Of a stretch of 64,000 bases of DNA, positions 1 to 64,000 are shown piece after piece. Location: the NCBI GenBank assembly GCA_964658305.1, contig OZ210885.1, positions 14,012,001 through 14,076,000 of the forward strand, in the 5' to 3' direction. The notes under the pieces were generated by a model. That model saw nothing but the letters and a program-made list of their open reading frames with translations. It was not told the origin of the DNA and did no database searches. The DNA is from Leptogorgia sarmentosa (Eukaryota). The position numbers and the translations under genes were made by a program. How positions within the stretch are numbered: the first letter of the stretch is position 1; the number at the start of each line of letters is the position of its first letter.

Positions 1-1180
1 GACAAATCCACTTTTCCCTCCTTAGCAGTATGGTGGGATGCGGGCAAGGCCCGGCTAAAACAGCTAATGCGGAAGTTTTCTCGGGGTACAGCCCGGAGTA
101 GGCGTTCACAGGTTCATGATCTAGAAGCTCATTTAGCACAACTGTACCATTGTGAAGTGCTGGGTGACTATAACAACTTGCAGCGGTATCTTGTGGATTC
201 TTCTCCGGGCCGGGCTGTATAACATTACTATACAAACCCTGCTTTAGGATGGAGCACGTTGACAGAGACGCAGATGGACGTGCTCTCATAGCACAATTGA
301 AGCATATTGATTTTGAGTCTCTTATTCACGTTGTTAACATATATGGTCCAAATAAGAAGCTGGTGAAGATTTTTTTCCCTCCCTTCATCCAAAAATTGAT
401 CTTTCTCTTCCCACTATCCTGTGTGGCAATTTTAACGTAGCAGTAGACCCCCATGGTGACCGACTGGGTTGTAATCCTGACTCTCCTTGGGACTACAGTT
501 GGCCTGCTTCTCTATCTTCTCTGGTCGATTGGTGCGATCTGGTCAATACGTGGCAATTAACTCATCCCAACTAGACATGTTTTGGATTTTGTCTTCATTA
601 CAAAAACACGTCTCTGAGGTATCCATTCTCCCCTTTTTTCGCTCGGACCATTCTTATGTATTCCTCCGTGTGGCCTTTCCAACACTACCGGAACGAGGTC
701 CTGGGGTGTGGAAACTCAACACATCCTTGCTGCGCGATGAGACACTGTGCATGGAGGTCTGTAACTTCTGGGTCTCGTGGAAGTCCGAGAAAGATACTTT
801 CAAAGATACAAGGCTCACTTGAAAGAAATCATCCGTCGTTTTTCTCAAGGCAAGGCTCGATCAAGGTGGTCGAACATGCACGATTTGGAATCCACCCTCA
901 ATGGGTTGCTAATGGGGATGATGTGGCTCATCTAATAAAGGAACAAGAGATAAATTGGAGGTTGAGCACCACTACGCAGCAGAAGGTGCACGCATTCGGG
1001 GCAGGGAACAGTGGGCTAAGGAAGGTGAAACTTCCTCTGATCTTTTTTTTTCGGCAAGAGAAGGTGCAAGCATCACGGCGTTTGTTCACGGGTATTCGAA
1101 ATGCAAAGGGAACCATAGTGAGATCTATCACCGCAATTTTGCAGCTTTTATTGCATTTTCTATGTGCAACTTTTTACTGC
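1..1180 (+). pseudogene. Degenerate Tx1-clade ORF2 (APE endonuclease and linker) fragments; two related copies joined near 168
   Basis: Broken frames encode VVNIYGPNK, LDMFW, PFFRSDHS, RGPGVWKLN and EQWAKEGETSS, the same motifs as the fuller ORF2s at 10401 and 16427; continues the element at 61617-64000. Confidence 0.85.
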
Positions 1181-1669
1181 CTCCATTTTATCATCCTCGG
1201 ATCAGTCGTTTTGTCAAAGTTGAAAGTCGTTTTTTTCGTTTTTTGACATTTTGCCAGAATGTCACATTCACGTTGAGGCTCTAGCTGCCATTCATGCTGC
1301 AAAATCTGCTGAAAACCCTCCTCCAATATTTTTTTGATATATCAAAAAGTTTTTGATTTTTAAAAGTTTCTGCTGCCATGTTAGATAAAAAATTTCTGTT
1401 TACAATTAAAATTTTATCTAACATGGCAAATACCTCTTTGTTCTATTACTTTCATGAGGATCGTTGTAAGCCACCTAGGTATATACAACATTCATACTGA
1501 CTTTCTGACAAATTGGAAATATCATCTCCATATACATCAGTATCAGCCACAACATGCAGGGTCGGATCCAGCCTAGAATCTGACAATATCAATAATATCG
1601 AGCAGCGCAAATGTAGAGTTCCGCAAATGCCATTTCCTGCGATTTGGCACGTCAATTTTAAACAAAAAT

Positions 1670-2156
1670 TGGAGAAAATGTTTGTCGTCAATAATCTTTT
1701 TCTTTATCTTCATACAACAACTTGGAGCAAAAGGAGAAAATGTTCATTGTTAATAATCTTTATGTTTATACAACAACTTGGAGGAAAAGGAGAAAATGTT
1801 CGTTGTTAATAATCTTTATCTTCATACAACAACTTGGAGGAAAAGGAGAAAATGTTCGTTGTTAATAATCTATATCTTTATCTTCATACAACAACTGGAG
1901 GAAAAGGAGAAAATGTTCGTCGTTAATAATCTTTATCTTTATCTTGATACAACAACTTGGAGGAAAAGGATAAAATGTTGGTCGTTAATAATCTTTATCT
2001 TTATCTTCATACAACAACTTGGAGGAAAAGGAGAAAATGTTGGTTGTTAATAATCTTTATCTTTATACAACAACTTGGAGGAAAAGGAGAAAATGTTCGT
2101 CGTTAATAATCTTTATCTTCATACAACAACTTGGAGGAAAAGGAGAAAATGTTCGT
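1670..2156. repeat. Minisatellite, ~8.5 copies of a 56/62-bp unit
   Basis: Unit TAATCTTTAT(CTTTAT)CTTCATACAACAACTTGGAGGAAAAGGAGAAAATGTTCGTYGTTAA repeated head to tail. Confidence 0.95.
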
Positions 2157-3233
2157 AGTTATTTATTGAGGCTATGTAACCTTAAAATTTCTGGCTGGCT
2201 GTGTTTCAACAACGAATATGACATATTTTGACGTCACAAGCTCTCAAGGTAAACACTAACACTCAAACGTTGTTTTTACTGCCGATGATGTATCGAACTG
2301 TCAACTAAATAACTGGTGAAGTATGTGATTTACTGTAGCGTGTTTCACTATCAAGCTGTGCCAGTGTGCGTTGTTCAAACGTTCATTCGAAGGACTAATT
2401 TCAAAGCTTCGGTATAAAGCGATTTCTAAAGCATTTTCACTCACATGTTTATTACACAAAATATGAAATCCGAAAGAGTAAAAAAAAATCAAGTTCATCA
2501 GACCATTCTTAATAATAATTATTTTAATGTGAATATTCAGCCAATACATCTTATTAAACTAATTTATGCCTGTTCTGTTTTATTTGAGACACCCTGTCTA
2601 TGTATATCATCAATTCATTCAATTGCAAACTTCAAGGACTCGAAAGTCGAAACCTACTCCAGCCTGGATGGGGGGATTTAGAATAACAGTTGGAACTTTG
2701 TTGCATTACATTCCCTATATTTTCGGATTGTAATATTAGTGATCGTACAGTGAGTTTCAAAATGTGTAGCATCAACCTAGACGCATGCACAGATAGTGCA
2801 TGCCTATTTTTTTTAGTGGCACAAACATGACAGACATACTTCACAATGCAGAACACAACTATGTCCAAAACTTGAATATGACTAGCACCATCAACAATAC
2901 AGACCAACACAACATGGAAGACGATGACAACCCCCCACACCACTTTAGAAAACAATAACAATACACCCAACAAACCACTAAACTGATCACAGAACAAAAC
3001 CACCTTTATAGACGTACGACCAAAGCTACTAACATCCTTTGGGATTATATACACACTCAAACTGAAACTTAACAAACTTGAAACTAAACCGGACCAACTG
3101 ATAGAGCACAAAAATACAAGTACACTACCACCTGGACTGAAAATCAACCAGAAATGCACTTTCGAATTACATAAGCAATTTGGAGAGTGCTGGGAGAGCA
3201 CTCTAACAGATGACCCCCACGCTCTACTAGATA

Positions 3234-6215
3234 CAGTGCTGTAAGTAACTTCGTTACATTTTTCAGAAACTGTAACGGTAACTCGCTACATTTTGGGGAC
3301 ATGTAACTGTAACAGTAACTCGTTACAAAACATAGATTAAAATTGAAACGATTATGTTCGTTACAACTACAAGTTACTTTTTTGGCTTGAATCCTCGACC
3401 CGATCATCCACATAGTTCAAATGATGTAGTCTATGGATCGTCACGTGATTAGTCACGTTGTGCGCATTTCACAAATATGTGGGACAAAAATTCTAATGCA
3501 GAGGATATTATGGTAGTCGAAGCTGTTGAACAGTGAGAAGACCAAGAGCCCAGCCCTAAACCAACAAATGAGAACGTCAATGTGACCCATCTGTGGCCTT
3601 ATCTTTCCGACATGTTTGCTATAAAGTGAATAAGCAAAACAAATGCGAAGGTAACCTGTTTACTCTGTGCTCCCAAGTACAAGGAATGCAGTTCAAGTTT
3701 GTCTTCTTTGTCGAATTTGCAGACACACGTCAAGGTAGGAATTTTCAGAATTTAACAAACAAAAATTCATAGTTAACTATGAATAGTTTTATTAGTTTTA
3801 TTTTATTTAAATATTTATAACAGTATAACAATGACACAATGTTGTATTTCCGATTACTATTACATTTACTGAGCCAGTCATAAAAATCACATAAAAGTCG
3901 CATCGGAATGAATAATGAGTAATATTGTGAACAGGACATCAGTTACGACCTTACCGACACATAGGCCCTGTGTCTTCCCTACGTATATCTGACCCCTTGA
4001 TTAAATGAAAGAATGATAGATGTACATATTCCATTCTGTTGTTTAATATTATTGCATAATTTAATACTTTAGAGAGTTCATCAACATAAATTACCTGCCT
4101 TCAACAGGCTATGTGATGAGGCTAAAAGAAAAATGCGTTCAATGACAAGGAGATGGACTGATAGTGATTCCGGAGACAGTGGAGCACCATCTGCTCCTAA
4201 ACAACAAAAGCTGGATACTGTGCTTTCCTCTAAAGTCAAGTACAATGCCAATATGGTTACCCAAGCCCAAGTGGATAATTTGCTGATTAAGTTCATGACA
4301 GAAGCTGTTATGCCGTTTTCATTGGTTGAACAGCCTGCATTTAAAGAATTTGTCTTAAGCCAAATCGATCAGTTATGTGCAGAGCTACAGTGGTACGGCA
4401 AATCAATGACAAAGCCAGTCTAGTGAAGAAAAATTTGAAAGAAACCACGGATAAAGTGGAATATGTTGCAACAACTACGGATTGTTGGAGTGCTCATGGT
4501 CGTTCATTCATGGGGGTAACTGGACATTGGATTGATCCTGAAACTTTGGAGAGAAAAAGTTGTGTTCTTGCTTGTCGGCATCTCAAAGGTAGAAACACAT
4601 ATGATGTACTTGCTAGCCAGTTGGAAGACATTCATAGAGAATTTGAAATAAGATCCAAAGTTTCTAAAACCACTAGAGACAATGGGTCAAACTTTGTAAA
4701 AGCCCTCTCTGTTTTGCTGACAAAGACCAAGAAAATCGTGATGATCCAGATACAGATGAAGAGTGTCAATTTGAAGATGTCTTTGATGACTTAACGCAGG
4801 CAAGCGCATGTCTAGAGTATCAGCTTCCACCGCATCAACGTTGTGCAGCACATTCTCTCAATCTTATTTCAACAGCTGATGCAGAGAAAGCTGAGGCTGA
4901 TGGAAACTACAAACGACTTAGCAGGAGTACCTTTGCAAAGTGTTCCAGCCTCTGGAATAAGAGCTCTCGCTCTGTTCAAGTTGCAGAAATGGTTGAAGAG
5001 AAGTGTGGCTTAAGTCTGATCAAACCAAATGCAACTCGATGGAATTCAATTTTCATGGCTGTCCAGCGCATCCTAAGTACACTATATATAATTGTAACTA
5101 AACACTCAGCATATTACATAGATTAGTTGAATTTAATGAGCTAAGTGTATTTGTTTCAAACCTTTCTGTTTAGATTTAAAACTGCAGAAATTGCATTCCT
5201 TAGTCATTATGCTCAAGTCATGAAACCAGTAGCACAAGCAATTAACATTCTACAGGGAGAAACAAACCACTCAAATGCCTACATGGGTTATCTAGCACCA
5301 ACAATAACTGTACTGAGAGATAAGCTTTCAAAGAAGTTGGATATTCCAGCTATGAAACCACTGGTCCAAGCACTATTAAATGGAATTGATAAGCAATTTG
5401 ATTCCATGCTAAATGACAAAAAGATCATTGCTGCTGCAATTCTTCACCCCAAATTTAAAGAAAGCTGGGCTACTGATTCTGATGTTATTGAAAGAGGTAA
5501 CAAATACAATATGTATAACTTGAATATGAAGTAAATTAGTAAGTATCCCTATTATAGACAGCATGGGTTTATTTGTGGGATTTGTTTATAAATTTTAGGC
5601 ATCTCCTTCATAAATGAGAAATTAGAAGGTATGATACAACCAGTGCTTGATGAACATGGACAGTCCTCTTCAGAGGATCAAGATGAGAGTGAGGCAGATT
5701 TCTTCCAAGCTAAAAACAGGAGATCAAGCGATTGTACTTTAAAGTCATTTCTTCATAGTCCTGTTGAAAAACTTTGTGAATATACAAGATGGCCCTTGCT
5801 TCGCAAACTCTTTATTGAACTCAACACACCTTTGCCAGCCAACCTTTGAAAATTGCATCCTGGTGAAATGCAATGAAGACTTTGTTTGAAGATGTGATAT
5901 ACACATTATACACATTTTGTATGACACATGTTGAAATTTTTAAATTTGCAGTGTTGTGAGTGGTTGAATATGAATAAAGAATTTGTTTGAAATCTGTGCT
6001 GACTGTATCGATGCGGCATTTGGTACGACAAAGTTGTACGCAGAAGTCCACAGAAAATACACAAAAAATACACAAAAGTCCGTGACTTAGTAACTCAGTC
6101 AGTTTAAATAATTTTAATCAATATAAAAGGTAACTTGTAACTAAGTTACAAAAAATACATTGTAACTTTGTAACTGTAACTAGTTACAAATAAAATGTAA
6201 CTGGTTACAGCACTG
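3234..6215 (+). mobile_element. hAT-superfamily DNA transposon (complete ends, defective transposase)
   Basis: TIR CAGTGCTGTAA at 3234 and TTACAGCACTG ending at 6215; 8-bp TSD ACTAGATA (3226-3233, 6216-6223); many subterminal GTAAC/GTTAC repeats. Confidence 0.95.
3509..5849 (+). pseudogene. Intron-containing hAT transposase (BED finger plus catalytic domain) with stops and frameshifts
   Basis: BED-like WPYL..CLLC..SNLQTHVK; TTDCWS, TTRDNGSNFVKA, RCAAHSLNL, TRWNS, AAILHPKFK; apparent GT-AG introns at about 3735-4072, 5077-5173 and 5497-5598. Confidence 0.85.
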
Positions 6216-7049
6216 ACTAGATATCACAATCGCCTATCACCAACACATGATTAAAGATACAAAACACAAACTACAACACAGGACAGACCAACTTAAAATA
6301 AAATTCAACGAAAAAACACAGCACAGAAAATAATAGACAAAACCAATGAACTTTGCTTAAAATACACAACAAGACACTTACAACAATAACTACCAAACAA
6401 ACCACAAAAAGATTACAGGATACAAAAATCACGACCAAACACAAATTGCCTAACAACATAACCAAACACACTAAAAAAACAATAAATGGACTGAAAAGAA
6501 TCCAACAACCAAGAAAAACACTCACATAGACCGACACAACATCAAACAAACCCTTACAGACGACATATGCAGAACTTCTGTTTCCAAACTTGGTAATTTC
6601 CTTATTTTTTTTTTTGACTGGAATTTCCTTTAAAAATTCCTTCAAATTTCCTTCTCAAGATCAGTGTTCAACAAAGAAAATGTGTGATTTACCAGTATGG
6701 AATGTAATGACAAAACCCCTTAAAAATTGATAAAATATATTGGTGCACAAATATAAAAATAGATGATATCGGTGCACAGGAAGCACAGTAAGAGAAATGA
6801 ATATTTGGTGTTCATTGTTCAACTTCACTAATTCATTTTTGGGTTTTGGTTTATTATAACATGAAGTACTCTGACTGCAACAGCTGTGCATATGTAAGAA
6901 CTAAGCACTAATAATTATGCAAATATGGTGCAAATTGGCGTAAATCATAGATATAGGAAGCCTAGATTGCTGAGTGTAGAATAATTATATGCTGACGCAT
7001 GTGGCAAACAGAGGCGGACTGGCCCACCGGGAAGCCGGGAAATTTCCCG

Positions 7050-7250
7050 TGAGATTTACATACTTTGATTTTTGTTAATCCCTATTGAACATGCGGGTCG
7101 AGAATTGTAGGAACGTGCAAACACGGTGCAGTCCGAGAGATCGATCGATCCATCTATCCACAGACAGACAAACTCATCCCCATGCATTCGTTCCACAAGC
7201 ATTCCTCGCCGTTGCAGCGTATAAAAGGTAATCGTATGCGCCATGAAGTC
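7050..7250 (+). promoter_or_regulatory. U1 snRNA upstream/promoter region with TATAAAA at about -31
   Basis: Same block precedes the U1 starts at 41184 and 53610, and its last ~30 bp precede 58246; TATAAAA at 7220-7226. Confidence 0.7.
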
Positions 7251-7414
7251 ATACTTACCTGACGCGAGAGGCACCTTGATCAACTAGGAGGTCCTCTCAG
7301 GATGAGGCCCTTTCATTGCACTTCGACTGGGTTGACTCCTGCGATTACCCCTAATGTGGGTAACTCGAGCGTATAATTTCTGGTAGTGGGGACCTGCGTT
7401 CGCGCTCGTCCCCT
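7251..7414 (+). ncRNA. U1: U1 spliceosomal snRNA, intact, 164 nt
   Basis: 5' ATACTTACCTG; SL1 loop GATCA; SL2 ATTGCAC; Sm site AATTTCTGG; terminal hairpin with TTCG loop. Confidence 0.97.
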
Positions 7415-8113
7415 TTATCCCCATCTTATTATTCTCATTTCAATACTCAAAACTGCCAATATAAGTGTCGTCGAGCATGCTAGTATATTGACGAGACAAC
7501 AATTCCATGTAGTCTTCACACTGCAGGCCGGCCGCGTGTTTCACGAACACGTGTAACTCGATACTACATCGCGGTCATTCGAAACTAATACACAACCATG
7601 CAATCAACATTGGATTACTCACGCCTTGTTATAGGCAAGAATGAATGAATGAATGAGTGAGTCAATCGATACACGCGTTGCCAACCGATCATGCATCTTA
7701 TACTAGGCTTATGTTAAACAACCATTTCCAATTCAAATGCACTTGTCATTTCTCCAACCGAAGCGCAACCGGACACGCTTCGTTCAACTCAATGCATGTC
7801 CGTCATTTGCCATTCGCGAATCGGTCGCGGAGCCGGCGAATTGGAAAAAGCGCCACGTGCGCCTGCCAAAAAATCGCCAGAAATTCGCGGAGAACACGCG
7901 TGCGTCGCGAGCAGTTTCGCGCGTGCACCCGAATTAATTAGCAGCGCACAAACGATCGATTGTACGCGTCATCAATGCCGCGTGCCACAACGTTTGCGGC
8001 TCGTTTCGCTTGCGATTTCACGGCCGCGGCTGCTAATGGCGGCGCGGAGGAGGACCGCATTTTTTCACCTTGCTTTTCTCGCTTAAAAGATGGCGTGGAA
8101 CGGCGAAGAAGGC
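7415..8113 (+). promoter_or_regulatory. U1-U2 intergenic spacer containing the U2 promoter
   Basis: Closely repeated at 33710-34391 between a U1 end and a U2 start; TTAAAA at about -31 of U2. Confidence 0.75.
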
Positions 8114-8140
8114 ATCGCTTCTCGGCCTTTTGGCTAAGAT
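8114..8140 (+). ncRNA. U2: U2 snRNA 5' part (nt 1-27), interrupted by Tx1 element A
   Basis: ATCGCTTCTCGGCCTTTTGGCTAAGAT is the universal U2 5' end. Confidence 0.95.
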
Positions 8141-9031
8141 ATTCTGGCTGTTGGTGAAGAAGATTAAGCTAAAAGAAGAAGAAGAAGAAGACAGAAGAAG
8201 AAGACAAGAAGAACGAAGATCAAGCCTGGTGAAGAAGATCGCTCCCTGCTGGTCTTGGTGTCCAGTCATTGGTTTCCTGTAGTTGTGCCTGTTTGAGGAG
8301 CCCTCTAGGGGGTAAGGCGGCGGACTTGTTTCCACCTTGCGTTGTTGCATCTGGACAGGTGGAAGTGCTTGACTGAAGCCTGTCACTCTCTGTTTCCTTC
8401 TCTGTATCTGTCCACGGGGGTTGGAAACCCTCCGTTATTTCTCTCCACATTTTATTTTTGATTGAGAGGCATTTTGTCCTCTGTTAGGAATTAATTTTTT
8501 TGTTTTTGTCCTCGTTTAGAAATTAACTTTTGTTTTTATTTTTGTTTTTGCTTTGAGGCTGTTGGTCCTCGTTTAGGGTTTTTTCTTCGAGGCATCTAGT
8601 CCTCGATTAGGTATAGTATTTTTTGTTTCGAGGCTGTTGGTCCTCGTTTAGGGTTTTTTCTTTTGAGGCATCTGGTCCTCGATTAGGTATAGTATTTTCT
8701 GTTTCGAGGCTGTTGGTCCTCGTTTTGGATTTATTATTACTAGGTTTTCTAAGTACGTTCTCTCGAAGCTTTAGGTCTTCGTGGAACAATTTAGGACATT
8801 TATTTTGTTGCGAGGCTGTTAGTCCTCGTTTAGAAATAGTTGGTTAATTTTTATTTTTTATTTTTTCTTCTTTAGAGTGTTACATTAAATTCCCTACATT
8901 ACTAGTTACTCTAGGTGAGTCAATGGTTCTCATCCTTTTCTTTCCGTCTGTAGTGGCTTAACTAGTTAAGTCACAGTACAGCTTTTTCTTCCTATCTAAA
9001 AATAGTGTAAAAATTTATAAAAAGTATTAAA

Positions 9032-10393
9032 ATGCGAATACCATTCGCCAATCGTACGGCAGATGTTGATCTGCCCTTAGCAGAAGGGCAGGCCAAAGTC
9101 AGCATCAAGGCCATAGTTGATTCTTTCTGGGACCAAGTCCCAAGTAATTTTGAGGCTTTGTTTGAAGCCTTCGTGCTACTATCACCTAGGAAGGTGAGAG
9201 TAACATGTCGAACCGAAAGAGCCCTAGAAGAAGTATCCCATTTAGGTCTCTCTTTCCACAACACCCCGGTCAAATTTAATCCATGCTGATCTGCCAAGTG
9301 GGTGACCATCACCCGACTTAGTTATGGAATACCAAATGAGGCCATTGAAGAGGCTCTTAAGCCATATGGCAAAATAATTAATATAAAGGCCGATACATAC
9401 AAAGGTGTGCATATAGGTATCAGGCATGCCTTAATTGAGATTAAAACGCCAATTCCGTCATCCATTCGGGTGGCAGACCATTGGTGCAACACCTTCTACC
9501 CTGGGCAAATTCCCACTTGCTTTAAGTGTAATAAAACGGGTCATACGAGGGCGCAATGCCCACAGGTCACTCAAGGTCAGACAACCACCTCTACTGAAAA
9601 CGCTGGAAAGGCAAGTGAACAGCAACCTGAACGAAGAGAGGCTGTACCTCCTCGTCGTCCTATTCCGACTTCATTCGCTGAAGCGGTTCAGCAAGGGCTA
9701 CAGGGCCCTAATACTGATGAAAGTAACACCCCAACTGCAGGTACTGTGCCGGCTTCTGATGTGACAGGTACGGCTACAGAGGTTAGCGAGCAACCGATGA
9801 ATGAGCCAGTAGTAAAGGTTGCCACCTTGGCAAATAAACAAGCCAAGCCTCCAGAGAGAGAGGATAATGTTGAGGGAAAGACACCATCAAAAGCGTCTAC
9901 CTCTTCTACCAAAAGACCACGGTGTGAAGTGAGTAGCACCGACAGTTCCGACAGTTCGGACAGTTCGGACAGCTCAGAAGAGCAGGAAGGCAGGGAGGAA
10001 GTGGCAGGTAGTGTTAAGTCTACTAGGCTTGACCCTTCCCAAGATCTCTTTAAAACTCCTGCTGAACTACTCCCTTTACCTCCAGAGGATGAAAATGAGG
10101 AGTCAAGCCAGCTTGACACCAATGACAACCAAAAGGAAACGACTTTAGAAACCCCCCAGGATCCCGACAATGATGGAAAACATATGCAAACGTCCCAGGC
10201 TACTGATTCTATGGAATTCCCTTTGACCCAACGCACTCAGGTGAAGTTGCCTTCGGTAAAACAAGTCTCTCCGACTTCTTCCGCTGATTTCGATTTGTTC
10301 TCCTCAAAAAAGACACGGCCGCGACCAGTCTTTGGCTCTGGCCGCACAACTCGCTCTCGTAAACTTTTGTTGAGGAGGGATTCTGTTGCGTGA
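9032..10393 (+). pseudogene. Element A ORF1 (RRM-like region, CCHC knuckle, disordered tail); one in-frame TGA at 9287
   Basis: ORFs 9032-9289 and 9302-10393 are in the same frame; YPGQIPTCFKCNKTGHTRAQCP. Confidence 0.88.
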
Positions 10394-10400
10394 TTTTTCA

Positions 10401-13400
10401 ATGGAAAGCGTTGAAATAATTTCTTTAAATTGTCAGGGTTTACGTTCCGTAGACAATCGGGACACGTTATTTTCATGGTTAAATTGCTGCAAAGCAGATT
10501 TTTCGTGTCTCCAAGAAACGCATGCAGTTTCAGAGGAAGAGATGTCATCATGGCTAAAATCCGCAAAGGATAACGGTATTCTCCGCAAGGAGTATGATTG
10601 TATTTCGTCCCCAGGAACAAATAGGAGTAGTGGGGTGGCCATTCTTTATCTGAGCAAGTACGAGCTTTCTTCTTGTGCTCGTGATGACAGTGGACGGATG
10701 GTTTCTGCCAGATTTTCTAGTGGGATATTTGAATTCCAGCTATGCAATATATATGGGCCTAATAAAGCAAAGGAAGGTGACGCCTTTTTTGAAAATTTAT
10801 ATGCGGTTTTGCCCCCCGACCTACCTGTGATTTTATGTGGGGATTTCAACACTGTAGTAGACCCCAATAAAGACCGTAGGGGCTGTAACCCATTTTCGAT
10901 CTGGGCATATAACTGGTCCCAAACATTATCGAACCTCATGTCCTCATACGACTTACACGATGCTTGGCGAACTAAATATCCTGAGGCGGTGGAATTCACA
11001 TGGCAACGTCCAAATAATCGTCAGGCCAGCGGCCTGGATATGTTCTGGGTATCTAGCTTTTTTCTACAATTAATTTTAACGGTAGGAATTCTCCCCTTTT
11101 TTCGTTCAGATCATTCATATATTCATATGAAATTTTCGGTGCCAACCACAGCAAATCGGGGTCCTGGGATCTGGACATTTAATACTAGCCTTTTAAAAGA
11201 CTTGAATTTTATTTTAATGGTTACCCAGTTCTGGGAATCATGGCAAAAGGAAAAAAATTCGTTCTTCTCCTTGTCTGCGTGGTGGGATGCGGGGAAAGCG
11301 AGATTACGCAGCAAAATCCGTACCTATTCCAGGAAGAAGGCTTCCACATCTCGAAAGTACATAAGAACGCTTGAAAATACACTCTTTTTCCTGAAGCGTA
11401 GAGCAGAAAAGGGGGAAGAGGTGAATGGCTTAATAGCAGACACTCAAGCCGAACTAGAAGAGGCTCATCGCCAGAAAGCTCGTGGAGCACGCATCAGAGC
11501 AAAGGTGCAGTGGGCTGAGGAGGGAGAGATCTCCTCCGCTTATTTTTTCAGGTTAGAAAAGAAAAGGGGGGAACAACGCCTCTTTACAGCCATCAAGGAG
11601 GTGTCGGGTCGGGTAGTTCGGTCACTGGCAGCCATTGCTGCGGCATGGGTAACCTTTTACACCACGCTATTCACGGCAATAATACTGGATTCAAAGGAGC
11701 AGGACTTCTTTTTGAACCAAATAGTAGACAAACTAACGTCAATTCAGGCACAGAGTTGCGAAGGGGAGCTCTCGTTAGAGGAATGTAAGAAGGCACTAGA
11801 CGGTATGGCACCTTCAAAATCGCCGGGAATTGATGGCTTCCCAGCTGAATTCTACCAGTGTTTTTGGCCACTCATTGGCCATGACTACGTTCAGGTCATG
11901 AACGGCTGTTACCAGGCCGGCATGCTGTCTGCCTCTCAGAGACAAGGCGTAATCACTCTATTGTATAAACGAGGTGATAGACTGGAGATGAAAAATTGGC
12001 GCCCTATTACACTACTGTGTGTCGATTACAAAATAGCTGCGAAGGCAATTGCCAATCGTCTTTTGAGGGTATTAGACACGCTGGTCCACACAGATCAGAC
12101 GTGCGGCATTCCAGGTCGGAGCCCGGTTGTCAACAATCGCCTGCTTTGTGACATTGTACAGGATGTCAACAAGCGGAAAGTAGGGGGGGCGATCCTCTCA
12201 TTAGACCAAGAAAAAGCTTTTGATCGGGTCGAGTGGTCATATCTCCAGGGGGTGCTGGAAAGCATGCAGTTTGGCGTATCCTTTAGGGGTTGGATACAGC
12301 TCTTTTATAATAATATTTTCTCCTGTGTTCTGGTTAACGGAACGCCATCTACCTTTTTTTCTGTGAGTCGAGGAGTGCATCAAGGCTGCCCTTTGTCGCC
12401 TTTATTGTATGTTTTAATGGCAGAAACATTGGCATGTGCAATTCGAGCGCACCCATCGATAGATGGGATTCCCTTACCCCGAACTCGGAGAGCGAAGATC
12501 TGCCAGTATGCTGACGATACGTCCATCATAGTGATGTCTGACACTGCCTTAACGGCGGTATTTTCAGTGTTTGGACGATATGAAAAGGCCTCAGGGGCGA
12601 AATTGAACGTTGCAAAGTCACACGGCTTGCTCATGGGAACATGGATTGACCGCACCAACTTACCTGTTGCCCTTGATTGGTCATCAACCAGTATCACCAT
12701 CATAGGATCAACAATTTCGAACCAGTCGGAGGAGAAAGACTGGGAGGCGAGAGTTTGCAAGCTCACAGAGCTGCTTGCCTCATGGCAGAATCGGCAACTT
12801 TCTTTTCATGGGCGGGCTCTAGTGGTCAATATGCTCGGGCTCAGCAAATTCTGGTACCATGCGTCGTTTTTGTGTTTGCGAGACCAAGTGGCGACTGACA
12901 TAGAGAAGCTGGTGTTTCCCTATGTGTGGAGGAAGAAGCGAGAAGGGATAGTTAGATCTTCGGTGAAGCAACGGTTTGGGCAGGGGGGACTGGGATTGAT
13001 AGATGTAAGGAGAAAGGCCGCCTCACTGCATGCAATGTGGATCCGTAGGCTAATCGAAAATCCAGAGGCTATGTGGAATTTCTTTTTCTTATATCATTTG
13101 CGCATAGCATTTACTGGGTGAAAGTTGGAAGACATCCTTCTGATGTCTTCACCTCCTCCACAGGACACTCTCCCTCCTTTCTACCAGTCGGTCATGAGGG
13201 CGTGGTTCCGACTGGATCGTGGAAAGGTAGATGGCGTAATTGTCGTGAAAACTCGCGGAGGTAGCATTCTTCCATTGACAGACTTGACTGCCAGTTTTGT
13301 TTATAGGGCTCTCTCTAGTATAGATCGGGAAGAGCACAAATGTGTAAAGAAATTTCAAACATGGGGACTAGAAGTAGAGTGGCGGACAGTTTGGGCCAAC

Positions 13401-13934
13401 CTCCAAATCTGGAGATTTATCAGACCAGTGCGCGACACGGCATGGTTAGCGACGCATGGCATCTTGCCAACAGCAGACCGCTTGACTCGGTTTGGCATGT
13501 CGGTGGATCCTCTGTGCCATTGCGGACAAGTCGAAACATTGATTCACCTCTTTGTGGATTGTCCGGTGGCAAAACACATGCTGAGATGGTATGTCTCCCT
13601 GACACAAAGATCGGTACCTTGGGTTGGTATGCCTACACCATCACAGGTGTTGGTAGGTTACAAACAAGTGGTCAAGATTCCACCAGTTTTTCCGTGCCTT
13701 CTCGGGATAATCAGGCACCGCATATGGGTAGCCAGGAATGGTTGGAGATTCGACCAGGTCCCCGTAAGATACGAGAGAGTTCTGTCAGCCATAAAATCTA
13801 CGCTGCGCTTTACGTTGCGCATGCAGAGGCGACACTGTCCAGTGGATAGGTTCTCGGAATTGTGGTTAGCTGGTGGGCTGTTTGGAGTGGTGTCTCGGGA
13901 AGGAGATCAAGTAATATTTCCAGGTGAGATCTGA
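10401..13934 (+). pseudogene. Element A ORF2 (APE endonuclease, RT, C-terminal zinc finger); one in-frame TGA at 13119
   Basis: SLNCQG, LQETH, GDFN, SDH; LDQEKAFDRV, QGCPLSP, YADD; CHCGQVETLIHLFVDC; ORFs 10386-13121 and 13125-13934 share a frame. Confidence 0.95.
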
Positions 13935-14926
13935 TAGTCTTAAGATGTAATGTAGTAACGGCGGGGGGTCGCCTTTGCTGGTAGCACTGCCCACAGTTGT
14001 GTCCCAGGAAGATCTGGTGGTCGCCTTAGCTGGTTGTACTGCCTGTGTTGGATTGGGTTGTATGTTTTGTCTCCCATGAAGATCTGGTGGTCGCCTTTAC
14101 TGGTTGTACTGCCTGTATTGGATTGGGCTGTCTGTACGTTCAATTTTTGTCCTGTGGTTTGCTCGGATTTCATTCGGGTAGGCTGCACAGGTTTTCAATG
14201 TTTTAGATCTTGGGGTCGCTGCTCATGTTGCATCCGTCTAGCTCAACATCACACTCCGACCATTTCACCATCATAGGTTAGGGATCCCTGGACGTGAAGG
14301 TGGGTAGCACCGGATCGTCCAGACCATTAACGGTTGTTTCATGGCACGGGGGAGGGGTTCATGACCTCAGTCGATCCGCGTCACCTGTAGTGACCCCCCT
14401 GAATGCGGCGATTGCACCGGGTTCAGGCTCCATTGCACCGTCGGAGTCGAGTAGCCCGTCGTCGTACAATTCAAAATAAGAACTCTAACTGTTGGTCCGA
14501 ATCCTCTTAGAAGTTCTCGTGGTGAAAGAAGATTTGTGCTCGAGGTTCGTGTTTCGTGGATCGTGGTGGTTTGGTGCTGTCCATCCATTTCCAGTCCTGT
14601 GAAGTCCTGTTCAGTGTTGTCAAAGTCTGTTCCTGTTTCCTGTGGCTGTTTTGCTGTTCGTTCGTGAAGCCTGGTCCTTGGTCTTGCGTTTCGTGTTTGT
14701 GCCCGTTTGCGGGGCCCTCTAGGGGGTAACGCTAAGGCGGTGGTCTTTTTTCCTTCTTTTTGTTGCGTCTGTGGTCAGGTTCGCCTGATCTCCTTGTTCG
14801 TTCTAATCTTTTCCAGGAGCAAGTGGCTTGTTCCTTGTGTGTGAAAAAAAAAAAATTTTTTTTTTGATAGGACTCAGTTGAAACAATTATGCCAGATTTA
14901 GGTCTTACTGTTAATTGTAGTCAAAT

Positions 14927-16366
14927 ATGATACCCTATATCAATAGGACAGTGGATGTTATTTTGTCCACTCAATTGGAAGCGAGGGATGTCAATATCCG
15001 TGAGGTCATTGACGAACTCAAATCACAATTTAATGGGTACGCACACATATTTGAAGCTGTAGTGCTTGTGTCTCCCGGTACACACCGGATTACATGTAAG
15101 AGCTCCCGTAAGCTTGAGCTTTTTGAGGCTGCAGGATTTTTCGTTAGGGGTCTGCCTGTTGAGGTCAAGCCCATTAACTCGTTAAAGTGGGTTAACATCT
15201 CTAGGTTATCCTATGGGGTGCCAGAAGATGCTGTTCGTGCGGCGTTAGCCCCATATGGAGACATTCGTCTCTTCAAATTAGAAAAATATTCAAATATTTA
15301 CACGGGTGTGCGCCATGTTTTGATGGAAATACGCACTGAGATCCCTACCCGCATTAGGGTTGCCGGCCATCATTGTGTGGTCTATTATAAAGGGCAAAAG
15401 CGTCCCTGTTTTTCTTGTGGACTAGTTGGACACTATACTGATAAGTGTCCGACCAAATCGGCTCCAGGGGCTGTAACTTCTAAGGCTAGCACGTCAGCTG
15501 AATGGGGGGCTACCGTAGAAGTCCACTCGGGCCAATCATATGCGTCTGTTGTTACCAGTACGGGGACTGCTGTTACTAGTACGGCGTCTGAGCCCGTTGT
15601 TAGGTCCTCTCCCATTATTACATCTCTTTCACCGGAGAGGTCGGCATCTGTTAACGTTCCGGTTGTGGTACCAGAGGTGCCTGACGTTGCAGGTGTGGTT
15701 AGTGAATTGCTAGCCTCGGTTGCCAGGGAGAGTTCGGCTCCTGCAGTCGACCCCTTGGCTCCCATGAATTTGGTTGTGGAGTCTTCGGCGCTTGGAGTAG
15801 AGCCGACAGCTGTCATTCAGGAGCCTGGAGCTCCTGTTGAGCCTCCGGCTTCCGCTGTGGAGCATATGGAGGCGTCCGTTTCTGCTCTAGGATCTGCGGA
15901 GGTGGCTTTAGCCTCCCGTACCCCATTGCCAGGTGGTGATGAGGTTGATACGGACACACCTCCATCGGCGGAGAGTCCCTCATTCAAAGGGAACAAACGT
16001 TCCCGGCCAAGATCTCTCACCAGGTCAAATTCGCGGTCTCCCATGAGGAAGGATAGGCGTAGTTTGTCTGCGTCCTCTGGTGACTCGGCTCGTGATGATG
16101 ACTCGGATAGTATAGGTGCACAGGGTAGGAGTCGGGGGCGGCAATGCCGTCCCGCGACCCTGTCAACGCCTCCTTTTTGTCCTGACATTATTCCTGCCCC
16201 ATCGACTATTGATTCTAGGACGTCCTCTTTAACTCAGTTCACCCCGAACCTGCCTTGTGTTACACAGGATAGGATTAACTTTGCCGGACCGGAGGTCTCC
16301 TCCGATGAATTTTCTTTTGGAGATACAGGAATGTCTCCTGCATCTCTCGTGAAAGATTTCGCTTAA
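14927..16366 (+). CDS. Element B ORF1 (zinc-knuckle nucleic-acid-binding protein), open
   Basis: 479 aa; WVNISRLSYGVP, YKGQKRPCFSCGLVGHYTDKCP. Confidence 0.88.
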   Translation: MIPYINRTVDVILSTQLEARDVNIREVIDELKSQFNGYAHIFEAVVLVSPGTHRITCKSSRKLELFEAAGFFVRGLPVEVKPINSLKWVNISRLSYGVPEDAVRAALAPYGDIRLFKLEKYSNIYTGVRHVLMEIRTEIPTRIRVAGHHCVVYYKGQKRPCFSCGLVGHYTDKCPTKSAPGAVTSKASTSAEWGATVEVHSGQSYASVVTSTGTAVTSTASEPVVRSSPIITSLSPERSASVNVPVVVPEVPDVAGVVSELLASVARESSAPAVDPLAPMNLVVESSALGVEPTAVIQEPGAPVEPPASAVEHMEASVSALGSAEVALASRTPLPGGDEVDTDTPPSAESPSFKGNKRSRPRSLTRSNSRSPMRKDRRSLSASSGDSARDDDSDSIGAQGRSRGRQCRPATLSTPPFCPDIIPAPSTIDSRTSSLTQFTPNLPCVTQDRINFAGPEVSSDEFSFGDTGMSPASLVKDFA

Positions 16367-16426
16367 CTTGTCTTGTTAGTTCTTTAGTTTATATTGAGTT
16401 TTGAGTATTGCCAATACATAATCTTG

Positions 16427-19400
16427 ATGGCTACCAATTACAGCGAATCATTGTGTTCTTTGTCGCTGATATCTTTAAATTGTCAAGGATTTAGAGATAG
16501 TTTTAAGCGTGCTGCATTTTTTTCTTGGTTAGCATGTGTGAAGGCAGACATCGTCTGTCTGCAAGAGACTCATGCCACCTCTTCGGAGGAGTTTTCATCT
16601 TGGGTTACATCCCAGTTCGACTCAGGTAATAATTCGCTAAGATATTTGGCGGTCTCTTCTCCTGGTACTGCTCGGAGTCGTGGTGTGGCGGTGTTGTACC
16701 GCCCATCATTGCGTGTGGTTCAGCAGTATGCCGATTCCGAAGGACGATTACAGGTCGTTCAGTTTTCCTGTGTGGCTAGTGAGTCGTCCTCATTTCAGGT
16801 TGTTAACTTATATGGCCCTAATCGTAAAGTCGAAGGGGAGGCCTTTTTCGAGGCGGTTGTCCCTCGCATTGAGGCGGGAATGTCTACCTTTGTTTGCGGT
16901 GATTTTAATACCGTGGTCAATCCTGATCTTGATCGCCGAGGTTGTAATTCTTCTTCCCCTTGGGCATATAATTGGCCAACATCTCTTTCTGTGCTTACGT
17001 CGCATTTTAATCTGTTCGATGTTTGGCGGGTCCGGCATCCAGATGCTCGAGAGTACACTTGGCATCGGGCAAATGGGTCACAAGCATCTCGTCTTGACAT
17101 GTTTTGGGTTTCGTCTGATCTTGTGTCAGGGGTGAGGGACGTGGAGATTTATCCGTTTTTCCGTTCTGATCATTCGTATGTGTTTTTGCATGTCAATCTC
17201 CCCAGCTTGCCTGATAGGGGTCCGGGGGTTTGGAAGTTCAATACTTCCCTTTTGGCAGACGTGGAATTTGTTGCTCAGGTGCGCACATTTTGGGCTAATT
17301 GGCAAGAGGAAAAGGCTGATTTTCCCAATCTCGCCGTTTGGTGGGATGCGGGCAAGAAAAGATTGAAGCGTTTGATGCGCTGTTATTCTCGCGAACGCGC
17401 TTCGGCTCGTCGTGCTCGTCTTACGTCACTTGAGCGTACATTGTATCACCTTAATCGTCGTGAGAATAACGGTGAGGATGTGAGTCAATTTATTGCTGAC
17501 GCTAAGGCTTCGATTGAGGCGGAGTATTCACACCAAGCTCAGGGTGCTCGGTTGCGGGCCAAGGAGCAGTGGGCAGAAGAGGGTGAGACGTCCTCAGCAT
17601 ACTTTTTCCGTCTTGAAAAGACTCGGTCGCTTCGGCGGCTTTTTACTGGCATTCGTAATGCCCAAGGCGTAGTTGTGCGTTCCATCTCGGCCATCATCCG
17701 GGTCTGGTGTATTTTTTATGTCCAGTTGTTTACAGTTGTTTGCTGCGGTTCTCTGCCCTAGTGACCAAGATTTCTTTCTGGAATCTTTGGATTCTACTCT
17801 GTCCGATCGTGAGGCTGCTCTCTGTGAAGGCGTTGTGACTAATGCAGAGTGCTTGACCGCTCTCAAAGGATTTGGCCGGAATAAGTCTCCTGGTATCGAT
17901 GGGCTTCCCTATGAGTTTTATTTGCGCTTTTGGGACGTGCTCGGTGGTGATTTAGTGGACGTCTACAATAATTGTATTACTCACGGGTCCTTATCGTTTT
18001 CACAACGCACGGGTCTTATCACTTTGCTGTATAAAAAGAATAATAAGTTGGATACTAAGAATTGGCGTCCTATCTCACTGTTGTGCACGGACTACAAGAT
18101 TCTCACGAATGGTTTGAAGCCTGTTTTGTCCTCCGTTGTGTCACCTTCTCAGGTGTGCGGTGTACCAGGTCGGTTTTCTGGGGCACACGTGCGTCTGCTT
18201 CAGGATGTGGTTAATTTTGCCAATATGGATAACATCGGTGCGGGAATTGTCTCCCTAGATCAGGAAAAAGCGTTCGATCGCGTGGATTGGGCGTTCATGT
18301 TGAAGGTGTTGAAGCAGATGAACTTCGGCTCGTCCTTTTGTGCCTGGGTACAATTATTGTATACCGATATTTTTTCCCACGTGATGGTCAATGGGTATGT
18401 TAGTGAGGGTTTTAAGGTTACCCGTGGTGTCCGACAGGGATGTCCTTTGTCTCCGCTGTTGTATATTCTTGTGGCTGAAACCATTTCGGCTGCTATCAAG
18501 AAGGATCCCGCGATTGACGGTTTGTCTTTGCCAGGTGGTGAGAAGGTGAAGATTTTTCAGTATGCAGATGATATTAGCATACTAGTCCAATCGGATCAGG
18601 CCTTGCAGGCCTTGTTTTCCTTGTTTGAGCAGTATGAAAGGGCATCGGTTGCTAAGCTCAATGTTGCAAAGAGTCATGGTCTGTTGGTTGGCGCCTGGAA
18701 GCAGCGAGTAGACTTGCCGGTTGAGCTGAATTGGTCGAATGATTTTATCACTGTCCTCGGGTGCCGGATAAGTAATGCTAATCAGGTTGATTGGCACTCT
18801 TTGTTGGAACGGTTCAATAGCCAATTGGTGTTATGGAAGCAGCGTCAGTTGTCATTTCGGGGATGTGCATTAATTGCCAATGCATTAGGGCTGTCCATTT
18901 TTTGGTATCAAGCCACTATTTTCGATGTACCCAAGACCGTAATTCATGCCATCAATAAGATCCTCTTTCCCTTTGTGTGGGGTAAGAAACGGGAATGGAT
19001 GGCTCGTACCTCTGTCACGCAACCTGTAGCCCAAGGTGGGTTTGGTGTGGTTGATGTGGCTCGTAAGATTTCGTCCTTGCGGGCGGTCTGGTTCCGGCGT
19101 TATCTCTCGCACTCGCCGCATCCTTGGTCGGTCTTTTTTAATTATCATGTGGAGGCAGTGTTTCATGTTTATCCGACTGCGGTTTTGAGTCGGGATTCCA
19201 TTCCCGCATATTTGATCAAGAGGCTTCCGGCCTTTCATGCCTCGCTTCTGCAGGTGTGGGCTGACCTGCATGGTAGGAAGGAGCAGGGTATCTGGGTGAT
19301 CCCTCGTCCTTCTGGGGATCCGTTACCTGTGGCTGAGTTAACAGCAGCCTTGGGATACTCGTTCCTCTCGAGACACCAGGTTGTTGAACATCGTTCTGTG

Positions 19401-19991
19401 GCTAAATTCCGCGATTGGGGAATTGGTGTTAGTTGGCCGTCTGTGTGGGCCAGTCTTCATTTGTGGCGCTTTGTGCGTTCTGTTCAAGATACTGCGTGGC
19501 TGACATTCCATGGTATCCTTCCTACTTCTGATCGTCTGGTTAGGTTCGGCATGAAGGTTAACCCTGATTGTTTTTGTGGCCTTCCTGAAGATCTTCTTCA
19601 TCTCTTTGGTCGATGCCAGGTTGCTCGCGACGTTCTTGACTGGTTTGTGTTGCAGGTTCAAGTTTCGTGTCCTTCTGTCACTTCTCTTTCTCTTTCCGAC
19701 ATTCTCTTTGGTTTCTCTTCTGCTTCTCCGGTTCCTGTAGTGTATAATGCTTTGCTTGGTATTCTTCGTCATCAGATCTGGCTTAGTCGCAACAGGCAGC
19801 GGTTTGAGGGTATTGACCCGGATGTCGCCGTGTTGTTGCGTAAGGCAAAATCCACCTTTCGTTTTCTTGTTCGAATGCACAAGCGCCATTGTCCACGCCA
19901 ACGGTTTATTGAGGTTTGGCTCGCCAACGGTAATGTTGGTCGACTTACGGATGAGGATTGGATTCACTTTTCTCGTGATTTTGTTACTTGA
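16427..19991 (+). pseudogene. Element B ORF2 (APE, RT, zinc finger), frameshift near 17740
   Basis: Overlapping ORFs 16394-17761 and 17673-19991 carry the EN and RT motifs (LQETH, GDFN, SDH, QGCPLSP, YADD). Confidence 0.93.
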
Positions 19992-21915
19992 TGTTGGTTG
20001 GTTGTTCTTTGGTGATGTTCGTTAGTGTTGTCCATGTTGATTGTTAGCCTGACGATGCGATGGTCGCCTTAGCTGGTTGTACTGTCGTTGTCTGACGGGG
20101 TCCTTTTTTGTCCTTGCATCTTTAATTTTTGCCCTGTGGTTCACTTGGGTTGCACAGGTTTTCCAATGTTTTCGATCTGGTTGAATCAGTGGGGTTGCTG
20201 CTCATGTTGTCGCCATCTAGTTAACATCATCCTCTAACTGTGTCATCATCATAGGTTAGGGATCCCTGGGCGTGATGGTGGTTAGCATCAGATCGTTCAG
20301 GCCATTCATGGTTGCATCATGTCATCATCGCGTCACCTGTAGTGACCCCCCTGAATGCGGCGATTGTGACGTTCGTTGATATTATGTTATACTTAAATGA
20401 AGTAGATCGCCTAGCGGTAGATTACTTCCGGCTCAAAGACGTAGCGAACACGTTGTTTTTCAAAAGGATAGAAACAGTCGAATTATTATTATAGTAAAAG
20501 TACTTTATATATCGTCAAAATCAGAAGTAAGTTTAGTAATATGTATTTGTAGTTTGTATCAGTAGTATGTATATTAGTTATAGCCTTTATTTACACGTTT
20601 TCCTTGTATTATTCTTAGTTTTTACCGCTTTGTTTACGTGCAATTTTGCTAAAATAAATTGGAGTGTGTTTGCACAACGCAGTGGTTAAATTCAAGTGAA
20701 CTTGACGCAGCAGCAACCTCTCGTGGTGTGTCGAGAACGCAACAGTAAAAATTCTGATTTCGCAGAATAAAGAAATCAAAGGTAAGCGAAAGTTTCGTAT
20801 TACACGAGTATGAGTATCAAAGGCGACAAGGACTCGTTTGAACCAAGTCAAACTATGGAGAATCAAAAGAGGATAATTACTCGGTCGAGTAAAGTCTTTC
20901 AAAACACTGTCAATGACAAAGTTGAGTTAGCTATATGCACCCGGAGCAATTTGATTACACTTATGAAGAAAGTCGAGGAATGTAACAACAACACTACTGA
21001 GAAACATATGGAGGAACTCATAAAAGTTACTAAGGAGTATGAACTCATAACTAATGAGCTTAAATGCCTGCTAGACCAGGACAAATATGGAGATTTCAGG
21101 GAGGAAGCTGATTGGCAAAAAAAGGAACAGACTATTAGCAAAGCACATAGCTTGATTAAGAATACCAAGACTGTGCAATCTGATAGACGCTCGCAGGCCC
21201 CCTCCTGGCGTTCAAGATCACACTCGCACCGCAGTCGTCGACCCTCTTCTTCAACGAGTAGCTATACTAGATTAAACGCTCTAGCAGAAGCCGCCGCAGC
21301 CAGAGAAAGCGCGGAGTACGAACGGGTGATGGCAGCAAAGGAGCATGATTGCCGTCAGCGAGAATTAGATCACGCAAAAGAAATGGCAGTATTGATCGCA
21401 GATAAGAAGGTAGCCATTGCCAATGCAAAACTGAAAGCCATCGAGGAGGCTTTGCAAGATCAGGAGCTAGGAGAGAGAGCCAGTCTTCCCGAAGTCCCAG
21501 AGGTAAGAGCCGAAAAAAGAACAGATGATTGGGTAAACTCGGTTGCTTCACAAGAAATTGTTGGTGAAAACCCCCACGTTTCCCCCCTTCCTACCACAAA
21601 TCTTGGGAATCCTATTTCAAACACAACTCCTGTAAAAAAGCTTCATGTTATTGTTATATTAGAATGGTGGGTTTAGGGCCACTCCCGTAGACAGCCTGTG
21701 CACGGGCGAAGAGTATAGGGGGTGTGGTTTTAGAAGGGAGAAAAAACAGTGAAGTAGTCAAGTTGAGTTGCTAAATAAAAATACAAAATTCGTGAGTCGT
21801 GAGGTTTTTTAAAGGAGACGTAACACCTCCGCGTGCGACGTTTTCGACACAGTGGCGACCCCGGCAGGATATCGAAGCACTGCAAAACAGTAAATGGCGA
21901 AGTCTGGCGAGTCTA

Positions 21916-22685
21916 CAGGGTGTATCAAAAAAAAGTTTACTCGCGAAAAATGTCTTTTAGGCCGAAGCGCACGCACCCCATTGCAAACCATTGGTATATC
22001 TAAGTAGTTTGAGCCCTTCGGATACATCCTACACTAAAAGTTTGCAGAAAACGACCATTTTACGACTACGAAAAGTGTTATAAAAAGCCGTAGTAAAAAT
22101 GGCTTGCGCGAAAAAATGTGAGGCGGAAAATGCAATTTGATTTGACAGCCTAAATCTATCGAACAAGTTTCATAAGTTATTCAAGTTTTGAGAAATTTGG
22201 TGCACGCTGAGACGAACGTGCGATGTCCAAAAACTGGATTTTGCGTTTTTTCCTGCGTGATTACCGATTAATTTATCCATAATTGGATATTTGCATTAAT
22301 TACCAATGCAAATTGCAAGCTAATTCCCAAGGTACGTAATTACGCGAAGAAATTGCGGAAAATCCAGTTTTCGGGCATCGCACGTTCGTCTCAGCGTGCA
22401 CCAAATTTCTCAAAACTTGAATAACTTATGAAACTTGTTCGATAGATTTAGGCTGTCAAATCAAATTGCATTTTCCGGCTCACATTTTTTTGCGCAAGCC
22501 ATTTTTACTACGGCTTTTTATAACACTTTTCGTAGTCATAAAATGGTCGTTTTCTGCAAACTTTTAGTGTAGGATGTATCCGAAGGGCTCAAACTACTTA
22601 GATATACCAATGGTTTGCAATGGGGTGCGTGCGCTTCGGCCTAAAAGACATTTTTCGCAAGTAAACTTTTTTTTGATACACCCTG
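21916..22685. mobile_element. Fold-back MITE of Tc1/mariner type with ~330-bp inverted arms
   Basis: TA|CAGGGTGTATCAAAA ... TTTTGATACACCCTG|TA; arms ~21916-22247 and ~22356-22685 are near-perfect reverse complements. Confidence 0.92.
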
Positions 22686-23053
22686 TATACAGGACCATAC
22701 CTTCAAGATCAAGTGAACATTGTGCATTTCTACGACGAAATTCTCGTGATTTGTGAGCCGTGGTAGGAAAATTAGTTAACGGTGTCTTACTTTGCTTTAT
22801 TATCGTGCGTTATTGGGGACTATTATTTTATTTCTTGTTCTTTTCCGTAAAATTATACGACAATTTGCGCTATATTTGGTGGTTAGTCATCATTTGGAAT
22901 CGTGACCACGTGAGTGATGTGAGATAAGGCCTGGAACGAGGCATACCGAGTACGTCATGTAAGAACATCTTTCGAACCTGTGATTCGCAATACATATTCG
23001 AGAGATTTTCGCCAGATCGGCGGACCCTGTTAAGTCATTTATTCACTAGACTA

Positions 23054-26000
23054 ATGGAAAAGGCAATGGAGGAACTTAGTCACAAAATAAAGACATTGAG
23101 GTTCAGAATGGGAAAAACAAATGATGTAATTGGCAAACATGATAAGGAGGCCCTCGAGAGGCAACGTTTATCCGTCACGACTATCTCAACCATGGTGAAC
23201 ACTTTAAAAGAGAATATTGAGGAAGGAATGTTTACAAAAGGTGATACAGAAGAACAAGTCCAAGAGTGGGCTGCTGAAACGGAAACCCTGCTGGCGCAAG
23301 CGGACCATTGTGTGAGGGAAATCACAAGAGAGCTCAGGGACCTGCAGATAGCGGCGGAGGAAGCTACCACAGTACAAGAGCAGCGAAAGAAACTGGAGTT
23401 TGAAAAGCTTTTGACCGAGCAAAAACTGAGACAAGAACAGCAAGCTGCACAAGTCGAATCCTTACAGACATTGGACAGTTTGGGTAAACTTGATGCAGCT
23501 GTTAGGTTTACACTCGACAAGTTGGAAGTGATTAAGTGTTGAAATGTGGACAAAAAACAACCCAGTCAGAGATCACCAAGGTGGAAGGTTCTGGAAAGAC
23601 AAAGGCAGATCGTTCTTTGCAAACCAGGATAGCAAACACAACAGTGGGTTCAAGGGCTGTCTGTATTGTTCCAGTGAGACGCACCGAGCGATCAACTGCG
23701 ACAAGGTTGTGAAACCTGAAGACAGGAAGAAACTCTTGGCGGAGAAGCACTTGTGTTTTAACTGCACTGGTGCGAAACACAGAGCTGCTGACTGCAAGAG
23801 CAAGGGAAAATGTCAAATCTGCCAAGGGAAACACCATACCTCCATATGTGACAAGAATGCCAAGCCTCGGGAGCCGGGTATGACAGCAAATCATGTTGGT
23901 CAAAGCGCTGTTATACACCCTGTGGTAGTTGTTCGAATAAATGGATACAGATTCCGTGCATTACTGGACAGCGGTGCCAGTCATTCATATGCCTCTTCTA
24001 CTGCCATCAATCTCAGTGGAGCTAGAGCTAGAGTAAAGTCGGTTGGTCTTCGACAGATTGCGATGTTAACGGGAGTGACTACAAGAACAATGCAAGTATA
24101 TGAGGTGAAAATGCAATCGTTGTCGGGTGAATTTGATTTGGACGTGAACGTTACTAAGATAGAGAAGAGAGAGTTGTTGTCATTGGAAAATCCCTGTTAC
24201 AAGGATGTTGTGGAGAAGCATGCTCACTTGAGAGGAGTTCGTATGGACGACGATTATGACGAGAAAGAACAGTTGCCAATCCACCTCATACTCGGAGCCA
24301 ATGACTATGCTAAGATACGTACTAGTGAGAATTTGCGGTTTTTTGAACCGGTGGCGGAACATACCAAGTTTGGTTGGTCCATTATGTCCCCTGGAACGTT
24401 CTCGGCTTAGCAGATACAACCGGGCAGCAAAGCAACGTTCTGGGTGAATTTAAGGAGCAGCTTACAAGGTCAGACGAAGGTTGGTACGAAACGGCTCTTC
24501 CATGGAGGCCCAGTCACCAACCTCTATTGAGCAATCGTGATGGTAGCCTCGGACGGTTGAACTCGCTCCTACGGAAGCTGAAGAGAACAAACATGCTGAA
24601 CGAGTACGATGCAATAATTCGCGACCAGATCAAGCAGGGAATCGTAGAAAGGGCTCCGGAAGAAGTTGTTGGGAAAGAGTTCTACCTCCCACATCGTGCC
24701 GTGGTGAGAGAGAATGCAGAAACGACGAAAACACGAATTGTCTACGATGTGTCGGCGCGCGAAAGGGAAAATACTCCGTCACTCAACGATTGTCTGCAGA
24801 CAGGACCACCGTTGCAAAACCTGCTGTGGAGTGTCATTATTCGAAATCGTTTTCATCCAGTGGCGTTAGCGGGGGATCTGCAGAAAGCGTTTTTGCAAGT
24901 TCGAGTGCGGGAGGCTGAACGAGACGTGTTGCGATTTCATTGGATCAAGGATCTGCAATCATCTGAAGTTGAGGTGCTTAGGTTCACAAGAGTAGTGTTT
25001 GGTCTTGCACCGTCACCCTTCCTCTTAAATGGAGTAATTCAACACCACCTAGAAAACCTTGAAACTCAGTATCCCACAAGTGTACCCGAAGTACGTAAGA
25101 GTCTGTACGTGGATGATCTTATATCTGGAGCTCCCACTACCGAGGAAGCCAAGAAGCTAAAACGCGATGCCATTGAGATCTTTGATGATGCACGATTTCG
25201 ATTGCATAAATGGAACTCGAATATTTCGGAACTTGAGTCGGACGCGTCTGAGAGTGAACTTACATTCGCCAAGGAACAATTCGGTGGAAACCCAACAAGT
25301 AAAGATTGTAAGCTACTAGGTCTCGGATGGGACAAACTCACCGATGCTCTGCGAGTAACCTTTCCAACCATACAAGCTGTGCTGACGAAGCGCGGAATTC
25401 TCGCATACTTGGCGAAAGTGTACGATCCCCTCGGAGTTGTATCGCCAGTGTTGTTGGATGGAAAACTGCTTTATCGTGAGATTTGTGAGTTAAAGATTCG
25501 TTGGGATGCGCCATTACCTGAGTCGGTAGCTAAACGTTGGGAAAAGGAGCTAAGGTGGAGCTACATTCGTTCGGAGATGCAAGCGGTCGAGGCGTGTGCG
25601 CAGCTGTTTATGCGGTGGTCAGGCAAGATTCGGGGGTCACGCAAGGGTTAATTACAGCGAAGTCTCGGTTGGCGAAAACTAACCTAACCATTCCAAGATT
25701 GGAGCTTATAGCGGGCCACATGGCCGTGAATTTAGCTGTGAACGTCAGAGATGCTTTACAAGGGTTCAAGGTCGCAGAAAATATCCATTGCTGGTTGGAC
25801 AGCACCGTGGCCTTACATTGGTTGAACGACAATGGGGAGTACCGCCAATTCGTCGCGAACCGAGTAAACAAGTGGCCACCTGGGATCGTGACCAAAGCTA
25901 ATGACGTTAGTGACGCAGAGCGGAAGGTTCAACGAGAACTGTCCATGGTGGGAGTCGAGGGCAGTGAACACCTTGACGCCCTCCTGGTCAATTTCGGCTT

Positions 26001-27494
26001 GCGTAAAGCCTTGAGGAGTTCTGGATGGGTTCCTAACCTCATCCACAATTCTCGAAATCCTTCCAAGAAGATCGATGGAGCGATGACAACTGATGAAGTG
26101 CTGAAACAGGAGCTATGTTGGATAAAAGGGACGCATAACAAGCGGTAAACACGGAGAAGTTTCGGGAAGATAAAGAGCAGTTAAATTTAAAATTGAACGC
26201 AGAAGGAATATGGGAATGTCGTGGCAGAATCCAAGGGCAGTATCCGATCTATTTACCTGATTGTGCCTTATTTACGACCAAAGTGGTACAAAGAGCCCAC
26301 GTTTGTATGTTACACGGTGGCGTGGATCTGGTTATGGCTAAAGTTCGTGAAAGATACTGGATACCCCGTCTTCATAAGTTGCGAAGATGGTCATCACCGA
26401 CTGTTGGGGATGCAAGAAATTTAGGACAGCTCCAGCAAAATCTTCACCTCCTGGTCTGTTACCGAGAACGCGAACCGAGAAATCTACCCCGTTCGACATC
26501 ATTGGCGTGGACTTCGCCGGACCAGTGAAGTATCGCAGCAAAGGGAAAGAAAGGAAGTCGTACATAGTTCTATACTCGTGCAGTTTAACTCAGGCGGTGT
26601 TGTTAGACTTGCTACCTAGCCTCGAAACGAAGGAATTCATCAAGAGCTTGAAACGGACGATCGCAAGAAGGGGAAGACCGTCGTTGATCTATTCAGACAA
26701 CGGGTCCACATTCGTCGCGGCGGCGAAGTGGTTGAAATCCGTACGCAAAGACGAAGAGCTAAACAATCTTCTCCGAAATCATTCGATATCATGGCGGTTC
26801 AATCTTAGCAGGGCCCCCTGGTGGGGGGGCCAATTTGAACGTCTGATCGGGATAATGAAAGCGGCATTTTACAAAACGGTCGGAAGTGGAGTGCTTACGT
26901 GGGACGAACTTGGCGAGGTGCTCCTGGACATAGAAATTGCAATCAATAATCGACCCCACCCTTACTCCAAATTTTATGTTGTTTCTGAATCCTAACTACC
27001 TACCAGAATTAAAGCCATATCATCACGAAGAAACAACCTTAAGAAAACGTGCAAAATTCTTAAGGAAAGCCAAGGACGAAATGTGGAGGCGATGGAGTAA
27101 TGAGTGTCTGAGGTCCCTCCGCGAACGCCATCGGTTGAAACACAAATCACAAGGCCACGTCATTGCAGTAGGTGATGTCGTATTGGTAAAGTCGACGGAA
27201 CGAAATCGAAACAACTGGCCGTTGGGAATAGTAGAAGCGCTGATTGTCGGCAAAGACGGTGCAGTTCGTGCAGTTCGACTGAGAAGCGGTCGTGATCGAT
27301 TAGAATGCGCGGTACAACATTTATATCCTCTCGAACTAAGTTGTGACCTCTACAAGGAAAAGGACGGGGAGAACAAGAAGAAATCTGTGGAGCTGAATCC
27401 AGAAGCACCCAAGTTCAAGCCGAAGCGACAGGCGGCGGTTGAAGCCAGTGAACGGATTAGCGAACAGTTAAACGATGAAGAACAGCGAGAATGA
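23054..27494 (+). pseudogene. Inner BEL gag-pol (CCHC knuckles, protease, RT, RNase H, integrase), frameshifted
   Basis: CFNCTGAKHRAADC, ALLDSGAS, YLPHRAV, LYVDD, LHSFGDAS, IPRLEL, GVDFAGP, SDNGSTF, APWWGGQFER. Confidence 0.93.
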
Positions 27495-29913
27495 CTGGTT
27501 AACTTTAAGTATATTCGCACGATACATTGAGCTTTATCAAAGAACAATTTCGTAACTGTTAGCGTATCCAAGAACATATGAATCGAATACGATTCATATG
27601 TCCTTGAAATCGATAAAAAAGCTTCATGTTATTGTTATATTAGAATGGTGGGTTTAGGGCCACTCCCGTAGACAGCCTGTGTGCGGGCGAAGAGTATAGG
27701 GGGTGTGGTTTTAGAAGGGAGAAAAAAACAGTGAAGTAGTCAAGTTGAGTTGCTAAATAAAAATACAAAATTCGTGAGTCGTGAGGTTTTTTAAAGGAGA
27801 CGTAACACCTCTGTGTGCGACGTTTTCGACACTCCCTTTGAAAATCCCCACGTATCCCTAGGTCCCACTACAAACCTCAACGGCCCACCCCCATCAACAA
27901 GTTTTAGCTACAACCCCCATGTTTTCGATGGTCCATCTACAAATAGAGTTCCAGTGATAAGTGTAGGCAACAGCCCACTTCACATGACCAACCAAGTTCC
28001 TATCTCCCAAGCCTACCACAAAACTGCATCAGTAAACCTTAACAGTACAGTCCCACTATGGAGTGTGAACGGTCGCCCACATCAAATACCTAATGCGCAA
28101 CCCCCCACCCAATTCAGCCAAGTTGGAGATGCGACCGGAAGTCAACTTATAGAGTCGCTGACATCAGCCAATCAACAAGTGGTCGCTGGCTTAGCAAGGC
28201 AAAACCTGCCGAAGTGTCATCCAGACATTTTTGGTGGTGATGCAACACTCTTTCATCCCTGGAAAAGAGCCTTCAAGGCTATGATCAAAGACACGTCTGT
28301 AACCTCTGAACAAGAGATTAATTATCTACGCAGTTTCACCCGTGGAGAAGTCCAGCGTGTTGTAGACAATTTCCGGAAACGCCATCAGAATGATCCCACA
28401 GCCCTTCTTCAGAACCTCTGGAAAGAACTAGAGACACGCTTCGGAAGTGCAGCTGTCATAACAAATGCCTTGTTGGAACGCCTACACAGCTTGTCGAACT
28501 TCCAAGAGAAAGACAACACCAAACTCCAAGAGTTCGCTGACCTATGTGTGGATGTGAACAGCCAGATCGAGAATCTACCTGGATTGGCTTGTCTACACTA
28601 CCCTGGAGCGATTCGCCCGATTGTCGCAAAATTACCAGCATCGATAAAAACGAAGTGGGAGAAGGAAGTCGTGAAACATGCTGAAACCCACAACAATGCA
28701 TACCCAGGCTTTAGCGTTTTTACTCAAGTGGTAAAGACTCAAGCAAAGATCAAGAACCATCCGAACATCCTTGCAGGCAATCTCCAGAAACTCGCTCTTG
28801 AAAGATATAGAGAAAAACCCAGAGATCAAAGGGCTCTGCGAACGAGCTTAGATGGCGAAAGCAAGAACCCATCACAATCCATCAAGAAGTGGTGTCCCTA
28901 CCACAAGTGTGATCGCCATGGACTAACTGAGTGCAAAGCATTCGAAACAAAAGCATTACGAAAACGAAAGAACAGAGTGGATACAGAAAGCAGGACTGTG
29001 TTTTCGATGCCTCAAAGAAGGACATCAAGCGAAGAAGTGCAAAGCCAAGATCAGCTGCTCCATTTGCGGACACGATCGTCACCTCGCATTGCTACACAAA
29101 GAAAAGGTGGAGAAAGAAAGTAAAGATGAGAATAAAGTAAACCCCGCTGATGGCGAGGAGAGTGCTTCCGAGCAGGTGACAAATAAATGTACAGCAGTAT
29201 GTGGCGAAAGTAACGGTGGCATTTCTTGTAGTAAATTCTTGCTTGTTGACATTGTCAAACCAGACGCAACGAATGAATCCTGCCGTGTATATGCAATCAT
29301 CGATGACCAGAGCAACAGTTCCCTCATCAGCAGCGAGCTAGCAGACATGCTTGGAGCAGAGGGTCCAAAGGAAAAATATTACTTATCGACATGCAGTGGT
29401 AGCAAGGAAACTAAGTTTGGTCGAAGAGTCTCCGGATTGGTCATAAGATCTGTTTCAAATGGTAGAGAAGTCCACCTGCCAACGCTTGAGAGCCAAGAAA
29501 TTGCTCGAGAGATTCCACCACTAGATGAAAGAGCAGGCGTGCATGTCCTTCTTGGCCGTGATGCACTTGAGCTACTGAAAGTCCGAGCATTCAAGAACGG
29601 AAAAAAGGGTGCCCCTTGGGCACAAAAGCTGTTGTTGGGATGGACTATTACTGGACAAATATGCTTAAATTTCTTGAACAGACCTGTCCACGTCGAAGCC
29701 CGAAAGACAAGCGTCATTCCAGATGGCACTGACGAAGCAGAAGTTTCTATCTCAGGAGGAGTAGATGGCTTGAAATATTATGTAGTTCCATGCCCGAATA
29801 CATTGGAGATTACAGATGGCATCATAGGGAGTAACATATTTCGCTCAAGCCCGCTTGATAATGAAGTCAGTCTTTCCATTGAAGATCGGAAATTCCTTGA
29901 GATAATGGAGAAT

Positions 29914-30043
29914 CTGTCGGGGTATACGAGATTTACCCCTCTCAGCCTGGAGCCAGAATTCGTATCCCCCTCAGCGCTTCGCGCTTCGGGGGATACGAGT
30001 TCTGGCTCCAGGCTTCGAGGGGTAAATCTCGTATACCACTCAG
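29914..30043. repeat. Long palindrome with ~55-bp arms around GCGCTTCGCGC; probable fragment of a non-autonomous fold-back element
   Basis: GGTATACGAGATTTACCCCT..AGCCTGGAGCCAGAA..CGTATCCCCC is mirrored by GGGGGATACG..TTCTGGCTCCAGGCT..AGGGGTAAATCTCGTATACC. Confidence 0.85.
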
Positions 30044-30644
30044 ACCTTCGGAATAAGTGTTAGTAACTCTGCTCGCAAGGTTTACTACTAGCTGCAGTTC
30101 TTTTTTGCAGACACGCCTTCTTCTTTGTTCTGTCTTCCCGCTGTCTGGCCGGCCTACTAGGTGTCAAGGTAGCAGTTTGTCCATTCTTTTTTCTTTTGGA
30201 CTGCTTTTCTTGTTCTTCGGAACTCGATTGGTAGTCTTTCCTGCTGTTTGTTGCGCGGTTAGCACGCGACACAGCATAGGGCCGCCCATTACAGTGTTTT
30301 TTTATTGTTTTTATTAGGTAGTGGGTAATAGCTCTTCTTGTGTGTGACCTGTCGAGGAGTCTGTTTGGGGACTACTCAAAGGTCGGTGGTCTTTTAGGTT
30401 CTTTTTTTTTTGCATTCGGTGTTGCGGATTGAGGTCGGTGGACCAACATATTCGTTCCCTGGCTCTTCTTCTTTAAAAAGGACCTTTCTTTCCACTTAGT
30501 TTTTTGATCCTTAGTGTGTGTGTGGGTCTTAATTTGTAGTACTTTTTAAGGCTCAATTTTCTTTGCCACTCGGGTCTTACCTGTTTTGGCAGTGTTTATT
30601 AGGATCAATTTGGTTTAGTTAAATAATTAATAGTAATTTTTGGT

Positions 30645-32435
30645 ATGTCTGCCCCAGCTGTGTTTAGTCAAGAGGACTTTGCGAAGTGGAACCAGACCAC
30701 GTCTGTGTTTCTCTTGCCAAAGAAACTGGTTGGCAAAACCAAAGTCCCTCAGCTACGGGCAGAATTAGTTAAGGCCATTGGGGAGAAGAGTGTGTCTTGT
30801 GTTCAGGCCTTGCCTGGCATGAAATTTCGTGTGTGTTTTTCTTCTCCCTCCGTTCGAAGTCAGTTTGACATCAACGGTCTTAACTTTCGGGGCCTTACCA
30901 TCACGCCCTTCCCGGCCTACGAGGAGGTCAAATCCGTTTTTGTGGATCGTGCACCTCCCCAGATGCCGGATCAATACATCTACGACGCCCTGGCACCATA
31001 CGGTCGTGTGATCGCGGTGAAGCACTTAACTATTAAGGGCTTCCCGTCTGTTAAATCTGGCACACGTATGGTGCAAATCGTCATATCGAAGGCCATCCCA
31101 GCTGAAATTCGCGTGGTTGGATTTCAGCTGTCGTTCCGTGACCGCGGGCAGCCTCCAACTTGCTTTGCGTGCCAAGAGGTGGGGCACACTGCAAAGGACT
31201 GCCCAAAGTCATCAAAACGCCATGGCCGTAATCAACATCGAAATAGTGCTGGTAAACCACAGCCTACAGAGGCGGAGGACCGTAACAACCTGCCGGCTAC
31301 GTCCGGCCTTTCTAAATCGTCCTCTGGCTCTCGCACTGGAGACCTTCGCGAGAAATTAACTCCGAAGGCCACCAACTCGGCAGTGCCCAAGGCTACCAGC
31401 AAGTCTAAGCCTACAGAGGGTTCGGCCAAAGACAAAAACAAACCCTCCTCTTCTTCTTCTTCTCGCAAGGGTGACCTGCGTGAGAGGTTAACGAAGAAGA
31501 CTAGCAAGCCGGAACTGCCATTTGTTCCGGCTGTAGCGGCTAAGGCCAAGGCTCCTCAGGCTAAGGGGGTTAATCCCCTATTAGTTTCGGCTAAGGAGAG
31601 CACCTTCTTGCCGGCCTCGTCCGGCCCTTCTAAATCGACCTCTTCTTCTCGCCCTAGAGGCCTTCGGGAGAAGCTGAGGAAGAAGGTTCCCAAGGCCACC
31701 GAGCCGTCGGATGACACCACAGTGACGCCTCCGACAGCGGAGCATTTGAAGCGCAAATCCTTTGATTTTGCGCTTCCAATACCCTATGCAAGCCCACGTC
31801 CCCTTGGCAAGTCATCATCCAAGGCACCTAAGGGTGTTAGGGCCAACTCCACCAGGGATGCTCCTTTTTCCTCTTCCTCCTCGAGTAGTGAGGATGAAGA
31901 GGGTATAGTGTCCAAGAGGGTATGCCAGTCCGCTCCTGCTCCTTTGACTCCGACCAATGTTAGCGTGTGGCCAGGGTTCACGAGCCCTTCTAGTCCAACT
32001 GCCACTCCAGAGGCCATGGAGGCAGAGGCTGACGTGGACAAATGTTTGAGTGGTGATACGGTCGTTGATCCGATCATCGCTCAAGAATCTGCGCCTGCTC
32101 TTGACTCTACTGAGCCAGTCGGATCCCCGGAGCATATGGATGATGCTCCCGTGCCTCTTCAGGCTGATGTGGAAGATGACGCTAATGCTGCTTCGCAGGA
32201 TCCTCCTGCAGTGGATATCTTGTCTCAGCAGTCTGAGTCATCCCTCGATCTCTTCGAGGCACTGGCAGCCATCCATGAAGACTCGCTGTCTCGTCTTCGC
32301 GATGATGTCAGTGAGGTTGGTGCATCTTCGACATGCACGTCGTTTAGTGATCAGCTTCGTGCTGATCAACTCGAGGAGCTGCCCACATCTGGGACATCAG
32401 ATTCTGATGGCGAGTCTGTTGTCCATCAATATTAA
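30645..32435 (+). CDS. Element D ORF1, open, 596 aa
   Basis: ALAPYGRV, SGTRMV, GQPPTCFACQEVGHTAKDCP; repeated S-rich/GDLRE(K/R)L motif; overlaps ORF2 ATG at 32407. Confidence 0.88.
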   Translation: MSAPAVFSQEDFAKWNQTTSVFLLPKKLVGKTKVPQLRAELVKAIGEKSVSCVQALPGMKFRVCFSSPSVRSQFDINGLNFRGLTITPFPAYEEVKSVFVDRAPPQMPDQYIYDALAPYGRVIAVKHLTIKGFPSVKSGTRMVQIVISKAIPAEIRVVGFQLSFRDRGQPPTCFACQEVGHTAKDCPKSSKRHGRNQHRNSAGKPQPTEAEDRNNLPATSGLSKSSSGSRTGDLREKLTPKATNSAVPKATSKSKPTEGSAKDKNKPSSSSSSRKGDLRERLTKKTSKPELPFVPAVAAKAKAPQAKGVNPLLVSAKESTFLPASSGPSKSTSSSRPRGLREKLRKKVPKATEPSDDTTVTPPTAEHLKRKSFDFALPIPYASPRPLGKSSSKAPKGVRANSTRDAPFSSSSSSSEDEEGIVSKRVCQSAPAPLTPTNVSVWPGFTSPSSPTATPEAMEAEADVDKCLSGDTVVDPIIAQESAPALDSTEPVGSPEHMDDAPVPLQADVEDDANAASQDPPAVDILSQQSESSLDLFEALAAIHEDSLSRLRDDVSEVGASSTCTSFSDQLRADQLEELPTSGTSDSDGESVVHQY

Positions 32436-33201
32436 TGGTCTCAATGACTGTATTAAACGAACCGCCCTGGTGGATTGGTTGAAATGTATGAAGGTGGATG
32501 TTGCATGTTTGCAAGAAATATGTTTGGTGGAAAACATATCTAGTAGAAACGTGTACCACATTAGTCAAAATAATTTAAACAGCCAGCCACATTGTATTGC
32601 CAAATTTACGCCGCAGTATGGACCTCTACACTGGCCCCAAACTTGGAGTCAGCTCCATCTATGTCCATTTGACCGGCTCGTGATCGACCTGAATTGGCAA
32701 ATAGCGCATGGCATTCTATACACGGGCTCTCGCTAGGGAACCCGCTTTAACATGCCCAACATCGATACGCGCTGTTTCTGTCGAGCAGATGAAGAAACGT
32801 TAGAGCATCTGTTCTTCGAATGTGAGCTGGCCCGCCTTTTGGTGGCATGGGTACACTACAATTTATGGCAGATATGTCCTAATGCCGCACCTTTTACCGT
32901 CACGGAACTCTTGTTCGGCTTCTCGTCCGAACGACGGCGCATCGTGCCCTCAATCATCGTGTGGATGCTCCACGTGATGAAACACACCATCTGGGTGGCT
33001 CGTTGCGATTTCCGTTTCCGTGGTAAGCGACCAATCGCCTCGGATTGCCAGGCGAAAGCCATCGCCAAAATAAAGTTTGTCCTTCGTCTCTTTGGTCGTA
33101 GGTGCAAACTCCCTGCTCAAGTGCGATCCTTTGAGTGGGATTGGCTCGCTCGTGGTATTTTAGGACATTTCGAGGGGGAGGAGCTGGTCTTCTCCTTTTA
33201 G
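32407..33201 (+). pseudogene. Element D ORF2 remnant: EN start fused to the C-terminal zinc-finger region
   Basis: MASLLSININGLND..ACLQE jumps near 32518 to ..WQIAHGILYTG..CFCRADEETLEHLFFEC. Confidence 0.85.
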
Positions 33202-33547
33202 TCTTTTTAATCTTTCTTTCTTCCTCTGCCGTTCCGTGAAGGGGGGTCGCCTTCGTTGGTTGTACTGCCCCGATCGGTTCGGTAGGGTCGTTTTCTCTTT
33301 TTAAATGCCCGTTGCTGCCTGTATCAGGTGAGCATCGGTCCATGTACCGTCCTAGTATGTGTTGTTTTTTATATAGAGTTAAATGCACTAATCGAGGCGT
33401 CAGAAAAATAAATATTCTCGGGGTGCATTTAATGAGGAGGTAGGGATCGTCCCCCTAGTCGTTTGCGTGCCGGTAGCACCCTCCTCGATTTAGGGAAATC
33501 CATTGCACGCCCCCCAGTGGGGGTGGATTTGCCTATATCCAACATAA

Positions 33548-33709
33548 ACTTACCTGACGCGAGAGGCACCTTGATCAACTAGGAGGTCCTCTCAGGATGA
33601 GGCCCTTTCATTGCACTTCGACTGGGTTGACTCCTGCGATTACCCCTAATGTGGGTAACTCGAGCGTATAATTTCTGGTAGTGGGGACCTGCGTTCGCGC
33701 TCGTCCCCT
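33548..33709 (+). ncRNA. U1: U1 snRNA nt 3-164, promoterless, 3' flank of element D
   Basis: Matches 7253-7414. Confidence 0.95.
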
Positions 33710-34391
33710 TTATCCTCATCTTATCATTCTCATTTCAATACTCAAACCTGCCAATATAAGTGTCGTCGAGCATGCTAGTATATTGACGAGACAACAATTC
33801 CATGTATTCTTCACACTGCAGGCCGGCCGCCTGTTTCATGAACACGTGTAACTCGATACTAAATCGTGGTCATTCGAAACTAATACACAACCATGCAATC
33901 AATATTGGAATTGGATTACTCACACCTTCTTGTATGCATGTCACATGGAATGAATGAATGAGTCAATCGATACACACGCTGCCAACCGATCATGCATTCT
34001 ATACTAGACTTATGTTAAACAACATTTCCAATTCAAATGCACTCGTCATTTCTCCAACCGAAGCGCAACCGGACACGCTTCGTTCAACTCAATGCATGTC
34101 GCTCATTTGCCATTCGCGAATCGGTCGCGGAGCCAGCGAATGCGAAAAAGCGCCACGTGCGCCTGCCAAAAAATCGCCAGAAATTCGTGGAGTTTCGCGC
34201 GTGCAGCCGAGTTAATTAGCAGCGCACAAACGATTGATTGTACGCATCATCATCACCGCGTGCGACAACGTTTGCGGCTTGTTTCGCTTGAGATTTCGCG
34301 GCCGCGGCTGCTGATGGCGGCGCGAAGGAGGACCGCATTTTTTCACCTTGCTTTTCTCGCTTAAAAGATGGCGTGGAACGGCGAATAAGGC

Positions 34392-34415
34392 ATCGCTTCT
34401 CGGCCTTTTGGCTAA
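34392..34415 (+). ncRNA. U2: U2 snRNA 5' part (nt 1-24), interrupted by element C
   Basis: ATCGCTTCTCGGCCTTTTGGCTAA after the same spacer as 7415-8113. Confidence 0.93.
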
Positions 34416-37400
34416 ACGTTCTGGGTATTACCCGTGTTCAGTTAGTTTTTGCTGAGAAATCATTTTTTATGAAAGATTTTTTCATACTTTTTTTCAATTT
34501 TTCGTGATTTTCATTTTGGGAATCAAGATATCTTCATTATCAAGTTTCATCGTGTGCTTTTTTCTATCAAACCGTGTGTGTTCCTGATTGCTGGAGTGTA
34601 CCACCAATTATCTTTTTGGACTACAGGGATCAGGTGCAATAACTTTCTGGTGAACTATACACTCTGTAAACAAATTGTTGCAGAGTAAGGTATTTTTGCA
34701 TATATATTCTTCGTGTGAACTTTTCGTGGGAACATTAATTATGCCTATATACCAACCTAACCGTGCCATCATTGGTACTATACCTGACGGGGCCATGCAG
34801 CCTCCACCAACTTTAAGTGTCTCATTGATGAATTTGAGCCTCAATTGAAGGACATTATGAAACATTCTTTCAAGAATATCATGCAATTAGGGGCTCGTTC
34901 TTTTGTTATTCACGTGGCTAAAGATTCCGATGTCCCATTATATATTAAACGGGGCCTAAGTTATCACGGACATAAAATTCACTTAAAAGAAGCCAAGAAT
35001 ACAACCACCGTCACTTTACAGCGTGTCCCTTTCGGATTATCCATCTAATCTATCGTTGATACTCTCCGGGTGTATGGCCATGTTAGTGAATGCCTGCATT
35101 AATTATATCGAGGATATGGTGTTTCGAAAGTGGTAGCTGAGATGGATCTCAAATCGGATATCCCATCCCGTATACGTATCAAAGGCAACCCCATTAACAT
35201 CTTTTATCGGGGTCAACCTCGATCATGCTTTGCCTGTGGAGAAGGTGGGCATGTGTCTAAAGATTGTCCGCGTAATCGGAATCGAAATATACACCCCAAA
35301 CCCCAGGTGACTCCGCCTAGTGAAAACCAGAACGTTCAGAAGTCACGCCCTGCAGAGACAACGTCACAACTGCCAACGTCATCACCACCTTCCAGTCCCT
35401 CTGAGTCTACCAAGGTACCGGCGACACCCACTTACGCAGACGCTGTTTCAGGTGCATCATCATCCTTATTGACTGTGGTTCCGTCCAAACCGGTGGAGAC
35501 ATCTCCTTCTGCAAAGATTGCGGTCGCGGTGCTGCCTCGTGAAACGGGTTCGAATTCCGAACACCCGCCATCTGCATCCCAATCTGACTCAACATTGTTG
35601 CCTCCCGAACATCAAGCAAACGAGGTTAAATCTCTCCCACCAAAAGCTCCAGTTGATCCAGTGATCCCCTCTTCAACTTCCACCAAGAGGGCGCATAAGC
35701 AAGATTCGGATTCAGAGAGCGATATTCCCCCCTCCAAGAGGGTCGTATCTACTTCTGTACCAAGTAACGATAAAAGCGACATGGTCATCGATCCTCCTAG
35801 TGCCGAAGCCGAATCGGATGAAGACCCTTTGAAGGTATATGAAGTCACCTCAGTGGAGCAAGATCCCACGGCAGACAGGGTTCCTCCTCCAGAAGTTGAC
35901 CTCACTGAGGACGACGGATGTCTACCAGTTCCAGGTGCGGCTCTCTCCGATCCACCTTCTGCTGCAAAGGTACCCCCCCAAGCGGCAACCGATAATTTGT
36001 CTGTCAACCTGCCCATCCCAGGCAAAGAAAGTGAGGCGAAGATTTCCCAGGAACCTCTCAAGAAGGCGGTAACACCCCTGAGATTGGATCGCTCAGTCTC
36101 TTCTCCCAACCTGCAATCCCCTCAACTATTCACCCCCACCCCACCCACACCCCGTAGCAAGCCTAGTCCTCAAATTTCGCAATTTTCCCAGTCATCTACG
36201 GGATCTCTGTGGACAGCACGGAGTTCCCTGTCCACAAAAACGAAGGGGAAAATAGTATGCAGCAAGGTCTTACACAAGTCCCACCAGCTCAGTTTGTACG
36301 AAAGAAAACCTAGCCAAGTTTGTTCTCGGGGTCCTCTAAGCCTTGGTAATACGTTCCTCCTGACCATCGCATTATCTGACATTTCACAATTTTTTCGATA
36401 TGGCTAATAAAATCAAAATGATAACTCTCAACTGTCAAGGCCTACGGGCTCGTCCTAGTTTGGAAACACTTTTTTCATGGCTAAACTGTTTTGCGCCTGA
36501 CATTGTTTGCCTACAAGAAACGCATTCTCTCTCGGAAGCTGAATTCTCGAAATGGACAGATGAAATGAATAATACGGTCTTATCCAAAACTTCGTATCAA
36601 GTTGTCTCGTCACCGGGTGCTAGCAGAAGTTGTGGCGTCGCCATTCTTTTTCGGTCCGAATTGAGTTTAGAAGCAACCTTTCGAGATGAGGCTGGTAGAA
36701 CAGTGGCAGCGATCCTTAAACATCAGGACGTTACTTTTCAAGTTGCGAACATTTATGGGCCCAATAATAAAAAGGACGGCATCCCTTTCTTTGAATCGTT
36801 GGTTCCTGCACTACAATCGGACTGTCCCATAATACTGTGTGGCGATTTCAATACCGTGTTGAATCCAGCGGCTGACCGCCAATCATGTAACCTTTCGTCG
36901 CCCTGGGCTTATAATAATCCTCCCTCATTGTGTACTCTTATGGATACTTTTGAGTTAACAGACATTTGGCGGAAACATCATCCAACCGAAAAACAGTATA
37001 CTTGGCACCGTCCCAATGGTAGTCAAGCCTCTCGTTTGGACCTCTTCCTGGTCTCCTCTTCCTTGGTAGATTGCATCTCACACACCGACATCCTCCCCTT
37101 TTTTCGCTCTGATCACTGCTACGTATATATGGAGTTCTCTTTGCCGGATCAGATAGCCCTAGGCTCAAGCTATTGGAAATTCAATACTATGCACCTCACG
37201 AACCCGAATTTTCGCAACATGATAGAAACCTTCTGGAAATCATGGCAAAAACACAAGCATCGCTTTTCCTCATTGACGGCTTGGTGGGATAGCGGAAAAA
37301 TTGAGTTACGCAAGCGAATTAAGACTTTCTCACGTCGCGAAGCATCTCGACGGAAATTGAGGAAAAAATCTCTCGAAGCCACAATTTACCATCTGAATCG

Positions 37401-40276
37401 AAGAATGGAGAAAGGAGAAGATGTCCATGAATACTTAGGTGAAGCAAAAGCTGATTTGGATCTACTCATGCAGGAAGCAGCGAGAGGAGCCTAAGTTCGT
37501 GCACGGGTACAATGGGCAGAAGAAGGGGAACGGTCCACTTCATACTTTTTTCAACTGGAAAAACGTCGAGCGACCAAGTCAGTGATCCGATCCATCTCTA
37601 GGCCGGACAGTTTGTTGGCAATGACATCGCATGGCATACTTGAAGTGTTTCGCGAATTCTACTCTGATTTATTTACCTCACAACCCTTAGCGGAGTACGA
37701 CATTGACTTTTTCATATCCCATATTGAGCACACTTTGTCGTCGCACGACCAGAAACTTTGTGAAGGACATCTAACGGTGGAAGAGTGCTTTGAAGCGGTA
37801 AAGAATATGTCACAGAACAAAACCCCTGGGTTGGATGGCCTTCCAGCTGAGTTCTACATCGTCGGTTGTCTCCCTGTCTCAGACTGCCGGTACACCTGGT
37901 CGATTATCGGATGCAAATATCCGTTTAATTAAAGACATTGTTCAGTATGCGAATGAGAAAGATTTTTCGGCGGCTATTATATCCTTAGACCAAGAAAAAG
38001 CCTTTGACTGAGTGGAATGGCCGTTCATGTCACACGTTTTATCTGCCATGGGGTTTGGTCCATCATTTCAACGGTGGGTGAGCCTCCTCTACACCAATAT
38101 CTCCTCAGCGGTTATTGTCAACGGCTTTATATCCAAACCATTTGCTGTTTCCAGGGGTGTCCGTCAAGGTTGCCCACTTTCCCCGTTACTTTATATCCTA
38201 GTGATCGAGGCTTTGGCTATTACCATCGAGAAGGACACGAGCATTGATGGTTTTACTCTTCCTGATGGCTCTCGACAAAAGTTATGCCAATATGCTGATG
38301 ATACTACGGCGTTGGTCATGTCAGATCAATCTATCCTGCAGCTCTTTGCAACATGTAAGCAGTACGAATCAGCATCGGGAGCCAAGCTCAATCCAAGTAA
38401 ATGTGAGGGCCTTCTGCTTGGTGCCTGGCGTGCTCGGTCAACCTTCCCTGTGGAACTCAATTGGAAAGCAGATTGTATTCGTGTCCTCGGGAGTCGTATC
38501 AGCAATGACGGTTCAGAGGATTGGCAATTCCCCCTCGACAAATACACCAAATTGTTGGAATCCTGGAAGCGTCGTGACCTTTCCTTTCGTGGGTGTACTA
38601 TGGTAACAAAGACTCTTGGGTTGAGTCTTTTCTGGTATCTCGCCACCTTCCAAGAGATACCGTCGAAGATACTGGCAACGATCAACTCGTTGACATTTTC
38701 ATATATTTGGGGCAAGAAACGAGAATGGTTAGCCCGAAATTCGGTGACCCAACCTGTGGGATCTGGTGGTCTTGGTGCTGTTGATGTTGGACGTAAGATA
38801 CAATCTCTACATTGCCTATGGATCAAACGGTACCTACTTGGTCCTTGTCATGGTTTTTTTTAATATTTCGCAATGTGTGCTTTCCCCAACAAAGCATCAA
38901 TGACTGACATCCTATTACACCCACGCCCCGCTACTCGTTCTTTACACGCTCTACCGGCATTCTACAAATCCATCCTCTGTTCCTGGGTAGCACTGAATCC
39001 TAGCCTTTCGGAACAGATCTGGAAAGTACGCGCACCGAAACCACCGGACATAACCATTGACCACCTAAGCGCCAAGCTAGCCTATGATCTTCTTCGAAAG
39101 CCTTTCTCCCATCGCTGCTTCGAACATTCACATACCTTAGGGCCAGCTAAAGAGTGGAAGTGGGTGTGGCATAATTTATCACTGTGGAACTACGTGCGAT
39201 CTGTACAGGACACTGCGTGGCTTTCTGCCCATGGAATTCTTCCTACAGCTGATCGTCTACAGCGATTTGGACAACAAGTGTCGGGGGAGTGTCACTGTGG
39301 CTGCCCAGAGACTCTCGTCCATCTATTTACGGAGTGTCAAGTTGACATCGACGTGCTCCACTGGTTCTTAGCACGTTTCCAACAGTACCTTCCGCACAGC
39401 AAATATCCTACCGACCAAGAACTCCTTTTCGGTTTTCATCCAGCTCGCAAAATTCCTGTCGCATACTCAGCGATGTTAGGTGTTATCCGCCACCATTTAT
39501 GGCTGACCCGGAATGCTTCCCGTTTCGACTCCACCAAACCGGATGTGGACTTTATCCTATCCCGTGTCAAGTCAACTTTCCGATTCCTACTACGTGTCCA
39601 ACATCGTAATTGTAAACCAGAGCTGTTTGATCGTGAATGGCTGGCAAAGGGGGCCATCGGGGTCTTAACTCCCGACAACGTTCTCATTCTGCGACAGGAC
39701 TTTCGCACTTGACCATATTGTGTGTTGTATTTTGTGTTACTGTCACCATACGGGGGTCGCCTTGATTGGTTGTACTGCTGTCCTTGGGGCAGTCTAACTT
39801 GTGTGTACACTGTTTCCTTACTGTCGAGGCAATGTTTGTATAACTCGTGAAATAGTAATATCGTATGTCCTGTAATATGTTTAATTGTCTTGCCGAGATA
39901 TGCGGCGTGTATAGTGGTCTCGTAATGTTTCGCAATTTTGGCCCGTGGTTCTTTCAAGTCTAACTCCCAAGGATTGCACAGGTATCTGGTGGACTCAGGG
40001 GTGCTCATGTCATCATCGACTTCAGTTTCAGATCATCTACTTCATTCAATCACCATCATAGAGTTAGGGAACCCCAGGCGTGACAGCGCTTAGCACTTGA
40101 TCGTCTGGACCACTCACGAGTCGTTTCATGGCACGGGGGAGAGGGTCGTACTCTCTGTTGATCTGCTTGCTGTGTAGCAACCCCCTGGGTGCGGCGTTCG
40201 CACAAAAGTTCAGGTTGCATTGCACCGACGGAACCGGATCAGAAACGATGCAAACTTTACGTCGTTCAATTCAAAA
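34416..40276 (+). mobile_element. Tx1-clade element C (third family) inserted in U2; ORF1 ~34741-36380 and ORF2 36400-39712 both disrupted
   Basis: Flanked by U2 nt 1-24 and U2 nt 22 onward; YRGQPRSCFACGEGGHVSKDCP; LQETH, GDFN, SDH, QGCPLSP, YADD; ends CAATTCAAAA. Confidence 0.93.
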
Positions 40277-40605
40277 TAAGATCAAGTGTAGTATCTGTTC
40301 TTATCAGCTTAATATCTGACATCTACTTCATTCAATCACCATCATAGAGTTAGGGAACCCCAGGCGTGACAGCGCTTAGCACTTGATCGTCAGGGCCACT
40401 CACGAGTCGTTCCATGGCACGGGGGAGAGGGTCGTACTCTCTGTTGATCTGCTTGCTGTGTAGCAACCCCCTGGGTGCGGCGTTCACACAAAAGTTCAGG
40501 TTCCATTGCACCGACGGAACCGGATCAGAAACGATCCAAACTTTACGTCGTTCAATTCAAAATAAGATCAAGTGTAGTATCTGTTCTTATCAGCTTAATA
40601 TCTGA
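40034..40605 (+). repeat. Two imperfect 286-bp direct repeats (element C 3' end plus U2 nt 22-64)
   Basis: 40034-40319 and 40320-40605, differing at about 6-7 positions in the element part. Confidence 0.92.
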
Positions 40606-40729
40606 TATGTTAGGCAATGTCCTAACTCATATATTAAACTGATTTTTGGACCTCGGCCATGGGATTGAAGCTTGCTTCGCCCTGGCCACGGGTTGTCTCG
40701 GTATTGCACTACCTCCGAGTACGGCCCAC
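40563..40729 (+). ncRNA. U2: U2 snRNA 3' part (nt 22 to ~188)
   Basis: TAAGATCAAGTGTAGTATCTGTTCTTATCAG, Sm site GATTTTTGG, SLIV CTCGG-TATTGCACTACCT-CCGAG. Confidence 0.96.
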
Positions 40730-41183
40730 TTCCCCCAATTTCATTATTGGGGGAAGATTTCTCACTCACTATCAGTTCAAAATCAGTCTAACAAATTATT
40801 CTTGACTTTACAGATAGATCCTTGCCGCGAACCGGCATTTGGCAAGAGATACGTATACAATGACATATTCAGTGCGGATGACCGACGACGAAGGAATTAT
40901 GGTAAGCAGCCTAACACATTCATGTTATAATAGTCTTGGGTAGCTGCTCGTTGGCCAACAAAGCTTAAGCAGCATCGCTGTTCATGAGATTTACATTCTT
41001 TGGTTTTTTTGTAAACTCGTATTGAATATGCGGGTCGAGAATTGTCGGAACGTGCAAACATGGTGCAGTCCGAGAGATCGATCGATCCATCTATCGACAG
41101 ACAAACTCATCCCCATGCATTCGTTCCACAAGCATTCCTCGAGGTTGAAGCGTATAAAAGGTAATCGTATGCGCCATGAAGTC
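40730..41183 (+). promoter_or_regulatory. U2-U1 intergenic spacer including the U1 promoter
   Basis: Distal part matches 7050-7250 and ~53336-53609. Confidence 0.75.
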
Positions 41184-41200
41184 ATACTTACCTGACGCGA
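41184..41200 (+). ncRNA. U1: U1 snRNA nt 1-17, interrupted by element E
   Basis: ATACTTACCTGACGCGA directly after the U1 promoter. Confidence 0.92.
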
Positions 41201-44200
41201 CCGTCTTTGTCGTGTCAGGTTCTTCATACTTGCAGTAGAGGATCTATGCTCAGGAACACGGACCCGTAACTCTGCTCGCAAGGTTTACAACTAGCTGCAG
41301 TTCTTTTTGCAGACATGCCTTCTTCTTTGTTCTGTCTTCCCGCTGTCTGGCCGGCCTACTAGGTGTCAAGGTAGCAGTTAGTCCATTCTTTTTTCTTTTG
41401 GACAGCTTTTCTTGTTCTTCGGAACTCGATTGGTAGTCTTTCCTGCTGTTTGTTGCGCGGTTAGTACGCGACACAGCATAGGGCCGCCCATTAGTGTTTT
41501 TTATTGTTTTTATTAGGTAGTGGGTAATAGCTCTTGTGTGTGACCTGTCGAGCAGTCTGTTTGGGGACAACTCAAAGGTCGGTGGTCTTTTTAGGTTCTT
41601 TTTTGCATTCGGTGTTGCGGATTGAGGTCGGTGGACCAACATATCCGTTCCCCGGCTCTTTTTCTTTTTGAAGGACCTTTCCACTTAGTTTTTTTTGGTG
41701 GATTGTGCGCCTCCCCAGATGCCGGATCAATACCTCTACGACGCCTTGGCACCATACGGCCGTGTTATTTCGGTGAAGCATTTAACCATCAAGGGCTTCC
41801 CGACCGTTAAATCTGGCACACGTATGGTGCAAATAGTCATTTCAAAGGCTATTCCAGCTGAAATTTGCATAGTTGTTACCGCGGGCAGCCTCCTAATTGC
41901 TTTGCGTGCCAAGAGGTGGGGCACACTGTAAAGGAGTGCCCAAAGTCATCGAAACAGAGGAATCAGGGCCGTCAAACTAGAAATAAAAATAGTATTGGTA
42001 AATCTACGCCTACAGAGGCTGAGGATAGTAATAACTCGCCGGGTTTGTCCGGCCTTTCTAAATCGTCCTCTGCCTCTCGCACTGGAGACCTTCGCGAGAA
42101 GATAACGCCAAAGGCTAGTAAGTCGGCAGTGCCCCAACCTACCAGTACAACTAAGCCGGCAAAAGGTTCGCTCAAGGACAAGTCATCCTCTTCTTCTTCT
42201 TCTTCTTGCACGGGTGACCTTCGGGAGAAGTTAACGAAGAAGAAGACTAGCGAGCCAGCACTGCCATATGTTCCGGCTGTAGCGGCTAAGGAGAATGCTC
42301 CTCAGGCTAAGGGGGTTAATCCCCTATTAGTTTCGGCTAAGGAGAGCACCTTCCTGCCGGCTTCGTCTGGCCCTGCTACATCGAGCTCTTCTTCTCGCCC
42401 TAGAGACCTTAGGGAGAAGCTGAGGAAGAAGGCTCCTAAGCCCACAGGTCACTCTGAGCAGACTACTTTGACGCCTCCGACAGCTGAACATCTGAAGAGC
42501 AAATCCTTTGATTTTGCGCTGTTGCTTTCTCAGTGTCGCCTTGGCAAGTCACCCAGGCATGATCCTTTTTCTTCTTCCTCCTCCAGAAGTGAGGATGAAG
42601 CTGGTAAAGTTGGCAAGAGAGTATGCACGTCTGCTCCTGCGCCTCCGAGTCCATCCAACGTTAGCGTGTGGCCAGGGTTCCCGAGCCCTCCGACTAAAAC
42701 TGCCACTCCTGAGGCCATGGAGGCGGAGGCTGACGTGGACAAGTGCTTGAGTGGTGATACGGTAGTGGACCCTATCGTCGCTCACGAATCTGCACCTGCT
42801 CTTGCCTCTACTTAGCCAGCCGGATCCCCGGAGCGTATGGATGATGCTCCTGTGCCTCCTCAGGCGGATGTGGACGATGATCATGCTGCTTCGCAGGATC
42901 CTCCTGCAGTGGATGTCTCGCCCCAACAGTCTGAGTCATCCCTCGATCTTTTCCAGGCACTGGCAGCCATCCATGAAGACTCACTGACTCGTCTTCGTGA
43001 CGATGTCAGTGAGGTTGGTGCATCTTCAACATGCACGACTTTTAGTGATCAGCTTCATGCTGATCAACTCGAGGAGGTCCTTCTTGGTGAGCCGCCCACT
43101 TCTGGGACATCAGATTCCGATGGCGAGTCTGATGTCCATTAACATCAACGGTCTTAACGACTGTGTTAAACGAACCGCCCTGGTGGATTGTTTAAAGTGT
43201 ATGAAGGTGGATGTAGCATGTTTGCAAGAAACGCATGCTCCTTCGCACGAATCCATTAGGAAGTGGTTCGCTAACTCTGGCTTTCGAGTTGTCTCGTCGT
43301 CAGTGTCAAATAAGCGTTGTGGGACGGCTATTCCTATTAAAGATTGCCACAAGGTCAAACAGGTGATCCGAGACGATGATGGACGGTTTGTCCAAGTCTT
43401 GGTTGATTTTGGGGAAGATCAGCTAAGTTTCGTCTCATTATATGCCCCAAATAAGAATCCGGCTTGTAACGCTTTTTTCGCTTCAATTCCTGGTTTAATT
43501 GATCTTACCAGGCCCACATTTGTTTGTGGTGATTTTAATTCTGTTCTAGATGATGATCGGCATAGGCTTCGGCGTGCTTCTTACACTGGTGCTGCCTCTT
43601 CGCGCGCCCAGGAAAGTGGCCCGGCTTTGCAGGCCCTACTATCTCATACCCAGACATATCCGGTGTGGCGTACATTACATCACACGCAGACAGCTTATTC
43701 CTGGACCCATGGGTCCGGAACCTTTGGCTCGCGCATCGATATGGTCTGGGCCCCGACTTGTCTGGAACAGTCTATTAGGGAATGTGAATATCATCCCTCC
43801 TTTTTATCCGATCATCAGTACTTGCTGGTCAAGTTCGATTTTGGTGATCGCATCGTTAGTGGTCCTGGAGTGTGGAAGTTTAATACTTCCCTCCTGGACG
43901 ACGAAACCTATTGCTCGCTTGTCACTTCTTTTTGGTCCTTCTGGCAGGTCCATTATACACCTGAGGCCTTTCCCTCCATTTTGGATTGGTGGGACCAAGG
44001 GAAGTTCTACCTTAGAGAAGTGACATGCACTTTTAGTCGGTCAAAGGAGCTGGACCGGCGTGAACATAAATCGTTCCTGACCAAGCAAATGCACAGATTG
44101 CAACGTCTTTTTGAAGCAGGGGATACCTCTGCATTCGCTAAGCTTTGCGAGGTACAGGAAGAGCTCCGAGGCATTGCTTTGCATAAAGCTAGAGGGGCAC

Positions 44201-44560
44201 AAGTTCGTGCTCGTTGTCAGTGGGCTGAGGAGGGGAAAACTTCCTCCTCCTTTTTTCTCAATTTAGCCACTAAGCGACATGCAAAGCAGGAGATGCACTC
44301 CATTCGAGACCCCGACACCGGTTCCGTGCGCCGCGACCCTTTTGAGATCTTGGACGTCTAGCAGCGGTATTACACCAGACTCTTTACTGCGGCACGCTGC
44401 GATACATCTGCTCAGGATGAGATGCTGTCAAAGCTGTCTCGCCGCCTTAGTAAGGAGGAACGTGCGTGTTGTGAGGGTCTTCTGTCTTTAGAGGAGTGTT
44501 TTACTGCCCTATCGGTTATGGCTAGGGGAAAGACTCCGGGTTTCGATGGCTTTCCCGGAT
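41201..44560 (+). mobile_element. U1-targeting Tx1 element E: 5' end intact, ORF1 partly deleted, EN and start of RT present
   Basis: 5' UTR and ORF1 homologous to D and G; ORF2 from 43120 with LQETH, GDFN, SDH, GPGVWKFN. Confidence 0.88.
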
Positions 44561-47036
44561 CAGAAAGAGGTTCTCCCAGATAGTCTTTTTTATCTTCAGC
44601 TTTTCTCTGCATCCCTTTTATCTCCCTTGGATGAGTCCTTTTTTATAAACAGTTTAGATAAATCTCTCTCTTCTGAAGAAGCCCAGCTTTGTGAAGGAGA
44701 AGTCACATTACCTGAATGTCAGCGAGCTCTGAACTTGTTTAAACATAACAAATCTCCGGGTCTTGATGGCTTGCCATACGAATTTTACCAGTCCTTTTGG
44801 GACATACTAGGACCTGATTTAGTTTCTGTTTATAATGATTGCTTGGCACGAGGTGCTCTTTCTTTTTCCCAGAGAACTGGACTAATCTCGCTTCTCTTTA
44901 AGAAAAACGATCGTTTAGACGTCAAGAATTGGCGGCCCATTTCCCTTTTGTGCACCGATTATAAAATTTTATCTAAGGTGCTAACCAACCGCCTTAAAGT
45001 TGTACTATCTTCGGTAATTTCCGAATCCCAAGCTTGTGGTGTTCCTGGCCGGTTTTCCGGGCTGAATGTACGGACATTACAAGATGTAGTAAATTTTTGT
45101 AATCGTACTAATACCGGAGGGGCTATTATCTCCTTAGATCAAGAGAAGGCTTTTGATCGGGTCGACTGGGGGTTCATGCTTCGCACCTTAGAAAAGATGC
45201 ATTTTGGTCCATCCTTTTGTGCATGGGTCAAACTCCTGCACACCAGCATTTTTTCCCGCATTTTGGTAAATGGTTTTGTGAGCGATGCTTTTGTTATTAC
45301 TTGTGGCATACGTCAAGGGTGTCCTCTTTCTCCCTTACTCTATATCATTGTGGCAGAGACCATCTCCAGTGCCATAAAAAAGGACCTTAACATTGACGGT
45401 TTCGAAATGTTCAACGGTGAGACTATAAAAATTTTCCAATACGCCGACGATACATCCGTTATCGTTCACTCCGAGCAGGCCCTGCAGTCGCTTTTTTCTC
45501 TCTTCGAGAGATACGAAAGGGCGTCTGGCGCAAAACTAAACATAGCTAAAAGTCACGGTCTTCTTTTCGGCTCCTGGAAGAACCGAGTTGACCTACCTGT
45601 TCAACTCAACTGGTCTAGTGACGCCATAACGGTGCTGGGGTGTCGGGTTGCAAACATAGAATCTGCTGACTGGGACTCCTTGGTTGCAAAGTTAGAGCAA
45701 CAACTCTCTCTTTGGAAGCAGCGTCAGCTGTCCTTTAGGGGCAGAGCGCTCATTGTCAATACCTAGGGGCTGTCGCTCTTTTGGTATCAAGCGACAATTT
45801 TTGATCTTCCCAAAATGACGATTGCCAAAATCAACAAAATCATTTTCACTTTTGTTTGGGGCAAAAAGCGAGAATGGATGGCACGCACATCCGTAGTCCA
45901 GCCCATCGGAGATGGTGGTTTAAATATTGTGGATGTCCCAAACAAGATTTTGTCCATTCGTGCAGTTTGGCTCCGCCGTTTTTTTACCAATCAGACACAC
46001 CCATGGTCCTGTTTTTTCCCCACCATATTGAGGTGGTTTTTGGTCAGCCGGTTGCTGATGTTCTGGCTCGGGATCCCATCCCAGCCTACTTAATAAAAAA
46101 ACTACCTCACTGTTATAGGGGTGTACTGTCCGCATGGGTATCGTTACACGGCCGAAACGATCAGGGCGCTTGGGTTCTCCCTCGCACTTCAGGTCAATTG
46201 CTTCCTCTTGAAGAGCTGACTGCCAGTACGGCATATTCTCTTCTTCGCCGCTCTTCCACCGTTGAACACCGCTCAGTTGCTAAATTTAGAGACTGGGGCA
46301 TAACTGTACAGTGGCAAGCTGTGTGGGCGAGCCTATATCTTTGGCGGTTTGTCCGGTCGGTCCAGGATACGGCCTGGCTCACCTTCCATGGCATCCTTCC
46401 CACGGCAGATCGTCTAGTCCGTTTTGGGATGAGAGTTCATCCCTTGTGTTTTTGTGGTGCGCAAGAGAATTTGCTTCACCTTTTTACCTCTTGCCCCTTT
46501 TCCCTCTCCATTCTTGACTGGTTTCAGTCAATTCTCAGGAAACATCAGCCGAATGCACCTCCAATACCAGCAGACAACGTTTTATTTGGATTTGTGTCCA
46601 ATAATAGTATGCCTACCGCCTTTTCTGCCCTACTGGGCGTGCTCCGCCACACCATTTGGTTAAGCCGTAATGCACAACGTTTCGACCATAAAGCCCCAGA
46701 CGTCACCTTCTCGCTGAAGAAGGCAAAAACCACCTTCCGCTTTCTGGTGCGAATGCAAAAACGGCATTGCCCTCGGGATAGGTTCGTCCACGAGTGGCTA
46801 GCAGATGGTGTAATCGGCTCGTTAACAGAGCAAGAGTGGATCCGCTTCACACGTGACTTCATCACTTAATCCCTTATCTCGTCTTTCCTTCCTTCTCTCT
46901 TTCTCCTCTCTTGAATAGTGTGGTCTAGGGGCACGATGGTCGCCTTCACTGGTTGTACTGTCGTCGCCTTCTGGACTCGTTTGTCCTTTTGTTTCGTTGT
47001 CTTGGACTGGACAGCACAATTGTTTTATGTTAAATG
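44561..47036 (+). mobile_element. Tx1 fragment F (B-like family): RT, C-terminus and start of 3' UTR
   Basis: ORFs 44546-45766 and 45856-46869 resemble element B ORF2 and end WIRFTRDFIT; 3' UTR motif at 46938. Confidence 0.85.
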
Positions 47037-50000
47037 TTGGTCGTCCGGCCCTTCTACATCGGCCTCTTCTTCTCGCCCTAGAGACCTTCGGGAGAAGTTG
47101 AGGAAGAAGGCTCCTAAGCCCACAGGGCAGCCTGCTGAGACCACTGTGACGTCTCCGACTGTGGAGCATTTGAAGCGCAAATCCTTTGATTTTGCGCTTC
47201 CAATACCCTATGCCCGCCCATGTCCCCTTGGCAAGTCATCATCCAAGTCACCTAAGGGTGTTAGGGCCAACTCCGCCAGGGATGTTCCTTTTTCCTCTTC
47301 CTCCTCGAGTAGTGAGGATGAAGAGGGTATAGTGTGCAAGAGTGTATCCCTAACCCCAACCCGAGCCCTCCTAGTCCAACTGCCACTCCTGAGGCCATGG
47401 AGGCGGAGGCTGACGTGAACAAGTGTTTGAGTGGTGATACGGTAGTTCATCCGATCATCGCTCAAGAATCTGGGTCTGCTCCTGCCGCTCCTGAGCCAGC
47501 CGGTTCCCCGGAGCGTATGGACAATGCTCCCATGCCTCCTCTGGCTGAGGTGGACGATGATAATGCTGCCTCGCAGGATCCTCCTGCAGTGGATGTCTCG
47601 TCTCAACAGTCTGAGTCACCCCCTGATCTTTTCGAGGCACTGGCATCGATCCGTGAAGCCTCACTGTCTAGTCTAGTTTTATCTTATTGGACGGTGACGA
47701 ATGTCAAATGAAGAAAATAGCAGCTAAAGTAATACAGCCAACTAATAACCGACATCATCCTTTTCGGTATCACCCCAAGAACAGACCACCACGAAGAAAA
47801 CCACGACAATCAAAGTATCCTGGAGACCACTGGCACAGCTACCTAGACCTGGTCTCGAGAATAACCAGGGAATAAATGTCAAAAATCGTAATCGTGCACC
47901 CATTCCTAATCTCAACAACAATATTCCTGTAAGAATAACTCATCGACCAGAGCTGACTAAAGAAGTCTATCGTAGTCTAACTAATCATAGAGTACTAAGA
48001 AAGGTCCCTTATCGTAAATTTTACAGCATACCAGCGATCTTATCAGCAAATGTTAGGGGAATTGTAAAGAAAGTTGACGAGATTCAACAAGTTGCTGAAC
48101 TTAATAACATCAATGTAATATGTATAACCGAGACATGGTTGTCTCCAAATGTGCCAGATTCTTCTGTCGCTATCCCAGGATACAATCTATTTCGGAAAGA
48201 CCGACTGAATACAATAGGAGGAGGAGCGTGCATTTATTTGAATAATACAATTCCCTGTAAGAGGCTAGAGCAATGTAACGAAGAAGGAGTTGAATCTGTA
48301 TGGATTTCAATTAGACCCTATTGTTTACCAAGGAATATAACATCCATAACACTGTCAGTAATATACCATACGACTTCTAATCGCGAATCTGAGAATATTA
48401 TTCTCCGACAACATATTCGGCGTAACCTTGACAACCTATTAACTGATCAGCCTAATGCGCTTGTAATACTTACTGGCGACTTTAATCCAACGTCAACTGG
48501 ATTGAAATCGAAAGATCTGACTCAAACAAATCATCTCAAACAACTTGTCACCTTTAAGACAAGGGATTCTGGTATCCTGGATTGGTTCCTGACAAATCGG
48601 ACTGGATTATTTGAATTGTCTCAGTTACCTAAAATTGCATCTTCCGATCATTTCACAATACTGGCAAAACCACTTCTAGGACCTAAGAAGAACAATGTAA
48701 CCAAAAAAATTATTTCTCGTGATATGAGGGATAGTGCCTGGCGTGAGTTTGGTCGATGGATAACCCAGAAAGATTGGAGCCCAGTTCTTAATACTTCCTC
48801 CTGCGAAGACAAATTCCAACTATTCATCACAGAGCTAAAGCAAGGTGTCGATCGCTATCTCCCACAAAGGACAGTAAAAGTTCACCAAACAGATCGTCCA
48901 TGGATGACAAACAGTTGACAAGAAAAATTGACCCCCGTCAGTTTGCTCGTAAGGGTCACTCCACTACGGATGCACTACTATTTTTGCTTCAGCCCGTCTA
49001 CGAGGCCCTCGATAGCGGAAATGCCTGTGCTCGGTTCTTTTTTGCCGACTTTAGCAAAGGGTTCGACCGTATTGACCACCACATTCTCATGCAGGAGCTG
49101 ATGGAATTGGATATCCATCCTGTCTTATATAATTGGATTAATGCTTTTCTTTGTAAAAGAAAACAGGCTGTTAGAATAGGGGGGACTTTGTCAGACTGGA
49201 AATCCCCAAATGGTGGTATACCTCAGGGAACTAAACTTGGTGTTATTCTTTTCTCGGTTATGACAAATAAGCTAATAACTGACTGGCATTTAAGGACAAA
49301 GTTTGTCGATGACACAGCTGCGCTAGAGATTATTCCCAGGAACTCAATTAGTTATCTCAACCATACGGTAGATGAACTACATCAATTCTCTGTCAATCAT
49401 AACATGAGTCTCAACCCACTTAAATGCAAGGAAATGGTAATCAATTTTATGAATAATAACAACTCCATAATAAGGCCTTTTGTAATAGGCAGCAACGTAG
49501 TAGAAAGAGTAACCAATTATAAATTACTTGGAGTTCAATTGAGTGAGGATCTCAAGTGGAATAAACACGTTGATTATATCTACAAAAAAGCTTGCAAGAA
49601 GTTATATTCCCTCCGCGTACTTTGTAGAGCTGGCGTTGAGCAAAGAAATATACTAAAAGTGTACCTAACTACTATCAGACCCGTATTGGAATATGCAGTC
49701 CCAATATGGCAAGCGATCACTGACTATTTAAGTGAAAGAATAGAATCAATACAGACAAGGGCACTTCGAATCATCTTCCCCTCCATAGACAATTATAATG
49801 AGGCGATGATAATGGCACAGATACCAACATTGGAGAGCAGACGCGACCTGTTATGTAAAAAATACATGACTAAAATGAAGAAGGAGGATCATCCCCTGCA
49901 TTTCATGCTCCCAAAACATATGATAAGCGAATGCAGGTATAGCCTATGAAATGGGCAAGACAATACTATTTTATTTAAGGACACAATTAAATGTAGAACT

Positions 50001-51905
50001 TTAAGATCCGAACAATTTTTTACTTTTAAATACTTTTGAATATTCTTAAATATCCCTAATTATACTTAGTTTTATAATTTTATCTACTATGTAAATATAA
50101 CTCTAGTAATACTCTGAGCCTATAAATATTGTGATTATGTAAATACATATAGCCATAAATATAGTCAATGTTGTAAATATAGTAATTTAACATAGCCTTA
50201 GTAATACCATGCATGGACTCGTTAATTCAGTGTAATTACTGCAAGAGAGTTCCAATAAACATCAAATCAAATCAAATCAAATCAGAATCCGGCTCGCAAC
50301 ACTTTTTTCTCTTCAATTCCTGGACTCATAGCTCTTACCAGGCCCACATTTGTTTGTGGTGATTTTAATTCTGTGCTGGACGATGATCGGGATAGGCTTC
50401 GGCGTGCTTGTTACACTGGTGCTGCCTCTTCGCGCGCCCAGGAAAGTGGCCCGGCTTTGCAGGCCCTACTATCTCATACACAGACATATCCGGTGTGGCG
50501 TACATTACATCCCACGCAGAAGGCTTATTCCTGGACCCATGGGTCCGGAACCTTTGCATCGCGCATCGATATTGTCTGGGCCCCGACTTGTCTGGAACAG
50601 TCTATTAGGGAATGTGAATATCATCCCTCCTTTTTATCCGATCATCAGTACTTGCTGGTCAAGTTCGAATTTGGTGATCGCATTGTTAGTGGTCCTGGAG
50701 TGTGGAAGTTCAATACTTCCCTCCTGGACGACGAAACCTATTGCTCCCTTGTCACTTCATTTTGGTCCTTCTGGCAGGCCCATTATACACCTGAGGCCTG
50801 TCCCTCCATTTTGGATTGGTGGGACCAAGGGAAATTCTACCTTCATGAAGTGACACGCACTTTTAGTCGGTCAAAGGAGCTGGACCGGCGCGAACATAAA
50901 TCCTTCCTGACCAAGCAAATGCACAGACTGCAACGCCTTTTTGAAGCAGGGAATACCTCTGCATTCGCTAAGCTTTGCGAGGTACAGGAAGAGCTCCGAG
51001 GCATTGCTTTGCATGAAGCAAGAGGGGCACAAGTTCGTGCTCGCTGTCAGTGGGCTGAGGAGGGGGAAACTTCCTCCTCCTTCTTTCTCAATTTAGCCAC
51101 TAAGCATCATGCAAAGCAGGAGATGCACTCCATTCGAGACCCCAACACCGGTTCCGTGCGCCACGACCCTTTTGAGATATTGGACGCCTGGCGACGGTAT
51201 TACACCGGACTCTTTACTGTGGCACCCTGCGATACATCTGCTCAGGATGAGATGCTGTCAAAGCTGTCTCGCCGTCTTAGTAAGGAGGAACGTGCATGTT
51301 GTGAGGGTCTTCTCTCTTTAGAGGAGTGCTTTACTGCCCTGTCGGGTATGGCCAGGGGAAAGACTCTGGGTTCCGATGGCTTTACCATGGAGTTTTTCCT
51401 CAAGTTTTGGTCATGCCTTGGCGCTGATCTGGTTCGTGTCCTCAATGTTGCTTACGTGGCCAGCCAGCTTTCCACCTCTCAGCGTCGAGGTTTGATCATT
51501 GTATTATACAAAAAGAATGACCGCTTGGAGACAAAGAACTGGCGGCCGATTAGTCTGCTTAATGCAGACTATAAAATAGCTACTCACGCTATTTCGGGTC
51601 GTCTTCTAGCCGTCATCGGGTCTGTTGTAGGGCCAGATCAGATATGCAGTGTTCCAGGGCGTACTATCTCAGAGAACCTCTTTCTGATCCGTGATCTATT
51701 TGAGTATGCGGAGCATGAGGACATTCCCCTCGCTCTGCTCTCTATGGATCAAGAAAAAGCATTTGATCGGGTCGATTGGGGTTTTCTTTTACGGACTCTG
51801 GACACCATGAATTTTGGTTCGGATTTCTGCTGATGGGTAAAATTGTTTTACTCCGACATAGAATTGGTTGTTGTCATCAATGGCTGGACCTCCTCCTTTT
51901 TCCAG
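47037..51905 (+). mobile_element. Second U1-family fragment (ORF1 tail ~47037-47670; ORF2 ~50284-51905) split by a LINE
   Basis: Close matches to ~31617-32290 and ~43454-44550; extends into RT (NWRPISLL, DQEKAFDRV). Confidence 0.8.
47671..50283 (+). mobile_element. CR1/L2-group LINE (APE plus RT, internal deletion near 48915) with (ATCAA)n tail
   Basis: ANVRG, ITETWL, GDFN, SDH; DFSKGFD, GIPQGTKLG, FVDD; AATAAAC followed by ATCAAATCAAATCAAATCAAATCA. Confidence 0.88.
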
Positions 51906-52690
51906 TGAGTGTGTGTGGCCAGGACTTCTAGCATGAGGCAAAGACCAAAGGGTAACCTGCGGAACCCTTCCGAAGGCCGAATCGCCGAGACCACTCGCCA
52001 GGATGGAAACAAGTGAACTGCGCATGTGCAGTGTCACAACAACAGCTCGAAGGCCACGATCCCTGCGAATTGACATTCGCTATATTCATGAAAACAACGA
52101 GAACGATACGAGCTTCCTAACACGCGAAGCTACTAAAAGCTGTGCATGATGAAGGAATTAAAAAAGAAGACCTTCAGGGTCTCGAAATCCAAGGGAAACA
52201 CACCGCCTACGTGGTTTTTAAAACCTTCGGAACACGTAACAAGTTCCTCAACAAAAAGATTACCGCACAAGGACAACGACTTACCCTCGATCACCTGAAC
52301 CCGACCTTCAACCGTTAACACACCACACTGGTGCATGTTTACAATTACCCTATTGACAGTGAGACACACGACCTAACCACGGTATTGGGCCAATACGGCA
52401 AACCCGCCGGCCACGTCACAATTGTAAATGACAGCTACGGACTGGGCACAGGGGAATGAACAATAGTAATGGAAATCAAAAAGGACATCCCATCATACGT
52501 TTTTGTCAGCAAACACCAGGTACACATACGGTACTACCAACAACCGCAAACATGCCGAAAATGCTACAAAACGGGCCACATTGCATGAGACTGCATTGAA
52601 GATGCAACATGCAGAGAGTGCAGAGCCACTGACCATACACGGCGCGAATGCCCTCAGAAGATCTGCTTCCACTGTGGGGAAAAATATAAA
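51906..52690 (+). pseudogene. Degenerate ORF1 of another LINE with tandem zinc knuckles
   Basis: Manual reading: VHVYNYP..MEIKKDIPSY..QPQTCRKCYKTGHIA*DC..CRECRATDHTRRECP..CFHCGK. Confidence 0.7.
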
Positions 52691-52693
52691 AAA

Positions 52694-53335
52694 AGATTGA
52701 CGGTTTCGCCTTGCCTGGAGGTGAGGCAGTGAAAATCTTCCAGTATGCGGATGACACCAGTATACTCGTTCAATCTGATCGTGCTTCACAGGCCTTGTTT
52801 TCTTTGTTTGAGAGGTATGAACGGGCATCTGGTGCCAGACTGAATGTTGCAAAGAGTCATGGCCTTTTAGTTGGGTCTTGGAAGCAGCGGGTCAATTTGC
52901 CGATTGAGCTGAATTGGTCCAATGATTTTATTACTGTTTTGGGGTGCCGGATCAGTAATGATGAGGTTGACTGGACATCATTGCTCGGCCGGTTTCAAGG
53001 CCAATTGGCTTTGTGGAAACAGCGCCAGTTGTCGTTCCGGGGGCGTGCGTTAATCGCAAATGTACTGGGACTTTCCATTTTTTGGTATCAGGCCACCATT
53101 TTTGATGTACCCAAGTCCGTTGTTAATGCCATCAATAAGATCCTTTTTCCCTTTGTGTGGGGGAATAAATGTGAATGGATTGCTCGTTCTTCTGACACAC
53201 GGCCCACATCCCACGGTGGGTTGGGTGTGATCGACGTGGCACGTAAAATCTCCTCATTGAGGGCTGTCTGGTTCCGACGATACTTGTCGGCCTGTCCTCA
53301 TCCTTGGTCGGTATTTTTTACTCATCATGTGACCA
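52694..53335 (+). pseudogene. B-like Tx1 RT fragment
   Basis: KIFQYADDTS..LNVAKSHGL..LSFRGRALIAN, close to 18515-19150. Confidence 0.85.
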
Positions 53336-53609
53336 CGAATTATACTTGCATGGTAAGAAGCAGCCTGACACATTCATGTTATAATAGTCTTGGGTAGCTC
53401 GCTGGCCAACAAAGCAGCATCACTGTTCATGAGATTTACATTCCTGGATTTTTTTCTAAACTTGTATTGAATATGGTCGAGAATTGTTGGAACATGCAAA
53501 CATGGTGCAGTCCGAGAGATTGACAGACAAACTCATCCCCATGTATTCGTTTCACAAGAATTCCTCGCGGTTGCAGCGTATAAAAGGTAATCATATGTGC
53601 CATGAAGTC

Positions 53610-53691
53610 ATACTTAAGGTACCACCCCTAAGGTGGGTAACTCGAGCATATAATTTCTGGTAGTGGGGACCTGTGTTCGCGCTCGTCCCCT
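53610..53691 (+). pseudogene. U1: Internally deleted U1 pseudogene with diverged flanks
   Basis: ATACTTA followed by a jump to SL3, Sm site and SL4; upstream and downstream spacer sequence present. Confidence 0.88.
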
Positions 53692-53771
53692 TAATCCTTA
53701 TCCTCATCTTATTATTCCCATTTAAATACTCAAAACTGACTCAACATCCTAGTATGTTGAAGGGACAACAA

Positions 53772-54330
53772 CAAATCAAATCAAATCAAATCGCTTTATA
53801 TCTACAGTATCGCTTTAAATCTACAGTATTTACACATATATAATAAGAATAAGAGTGACAAGTGACAATAATACAAATCAGTTACAATTAACGTTATCTA
53901 TACAATGACAATTAACACTTAGACTTTACAGTTACTAAGACACTACATACTAGCTACTGATTTACAAGATTGTCGTGCGGGAGACCGTTCATACAGAAAA
54001 TAAATTGTCAATTTCTCTCTGAAATTGATTAAGAGAGCCTATTGCTCGAATATTTTGAGGTAACTCATTCCACAACAATGCTCCGCTTTAGCTAAAACAT
54101 TGTTTGCCATAGTTCGTACGCGGTTTTGGCACAAATAAACTGTTTTCTGAGTTTCTCAAATTGTATCCTGTGCTGCGGGATTCAAACAATTCGCGGAGAT
54201 AATATGAAGTTAAATCATTAATTGTTTTAAACATCAATATAGCTTTGTGCTTTTTTCTTCGTATTAGAAGATTATCCCATCCCAGTCTACCAAACAGTTC
54301 GCTGGAGCTAGTATCATGTCGAGATTTGGT
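53772..54330 (-). mobile_element. 3' end of a CR1/L2-group LINE with (ATTTG)n tail
   Basis: LGWDNLLIRR..YNLRNSENSLFVPKPRTNYGK on the minus strand; CAAAT repeats at 53772-53792. Confidence 0.78.
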
Positions 54331-56366
54331 GATGACCAACAGCTTCAATCCAGCCGAAACCCGCCCCATTCAAGGAATGTACCGCCACTCCAAGAAGCGT
54401 GCTGCACAGAAAATCCTTTCCACCAACTCCATATCCTATTCTGGCACTACGGACGATGCCCTAACCTTCTTCGGCAACGTCTTTGCCGCCCGACCCTGTG
54501 CAAGATCCTTGCTCTCGTGTTTAACCGTTGCATGACGGAATCCAACATACCCAAGGCCTGGAAGGACGCCTGTACAATCCTCATACACAAAAAACACGAC
54601 CCCTCCGACCCGGCAAATTTCCAACCCATCCCCCTCATGTCCTGCATTTATAAACTGTTCATGGGAACCCTGGGCAATCCACGACGGCATACTTTCACAA
54701 GAACAAAAAAGTGCCCGCCCATCCGATGGCTGCTACGAGCACACATGCCTTCTCAAATCCATCATCAGCGATACTCATGTGAATAAGAGGACAACGTACC
54801 TGGCCTGGCTCGACTTGCATAACGCCTTTTGGAAGGATCCCCCACCCGGCTATTCGAACCACCCTCCAACACATCGGTGTTCCAGAGCGAGCCCCTCGTA
54901 GCCCTTATAACGAACGTGTACAATGAGGCCAGCACCACCATGCGCACTTCCACCGACTCGACTGAACCCATTCCCATTCGCTCCGGAGTGAAACAAGGTT
55001 GCCCTCTCAGCGCCATACTTTTCAACCTATGCATCGAGCTCATTATCCGGTCCATCAAAATGAAAGCCACCACCCTCCCATGCAACCAGTCCTTGTCCTT
55101 CCACAACACACCAGTATCCTGCCTCGCCTACGCTGATGACCTGGTACTCCTGGGACGAAGTAAAGAAACCCTACAAACCTACCTCGACATTGCCTCCAAT
55201 ACTGCCTCCATCCTTGGACTCGAATTTCGCCCTGACAAGTGTGCCACCCTAGTCTTTGTCAATTGCAAAGGTGAACCTGTCCGTATCGACCCACATGTGT
55301 TCATTAAATAATCTTTATTATTAAATAATCTTTATACAGGATAAAAACATCAGTATTTACAAATATATACAAAATAGGTACACAACGTGTACATGTATCT
55401 GCGTGTAAACGTGAAACATATTCAATACTTGATATAAGCTTTCATGACTATCTCGCATTCAGGAATTCGCGCGATCATATGAAATTGCATAATGAATTTA
55501 AACTTGACGAAATATGATATCGCATTTTATGCTATTGCGTCTTTAAAATAGAGACAGCGCTTTGCGATTGTTTGTGAAGAATGTGGCTTTCTAAAAACCA
55601 AATTTACTCTTTTCAAAACCATATTATAATATATTTATATACACTATATTCTATCCATTGGTTCATGCAGCATTTGCCTAGACGCTCAAGTGCATGATCG
55701 GTATGCGCGTAGGTTCAAAACAGAATACTTGAAACTATATATTATGATTTGCTTTGTTTTGTCTCATTACAAGCTACAAAATCTATTTTCCTGGGATTGA
55801 ATGTTTCAACCATTCAGTATAGCGAAGCGGCAAAATATAGTAGATATTCCGTGATCACAATGACACCGTGTGCAGCCCAAACATGTACAAATGTGTCAGT
55901 GCCGACACGCTAAAGTATTGTAGGGAAAATATACGCGCAATTTTGTCAAGACATAAACCTCTTTCATAACCTTAAATATATTCCCTGTGTGTGTTCAAGG
56001 TAATACAATGTATAATTGCGTCCATAGTAAACCTCTTTAATATCTTTAAAAGCAATGCCAATGTATGATTTGCGTTGTGATAATTTTGCGTATCTGGGTA
56101 TAAATCTGCGGCACGCAGTGTCTCATTTCTATCCTACTTTTGATATCCAAATGACCCGTAAAACCTGCTGTAATTCTGTCATGTTTACACTTACCAGATC
56201 AAGATAGGTCTCCGTATAAAATGGCGACAAAAGTAGGATAGAAATGAGAAACAAGTACAATATTTTAAGCGATTTACCAACTTGCTCTTGCTTCGAAGTT
56301 CGAAGTATTTGCAAATGGCGGGACATCAGAATCGACATGCGAAAAGCTCTGCTCTGATTGGGTACA

Positions 56367-56558
56367 AGCTAACAGCACGAAGCTCTGATTGGCTAGAAGC
56401 TAACAGCACGAAGCTCTGGTTGGCTGCAAGCACGGTTACGGTTACAGTTACAGTTAGTTACAAGACGATAGCAATATATGATTGGCTAGAAGCTAACAGC
56501 ACGAAGCTCTGGTTGGCTGCAAGCACGGTTACGGTTACAGTTACAGTTACAGTTAGTT
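56367..56558. repeat. Local duplication (~92 bp) with (GTTACA)n tracts
   Basis: GATTGGCTAGAAGCTAACAGCACGAAGCTCTGGTTGGCTGCAAGCACGGTTACGGTTACAG occurs twice. Confidence 0.85.
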
Positions 56559-56559
56559 A

Positions 56560-56868
56560 GAGATGCTAATCGATCTGTCTGAGTTTTGGTATGAGTAAGC
56601 TTGACTGGACCAGCATAGGTTAAAATTGGGAGTATCATCATGGTGTAGATCTTTGTTGCTGCATGACTATTCAGATAGTTTCTAACATTCTGTAGTAGTC
56701 TCATACGACTGCTTGCTCGTTTATAGGCTCGTTCAAAATTACTGTTCAGAGTGAGTGTACTCTCCAGGACATTTCCAAGGTACACATATTCTTTAACAAA
56801 AGAAATAAGTGTGCCGTTGTAATAGATTTTAAGTTCTCTTCCATTTTGACTCAATCTCAAAAAACAAT
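56560..56868 (-). pseudogene. CR1/L2-group RT C-terminal fragment
   Basis: EYVYLGNVL..KRASSRMRLL..IYTMMILPILTY. Confidence 0.7.
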
Positions 56869-58245
56869 TGCTTGAATCGTACCACCGTGCCCTCGTCCAA
56901 ACCCTCCGTAACATCTGTGACATACCCAAACGATCGACACAGGCCTATTTCTTTGCCTCGAAGTGCTCCAGTGGCCTTGCACTGCAAGATCCAATGTCCG
57001 AGATTGACGCCCAATGCATCGTCCAAGCTGTTCGAATCCTGTCCTCGTCTGACCCCACTACCGCCTCCATCGCTCGGGCTGACCTCCATGCCGTCGTCCG
57101 ACGCACCACAAGCTCCAACCCCTCACCAAACCTCATATCGAAACGCCTTATTTGCAGCACCGAAAACCCACTCGGCAACCTCAATTACACAAACTCGTCC
57201 TTGTGGTCCAGATGTCGCAAAGCCTGTCGACGCCTCAACATCCGTTTCGTGTTCTCGGATACCGAAGAACCCGCAATCTCCACCACAGATTCTGATCGCA
57301 TCAAATCCAAGAATGTAACCAGCTTCCTCCACCGCTACATCCAACAAAAACATTCCCAAAAACTCCTCGACCTACCTGACCAAGGCAAAGTAGCTCAATG
57401 TCTCTCCAACGACCGTTATGCCAATGGCTCCACCTGGCACAGTACTGGATCGAACCTCCGATTCAAAGACTGGTGCTTCATTCATAAAGCCTGCCTGAAT
57501 TGTCTGCCAACCAATTCTGTGAAAGCTCGATGGTCCAACACCTCCCCCACCTGTCGCCACTCTACCGACGCTGAGACTCTACGGCACATCATCAACCACT
57601 GCCGTCCAGATCTCGTGCACATACGTACCCGACACAACAAATTAGTCACCCGCATCACAGATGCCATCCGCTTTGGCACCATTACCTCAGACCGCACCAA
57701 TGCCTCATCTGATCTCCTCCTATGCCCAGACATCATCTTAGAAGAAGACGATCACACCTTAATTATTGACGTTACATGTCCCTTCGACAATGGTCCCGAT
57801 GCCCTTGAGGAAGCTGCACAGGCAAAGATCACCAAATACCTCCCGCTCAAAGAACATTGTCAGTCCAATGGAAAACCCTGTGAAATTCTCCCTTCTGTTG
57901 TTGGTTCCCTTGGATCCTGGCACCCTTCTAACAAACTCCTCCTGTCCAAACTCGGAATGACCCAACGCTGCCGAACGCTATTTTGCAAACTATGTTGTAC
58001 GGATGCTATCCAAGGCTCGTGTGATGTCTATCGACTCCATATGGGATAGGATCACACAGCTGGGCTCTTAGGTCTTTTACACAGTGCACGTGACACGCAT
58101 GCCTTTTATTTTTTCCATTTAGACTCCACCTTTTATGTTTTCATTCCCCCTTATATACCTGCACACACGTAAGCCACTCGGGCACATGAACACTAGATAC
58201 TCAGACTTGAGTCTAATAAAAGGTAATCGTATGCGCCATGAAGTC

Positions 58246-58262
58246 ATACTTACCTGACGCGA
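58246..58262 (+). ncRNA. U1: U1 snRNA nt 1-17, interrupted by element G
   Basis: ATACTTACCTGACGCGA; same junction as 41184-41200. Confidence 0.92.
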
Positions 58263-61200
58263 CGTCTTTGTCGTGTCAGGTTCTTCACCCTTGCAGTAGA
58301 GGATCTATGCTCAGGAACACGGACCTGTAAGTCTGCACGCAAGGTTTACAACCAGCTGCAGTTCTTTTTGCAGAACCGCCTTCTTCTTTATTCTGTCTTC
58401 CCACTGTTTGGCCGGCCTACTTGGATAGGTGTCAAGGTAGCAGTTTGTCCATTCTTTTTCTTTTGGACTGCTTTTCTTGTTCTTCGGAACTCGATTGGTA
58501 GTCTTTCCTGCTGTTTGTTGCGCGGTTAGCACGCGACACAGCATAGGGCCGTCCATTACAGTGTTTTTATTGTTTTTATTAGGTAGTGGGTACTAGCTCT
58601 TCTTGTGTGTGACCTGTCGAGGAGTCTGTTTGGGGACAACTCAAAGGTTGGTGGTCTTTTAGGTTATTTTTTGCTTTCGGTGTTGCGGATTGAGGTCGGT
58701 GGGCCAACATATCCGTTCCCTGGCTCTTGTTCTTTCAAGGACCTTTCTTTCCACTTAGTTTTTTGATCCTTAGTGTGTGTGGGTCTTAATTTGTAGTACT
58801 TTTTAAGGCTCAATTTTTTGTCACTCGGGTTTTACCTGTTTTGGCAGTGTGTTAGGATCAATTTGGTTTAGTTAACGCTTAAATAGTAATTTATAATAGT
58901 ATGTCTGCCCCAGCTGTATTTAGTCAGGAGGACTTTGCGAAGTGGAACCAGACCATGTCTGTGTTTCTCTTGCCAAAGAAACTAGTTGGCAAATCCAAAG
59001 TCCCTCAGCTGCAGGGAAGAATTAGTTAAGGCCATTGGGGAGAAGCGTGTGTCTTGTGTTCAGGCCTTGCCTGGCATGAAATTTCGTGTTTGTTTTTCTT
59101 CTCCCTCCATTCGAAGTCAGTTTGACATCAACGGCCTTAACTTTCGGGTCCTTACCATCACGCCCTTCCCGGCCTATGAGGAGGTCAAATCCGAGTTTGT
59201 CGATCGTACGCCCCCTCAGATGATATTTATGACGCCTTGGCACCATATGGTCGTGTTATCTCGGTGAAGCACTTAACCATCAAGGGCTTCCCGTCTGTTA
59301 AATCTGGCACACATATGGTGCCAATAGTAATTTCGAAGGTCATCCCAGCTGAAATCCGCATGTTTGGATTTCAGCTGTCGTTTCGTTACCGTGGGCAGCC
59401 TCCAACTTGCTTTGCGTGCCAGGAGGTGGGGCACACTGCAAAGGACTGCTCAAAGTCTTCAAAACGACGTAACCCAGCCAAAAATAAAAATAATGCTGGT
59501 AAACCTAAGCCTACAGCGGCTAAGGCAAAGGAATGCAATAACCAGCCGGCTTTGTCCAGTAAAACTGCATCCTCCTCTTCTTCTCACACTGGAGATCTAC
59601 GTGAGAAGTTAGCTAAGAAGGCTACTACACCAGCAGTGCCGTCTGTTCAGGCTGTAGAGGGTAAAACCAGTAAATCTAAGCCTACAGTGGCTTCGGCCAA
59701 GAATGGCAATAACCAGCAAGCTTCCTCTTCTCGCAAGGGAGACCTTGAGAATAATAAAGAAAGCTAGAAGGACAGCTGTGCCGTCTGGTCAGGCTGGCAA
59801 GACTAATTCTACTGCATCTCAGGCTAAGGTGGTAAAGGATCTCTTAGTTTCGGCTGAGGAGAGCACCTACCTGCCAGGGATGTTCCTTTATCCTCCTCCT
59901 CCTTGAGTAGTGAGGATGAGGAAGTTATAGTGTGCAAGAGGGTATGCCAGTCCGCTCCTGCTCCTCCTCCGAGTCCAATGTTAGCGTGTGGTCGGAGTTC
60001 CCGAGCCCTCCTCAAACTGCCACTCCTGAGGGGATGGAGGCAGAGGCTGACGTTGACAAGTGTTTGAGTGGTGATACGGTAGTTGATCCTATCGTCGCTC
60101 ATGAATCTGCGCCTGCTCTTGCCTCTACTGAGCCAGTCGGATCCCCGGAGCGTATGGATGATGCTCCCGTGCATCCTCAGGCTGCTGTGGACGATGATAA
60201 TGCTGCTTTGCAGGACCCTCAGTCTGAGTCATCTGTGCCAGGACGCAACAGTCTGAGTCATCCCTTGATCTTTTCGAGGCACTGGCATCGATCCATGAAG
60301 CCTCACTGTCTGGTCTCAGCGATGATGTCAGCGAGGTTGGTGCATCTTCGACATGCACGATGTGCATGTGATCAGCTTCGTGCTGATCAACTCGAGGCGC
60401 TCCTTCTTGGTGAGCTGGCCACATCTGGGACATCAGATTCCGATGGCGAGTCTGTTGTCCATTAACATCAGTGGTCTTAACCACCGTATTAAACAAACCA
60501 CCCTGGTGGATTGGTTAAAGTGTATGAAGGTGGATGTAGCATGTTTGCAAGAAATGCATGCTCCGCATGAATCATTAGGAAGTGGTTTGCTAATTCTGGC
60601 TTTCGAGTTGTCTCGTCGTCAGTTTCAAATAAACGTTGTGGTACGGCTATTCTTATTAAAGATTGTCACAAGGTTAAACATGTGATTTGAGACGATGATG
60701 GGCGGTTTGTCCAAGTCTTGGTTGATTTTGGGGAAGATCAGCTAAGTTTCGTCTCACTATATGCCCCAAATAAGAATCTGTTGCCGTATCTGCCTCTCCA
60801 CTTCCTGTGGATAACGAACTTAGTCAAACCAATTTAAATAGTCAGCCACATTGTATTGCCAAATTCACGCCTCAGTATGGACCTCTACACTGGCCCCAAA
60901 CTTGGAGTCAGCTCCATCCATGTCCATTTGACCAGCTGGTGATCGAGCTGAACTGGCAAATAGCGCATGGCATTCTCTACACGGGCTCCAGCTTGGGAAC
61001 CTGCTTAAACATGCCCAACATGTGCAAGTGCATAACTCCCGAATGTGACCTGGCCCGTCTTTTGGTGGCATGGGTACATTAAAATTTATGGCAGATATGT
61101 CCTACTGCCGCACCATTTACCGTCACGGAACTCTTGTTCGGCTTCTCGTCCGAAAGGCGCCGCATCATGATTCCCATACCATACCATCTGGGTGGCTCGC

Positions 61201-61616
61201 TGTGATTTCTGTTTCCGTGGTAAGCTGCCAGTCACCTCCAATTACCAGGCGAAAGCCATCGTGAAAATCAAGTTTGTCCTTCGCCTCTTTCGTCGTCGGT
61301 GCAAGTCTCCTGCTCAAGTGCGATCTTATGAGAGGGATTGGCTCGGTGGAGCGTGTCTTCTCCTTTTAGGTTTTTTAATCCTTTTTTCTTCCTCTGCCGT
61401 TCCGTGAAGGGGGGTCGCCTTCGTTGGTTGTACTGCCCGGATCGGTTCGGTGAGGTTGTTCTCTTTTTAAATCCCTGTTGCTGCCTGTATCAGGTGAGCA
61501 TCGGTGCATGTACCATCCTAGTATGTGTTGTTTTTTATATAGAATTAAATGCACTAATCGAGGCATCGGAATAATAAATACTCTCAGGGTGCATTTAATG
61601 AGGAGGTAGGGATCGT
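58263..61616 (+). mobile_element. U1-targeting Tx1 element G: ORF1 degenerate, ORF2 internally deleted, last ~100 nt missing
   Basis: Collinear with D and E; EN breaks near 60778 and resumes in the C-terminal region; 3' UTR matches 33202-33450. Confidence 0.88.
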
Positions 61617-62820
61617 GATTATACGTCTGTGTTTGAGGCTGTCGTCATGATAGCCCCTGGTCGGTGCCGCGTGACCTTCAAGGGAGCTCGGAAGATGAAG
61701 GTAGCTGAACATACGAGTTTGACCGTCCAGGGCCTCCCTGTCGAATTCCGGCCGGTATCCAAATACACCTGGATCAATGTTACCCACTTGTCTTACGGAG
61801 TCCCGGATGAAGAAATCTCCAAGGTTCTAAGTGGCTTTGGCGAGATTCGCAAGATCTCATCCGAGGTGTATTCACACATCTACACTGGGGTCAGGCATGT
61901 GTTCATGGAAATTAAACAACTCATTCCTTTCCGCATGCAGATTGCTGGTCACTGGTGCTTTGTGCATCATTAGGGCCAGAAACGTCTTTGTTTCGGGTGT
62001 GGGCAGGAAGGCCATAATCGGTCGGCTTGTCCAGCTCTATCTCGGCCTGCTGTTGAGGGGTAAACGCAGGCTAGCCGTGAGACACCTAATAGTGCGGCAC
62101 AGCCCATTGTGGACCAAGAGATCGAGCAGGTACGGGAGACCATGGCCAATTTGTTGGACACGGTGCTCTCTGAGCCTGGCGAGAACTCTGCAAGTTTGGG
62201 CAGTGCCCTTTCTTTGGCTTTGCCTCTTGTTCCGTCAGGGGCTACTGAGACCCAAACATCAAGGGCAAGTGGTTCCCTGCCCCAAGAACGCCGCCTATTC
62301 CACCGCCTCATTGTAAGCGTCGTCGGGCATCTAAGTCAGCGGAAAAGGACCGTTCGCGTTCTCCCCTCCGCAAAAACTCTCATCTGGAGAGTGAAGAGCC
62401 ATCTTCGTGTGAAGAGCCCTATTATACCGTGCAATCAGAGGTTGACCATTCCAACCCGGATATCGAGCTCCCATCTGAAGAGAGACTATTGCCAGAGAAT
62501 ATCCCCCTGCCGGAAGATGAGGGACCAAGTATCCCTTCTCTAATGGTTGGCATTCCTTCTATTGAGGGAATGTTAGATATCGATTTAAATGTTGATGGCT
62601 CACTTTCAGACATGGCTAATGAATTATCTGACTCCCTCTTAACTTCTTTCGCCCGGGATGGTGCTAGCTCTTCTGCTGCAGCTAGCCCCTCGAATATTTT
62701 TAGACCAGAAGCAACTCAGGCTTCTAAAGAAAATCTTGCTCTCCGTCGCTTTTTTGCAAATGATGGTGTCACTTCTGACGATGGGTCGGAAGGTAGCTTT
62801 TGAGTCTCCCTTGTTTATAT

Positions 62821-62861
<41 letters not shown>

Positions 62862-64000
62862 GTAATATGATTTATATAGTACATCTTTCACACACTCATT
62901 ATGGCTAAACAAGAAGTAACCATAATAACCTTAAATGTTCAAGGGTTATGCAACGCACGTAATCGCAAAACTCTTTTTTCCTGGCTGAATTGTGCCAAGC
63001 CTGATAATGTTGCCACACTCCTAAAGAGGAGTTTCACTCTTGGCTACAAACAGAGAACCGAGAGCAAAATAACTTACAACGGTATCTTGTAGAATCTTCC
63101 CCGGGTACTACTCGTAGTGCTGGGGTTGCCATATTATATAAGCCTTGTTATAAAGTGGAAAGCATTGCCAGTGACACAAGTGGTCGGGTCATTGTTATCT
63201 GCTTTAAACATCTTGACCTCGAATCTGTCATTCACATTGTCAACATTTATGGACCGAACCAGAAGCAACAGGGTGACGAATTTTTCGGGTCCCTTCATCA
63301 GCACATAGATCCTTCGTTTTCCACCATCTTGTGTGGTGACTTTAATGTTGTAGCTGATTCCCATGTGGATAGATTCGGATGTAATGCCGATTCTCCATGG
63401 GCGTATAACTGGCCTAGTTCTCTGTCTTCACTAACCCATTCGTAGATAGTTGGTGTTTAATGCACCCAGATCAGCGGGGTTGCATGTGGCGTCGTGCCAA
63501 TGACTCCCAGGTGTCCGGGCTCGATATGTTTTGGGTTTCTTCCTTGTTGCAGGAACATGTATCCGAAGTGTCCATTCTTCCATTTTTTCGATCGTTTTCT
63601 TCCGTGTGGCCCTTCCCGCTTTACCACAACGTGGTCCCGGAGTGTGGAAACTGAATGCCTCCTTGTTACACGACGAGACCCTGTGTGCAGAGGTTCGTTT
63701 TGGGCTTTGTGGCAGTTGGACAAATCCACTTTTCCCTCCTTAGCAGTATGGTGGGATGCGGGCAAGGCCCGGCTAAAACAGCTAATGCGGAAGTTTTCTC
63801 GGGGTACAGCCCGGAGTAGGCGTTCACAGGTTCATGATCTAGAAGCTCATTTAGCACAACTGTACCATTGTGAAGTGCTGGGTGACTATAACAACTTGCA
63901 GCGGTATCTTGTGGATTCTTCTCCGGGCCGGGCTGTATAACATTACTATACAAACCCTGCTTTAGGATGGAGCACGTTGACAGAGACGCAGATGGACGTG
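61617..64000 (+). mobile_element. Degenerate Tx1 element H (ORF1 remnant, (AAT)n at ~62824-62860, EN from 62901)
   Basis: WINVTHLSYGVP, CFGCGQEGHNRSACP, ITLNVQG, NIYGPN, GDFN..WAYNWP. Confidence 0.82.
63719..64000 (+). repeat. Identical copy of window positions 1-282
   Basis: Base-for-base match, including the chimeric EN/EN junction. Confidence 0.95.

Follow-up and report, generated by a model that had tools for sequence, protein, structure and literature searches.

A clade of Tx1-type LINEs carries, shortly before the 3' terminus of the element, a hairpin whose loop begins with the heptamer AUUGCAC above a C:G closing pair, in the manner of U1 stem-loop II. Since the loop is conserved between families, the stems covary and the recognition rules published for U1A/SNF are followed, recruitment of a host snRNP protein to the element 3' end, as put forward in the original prediction, is the best reading; of the same proposal, a PIE-like geometry was not supported, and a tie of the heptamer (in the following also called the box) to snRNA targeting is partly contradicted. 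The hairpin is a real, conserved and, as it seems, hitherto undescribed cis-element of a known kind of retrotransposon: in the openly accessible literature on Tx1, Keno and U1A-type sites in retrotransposons, no description of a U1A-type site at a LINE 3' end was found.

The snRNA gene cluster and its terminal hairpins

The window, a stretch of 64,000 nucleotides from Leptogorgia sarmentosa (contig OZ210885.1), is a U1/U2 snRNA gene cluster packed with Tx1-type LINEs. Rfam matches comprise U1 at 7251-7414 and 33546-33709 and U2 pieces at 40265-40362 and 40551-40734; 5' fragments of U2 (8114-8140, 34392-34415) and of U1 (41184-41200, 58246-58262) are also present. The U1 gene at 7251-7414 (+ strand) is intact; its stem-loop II, where the heptamer (7315-7321) opens a 10-nt loop closed by C:G, served as the host model of the element hairpin. 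The retrotransposons between the snRNA pieces lie on the + strand and possess a zinc-knuckle ORF1, an ORF2 with apurinic-type endonuclease, reverse transcriptase (RT) and C-terminal zinc finger, and a target duplication. We presume the Tx1 assignment from domain layout and target specificity, the RT tree comprising the elements collected here. The only species-named homologs in two protein searches were from the octocoral Paramuricea clavata (64% and 68%), which points to a probable cnidarian host. Bases 1-282 of the window are identical to bases 63719-64000 (282 bases).

Element A (8141-14476, +) starts after U2 nt 27, the U2 5' fragment of nt 1-27 (8114-8140, +) being located behind a U2 promoter; it contains an ORF1 with zinc knuckle and an ORF2 (10374-13934, +) for endonuclease and RT with one internal stop. 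Its end consists of an A4 tail and a 5-nt duplication of U2 nt 22-26 (14473-14481, +), and A-family copies from other samples continue into U2 at the corresponding position. Among the public sequencing runs listed with a match, none was of RNA, which carries no information on expression. Element B (14482-20366, +) is a tandem insertion behind A, with its 3' end cut just inside the terminal domain; there, a BEL/Pao-type LTR retrotransposon coding sequence (20367-30060) interrupts it. Family D is U1-inserted, its end abutting nt 3 of the U1 gene that follows directly (33548-33709, +). Element C (34416-40276, +) lies behind U2 nt 1-24 (34392-34415) and has two 3' ends because its last 286 nt are duplicated; the tandem duplication at 40277-40562 comprises these plus U2 nt 22-64. 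Both 3' ends of C show A4 followed by U2 from nt 22. The duplicated 3' end (40320-40562, +), which carries the hairpin at 40499-40521, precedes U2 nt 22 to end (40563-40734, +), in which the heptamer of U2 stem-loop IV itself is found at 40703-40709. The region 54823-58050 contains an RT fragment and an ORF that stops shortly upstream of a U1 promoter piece (58216); it gave no match to the Tx1 ORF2 query and may belong to another LINE type.

All sequences and coordinates of the original prediction proved correct, including the stems GGCUCC/GGAGUC of A and GGUUCC/GGAACC of C. The terminal domain of A (14405-14465, +) is composed of an outer helix (14405-14410/14460-14465) and an inner helix (14418-14423/14453-14458); within it, the terminal hairpin (14426-14448, +) has a 6-bp stem, a C:G closing pair and an 11-nt loop beginning with AUUGCAC (14432-14438). 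The loop is open in the predicted fold (z -2.6, as stable in 4 of 200 shuffles). The hairpin of the second C copy (40499-40521, +) likewise shows a C:G closing pair and an 11-nt loop; its end scored z -3.4, but three extra pairs partly close the predicted loop. In the first C copy (40213-40235), a G.G mismatch occupies the second pair, beside the closing pair, and the hairpin is not formed in the fold prediction (z 0.40). The terminal structure of D (33496-33530, +; predicted fold z -3.2) supplies a third terminal AUUGCAC site, which had escaped the original prediction. Its heptamer (33502-33508) follows a C paired with G and occupies a bulge or internal loop that is capped by an additional hairpin.

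The second AUUGCAC of A, predicted to occupy a 7x1 loop, is present at 14411-14417 (+) in an internal loop, where it is preceded by G, but it is conserved neither in C nor in the common A variant. The two C copies have UUCGCAC or UUCACAC at the corresponding position, and five of its letters are changed in the common A variant (seen in 2 of 4 runs); of the 12 differences of that variant 9 were listed, none of which falls in the hairpin at 14426-14448. By number alone, AUUGCAC does not stand out in the window, with 14 occurrences where 9.4 are expected and an equal or higher count in 9 of 100 shuffles; the signal is carried by the position and structure of the heptamer, not by its frequency.

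Conservation of the hairpin among relatives

Relatives were collected independently of the box, using as search handle a 23-nt 3' UTR motif that is located just after ORF2 and identical in all five Tx1 families of the window (8 matches, 0 expected). In A, two exact copies lie within 14019-14111 (+), with a variant at 13967-13989; the other sites are 20062-20084, 33245-33267, 39755-39777, 46938-46960 and 61413-61435. Box-less Keno-type elements have the motif as well, and it is frequently repeated in tandem. A scan of metagenome contigs with this motif yielded 36 loci; in 16 of the 20 with a readable 3' end, the heptamer, or a form of it differing in one letter, precedes a short A run by 33-36 nt. 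Viral contigs, also scanned, contributed no usable sequence. The other 20 loci comprise one that belongs to the same group as the box carriers but lost the heptamer by an internal deletion (L014), three Keno-type box-less elements (L006, L027, L030), twelve unreadable ends and four apparently unrelated sequences (three bacterial-looking, one adjoining 28S rRNA). Targets of the metagenome elements were U1 (L005, L008, L010, L014, L018, L033), U5 (L004 by Rfam; L019 and L032 probable) and other sequence.

The 23-nt motif also led to G001, a bacterial genome bin which contains animal contigs (C5, C11, C31, C46, C57, C68); these consist of U1-U2-5S repeat units crowded with Tx1 elements whose ORF2 frames are open over long distances. 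Twelve matches in this bin, selected by ORF2 protein similarity, comprised seven with the box (one with a damaged arm), one Keno-type box-less element and four counted as without readable end, three of them from inspected sequence. A member of the box clade, L046, ends a few bases before a tRNA-Gln gene (L046:1870-2005), with 11 pairs counted in its stem. An RT search with 19 matches added one truncated copy and three box-less ends, of which L058 is Keno-type, while L060 and L061 have no snRNA target. Two further carriers (L051, L055) were retrieved by an RNA covariance model and thus are not independent of the box motif. Additional AUUGCAC matches in L003, L010, L013 and L035 form no such hairpin and were counted as chance. 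Near a U2 promoter, Rfam weakly recognised a hammerhead ribozyme in L059:3225-3278 (E 0.007), short of the gathering score.

In total, 33 ends were scored by one lenient rule (box, C:G pair and stem), which was satisfied by chance in 9 of 1980 shuffled 80-nt ends. Of the 29 ends belonging to the box clade, 24 passed, four retained the heptamer with a damaged arm (L005, L008, L021, L045), and one had lost the box by deletion. After omission of 12 duplicate or damaged rows, 17 distinct hairpins, picked as undamaged representatives, were arranged in a structure-anchored table. The heptamer columns read A in 16/17, UUGCA in 17/17 and C in 16/17, the exception being a G; every one of the 17 loops is closed by C:G. 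The terminal loop is kept between families whose RT regions are about 40% identical, in agreement with the predicted conservation of AUUGCAC across copies. The linker following the heptamer measures 3-5 nt or is an added hairpin of 13-16 nt (D, L037, L040). The site is kept in three topologies, and no loop is shorter than 10 nt. Some families have two good sites about 49 nt apart; most have one box. L043 and the first box of L040 carry a U at position 1, which lowers affinity.

The predicted covariation of the stem was borne out by the collected family 3' ends. Stem pairs 2-5 of the 17 hairpins each occur as three to five pair types, yet 66 of 68 cells are paired, as compared to 37 +/- 4 in a swapped-arm control (0 of 10000 as high as 66). 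In the 13 sequences from outside the window, double changes are found at five of seven pairs; the covariation score was reached by 0 of 500 shuffles, and slid controls paired in 28-49% as against 90% observed, with all of these controls ignoring kinship among the sequences. Because the box was probably inherited once, the 17 hairpins do not count as independent cases. When the 13 non-window ends were used to build a covariance model, it recovered the held-out L043, L046, L037 and L040 (E <= 0.001); A, C and D were not found by it at E <= 5, so only the loop and the closing pair link the two groups. The element stems resemble neither the host U1 or U2 stems nor one another.

A further conserved RNA domain, composed of several arms of which one resembles a tRNA T-loop, precedes the box hairpin in L005, L009, L013, L018, L032, L033, L035, L040, L043 and L045, with double changes at 9 of 23 predicted pairs. 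It had no match in Rfam. A similar-looking multi-arm domain is located in D near 33435-33486. Rfam searches of two 3' ends at E <= 10 returned chance matches only. AUUGCAC shares its letters with the seed of miR-25/92; a relation to this microRNA was rejected, as the motif has the microRNA's own sense and not that of a target site.

Lineage, targets and poly(A) signals

In an RT tree (28 of 38 rows; FastTree with SH-like support, rooted on the most distant element), all box carriers fall into a single clade (0.998), and the Keno-type elements are its sister group (0.984). The box was probably gained once. The L030 row may be a mosaic of two elements. The RT regions of A and C are 40-42% identical to those of the other box carriers. 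D, which has no RT region, groups with the box carriers in a C-terminal tree (0.942).

U2-gene-specific Tx1 elements are already known, and Keno and Utopia share a U2 site that leaves the first 38 nt upstream, according to the accessible text of two reports (PMC4640811, PMC4494074). The same site is used by L027, L030, L047 and L058; four of the five box-less Keno-type ends are located at U2 +38, and the fifth probably is. The junctions of A and C, at U2 nt 22-27, are not at the Keno/Utopia site. With respect to the sites described in the accessible parts of those reports, both the U2 nt 22-27 and the U1 nt 3 targets differ. The original prediction had connected the box with snRNA-gene targeting. 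U1-, U2- and U5-targeting members do carry it; however, so does the tRNA-Gln neighbour L046, whereas Keno-type elements in U2 do not. The box follows lineage, not target class.

The hairpin sits 33-54 nt before a short A run, the tails consisting of 2-10 A. A hexamer A[AU]UAAA at 10-30 nt before the tail was found in none of the 29 box-clade ends, two of which have a hexamer at -7 and -3. In contrast, AAUAAA is present at -13 to -16 in all five Keno-type ends, none of which has the box. This opposition of box and AAUAAA amounts to a single phylogenetic contrast and therefore cannot prove a trade-off. The proposed block of polyadenylation is not supported, as box-clade ends offer no AAUAAA as its point of attack.

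Probable SNF binding, possible roles and known systems

According to the accessible text of PMC4114683, binding by U1A/SNF requires a stem-loop with a loop of at least 10 nt, A at position 1 and a C:G closing pair, whereas the 3' loop nucleotides are without protein contacts, and C or G at position 7 is tolerated by reconstructed pre-duplication and U2B''-branch proteins. A single SNF serves both snRNAs in metazoans other than jawed vertebrates, and the C:G pair and C7 confer higher, U2A'-independent affinity, as stated in the accessible part of PMC5992148. The element hairpins show the heptamer, a stem closed by C:G and a loop that measures no less than 10 nt and is free in its 3' part, as expected for a site of the U1 stem-loop II type, and the loop of L009 is identical to that of Drosophila U1 stem-loop II with which binding was assayed in PMC5992148, as given in its accessible text. 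Since conserved and variable positions of the elements follow the published rules point by point, host SNF (U1A/U2B'') probably binds the terminal hairpins, and from the established biochemistry of SNF we infer that such binding would be of high affinity and independent of U2A'. In the U2 genes of L047, L058, L027 and L030, the stem-loop IV loop reads AUAGCAC or ACAGCAC and not AUUGCAC. In a second host, the U2 loop is AUAGCAC while its elements keep the U1-type loop.

As to function, the absence of a poly(A) signal together with tails of only 2-10 A favours a positive role of SNF, and the SNF-bound hairpin could well constitute a 3' handle that replaces poly(A) on the element RNA, a tentative reading drawn from sequence. 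The elements are inserted directly behind snRNA promoters. Their RNA would be read through from such a promoter and not be polyadenylated; SNF on the terminal domain might protect it, aid its return to the nucleus and its local concentration at snRNP-rich snRNA gene clusters, and the SNF-bound end might present the A-rich terminus to ORF2p for target-primed reverse transcription. In a broader and slightly more tentative formulation, an old Tx1 clade may have left the poly(A) pathway and may disguise its RNA 3' end as part of the U1 snRNP, with SNF as both a required cofactor and an address label that would protect the RNA, carry it to snRNA gene clusters and pass it to the reverse transcriptase. 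As read-through U1 and U2 transcripts already hold a native SNF site downstream, the extra site in the element needs a reason of its own. In the accessible main text of a proteomic study of human U2 genes (PMC9138887), neither U1A nor U2B'' is mentioned, a point against this mechanism.

The predicted binding of SNF is also compatible with an inhibitory effect, whereby free SNF, raised by disruption of U1 and U2 genes, would bind the element RNA and block its 3' processing or translation, so that the parasite limits its own copy number; the polyadenylation block of the original prediction is one form of this. U1A autoregulation indeed operates by free protein on a 3' UTR element (PMC6884704, accessible text), and families with two boxes recur. 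However, the PIE acts through a pair of U1A molecules bound to a bipartite element whose spacing from the poly(A) site is fixed (PMC6884704 and PMC1903381, accessible text), whereas most families here have one box, none has AAUAAA in place, and the Rfam PIE model matched neither the window nor the two 3' ends examined. The likeness to PIE seen in A breaks down as well, since its second 7x1 box is not conserved and both boxes, one in an internal loop and one in a hairpin, are on one strand instead of occupying two asymmetric internal loops of one stem; a poly(A) signal at a conserved distance was present in 0 of 29 box-clade ends. Moreover, U5- and tRNA-Gln-targeting members keep the box though their insertion would not free SNF, and Keno-type elements that disrupt U2 are without it, which makes the inhibitory role unlikely.

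The reader of the loop might instead be encoded by the element itself, in the form of the ORF1 RRMs or the ORF2 RT, as for the 3' stem-loops of other stringent LINEs, the likeness to an SNF site being incidental or a relic. ORF1 folds into two RRM-like domains which structurally match UP1, HuR and Sxl, for which reason it could itself be the loop reader, and the near-fixed distance of the hairpin from the start of reverse transcription is consistent with such a role. Yet a search of PDB chains at E <= 10 detected no sequence likeness of ORF1 to U1A, which is also missing from the top structural matches listed for ORF1. The positions read by SNF are kept across ORF2 proteins that are only 28-46% identical, whereas drift would be expected of a protein-RNA pair private to the element, and by analogy such a loop would be predicted to bind host SNF anyway; we consider recognition by the element's own proteins rather improbable. 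That the hairpin is without present function, having arisen by chance or been picked up through template switching on U1 stem-loop II or U2 stem-loop IV, is suggested by the location of the elements in snRNA genes, by the capture of snRNA pieces by Tx1 and SINEU (PMC4494074, accessible text), and by the existence of damaged copies. The stems, however, differ from those of host U1 and U2 and from each other and yet stay paired, and the site survives in three topologies against a chance rate of 9 in 1980. This explanation is largely refuted by the covariation, and we regard it as very improbable.

Recruitment of SNF as a positive 3' handle would touch on two open questions, namely by what means a LINE that lacks a poly(A) tail labels its RNA for reverse transcription, and in what way site-specific LINEs reach their target genes. 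A well-studied protein-RNA pair of known structure and binding rules appears here as a conserved retrotransposon cis-element, for which the box-less sister clade provides a natural control. If true, a spliceosomal protein has been co-opted as host factor for site-specific retrotransposition, which could inform the design of site-specific retrotransposon tools.

The elements resemble Keno in being endonuclease-RT Tx1 elements inserted in sense orientation into snRNA genes, and the Keno-type elements are the sister clade in our tree; they differ from Keno, as far as it is described in the accessible text (PMC4640811, PMC4494074), in that A and C are inserted at U2 nt 22-27, D and its relatives at U1 nt 3, and others at U5 or beside tRNA-Gln. 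At their 3' ends, the Keno-type elements of this collection have AAUAAA and no box, and the box clade shows the opposite. With the U1A PIE (RF00460; PMC6884704, PMC1903381, accessible text), they share a 3' UTR heptamer of the U1A type, which some families place in an internal loop or possess twice, but they are without paired internal loops in one stem and without an adjoining poly(A) signal. Like U1 stem-loop II and U2 stem-loop IV, the element site has a loop no shorter than 10 nt above a C:G pair, with AUUGCAC on the 5' side and free nucleotides on the 3' side, its loops being of the U1 and not of the U2 type; in contrast to these snRNA loops, it ends a retrotransposon RNA of several kilobases, is borne on unrelated stems, and sometimes has an added hairpin in place of the linker. 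Alu RNA, which is bound by SRP9/14, is an example of a retroelement RNA that gains access to its enzyme or compartment through a protein-binding module of a host RNP. The strategy of host-RNP mimicry would, if our reading is true, be comparable; whereas Alu is a derivative of the whole 7SL RNA and non-autonomous, here an autonomous LINE keeps the minimal loop only.

Follow-up and report, generated by a model that had tools for sequence, protein, structure and literature searches.

Candidate docking motifs for host snRNP proteins in the tails of Tx1-type retrotransposons inserted into U2 genes of Leptogorgia sarmentosa

The locus studied here raises the question of whether retrotransposons that insert into U2 snRNA genes carry, in their 3' tails, imitations of the motifs that snRNP proteins recognize. 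The window analysed is a 64,000 nt stretch of Leptogorgia sarmentosa DNA (contig OZ210885.1, positions 14,012,001 to 14,076,000), in which Rfam located U1 at 7251 and 33546 and U2 at 40551, that is, a U1/U2 snRNA gene repeat. Nested, decayed retrotransposons fill this repeat, and all element copies in the window are broken. An earlier note on this DNA had described an Sm-site-like 8-mer beside a conserved hairpin in three U2-targeting families, here called A, B and C, and had suggested that their RNA might mimic an snRNP. Features are given on the + strand unless stated otherwise.

Element A (8141..14476) follows U2 nt 1-27, which lie behind the U2 upstream region (8114..8140), and ends in TTCAAAA; its ORF1 spans about 9030-10393 and its ORF2 (APE, RT and zf-RVT, with an in-frame stop) 10374-13934. 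A remnant of U2 nt 22-26 (14477..14481) stands between the 3' end of A and the 5' end of element B (14482..20366), and A followed by B at one U2 target site is a tandem insertion. From 20367 an unrelated BEL/Pao-type sequence replaces the 3' end of B. Element C (34416..40276), which has several stops, follows U2 nt 1-24 (34392..34415), ends in TTCAAAA and joins U2 at nt 22; U2 from nt 22 to its end occupies 40563..40729, with SLIII and SLIV retained alongside the Sm site of the gene itself (about 40641-40649). All three elements were found to be inserted within U2 nt 22-27, as judged by the 5' flank in A and both flanks in C; because the 3' junction of B is lost, its U2 targeting is read from the 5' junction only. 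The transcript had been said to start with U2 nt 1-27, which holds for A, whereas C stands after nt 1-24 and B after nt 22-26, behind the end of A. Pfam identified APE and zf-RVT in the pieces of A, B and C, and RT in A and B (the RT part of C lay outside the scan). This order, ORF1 and then an ORF2 with APE, RT and zf-RVT, is that of the Tx1 clade; one homologue carries the name 'Transposon TX1 uncharacterized 149 kDa', and one is named from Paramuricea. The UTRs of A, B and C contain neither AAUAAA nor AUUAAA. At 40034-40605 the 3' end of C, together with about 45 nt of U2, lies in a 286-bp tandem duplication, which may reflect unequal exchange, reinsertion or an assembly artefact.

The 8-mers were found where they had been reported, with AATTTTTG starting at 14142 in A and at 20124 in B, and AATTTTGG at 39934 in C, and the hairpin arms were likewise confirmed (CCYGTG from 14151, 20133 and 39942; CACAGG from 14186, 20153 and 39977). 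All three tracts lie in the 3' UTRs of the Tx1-type elements: AAUUUUUGU of A at 14142..14150, AAUUUUUGC with the short hairpin of B at 20124..20158, and AAUUUUGG with the hairpin of C, which has one C.A mismatch in its base stem, at 39934..39982. A metagenome scan contributed a further tail from a separate assembly, L001, in which AAUUUUUGC is followed by the same hairpin in the same register. Tract and hairpin are present in all four UTRs that extend to this point (A, B, C and L001), and the positional conservation across families that the earlier note had proposed was borne out in 4/4 cases, one of them from an independent assembly, although the sample is small. In these four, a descriptor scan placed the G of the tract always one base ahead of the stem; the descriptor was composed after the motif had been seen, misses the real U2 gene and was used for register and background only. 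When nine bases are counted from the first A, the stem adjoins the tract.

Sequences of this kind are common in the background. RAU4-6G occurs 27 times on the + strand of the window and 24 times on the - strand, and in 12-17% of UTR shuffles, and AAU4-5G appears in 4-6% of shuffles per UTR; a tract within three offsets of the stem has, by composition, a probability of about 0.001-0.002 per UTR. The four sequences are well separated from one another, with 16-39% agreement at 4-fold synonymous sites, ORF2 C-termini that are 39-57% identical, and separate branches in the tree. The bases just upstream of the tract differ in all four. A position fixed in 4/4 UTRs while synonymous sites are near saturation argues that the tract is under selection rather than a product of chance, as judged from four sequences of which one, L001, has no assigned target. 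A, B and C have 14 invariant blocks of at least 4 nt in common, the tract among them, so this selection does not point to Sm in particular.

How closely the tract resembles an Sm site depends upon the consensus applied. The nonamer PuAUUUNUGPu, which its source defines as what is 'usually' found (10.1101/857334), is matched by 0/4 tracts, as A, B and L001 are without the final purine and C is one U short. The core AUUUUUG is present in A, B and L001, while C has four U and fits neither the canonical nor, at this site, the non-canonical pattern of PMC12359035. The statement that only C fits the consensus was therefore correct under RAU3-6GR and is reversed under the AUUUUUG 7-mer, to which A, B and L001 conform and C does not. 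Furthermore, AAUUUUUG, shared by A, B and L001, is identical to a U4 8-mer bound by Gemin5: the U4 118-125 fragment AAUUUUUG binds with a Kd of 2.4 µM, its last three bases making a minor contribution (PMC5131778). The snRNP code requires a stem immediately after the nonamer, and this stem is sequence-independent (10.1101/857334); snRNA Sm sites are, in the wording of PMC5131778, located at the 3'-terminal stem-loop. Sm rings also assemble on mRNA 3' UTRs, internal sites included, and one human mRNA in three has a predicted canonical site flanked by structure, such sites being termed cytoplasmic (PMC12359035). The host's own U1 Sm site (7375-7383), AAUUUCUGG, fits none of the patterns of PMC12359035, so consensus tests of mammalian origin are strict for this animal. 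From tract to element end there are 327 nt in A and 335 nt in C. A distance rule for Sm sites was reportedly set out by Golembe in 2005.

The conserved hairpin of A (14151..14191) consists of a CCUGUG/CACAGG base, a UG bulge and a covarying upper stem. Across a four-row alignment of the 12-bp stem, 41/42 cells were paired, with two-sided changes at 4/12 pairs and six invariant pairs, the base of the stem being conserved in sequence. These pairing values were equalled in 10/500 shuffles, and slid controls were only 20-51% paired. We treat the covariation as moderate support, because the structure was derived from the same four rows and the upper stem of B is gapped. The RNAalifold consensus returned the same helix with the tract unpaired, and no pairing partner of the tract was common to A, B and C. 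The terminal CAAAA was considered as a long-range partner of the U tract and rejected, since in none of A, B and C did it come out as the preferred one. Folded alone, the hairpin gave z-scores of -4.3 (A), -2.4 (L001), -0.2 (B) and +0.2 (C), of which those of A and L001 are significant. The stem of C contains a C.A mismatch (CCCGUG/CACAGG) that had been overlooked previously, and the minimum-energy fold of C alone pairs the tract into the stem. A stem of at least 5-6 bp follows the tract immediately, but it is weak in B or C folded singly. In whole-UTR folds the predicted accessibility of the tract was mixed, with mean unpaired values of 0.41, 0.87, 0.35 and 0.77, compared with 0.36 for the real U2 site. 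Contigs from four (X1, X4, X6 and X8) of 24 sequencing runs, among which no RNA run was listed, were compared with the tail of C only. X1, at a depth of 152, retained the mismatch, whereas X4 read CACGGG, which restores the pair in a single contig of depth 2.6 and may be an error. Both X1 and X4 span the tract of C with no listed change, and X6 and X8 contain the 3' arm of the hairpin, their loose ends stopping before the tract.

Nearer the element end lies another motif, AUUGCAC, which recalls the loops bound by U1A/SNF. The candidate hairpin of A, GGCUCC[AUUGCACCGUC]GGAGUC (14426..14448), stands 38 nt before the element end, with about 230 nt of other structure between it and the Sm-like tract and hairpin. 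C has two copies, the first with one stem mismatch (40213..40235) and the second, GGUUCC[AUUGCACCGAC]GGAACC, in the 286-bp duplication (40499..40521). Within the window CATTGCAC occurs six times on the + strand and 0 times on the - strand, against expectations of about 1.1 and 1.4, and its sites are the two U1 genes and four element 3' ends (A, C twice and the U1-targeting family D), within about 50 nt. In A and in both copies of C, AUUGCAC occupies the 5' side of an 11-nt loop closed by C:G, and it takes a bulge form in D; B, cut off upstream of this position, and L001 stop short of it. The stems of A and C differ by a paired change (GGCUCC/GGAGUC versus GGUUCC/GGAACC), and in the loose ends of X1, X6 and X8 CAUUGCAC stands at the corresponding position, with a 3' spacer that varies. 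Non-gnathostome metazoans have one SNF protein for U1 SLII as well as for U2 SLIV, which prefers a C:G-closed loop (PMC5992148). Because its closing pair is the C:G that SNF prefers, as in U1 and unlike the U2 of this window, the hairpin is SLII-like, and the earlier description of it as SLIV-like falls away. The AUUGCAC motif is better supported than the Sm reading of the tract, and binding of the hairpin by SNF is, judging from the sequence and predicted fold, probable. As an independent snRNP-protein motif, the loop also speaks for mimicry in the broad sense.

Family D, a Tx1 family with copies at 30063-33547, 41201-44361 and 58263-61615, inserts in U1; its 5' copies, at 41184 and 58246, follow U1 nt 1-17. 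At its 3' end D carries AUUGCAC in a C:G-closed bulge (33495..33529), with 39 nt separating this from the junction with U1 nt 3 (33548), and a target duplication of 15 bp (U1 nt 3-17) can be deduced from different copies. The bulged frame of the motif differs from that of A and C, and RAU4-6G is absent from the 345-nt UTR of D. The presence of AUUGCAC without the Sm-like tract favours SNF recruitment as the shared trait, and it follows that the tract is not required by every snRNA-targeting family. The 7-nt bulge of D resembles a U1A PIE half-site; the element site is single, whereas the U1A PIE element requires two sites. The D-family tails also contain AAUAAA, placed within the loop of a long hairpin (33407, 61544-61578); the AUUGCAC bulge follows about 95 nt downstream, which recalls U1A control of polyadenylation. 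At the other end of the element, the first bases of D pair with U1 nt 7-17 to give a hairpin of 12 bp (41184-41219 and 58246-58282; z -6.3, 0/200 shuffles). This hairpin buries part of the end of U1 that pairs with splice sites, which suggests that the RNA begins at U1 +1 and masks it.

Downstream of the ORF2 stop, all Tx1 tails seen, those of U1-targeting as well as of U2-targeting elements, have a bulged hairpin, GGUCGCCUU...GGUUGUACUG (13967, 14019, 14089, 20062, 33245, 39755, 46938 and 61413; 4079 in L001). A has three copies, of which the first is a variant. The hairpin had no Rfam match and is a candidate handle for ORF2p. In E, a member of the clade of B and L001, no tract was seen in the 80 nt that remain after the upstream motif; the spacing elsewhere is 30-156 nt.

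We propose that the kept tail motifs of the U2-inserted Tx1 elements may be docking sites for host snRNP proteins, aiding RNA stability and nuclear return, a reading to which we give a probability of about 0.45. The element would be transcribed from the U2 promoter as a U2-element chimera, its RNA exported and translated, and bound in cis by ORF2p. SNF, and probably Sm, would then be loaded on the tail, where the docked proteins might stabilize an RNA that has no poly(A) signal and help it to re-enter the nucleus before insertion into U2 genes at a position set by the endonuclease. The choice of site is most simply attributed to the APE endonuclease, by analogy with other Tx1 elements. Docking of SNF/U1A is the surer part; loading of an Sm ring on the tract is somewhat less likely than not. 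Counting against Sm docking, a transcript that ran on into the target would already have the Sm site, SLIII and SLIV of U2 itself at its end, and six stem pairs are invariant although the snRNP code asks no particular sequence of its stem. The earlier claim of snRNP mimicry is upheld in the register shared by 4/4 UTRs, in the 9-nt tract, unpaired in the consensus fold and followed by a stem, and in the AUUGCAC loop; it is weakened by a tract that is not 3'-terminal, by a U1-targeting family that has no tract and by homology to U2 that went undetected. A more extensive route seems unlikely on present sequence evidence: the translated, U2-launched RNA would become a pseudo-snRNP with Sm ring, SNF and trimethyl cap, be imported and pass through Cajal bodies by U1/U2 clusters for delivery to its target, the SNF loop having been acquired independently in U1- and U2-targeting lineages. 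If this were true, host RNP trafficking would carry the element to its target, and SNF binding alone, if true, would be a case of retrotransposon RNA using a spliceosomal protein. How non-LTR RNPs return to the nucleus and locate low-copy targets such as snRNA genes can be approached through these tails, whose two motifs are short, can be mutated and have known candidate ligands. In the open literature outside Repbase, searched by title and abstract start, no paper was found that describes retrotransposon tails with Sm or U1A/SNF sites.

The explanation that competes most closely is that tract and hairpin form an ordinary LINE-tail recognition structure, bound by ORF1p, ORF2p or another host protein with affinity for U-rich RNA, and that the Sm likeness is incidental; we regard this as a serious possibility, if short of an even chance. 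Conserved 3' stem-loops are established in other LINEs, where they serve RT recognition. The whole UTR is structured and holds many conserved blocks, half of the stem pairs (6/12) never vary as against the sequence-independent stem of the snRNP code, and the U1-targeting family manages without the tract, all of which sits well with a LINE-tail structure, as does the binding of Sm-like tracts by other proteins (PMC12359035 section 33). It leaves unexplained, however, why an exact A-U4/5-G tract, unpaired in the consensus fold, should stand at nonamer spacing, and why a second snRNP-protein motif should accompany it in U2 order. Even if the tract were of this kind, the AUUGCAC loop may yet be a binding site for SNF.

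The order of the motifs, which is that of U2, could also have been inherited. A single event of read-through retrotransposition might have captured the 3' half of U2 (Sm site, SLIII and SLIV), which was then divided by a 230-nt insert and retained for its structure; the elements lie directly upstream of the U2 remainder, and L001 is collinear with the U2 Sm site and SLIII, ending in CACAGG versus CACGGG. We think such a relic improbable, since a covariance model of the four hairpins found no match to the U2 gene and Rfam no U2 match in the UTR of A (E values up to 10 in both cases), 134 of 2556 window tiles equalled the summed score of alignment to the U2 3' half, the loop is closed by C:G as in U1 rather than as in this U2, and a functionless relic would not outlast saturated divergence. 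Capture from U2 as an origin is nonetheless compatible with the docking explanation. Lastly, the likeness of the U-rich 8-mer could have arisen by chance in U-rich tails and serve no selected role, as the frequency of RAU4-6G in UTR shuffles allows and as the 3/24 minus-strand sites after which a GC-rich stem likewise stands illustrate. This is largely refuted and very improbable, given that 4/4 tails have the tract at the same position (a compositional probability of about 0.002 in each), that synonymous sites are near saturation and that upstream neighbours differ in every case. Docking of host snRNP proteins remains our preferred reading of the motifs.

Comparison with known systems places the elements near, but outside, described families. 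Keno is likewise an APE-type Tx1 element of U2 snRNA genes, cnidarians included, with tandem insertion at one site (PMC4494074, PMC4640811 section 6). Its 3' flank is that of Utopia and starts from U2 nt 39, whereas the flanks of A and C start from nt 22 (PMC4640811 section 6). An identification with Keno was considered upon the shared U2 insertion, but because of this difference in 3' flank A, B and C were set apart by the described site and not filed as Keno. The passages on Keno in PMC4494074 and in section 6 of PMC4640811 mention no snRNP-like tail motif. Utopia resembles the present case in having several families side by side in U2 arrays, yet it has a restriction-like endonuclease and the nt 39 site, where A, B and C have APE (PMC4640811). 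Both the U2 nt 22-27 site and the U1-targeting family D are absent from the list of snRNA-targeting elements in section 11 of PMC4640811 (2015).

The RNAs that follow the snRNP code (U1, U2, U4 and U5, viral Sm RNAs and telomerase RNA) share with the tails an A-U-rich tract followed by a stem of >6 bp (10.1101/857334, PMC5131778), and telomerase RNA is a precedent for an RT template with an Sm site. The element site differs in its internal position, some 330 nt away from where a coding RNA of 6 kb would end, and the ninth purine is missing in 3/4. The Sm sites of mRNA 3' UTRs are similar in placing a U2-type AUUUUUG and a 3' structure in a long coding RNA, but these are common and cytoplasmic, whereas the element tract is positionally conserved, mobile, in U2 genes and accompanied by an AUUGCAC loop (PMC12359035). 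As in U1 SLII and U2 SLIV, AUUGCAC follows a C:G closing pair and has a variable 3' spacer; the element loop is, however, of 11 nt and not 10, and sits in a retrotransposon tail (PMC5992148).

Searches for relatives covered three collections. The viral collection gave no match to the U2 junction pattern, 0/12 confirmed protein matches, and 13 GGTCGCC motif matches of which 0 had the hairpin; in the genome collection 0/25 matches were confirmed and the UTR motif was found 0 times. The metagenome scan yielded four loci from 95 stretches, with a 3' UTR in L001 only; L002 ends within the ORF, and L003 and L004 are weak matches (26% identical). The tree comprised 44 rows, 13/51 homologues having been omitted as truncated or as having no anchor motif, and D fell on a long branch whose placement is unsure.

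Other features of the window are recorded here. At 54500-58215 lie retrotransposon fragments with a restriction-like endonuclease motif, recognized by eye, which stop about 30 nt short of a U1 start; their C-terminal piece had no Pfam match. A block that is 76% identical between A and B (8272-8353 versus 14688-14771) contains a CCCTCTAGGGGG hairpin, while the rest of the two 5' UTRs has diverged. Bases 1-282 of the window are identical to bases 63719-64000, which suggests a wrapped or tandem assembly.

Follow-up and report, generated by a model that had tools for sequence, protein, structure and literature searches.

A LINE copy inserted in a U1 snRNA gene, element E, ends in a hairpin in which the heptamer AUUGCAC stands beside a C-G pair. 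The locus raises the question of how such a site came to lie at the end of a retrotransposon, and of which protein would read it. The original prediction held that the same heptamer on two unrelated scaffolds, at the same terminal position, pointed to selection for binding of an snRNP protein rather than to shared ancestry alone.

A LINE copy in a U1 gene and its terminal hairpin

The DNA analysed (64,000 nt, hereafter the window) is animal DNA with a U1/U2 snRNA gene array crowded with nested LINE copies. Rfam matches were obtained for U1 at 7251-7414 and 33546-33709 and for U2 at 40551-40734. Element E (30063-33547) is a Tx1-clade LINE copy with a cut 5' end, most of ORF2 deleted and an intact 3' end; E and its parts, its target gene, the junctions of copies F and G and the termini of families A and C all lie on the forward strand. 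E is 84% identical to copy G and 81-93% to copy F, and its ORFs and Pfam matches also back the call. ORF1 (30645-32435) carries two predicted RRM-like domains and a CCHC zinc knuckle (Pfam zf-CCHC). The C-terminal remnant of ORF2 (zf-RVT region, 32737-33201) gave a weak zf-RVT match (E value 7e-4, under the curated cut-off) and is 35% identical to ORF2 of B. Exo_endo_phos and RVT_1 domains were found in sister copies (42988-44358 and 50259-51830), so that the Tx1-type domain set is made up of the zinc knuckle of E and the endonuclease and reverse transcriptase of its sisters. Placement of E in the Tx1 clade rests on this domain architecture and on general likeness to Tx1 elements, the trees being built from window and locus rows. 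One labelled ORF1 relative, from Paramuricea clavata (P0018; 68% identity), suggests that the host is an anthozoan.

The target is a U1 gene from nucleotide 3 on (33548-33709; Rfam RF00003, 151 bits), identical to the intact U1 gene at 7251-7414 over 162/162 positions. At the 3' junction (33547/33548) the last bases of the element abut U1 nucleotide 3 exactly and without a tail. The 5' junctions of copies F (41184-41200) and G (58246-58262) show U1 from nucleotide 1 to 16-17 followed by element, at the same U1 site. Because both copies begin after U1 nucleotide 16-17, a target duplication of about 14-15 bp is implied, and the three junctions together show recurrent insertion at one site. Exact junctions with U1 nucleotide 3 were also found in other loci (L014, L019, L024, L025, L027, L046, L051 and L052), site specificity being looser in some relatives.

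Several other features were noted in the window. A near-perfect, MITE-like palindrome of about 100 bp (29930-30031) lies just 5' of the cut end of E, and disrupted frames at 20786-30063 resemble, by eye, pieces of a BEL/Pao-type LTR retrotransposon. Another LINE, CR1/L2-like by eye, has endonuclease- and RT-like frames at 47749-49949, and an ORF remnant at 56850-58049 resembles, again by eye, the C-terminal part of a LINE with a restriction-like endonuclease (R2/NeSL/Utopia type). A tandem array with units of roughly 60 bp occupies 1671-2161.

The terminal hairpin of E (33491-33535) was obtained by folding and is kept with compensatory change in other organisms. Minimum free energy and centroid structures agreed in placing AUUGCAC (33502-33508) as a 7-nt bulge 3' of the pair C33501-G33525, the fold that had been described from the letters; the 12 nt said to separate the hairpin from the 3' end were borne out by the junction. 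The closing C and the heptamer together (33501-33508) form a predicted U1A/SNF-type recognition sequence, and an apical hairpin (33510-33523) takes the place of the 3-4 nt loop spacer of the relatives. The energy was -22 kcal/mol (z -2.6, 2/200 shuffles as good), and z fell to -3.7 for the hairpin with its flanks (33486-33547). The heptamer was predicted to be unpaired with a mean of 0.88. The closing pair reached a pair probability of 0.95 and G33509-U33524 just 0.54; because the latter pair is also lost in relatives, a clean bulge and an 8x1 internal loop are equally likely. In prediction E thus has the single-stranded AUUGCAC 3' of a C-G pair that is typical of stem-loop II, with covariation in the relatives. 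The features of U2 stem-loop IV (a U preceding the heptamer and a conserved UAC(C) following it; PMC4114683) were not found, C preceding the heptamer in 13/13 representative relatives and the spacer being variable. A microRNA-92 seed reading of the heptamer was rejected, as the target would need the complementary strand.

UTR modules and terminal sites of the relatives

Two modules in the 3' UTR were used to find relatives. M1 (33242-33271 in E) lies about 45 nt past the stop codon and is common to A, B, C, D and G; its pattern gave 8 matches in the window versus 0 in 100 shuffles, and 0 matches in viral contigs. It consists of a stem with a small conserved internal loop just past the ORF2 stop, is often tandemly repeated, is common even to the Keno-type family and is a candidate reverse-transcriptase signal. 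M2 is a conserved multi-branched RNA that includes a hairpin resembling the tRNA T-loop; it lies upstream of the heptamer hairpin and was seen at L024 (oriented 2337-2407), at 18 other loci and at L051; Rfam gave no match over M2 in the loci scanned. The window families were not detected by the M2 profile search. At the M2 position, E has a predicted three-way junction (33434-33484; fold, and local alignment to A and C), whose homology to M2 is suggested by position and shape, the profile giving no detection there.

Alignment to families A, B and C gave a graded picture. M1 aligned with each of the three (0/500 shuffles scoring as high in each case), and the pre-terminal 60 nt (33431-33490) with A (5/500) and C (0/500) and not with B (104/500). 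The terminal hairpin alone was matched or exceeded by 80, 232 and 106 of 500 shuffles versus A, B and C. The earlier statement that the rest of the terminal region cannot be aligned to A, B or C therefore holds for the hairpin itself and fails for M1 in all three families and for 33431-33490 in A and C.

Scanning of metagenome contigs with the M1 pattern, which does not contain the heptamer, yielded 50 loci, and the likewise heptamer-free M2 profile selected 19/50 with at least 110 nt behind the module. Exact AUUGCAC in a C-G-closed terminal loop was present in 18/19 of these, and C plus heptamer within one mismatch in 19/19; the loop of these relatives is plain and of 10-11 nt. Four further loci had the terminal hairpin (L022, L028, L029 and L041; one shared locus without M2), three of them with a change of the last base; this AUUGCAG in L028, L029 and L041 belongs to one shared locus, is probably post-insertion decay and was not used as evidence. 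The remaining 27/50 loci were neither M2-selected nor had the terminal hairpin: nine are Keno-type and AT-rich, L020, L031 and L043 look bacterial, and the others are contig-end cuts, truncations, one deletion (L019) or unclear.

The 23 termini formed 13 clusters at 85%, and 19/23 were taken into an alignment after L011, L027, L041 and L045 had been dropped as near-duplicates. The named stem was 89% paired on the 19 rows, with 21 double changes and 0/500 shuffles as good, a count that is not to be read as a probability since the aligned rows are kin; slid controls gave 25-56%. RNAalifold recovered the same stem. The closing C and all seven heptamer bases were invariant in 13/13 representatives, a count favoured by the choice of an intact member for two of the clusters, and the partner G was kept in 11/13, while spacer and stem columns varied. 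The distance to an AAUACA-like hexamer was 19-22 nt in 20/23 loci. An exact junction with U1 nucleotide 3 (9/9 bases) was seen in 5 of the 23 heptamer-hairpin loci, and many other heptamer-bearing copies lie outside U1, where a short A tail separates them from target sequence that is loosely like the U1 site or unrelated to it.

The bulged form of E was also followed in other organisms. Contigs from four runs of four studies (X8, X9, X10 and X15) were mapped on 33425-33565 at 80% identity, which favours similar contigs, and neighbouring positions still varied. No change at 20% or more was found within 33497-33508 or 33525-33531. C33511-G33522 was replaced by U-A in all four runs, C stood in place of G33495 and pairs with G33531, and pairing between G33509 and U33524 was mostly lost by base changes. 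A minor variant with C33508 changed to T, plus other changes, was present in X1, X2 and X8 among the rows listed. The heptamer is absent from some copies. Copy G breaks off before the hairpin, as had been noted, and forms skipping the hairpin were seen in L019, in one X1 contig and in one X15 contig, the last with a depth of 258 versus about 190 for hairpin-bearing contigs (its short side is 20 nt, so the value is uncertain).

Two loci fetched after the hypothesis had been set, L051 and L052, each hold two nested elements at U1 nucleotide 3. At the end of one element, C-AUUGCAC is followed by a small tetraloop hairpin and then by G, which is the topology of E in other letters; the second has the same form with an extra site in a 13-nt loop. 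The animal U1 genes and LINEs of L051/L052 come from a contig filed under a bacterial genome, and the bin is likely contaminated with host DNA. Another of the three genome-collection matches, L053, was an unrelated bacterial stretch and was discarded.

Heptamers also close the U2-inserted families. The terminus of family A (14400-14475) has two, one at 14411 in an asymmetric, G-C-closed loop and one at 14432 in an 11-nt, C-G-closed hairpin loop. That of family C (40471-40560) has a heptamer at 40505 in an 11-nt, C-G-closed loop and a degenerate 7x1 loop, and its second copy at 40219 shows a stem change. A tandem duplication of 286 bp (40034-40322 and 40320-40608, 97.6% identical) comprises the 3' end of C together with 40 nt of U2. 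A heptamer at 39973 was not counted as a site, being mostly paired in prediction and matching a paired motif in A and B.

As a folding criterion, the heptamer was required to be at least 0.6 unpaired and the closing C-G pair to reach at least 0.5. It was passed by 8/13 representatives, E, the hairpin site of A, C2, host U1 and 3/3 L051 sites, and failed by 5/13 representatives, the internal site of A, C1 and host U2. Chance sites, defined as 89 viral matches of the heptamer-plus-U1 pattern, none with a Tx1 ORF2 or U1 match, passed in 5/89 cases, and other heptamers of the loci in 0/17.

Origin of the terminal site

Trees of the ORF2 C-terminus were calculated with rows of fewer than 110 filled columns excluded and, in one tree, seven more dropped; long branches limit the trust to be placed in them. 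A long branch separated the Keno-type rows from all heptamer-bearing lineages. E and G grouped with the A-D lineage at 96/98 in one tree and formed no resolved group in another. In the AU test a clade of E, G and L051 was weakly rejected (p=0.033), and two origins of the bulged form are therefore possible; a group of E, G and the M2 loci was not rejected (p 0.20). The RT tree misplaces L042, probably because its upstream DNA holds another element.

These data bear on three ways in which the heptamer could have come about without common descent under selection. A chance heptamer inside a GC-rich hairpin would fit the expectation of about 4 heptamers per strand in 64 kb, but a heptamer is expected in a given 60 nt at about 0.3% (145/46,000 in the last 80 nt of shuffled UTRs), whereas 18/19 relatives have it in the same place; this reading, already refuted by the M2-selected relatives, the four runs and L051/L052, is negligible. 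A functionless relic of a captured snRNA, or a DNA-level motif like the sub-terminal ATTGCAC repeat of Dada-U1, is highly improbable. Host U1 and U2 both hold the heptamer, deleted copies exist, and Dada-U1 shares ATTGCAC with U1 at the DNA level, according to the passage cited (PMC3706591); however, the flanking stems bear no resemblance to those of host U1 and show covariation as paired RNA, no heptamer position varies although adjacent positions do, and the inverted partner seen in Dada is lacking. The original proposal, an independent rise of the heptamer on unrelated scaffolds in families targeting U1 and U2, is very unlikely and was given up. The terminal hairpins cannot be aligned, loop topology differs, and the AU test weakly rejects one clade of E, G and L051; against this, the UTRs are homologous, with M1 and the pre-terminal module in common, the heptamer lineages share one side of the long branch, and relatives with a plain loop are joined by the loop-plus-apical-hairpin intermediates of L051/L052.

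The site is best read as inherited under selection rather than as a product of convergence. The appeal to selection for snRNP-protein binding is upheld in so far as heptamer and closing C are invariant amid varying stems, and falls where it set selection against ancestry. The simplest reading is a single origin in a U1-targeting ancestor, with the site kept through deep protein divergence and its spacer repeatedly grown into a hairpin; it may be that the apical-hairpin elaboration alone arose twice.

Candidate recognition by U1A/SNF and known systems

According to the passages cited, U1A contacts AUUGCAC and the closing C-G pair, whether in stem-loop II or within an internal loop (PMC2203988, PMC5807370); it requires a stem, favours loops of at least 10 nt and makes no contact with the 3' spacer (PMC4114683). 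The invariant letters of the relatives are the positions reported there as U1A contacts (PMC2203988, PMC4114683), and host U1 keeps the same loop. On this agreement host binding is the best explanation, and the tail of E is probably an inherited, conserved copy of the U1 stem-loop II site that would bind host U1A/U2B''/SNF. Selection on a U1A/U2B''/SNF-type site is supported indirectly, by sequence comparison.

It is unlikely that the loop is read by the element's own protein (the RRMs of ORF1p or the reverse transcriptase), having perhaps been captured once from U1, with host U1A not the selective agent. LINE 3' stem-loops are often recognised by the element's own proteins, and the motif is located where reverse transcription starts. 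ORF1p is predicted to have two RRM-like domains, its model (pLDDT 84) giving tandem-RRM proteins such as hnRNP A/B and Hu as best fold matches; no solved structure was matched by the ORF1 sequence at an E value below 0.001. However, no U1A-family protein is among the top-50 fold matches listed, conservation follows the U1A contacts position by position, and the motif stays fixed though ORF2 C-termini fall to about 30-37% identity, where element-specific signals would be expected to drift.

The element inserts at U1 nucleotide 3, and its lineage retains C-AUUGCAC-G at the terminus of the RNA through turnover of the stems. In the family of E the spacer, which U1A does not contact, has expanded into a small hairpin, and the site thereby takes an internal-loop form resembling those in the U1A mRNA. 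With a host U1A/SNF protein as the preferred reader, the following course can be proposed. The host protein would bind the terminal loop on the element RNA and, more tentatively but as its most likely role, might damp the weak A-rich signal just downstream. Transcripts would then read through into U1 sequence, which could anneal to the nicked target and prime insertion at the exact site. Second in likelihood would be a role in bringing the particle to snRNA genes. Nuclear import or delivery to snRNA loci is an alternative role of this kind.

A 3'-end role with U1 read-through is favoured by the 19-22 nt hexamer spacing, the two-site variants and the exact, tail-less junction of E; the spacing may, however, just reflect stem length. 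A target sequence downstream improves accuracy in R1Bm and SART1 (PMC7265360, passage cited). Against this role, E has one site, whereas inhibition of poly(A) polymerase takes two U1A molecules in the parts cited of PMC6884704 and PMC3157836, and many heptamer-bearing copies have A tails. That a whole anthozoan LINE lineage on the first bases of U1 carried a stem-loop II mimic throughout, hijacking U1A/SNF for 3'-end control and homing and tuning it from one-loop to two-site, PIE-like forms, is possible and is put forward tentatively.

Like U1 stem-loop II, the E site has AUUGCAC 3' of a C-G closing pair, and its relatives have the canonical 10-11 nt loop; it differs in standing in a retrotransposon 3' UTR, with unrelated stems and a 14-nt hairpin as spacer. 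The PIE of U1A mRNA has the geometry of a 7x1 loop. E resembles it in bearing the heptamer in an asymmetric internal loop near the RNA 3' end. In the PIE, two sites act cooperatively upstream of a poly(A) signal (PMC6884704, passage cited), whereas E has one that is not followed by a canonical AAUAAA; two-site versions are found in family A and in the second L051/L052 element. Dada-U1 DNA transposons share the U1 gene target and the sub-terminal ATTGCAC, and differ in their DDE transposase, DNA-level inverted repeat and other U1 site, an RNA hairpin not being claimed for them in the cited part of PMC3706591. Crocodilian SINEU elements are Tx1-mobilised retroposons with U1/U2-derived sequence (PMC4494074, in part); they carry long snRNA pieces as the 5' head of non-coding elements, whereas the determinant described here, of 8 nt, lies at the 3' end of autonomous LINEs.

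Keno is a U2 snRNA-targeting LINE of the Tx1 clade, found from cnidarians to vertebrates (PMC4494074, PMC4640811), and shares with Utopia an insertion site at which U2 loses its first 38 bp (PMC4640811), as described in the passages cited. E and Keno are alike in a Tx1-type ORF1 with zinc knuckle, an endonuclease-RT ORF2 and insertion in a spliceosomal snRNA gene. They differ in target, E's family inserting at U1 nucleotide 3 with a 14-16 bp duplication and Keno 38 bp into U2, so that E does not belong to Keno. The Keno-type AT-rich family of nine loci has M1, and its two visible ends (L038 and L042) abut U2 at the Keno site without a terminal heptamer, indicating that the motif is dispensable for snRNA targeting. 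In families A and C the insertion point within U2 lies near nucleotides 22-27 (8113-8140, 14467-14481, 34391-34415, 40265-40290 and 40551-40580); this differs from the Keno/Utopia site and is possibly an unreported target.

In a literature search, with Repbase, supplements and subscription journals outside its scope, no U1-targeting LINE and no U1A site in a LINE tail was found to be reported, and the borrowing of U1A by a LINE tail seems undescribed for such elements. Host factors of site-specific LINEs are mostly unknown, and the E RNA names a candidate partner. Tails with a plain loop, with a loop and a hairpin, with two sites or with no site exist in nature and offer a ready-made series for testing the ending of snRNA-promoter transcripts and target finding. 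U1 genes might also be an added multicopy landing site for RNA-templated gene insertion.

Off-target 3' junctions of relatives (L003, L004, L007, L008 and L039) were observed at sequences resembling the U1 5' end. As the U1 5' end is the reverse complement of the 5' splice site, off-target copies may end up at splice donors that lie on the other strand. In L007 a heptamer-degenerate copy (3747-3864) ends where a U5 snRNA match starts.

Follow-up and report, generated by a model that had tools for sequence, protein, structure and literature searches.

Complementarity between U1 and the 5′ end of an apparently Tx1-like LINE inserted in U1 genes of Leptogorgia sarmentosa

U1 and U2 genes and the elements inserted in them

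The analyzed stretch, hereafter the window, comprises 64,000 nucleotides of Leptogorgia sarmentosa contig OZ210885.1 (assembly GCA_964658305.1, positions 14,012,001 to 14,076,000 of the forward strand) and is an array of U1 and U2 genes dense in LINEs; its positions 1–282 are identical to 63719–64000, as in a circularised contig or an assembly overlap. Rfam places intact U1 genes at 7251 and 33546 and pieces of U2 at 40265 and 40551, and we use the uninserted U1 gene at 7251–7414 (RF00003, 152.9 bits) as the reference; this gene and all features of the U1-inserted family described below lie on the forward strand. At two further loci U1 begins (+1 at 41184 and 58246) and gives way to non-U1 sequence after nt 17. 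The first is preceded by a putative promoter region (40904–41183) that is 92% identical to the upstream region of the reference gene, with 57 of the 60 bases adjoining +1 identical to those of intact U1, and its U1 nt 1–17 (41184–41200) are identical to the reference start. The second 5′ junction (58216–58262) retains just 30 bases of U1 upstream sequence ahead of U1 nt 1–17. At the one 3′ junction (33548–33709), U1 restarts at nt 3 (or 4) and lacks nothing from that point on. Both element 5′ ends and the single 3′ end are thus located at the U1 site, and no copy keeps both ends; the 5′ border falls at U1 nt 17 in both full-length 5′ junctions, and the two copies differ by one base right there. 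Because the 5′ ends follow nt 17 and the 3′ end rejoins U1 at nt 3, a target-site duplication of ≈15 bp (U1 nt 3–17), pooled from the junctions of different copies, is implied.

Self-alignment of the window reveals three decayed copies of this element (30063–33547, 41201–44556, and 58263–61616) and fragments at 47041 and 50278. The copy at the first 5′ junction, annotated from self-alignment, translations, and the Pfam model Exo_endo_phos, starts with a loop and an arm (41201–41220) and continues (41221–44556) with a U-rich 5′ UTR, an ORF1 with deletions, and the endonuclease region of ORF2, breaking off near 44556. The second copy (58263–61616) carries the same arm at 58270–58281, has an internal deletion, and has lost its 3′ end. 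The third (30063–33547) is missing the 5′ end, including the hairpin region, and retains a nearly whole ORF1 with a zinc knuckle, a mostly deleted ORF2, and an intact 3′ end. An ORF2 fragment at 50278–51833 (endonuclease end and RT start; Pfam RVT_1 and Exo_endo_phos) is 94% identical to 43448–44556. The two copies with 5′ ends differ by 25 substitutions in 465 aligned downstream bases, which places them in one family. Inverted repeats of 57 bases (29921–30037, directly before the 5′-truncated copy at 30063) and 342 bases (21911–22690) are also found in the window.

Across its fragments, the family carries an AP-type endonuclease (PF03372) and an RT (PF00078) in ORF2, and ORF1 has a CCHC zinc knuckle (PF00098, residues 172–188). 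Protein homologues are numerous, with 154 matches to ORF1 and 511 to ORF2, and ORF1 relatives in other anthozoans show 60–85% identity; a whole homologue, 83% identical, has LINE-1 ORF2p as its best PDB match, the named ORF1 homologue is from Paramuricea clavata (68%), and a Stylophora pistillata protein annotated as Transposon TX1 149 kDa protein is 42% identical to the element. These named homologues, the S. pistillata protein included, suggest that the element is Tx1-like, and on domain content and junctions we classify it as an APE-RT LINE inserted in U1 genes.

Two other Tx1-like families (8114–14480 and 34392–40279) occupy U2 genes, cut after nt 27 at 8114 and after nt 24 at 34392, and U2 resumes near nt 22–23 (40278 and 40564). 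A further family starting near 14481 stands in tandem behind the element at 8114–14480, and 40034–40608 is a 286-base tandem duplication that repeats an element 3′ end with a piece of U2. An ORF fragment at 56850–58215 ends exactly at a TATA-like box 30 bases before U1 +1; it has no Pfam match, bears a motif that we take to be of the restriction-like-endonuclease LINE type, and is possibly a second element aimed at the U1 promoter. The regions upstream of U1 and U2 (7180–7250 and 8050–8113) have in common a GCATT..TCTCGC-like block and a TAAAAG box, presumably a plant- or insect-like two-part snRNA promoter. Finally, a short 3′ UTR motif, GTCGCC and then, by eye, GGTTGTACTG, recurs directly after ORF2 in several Tx1-like families whose targets differ (13965–14110, 20060–20090, 33240–33270, 39750–39780, 46935–46965, and 61410–61440), and is a candidate RNA recognition element.

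The hairpin at the 5′ junction

At the first junction, U1 nt 7–17 (41190–41200) are followed by a 9-nt spacer and then by an antisense arm (41210–41220); in the second copy (58252–58281), the spacer is 8 nt. The initial annotation described 11 bp between U1 nt 7–17 and the element start at both loci, with one G-U pair, which in the first copy joins U1 nt 14 to 41213. This pairing is borne out, and the stem is longer than first described, since the first element base (41201) pairs as well and extends the arm to 41209–41220. Folding predicts a 12-bp hairpin with a 7-nt loop at 41190–41220 (−20 kcal/mol, z −6.1) and a 13-bp hairpin with a 4-nt loop at 58252–58281 (−22 kcal/mol, z −7.4), the 13th pair being a second G-U; none of 200 shuffles was as stable. 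Shuffling only the first 30, 50, or 80 bases of the element behind an unchanged U1 leader yields a helix of 11 bp with no more than one G-U in 4–12 of 5000 shuffles, and the energy gained from leader pairing is equalled in 0–9 of 600. Only six of 4266 30-nt blocks on both strands of the window reach 11 bp with the leader, namely the two arms plus four U1 copies read on the minus strand. Energy and unbroken helix length are the only discriminating measures, a count of paired leader bases being uninformative (105–191 of 600 shuffles). Because both copies represent one family, the two hairpins count as one event; nonetheless, the junction is real and unusual for a U1-inserting Tx1-like LINE. A further stem, in the 5′ UTR, does not stand out significantly from shuffled sequence (15 and 30 of 200 shuffles). 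A little further downstream, differences from all other copies at 41227–41228 make 41224–41231 an 8-base direct repeat of U1 −2 to +6, possibly through a templated double change.

The heads of the neighboring elements were compared in the same way. The head at 34392–34465 can pair with U2 nt 6–13 and 19–24 using three G-U pairs (z −3.2), which is borderline once the leader is fixed: 4–8 of 600 shuffles fold better at 50–80 bases and 96 at 40 bases, and the pairing gain is reached by 23–40 of 600 (515 of 600 at 40 bases). Leader pairing of the 8114 element is at chance level (164–346 of 600), and the head hairpin of the 14481 element is not above shuffles (105 of 200). A general rule that snRNA-inserted elements start antisense to their leader is unsupported, with the 8114 element at chance and the 34392 element borderline (longest helix, 82–4980 of 5000 shuffles).

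Three sequencing runs of one sample (X1, X2, and X3) contain the stretch, with X2 lacking cover at 41205–41209. Contigs of depth 2524 (X1) and 1616 (X3), which include 30 letters left of the junction, one fewer than the criterion for bridging demands, and whose depth is not to be read as copy number, span 41171 through the hairpin and show no difference inside it. A low-depth contig (61–112) present in all three runs matches from 41213 onward; over 282 bases it differs by 27 substitutions and 9 gap letters, to be compared with ≈5 changes in the 36 bases of its junction. Its 30-letter loose end (X1 and X3) consists of U1 nt 3–17 with two changes, the loop, and the arm, and the two letters before U1 nt 3 fit the element 3′ end, so this diverged copy may be a tandem insertion. 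Since it carries the hairpin, the hairpin is, on these contigs, older than ≈10% divergence. Read by eye, the diverged copy replaces the C-G pair at U1 nt 15 by U-A, breaks the pair at nt 16, and adds one arm base; on either side of the compensated pair the change is of CpG type. As a check for compensatory change, this one diverged junction, with one compensated and one broken pair, decides nothing. Extra conservation of the arm is likewise not detectable, either here or between the two window copies (no change in 12 bases, probability 0.52), a comparison with little power to see selection.

The single G-U pair bears on this point. A perfect inverted copy of the target predicts C at 41213, followed by G, and the T observed is a CpG-to-TpG change. 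Such changes distinguish copies at 5 of the 20 UTR and 9 of the 35 ORF1 CpG sites, when 5% and 8% of all sites differ, so that CpG sites differ three to five times more often than sites overall. It had been argued that the G-U favors selection at the RNA level over a DNA snap-back; that argument fails, the pair amounting to one CpG-to-TpG transition in a hypermutable class of site. Because CpG decay on one strand gives a G-U pair and on the other a mismatch, this evidence is worth a factor of two at most.

Homologous junctions were sought in other sequence collections. An ORF1 alignment of 20 sequences, run against metagenome contigs, returned one locus among 307 candidates, which starts inside ORF1 and so has no junction; none of 32 candidates in viral contigs and none of 18 in prokaryote contigs proved to be a homologous junction. 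Pattern scans gave 3, 63, and 67 loci, and we regard all 133 as chance because none matches the U1 promoter, the U1 body, or the element UTR.

Origin and possible roles of the antisense arm

The explanation that we favor, and to which we give an even chance of being right, derives the arm from the element's own U1 target: an inverted copy, likely born once by snap-back at an ancestral 5′ junction and likely inherited since through an RNA start at U1 +1. The bottom strand would be nicked at U1 nt 2/3 and the top strand after nt 17, leaving nt 3–17 as a 3′ overhang that could have been extended and copied back on itself. A transcript from the U1 promoter, here in the place of rDNA read-through, would carry nt 1–17; since these bases would let the new cDNA anneal to the target, every descendant would repeat the junction together with its scar. 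Transcription of the element from the U1 promoter is plausible given the uniform 5′ border at U1 nt 17. The single G-U pair would be later CpG decay, and hairpin formation in the RNA, along with concealment of U1 nt 7–11, would be a real side effect that is tolerated by selection and not necessarily an adaptation.

Several observations are consistent with copying at the DNA level. The arm ends flush at the proposed top-strand nick (U1 nt 17), and inverted pieces of the target region occur three times within the first 26 bases of the element: U1 nt 11–14 (41202–41205), nt 7–17, and 5–6 promoter bases at about −9 to −4. Inverted 5-mer matches of this promoter type occur at 2.5% of window positions; this piece cannot stem from pairing within a U1 transcript because it lies outside any such transcript. 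A U1 pseudogene with promoter (53358–53738) consists of nt 1–7, a short insert, and U1 from about nt 97, and the insert at its break (53605) includes five bases inverted from nt 6–10, a match of a kind that occurs at 1.25% of positions and present with the same letters in run X2. These short inverted matches, found post hoc, point weakly to DNA-level copying at the U1 site. In insertions by R2 protein, snap-backs form a defined class of junction, built from reverse-complemented cDNA or, more rarely, from nearby target DNA, according to the available text of PMC11371274 and PMC11331408. In the portion of PMC3774820 at hand (Eickbush et al. 2013), R2 elements with upstream target sequence in their RNA have uniform junctions, aberrant junctions are proposed to propagate, and earwig R2 has a fixed 22-bp target duplication with three substitutions. 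Against an inherited scar stand the diverged copy with its one compensated pair; the above-chance pairing of one of the two U2-inserted families with its leader, which is not copy-like; the one-base difference between the window junctions, which end-joining at an internal start would also produce; the mere 30 promoter bases retained by the copy at 58246; and the rarity of snap-backs on target DNA among those in the R2 data, as far as the accessible part of PMC11371274 reports them.

A second possibility, which we hold only tentatively, is that selection on the chimeric RNA has kept the hairpin, whatever its origin, because it closes an unstructured U1 leader, shields the 5′ end, hides nt 7–11, and stops at CAG/GU so as to avoid a real donor. 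The U1 leader alone is unstructured, when the U2 leaders of the neighboring elements have a stem-loop of their own, and folding predicts that the chimeric RNA, if made, has nt 8–17 fully paired and binds a perfect splice donor at −4.0 instead of −15.1 kcal/mol. The proposal that the hairpin masks part of the splice-site-binding arm of U1 therefore holds as a folding prediction. A longer inverted copy running past CAG/GU would create a perfect splice donor, so the end of the arm may have been set by purifying selection. The one imperfect pair is a G-U in RNA and an A-C in cDNA (−11.5 versus −9.7 kcal/mol as DNA), the arm is unchanged in both window copies and in the high-depth X1 and X3 contigs, the diverged copy has exchanged C-G for U-A at U1 nt 15, and the fold of the U2 element at 34392 with its leader outdoes nearly all shuffles at 50–80 bases. 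However, the compensated pair is two CpG-type changes and is followed by a broken pair in the same copy, the pairing gain at 34392 is marginal, the 8114 element shows nothing of the kind, and nt 1–6 stay open in the predicted fold. To our knowledge, a leader devoid of an Sm site and stem-loops cannot form an snRNP, so there is perhaps little to mask. We consider an inherited snap-back scar more likely than a selected RNA structure; the two are compatible, as a scar can be retained for the effect that it has.

More doubtful is the idea that the arm is a selected guide to the element's own target, in which the sequence antisense to U1 nt 7–17 either closes the leader in cis or pairs with the target top strand to set the second nick. 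The form of pairing with target DNA in which the RNA starts at the first base of the element, and the free arm pairs with U1 nt 7–17 of the top strand to assist in melting the duplicated segment, in positioning the second nick, or in retaining the upstream end, appears improbable. In its favor, the would-be overhang is the very strand and segment to which the arm is complementary, the arm ends at the proposed nick, and the 5′ border is uniform; however, snap-back equally predicts the flush end, a transcript from U1 +1 would lock the arm in the hairpin, the U2 family at 8114 is site-specific with no such arm, and target choice is ascribed mainly to the endonuclease in the available text of PMC4494074.

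That the complementarity is mere chance seems very improbable: we are dealing with one family and one event, seen post hoc among four 5′ junctions of three families, but the helix recurs in only 4–12 of the 5000 shuffles, and no other block of the window matches bar the minus strands of four U1 copies. Least probable of all is docking of the arm on intact U1 snRNP in trans, as suggested in the initial annotation; one conceivable benefit would be to shield a long transcript from early polyadenylation. CAG/GU is present in the arm, and a net −10.1 kcal/mol is predicted for its binding by naked U1 RNA. However, U1 nt 12–17 account for six of the 11 pairs, and these bases are internally paired in helix H (part of the four-way junction in the U1 particle, by the consulted part of PMC2712673) and stem I; donor positions +3 to +6 have no pairing bases in the arm, and the hairpin in cis is twice as stable.

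Relation to known elements and significance

The closest relatives by description are the Tx1 elements of snRNA genes, compared here with the accessible text of the papers cited. Keno, a U2-specific APE-type member of the Tx1 clade (PMC4640811, PMC4494074), is alike in its ORF2 with APE and RT, its zinc-knuckle ORF1, its insertion in an snRNA gene, and its occurrence in cnidarians. The U1 element is not assignable to Keno, as its target is U1 and not U2: it uses U1 nt 3–17, whereas Keno and Utopia resume U2 at nt 39, and it has an inverted target copy, which those parts of the Keno descriptions do not mention. The U2-inserted families of the window, too, resume U2 near nt 22–23 and not at the nt 39 of Keno and Utopia. 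The available part of Kojima and Jurka 2015 (PMC4640811) lists Keno and Utopia (U2), Dada-U1, and Dada-U6 as the only snRNA-targeting elements, and a figure legend in PMC4494074 includes U5 among Tx1 targets. From what is accessible of PMC8869645 and PMC4494074, Dada-U1 shares the U1 gene target but is a DNA transposon, and SINEU elements have U1-derived 5′ heads, but as sense copies in nonautonomous elements.

Among R2 elements, those with upstream 28S sequence in their RNA (PMC3774820, available text) resemble the U1 element in that the target-derived 5′ end of the RNA pairs with element sequence, 5′ junctions are uniform, and aberrant junctions have become fixed. The R2 pairing, however, constitutes P1 of an HDV-like ribozyme, whose two strands are at least 23 nt apart, whereas the pairing here is a plain hairpin with a spacer of 8–9 nt and the transcript start would be the snRNA's own +1. 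The U1 element does not fit the HDV-like 5′ ribozyme of the R2/L1Tc type, a double pseudoknot whose P1 strands enclose P2, P3, and L3: its strands are only 8–9 nt apart, Rfam yields no ribozyme at E up to 10, and a custom descriptor, run with no positive control, matches none of five element heads. The 5′ junctions formed by R2-protein snap-back, as the available text of PMC11371274 and PMC11331408 describes them, likewise fuse reverse-complemented target or cDNA to the element, but they are one-off events of an RLE-type protein in cultured cells, whereas the inverted piece here is common to a natural APE-type family. Our search of openly accessible articles turned up neither a LINE specific for U1 nor an inverted target copy that is inherited; subscription journals, Repbase, and supplements may list U1-specific Tx1 families.

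The formation of the 5′ junction and of the second strand is a poorly understood part of LINE insertion, and a fixed inverted copy of the target at the head of an element is a natural record of that step; it is also indirect evidence of transcription from an snRNA promoter. If the arm is the inherited snap-back scar that we favor, it would represent R2-like inheritance of a junction at U1, a target that we did not find in print for LINEs. If the arm is selected, it would point to a way to neutralise a borrowed U1 5′ end or to guide the second nick, with a bearing on RNA-templated gene insertion. Were it truly a guide, an APE-type LINE would use pairing between the 5′ end of its RNA and the target, and arms of this kind would arise repeatedly among the Tx1 families that target snRNA genes, a pattern at which the U2 element at 34392 may hint.
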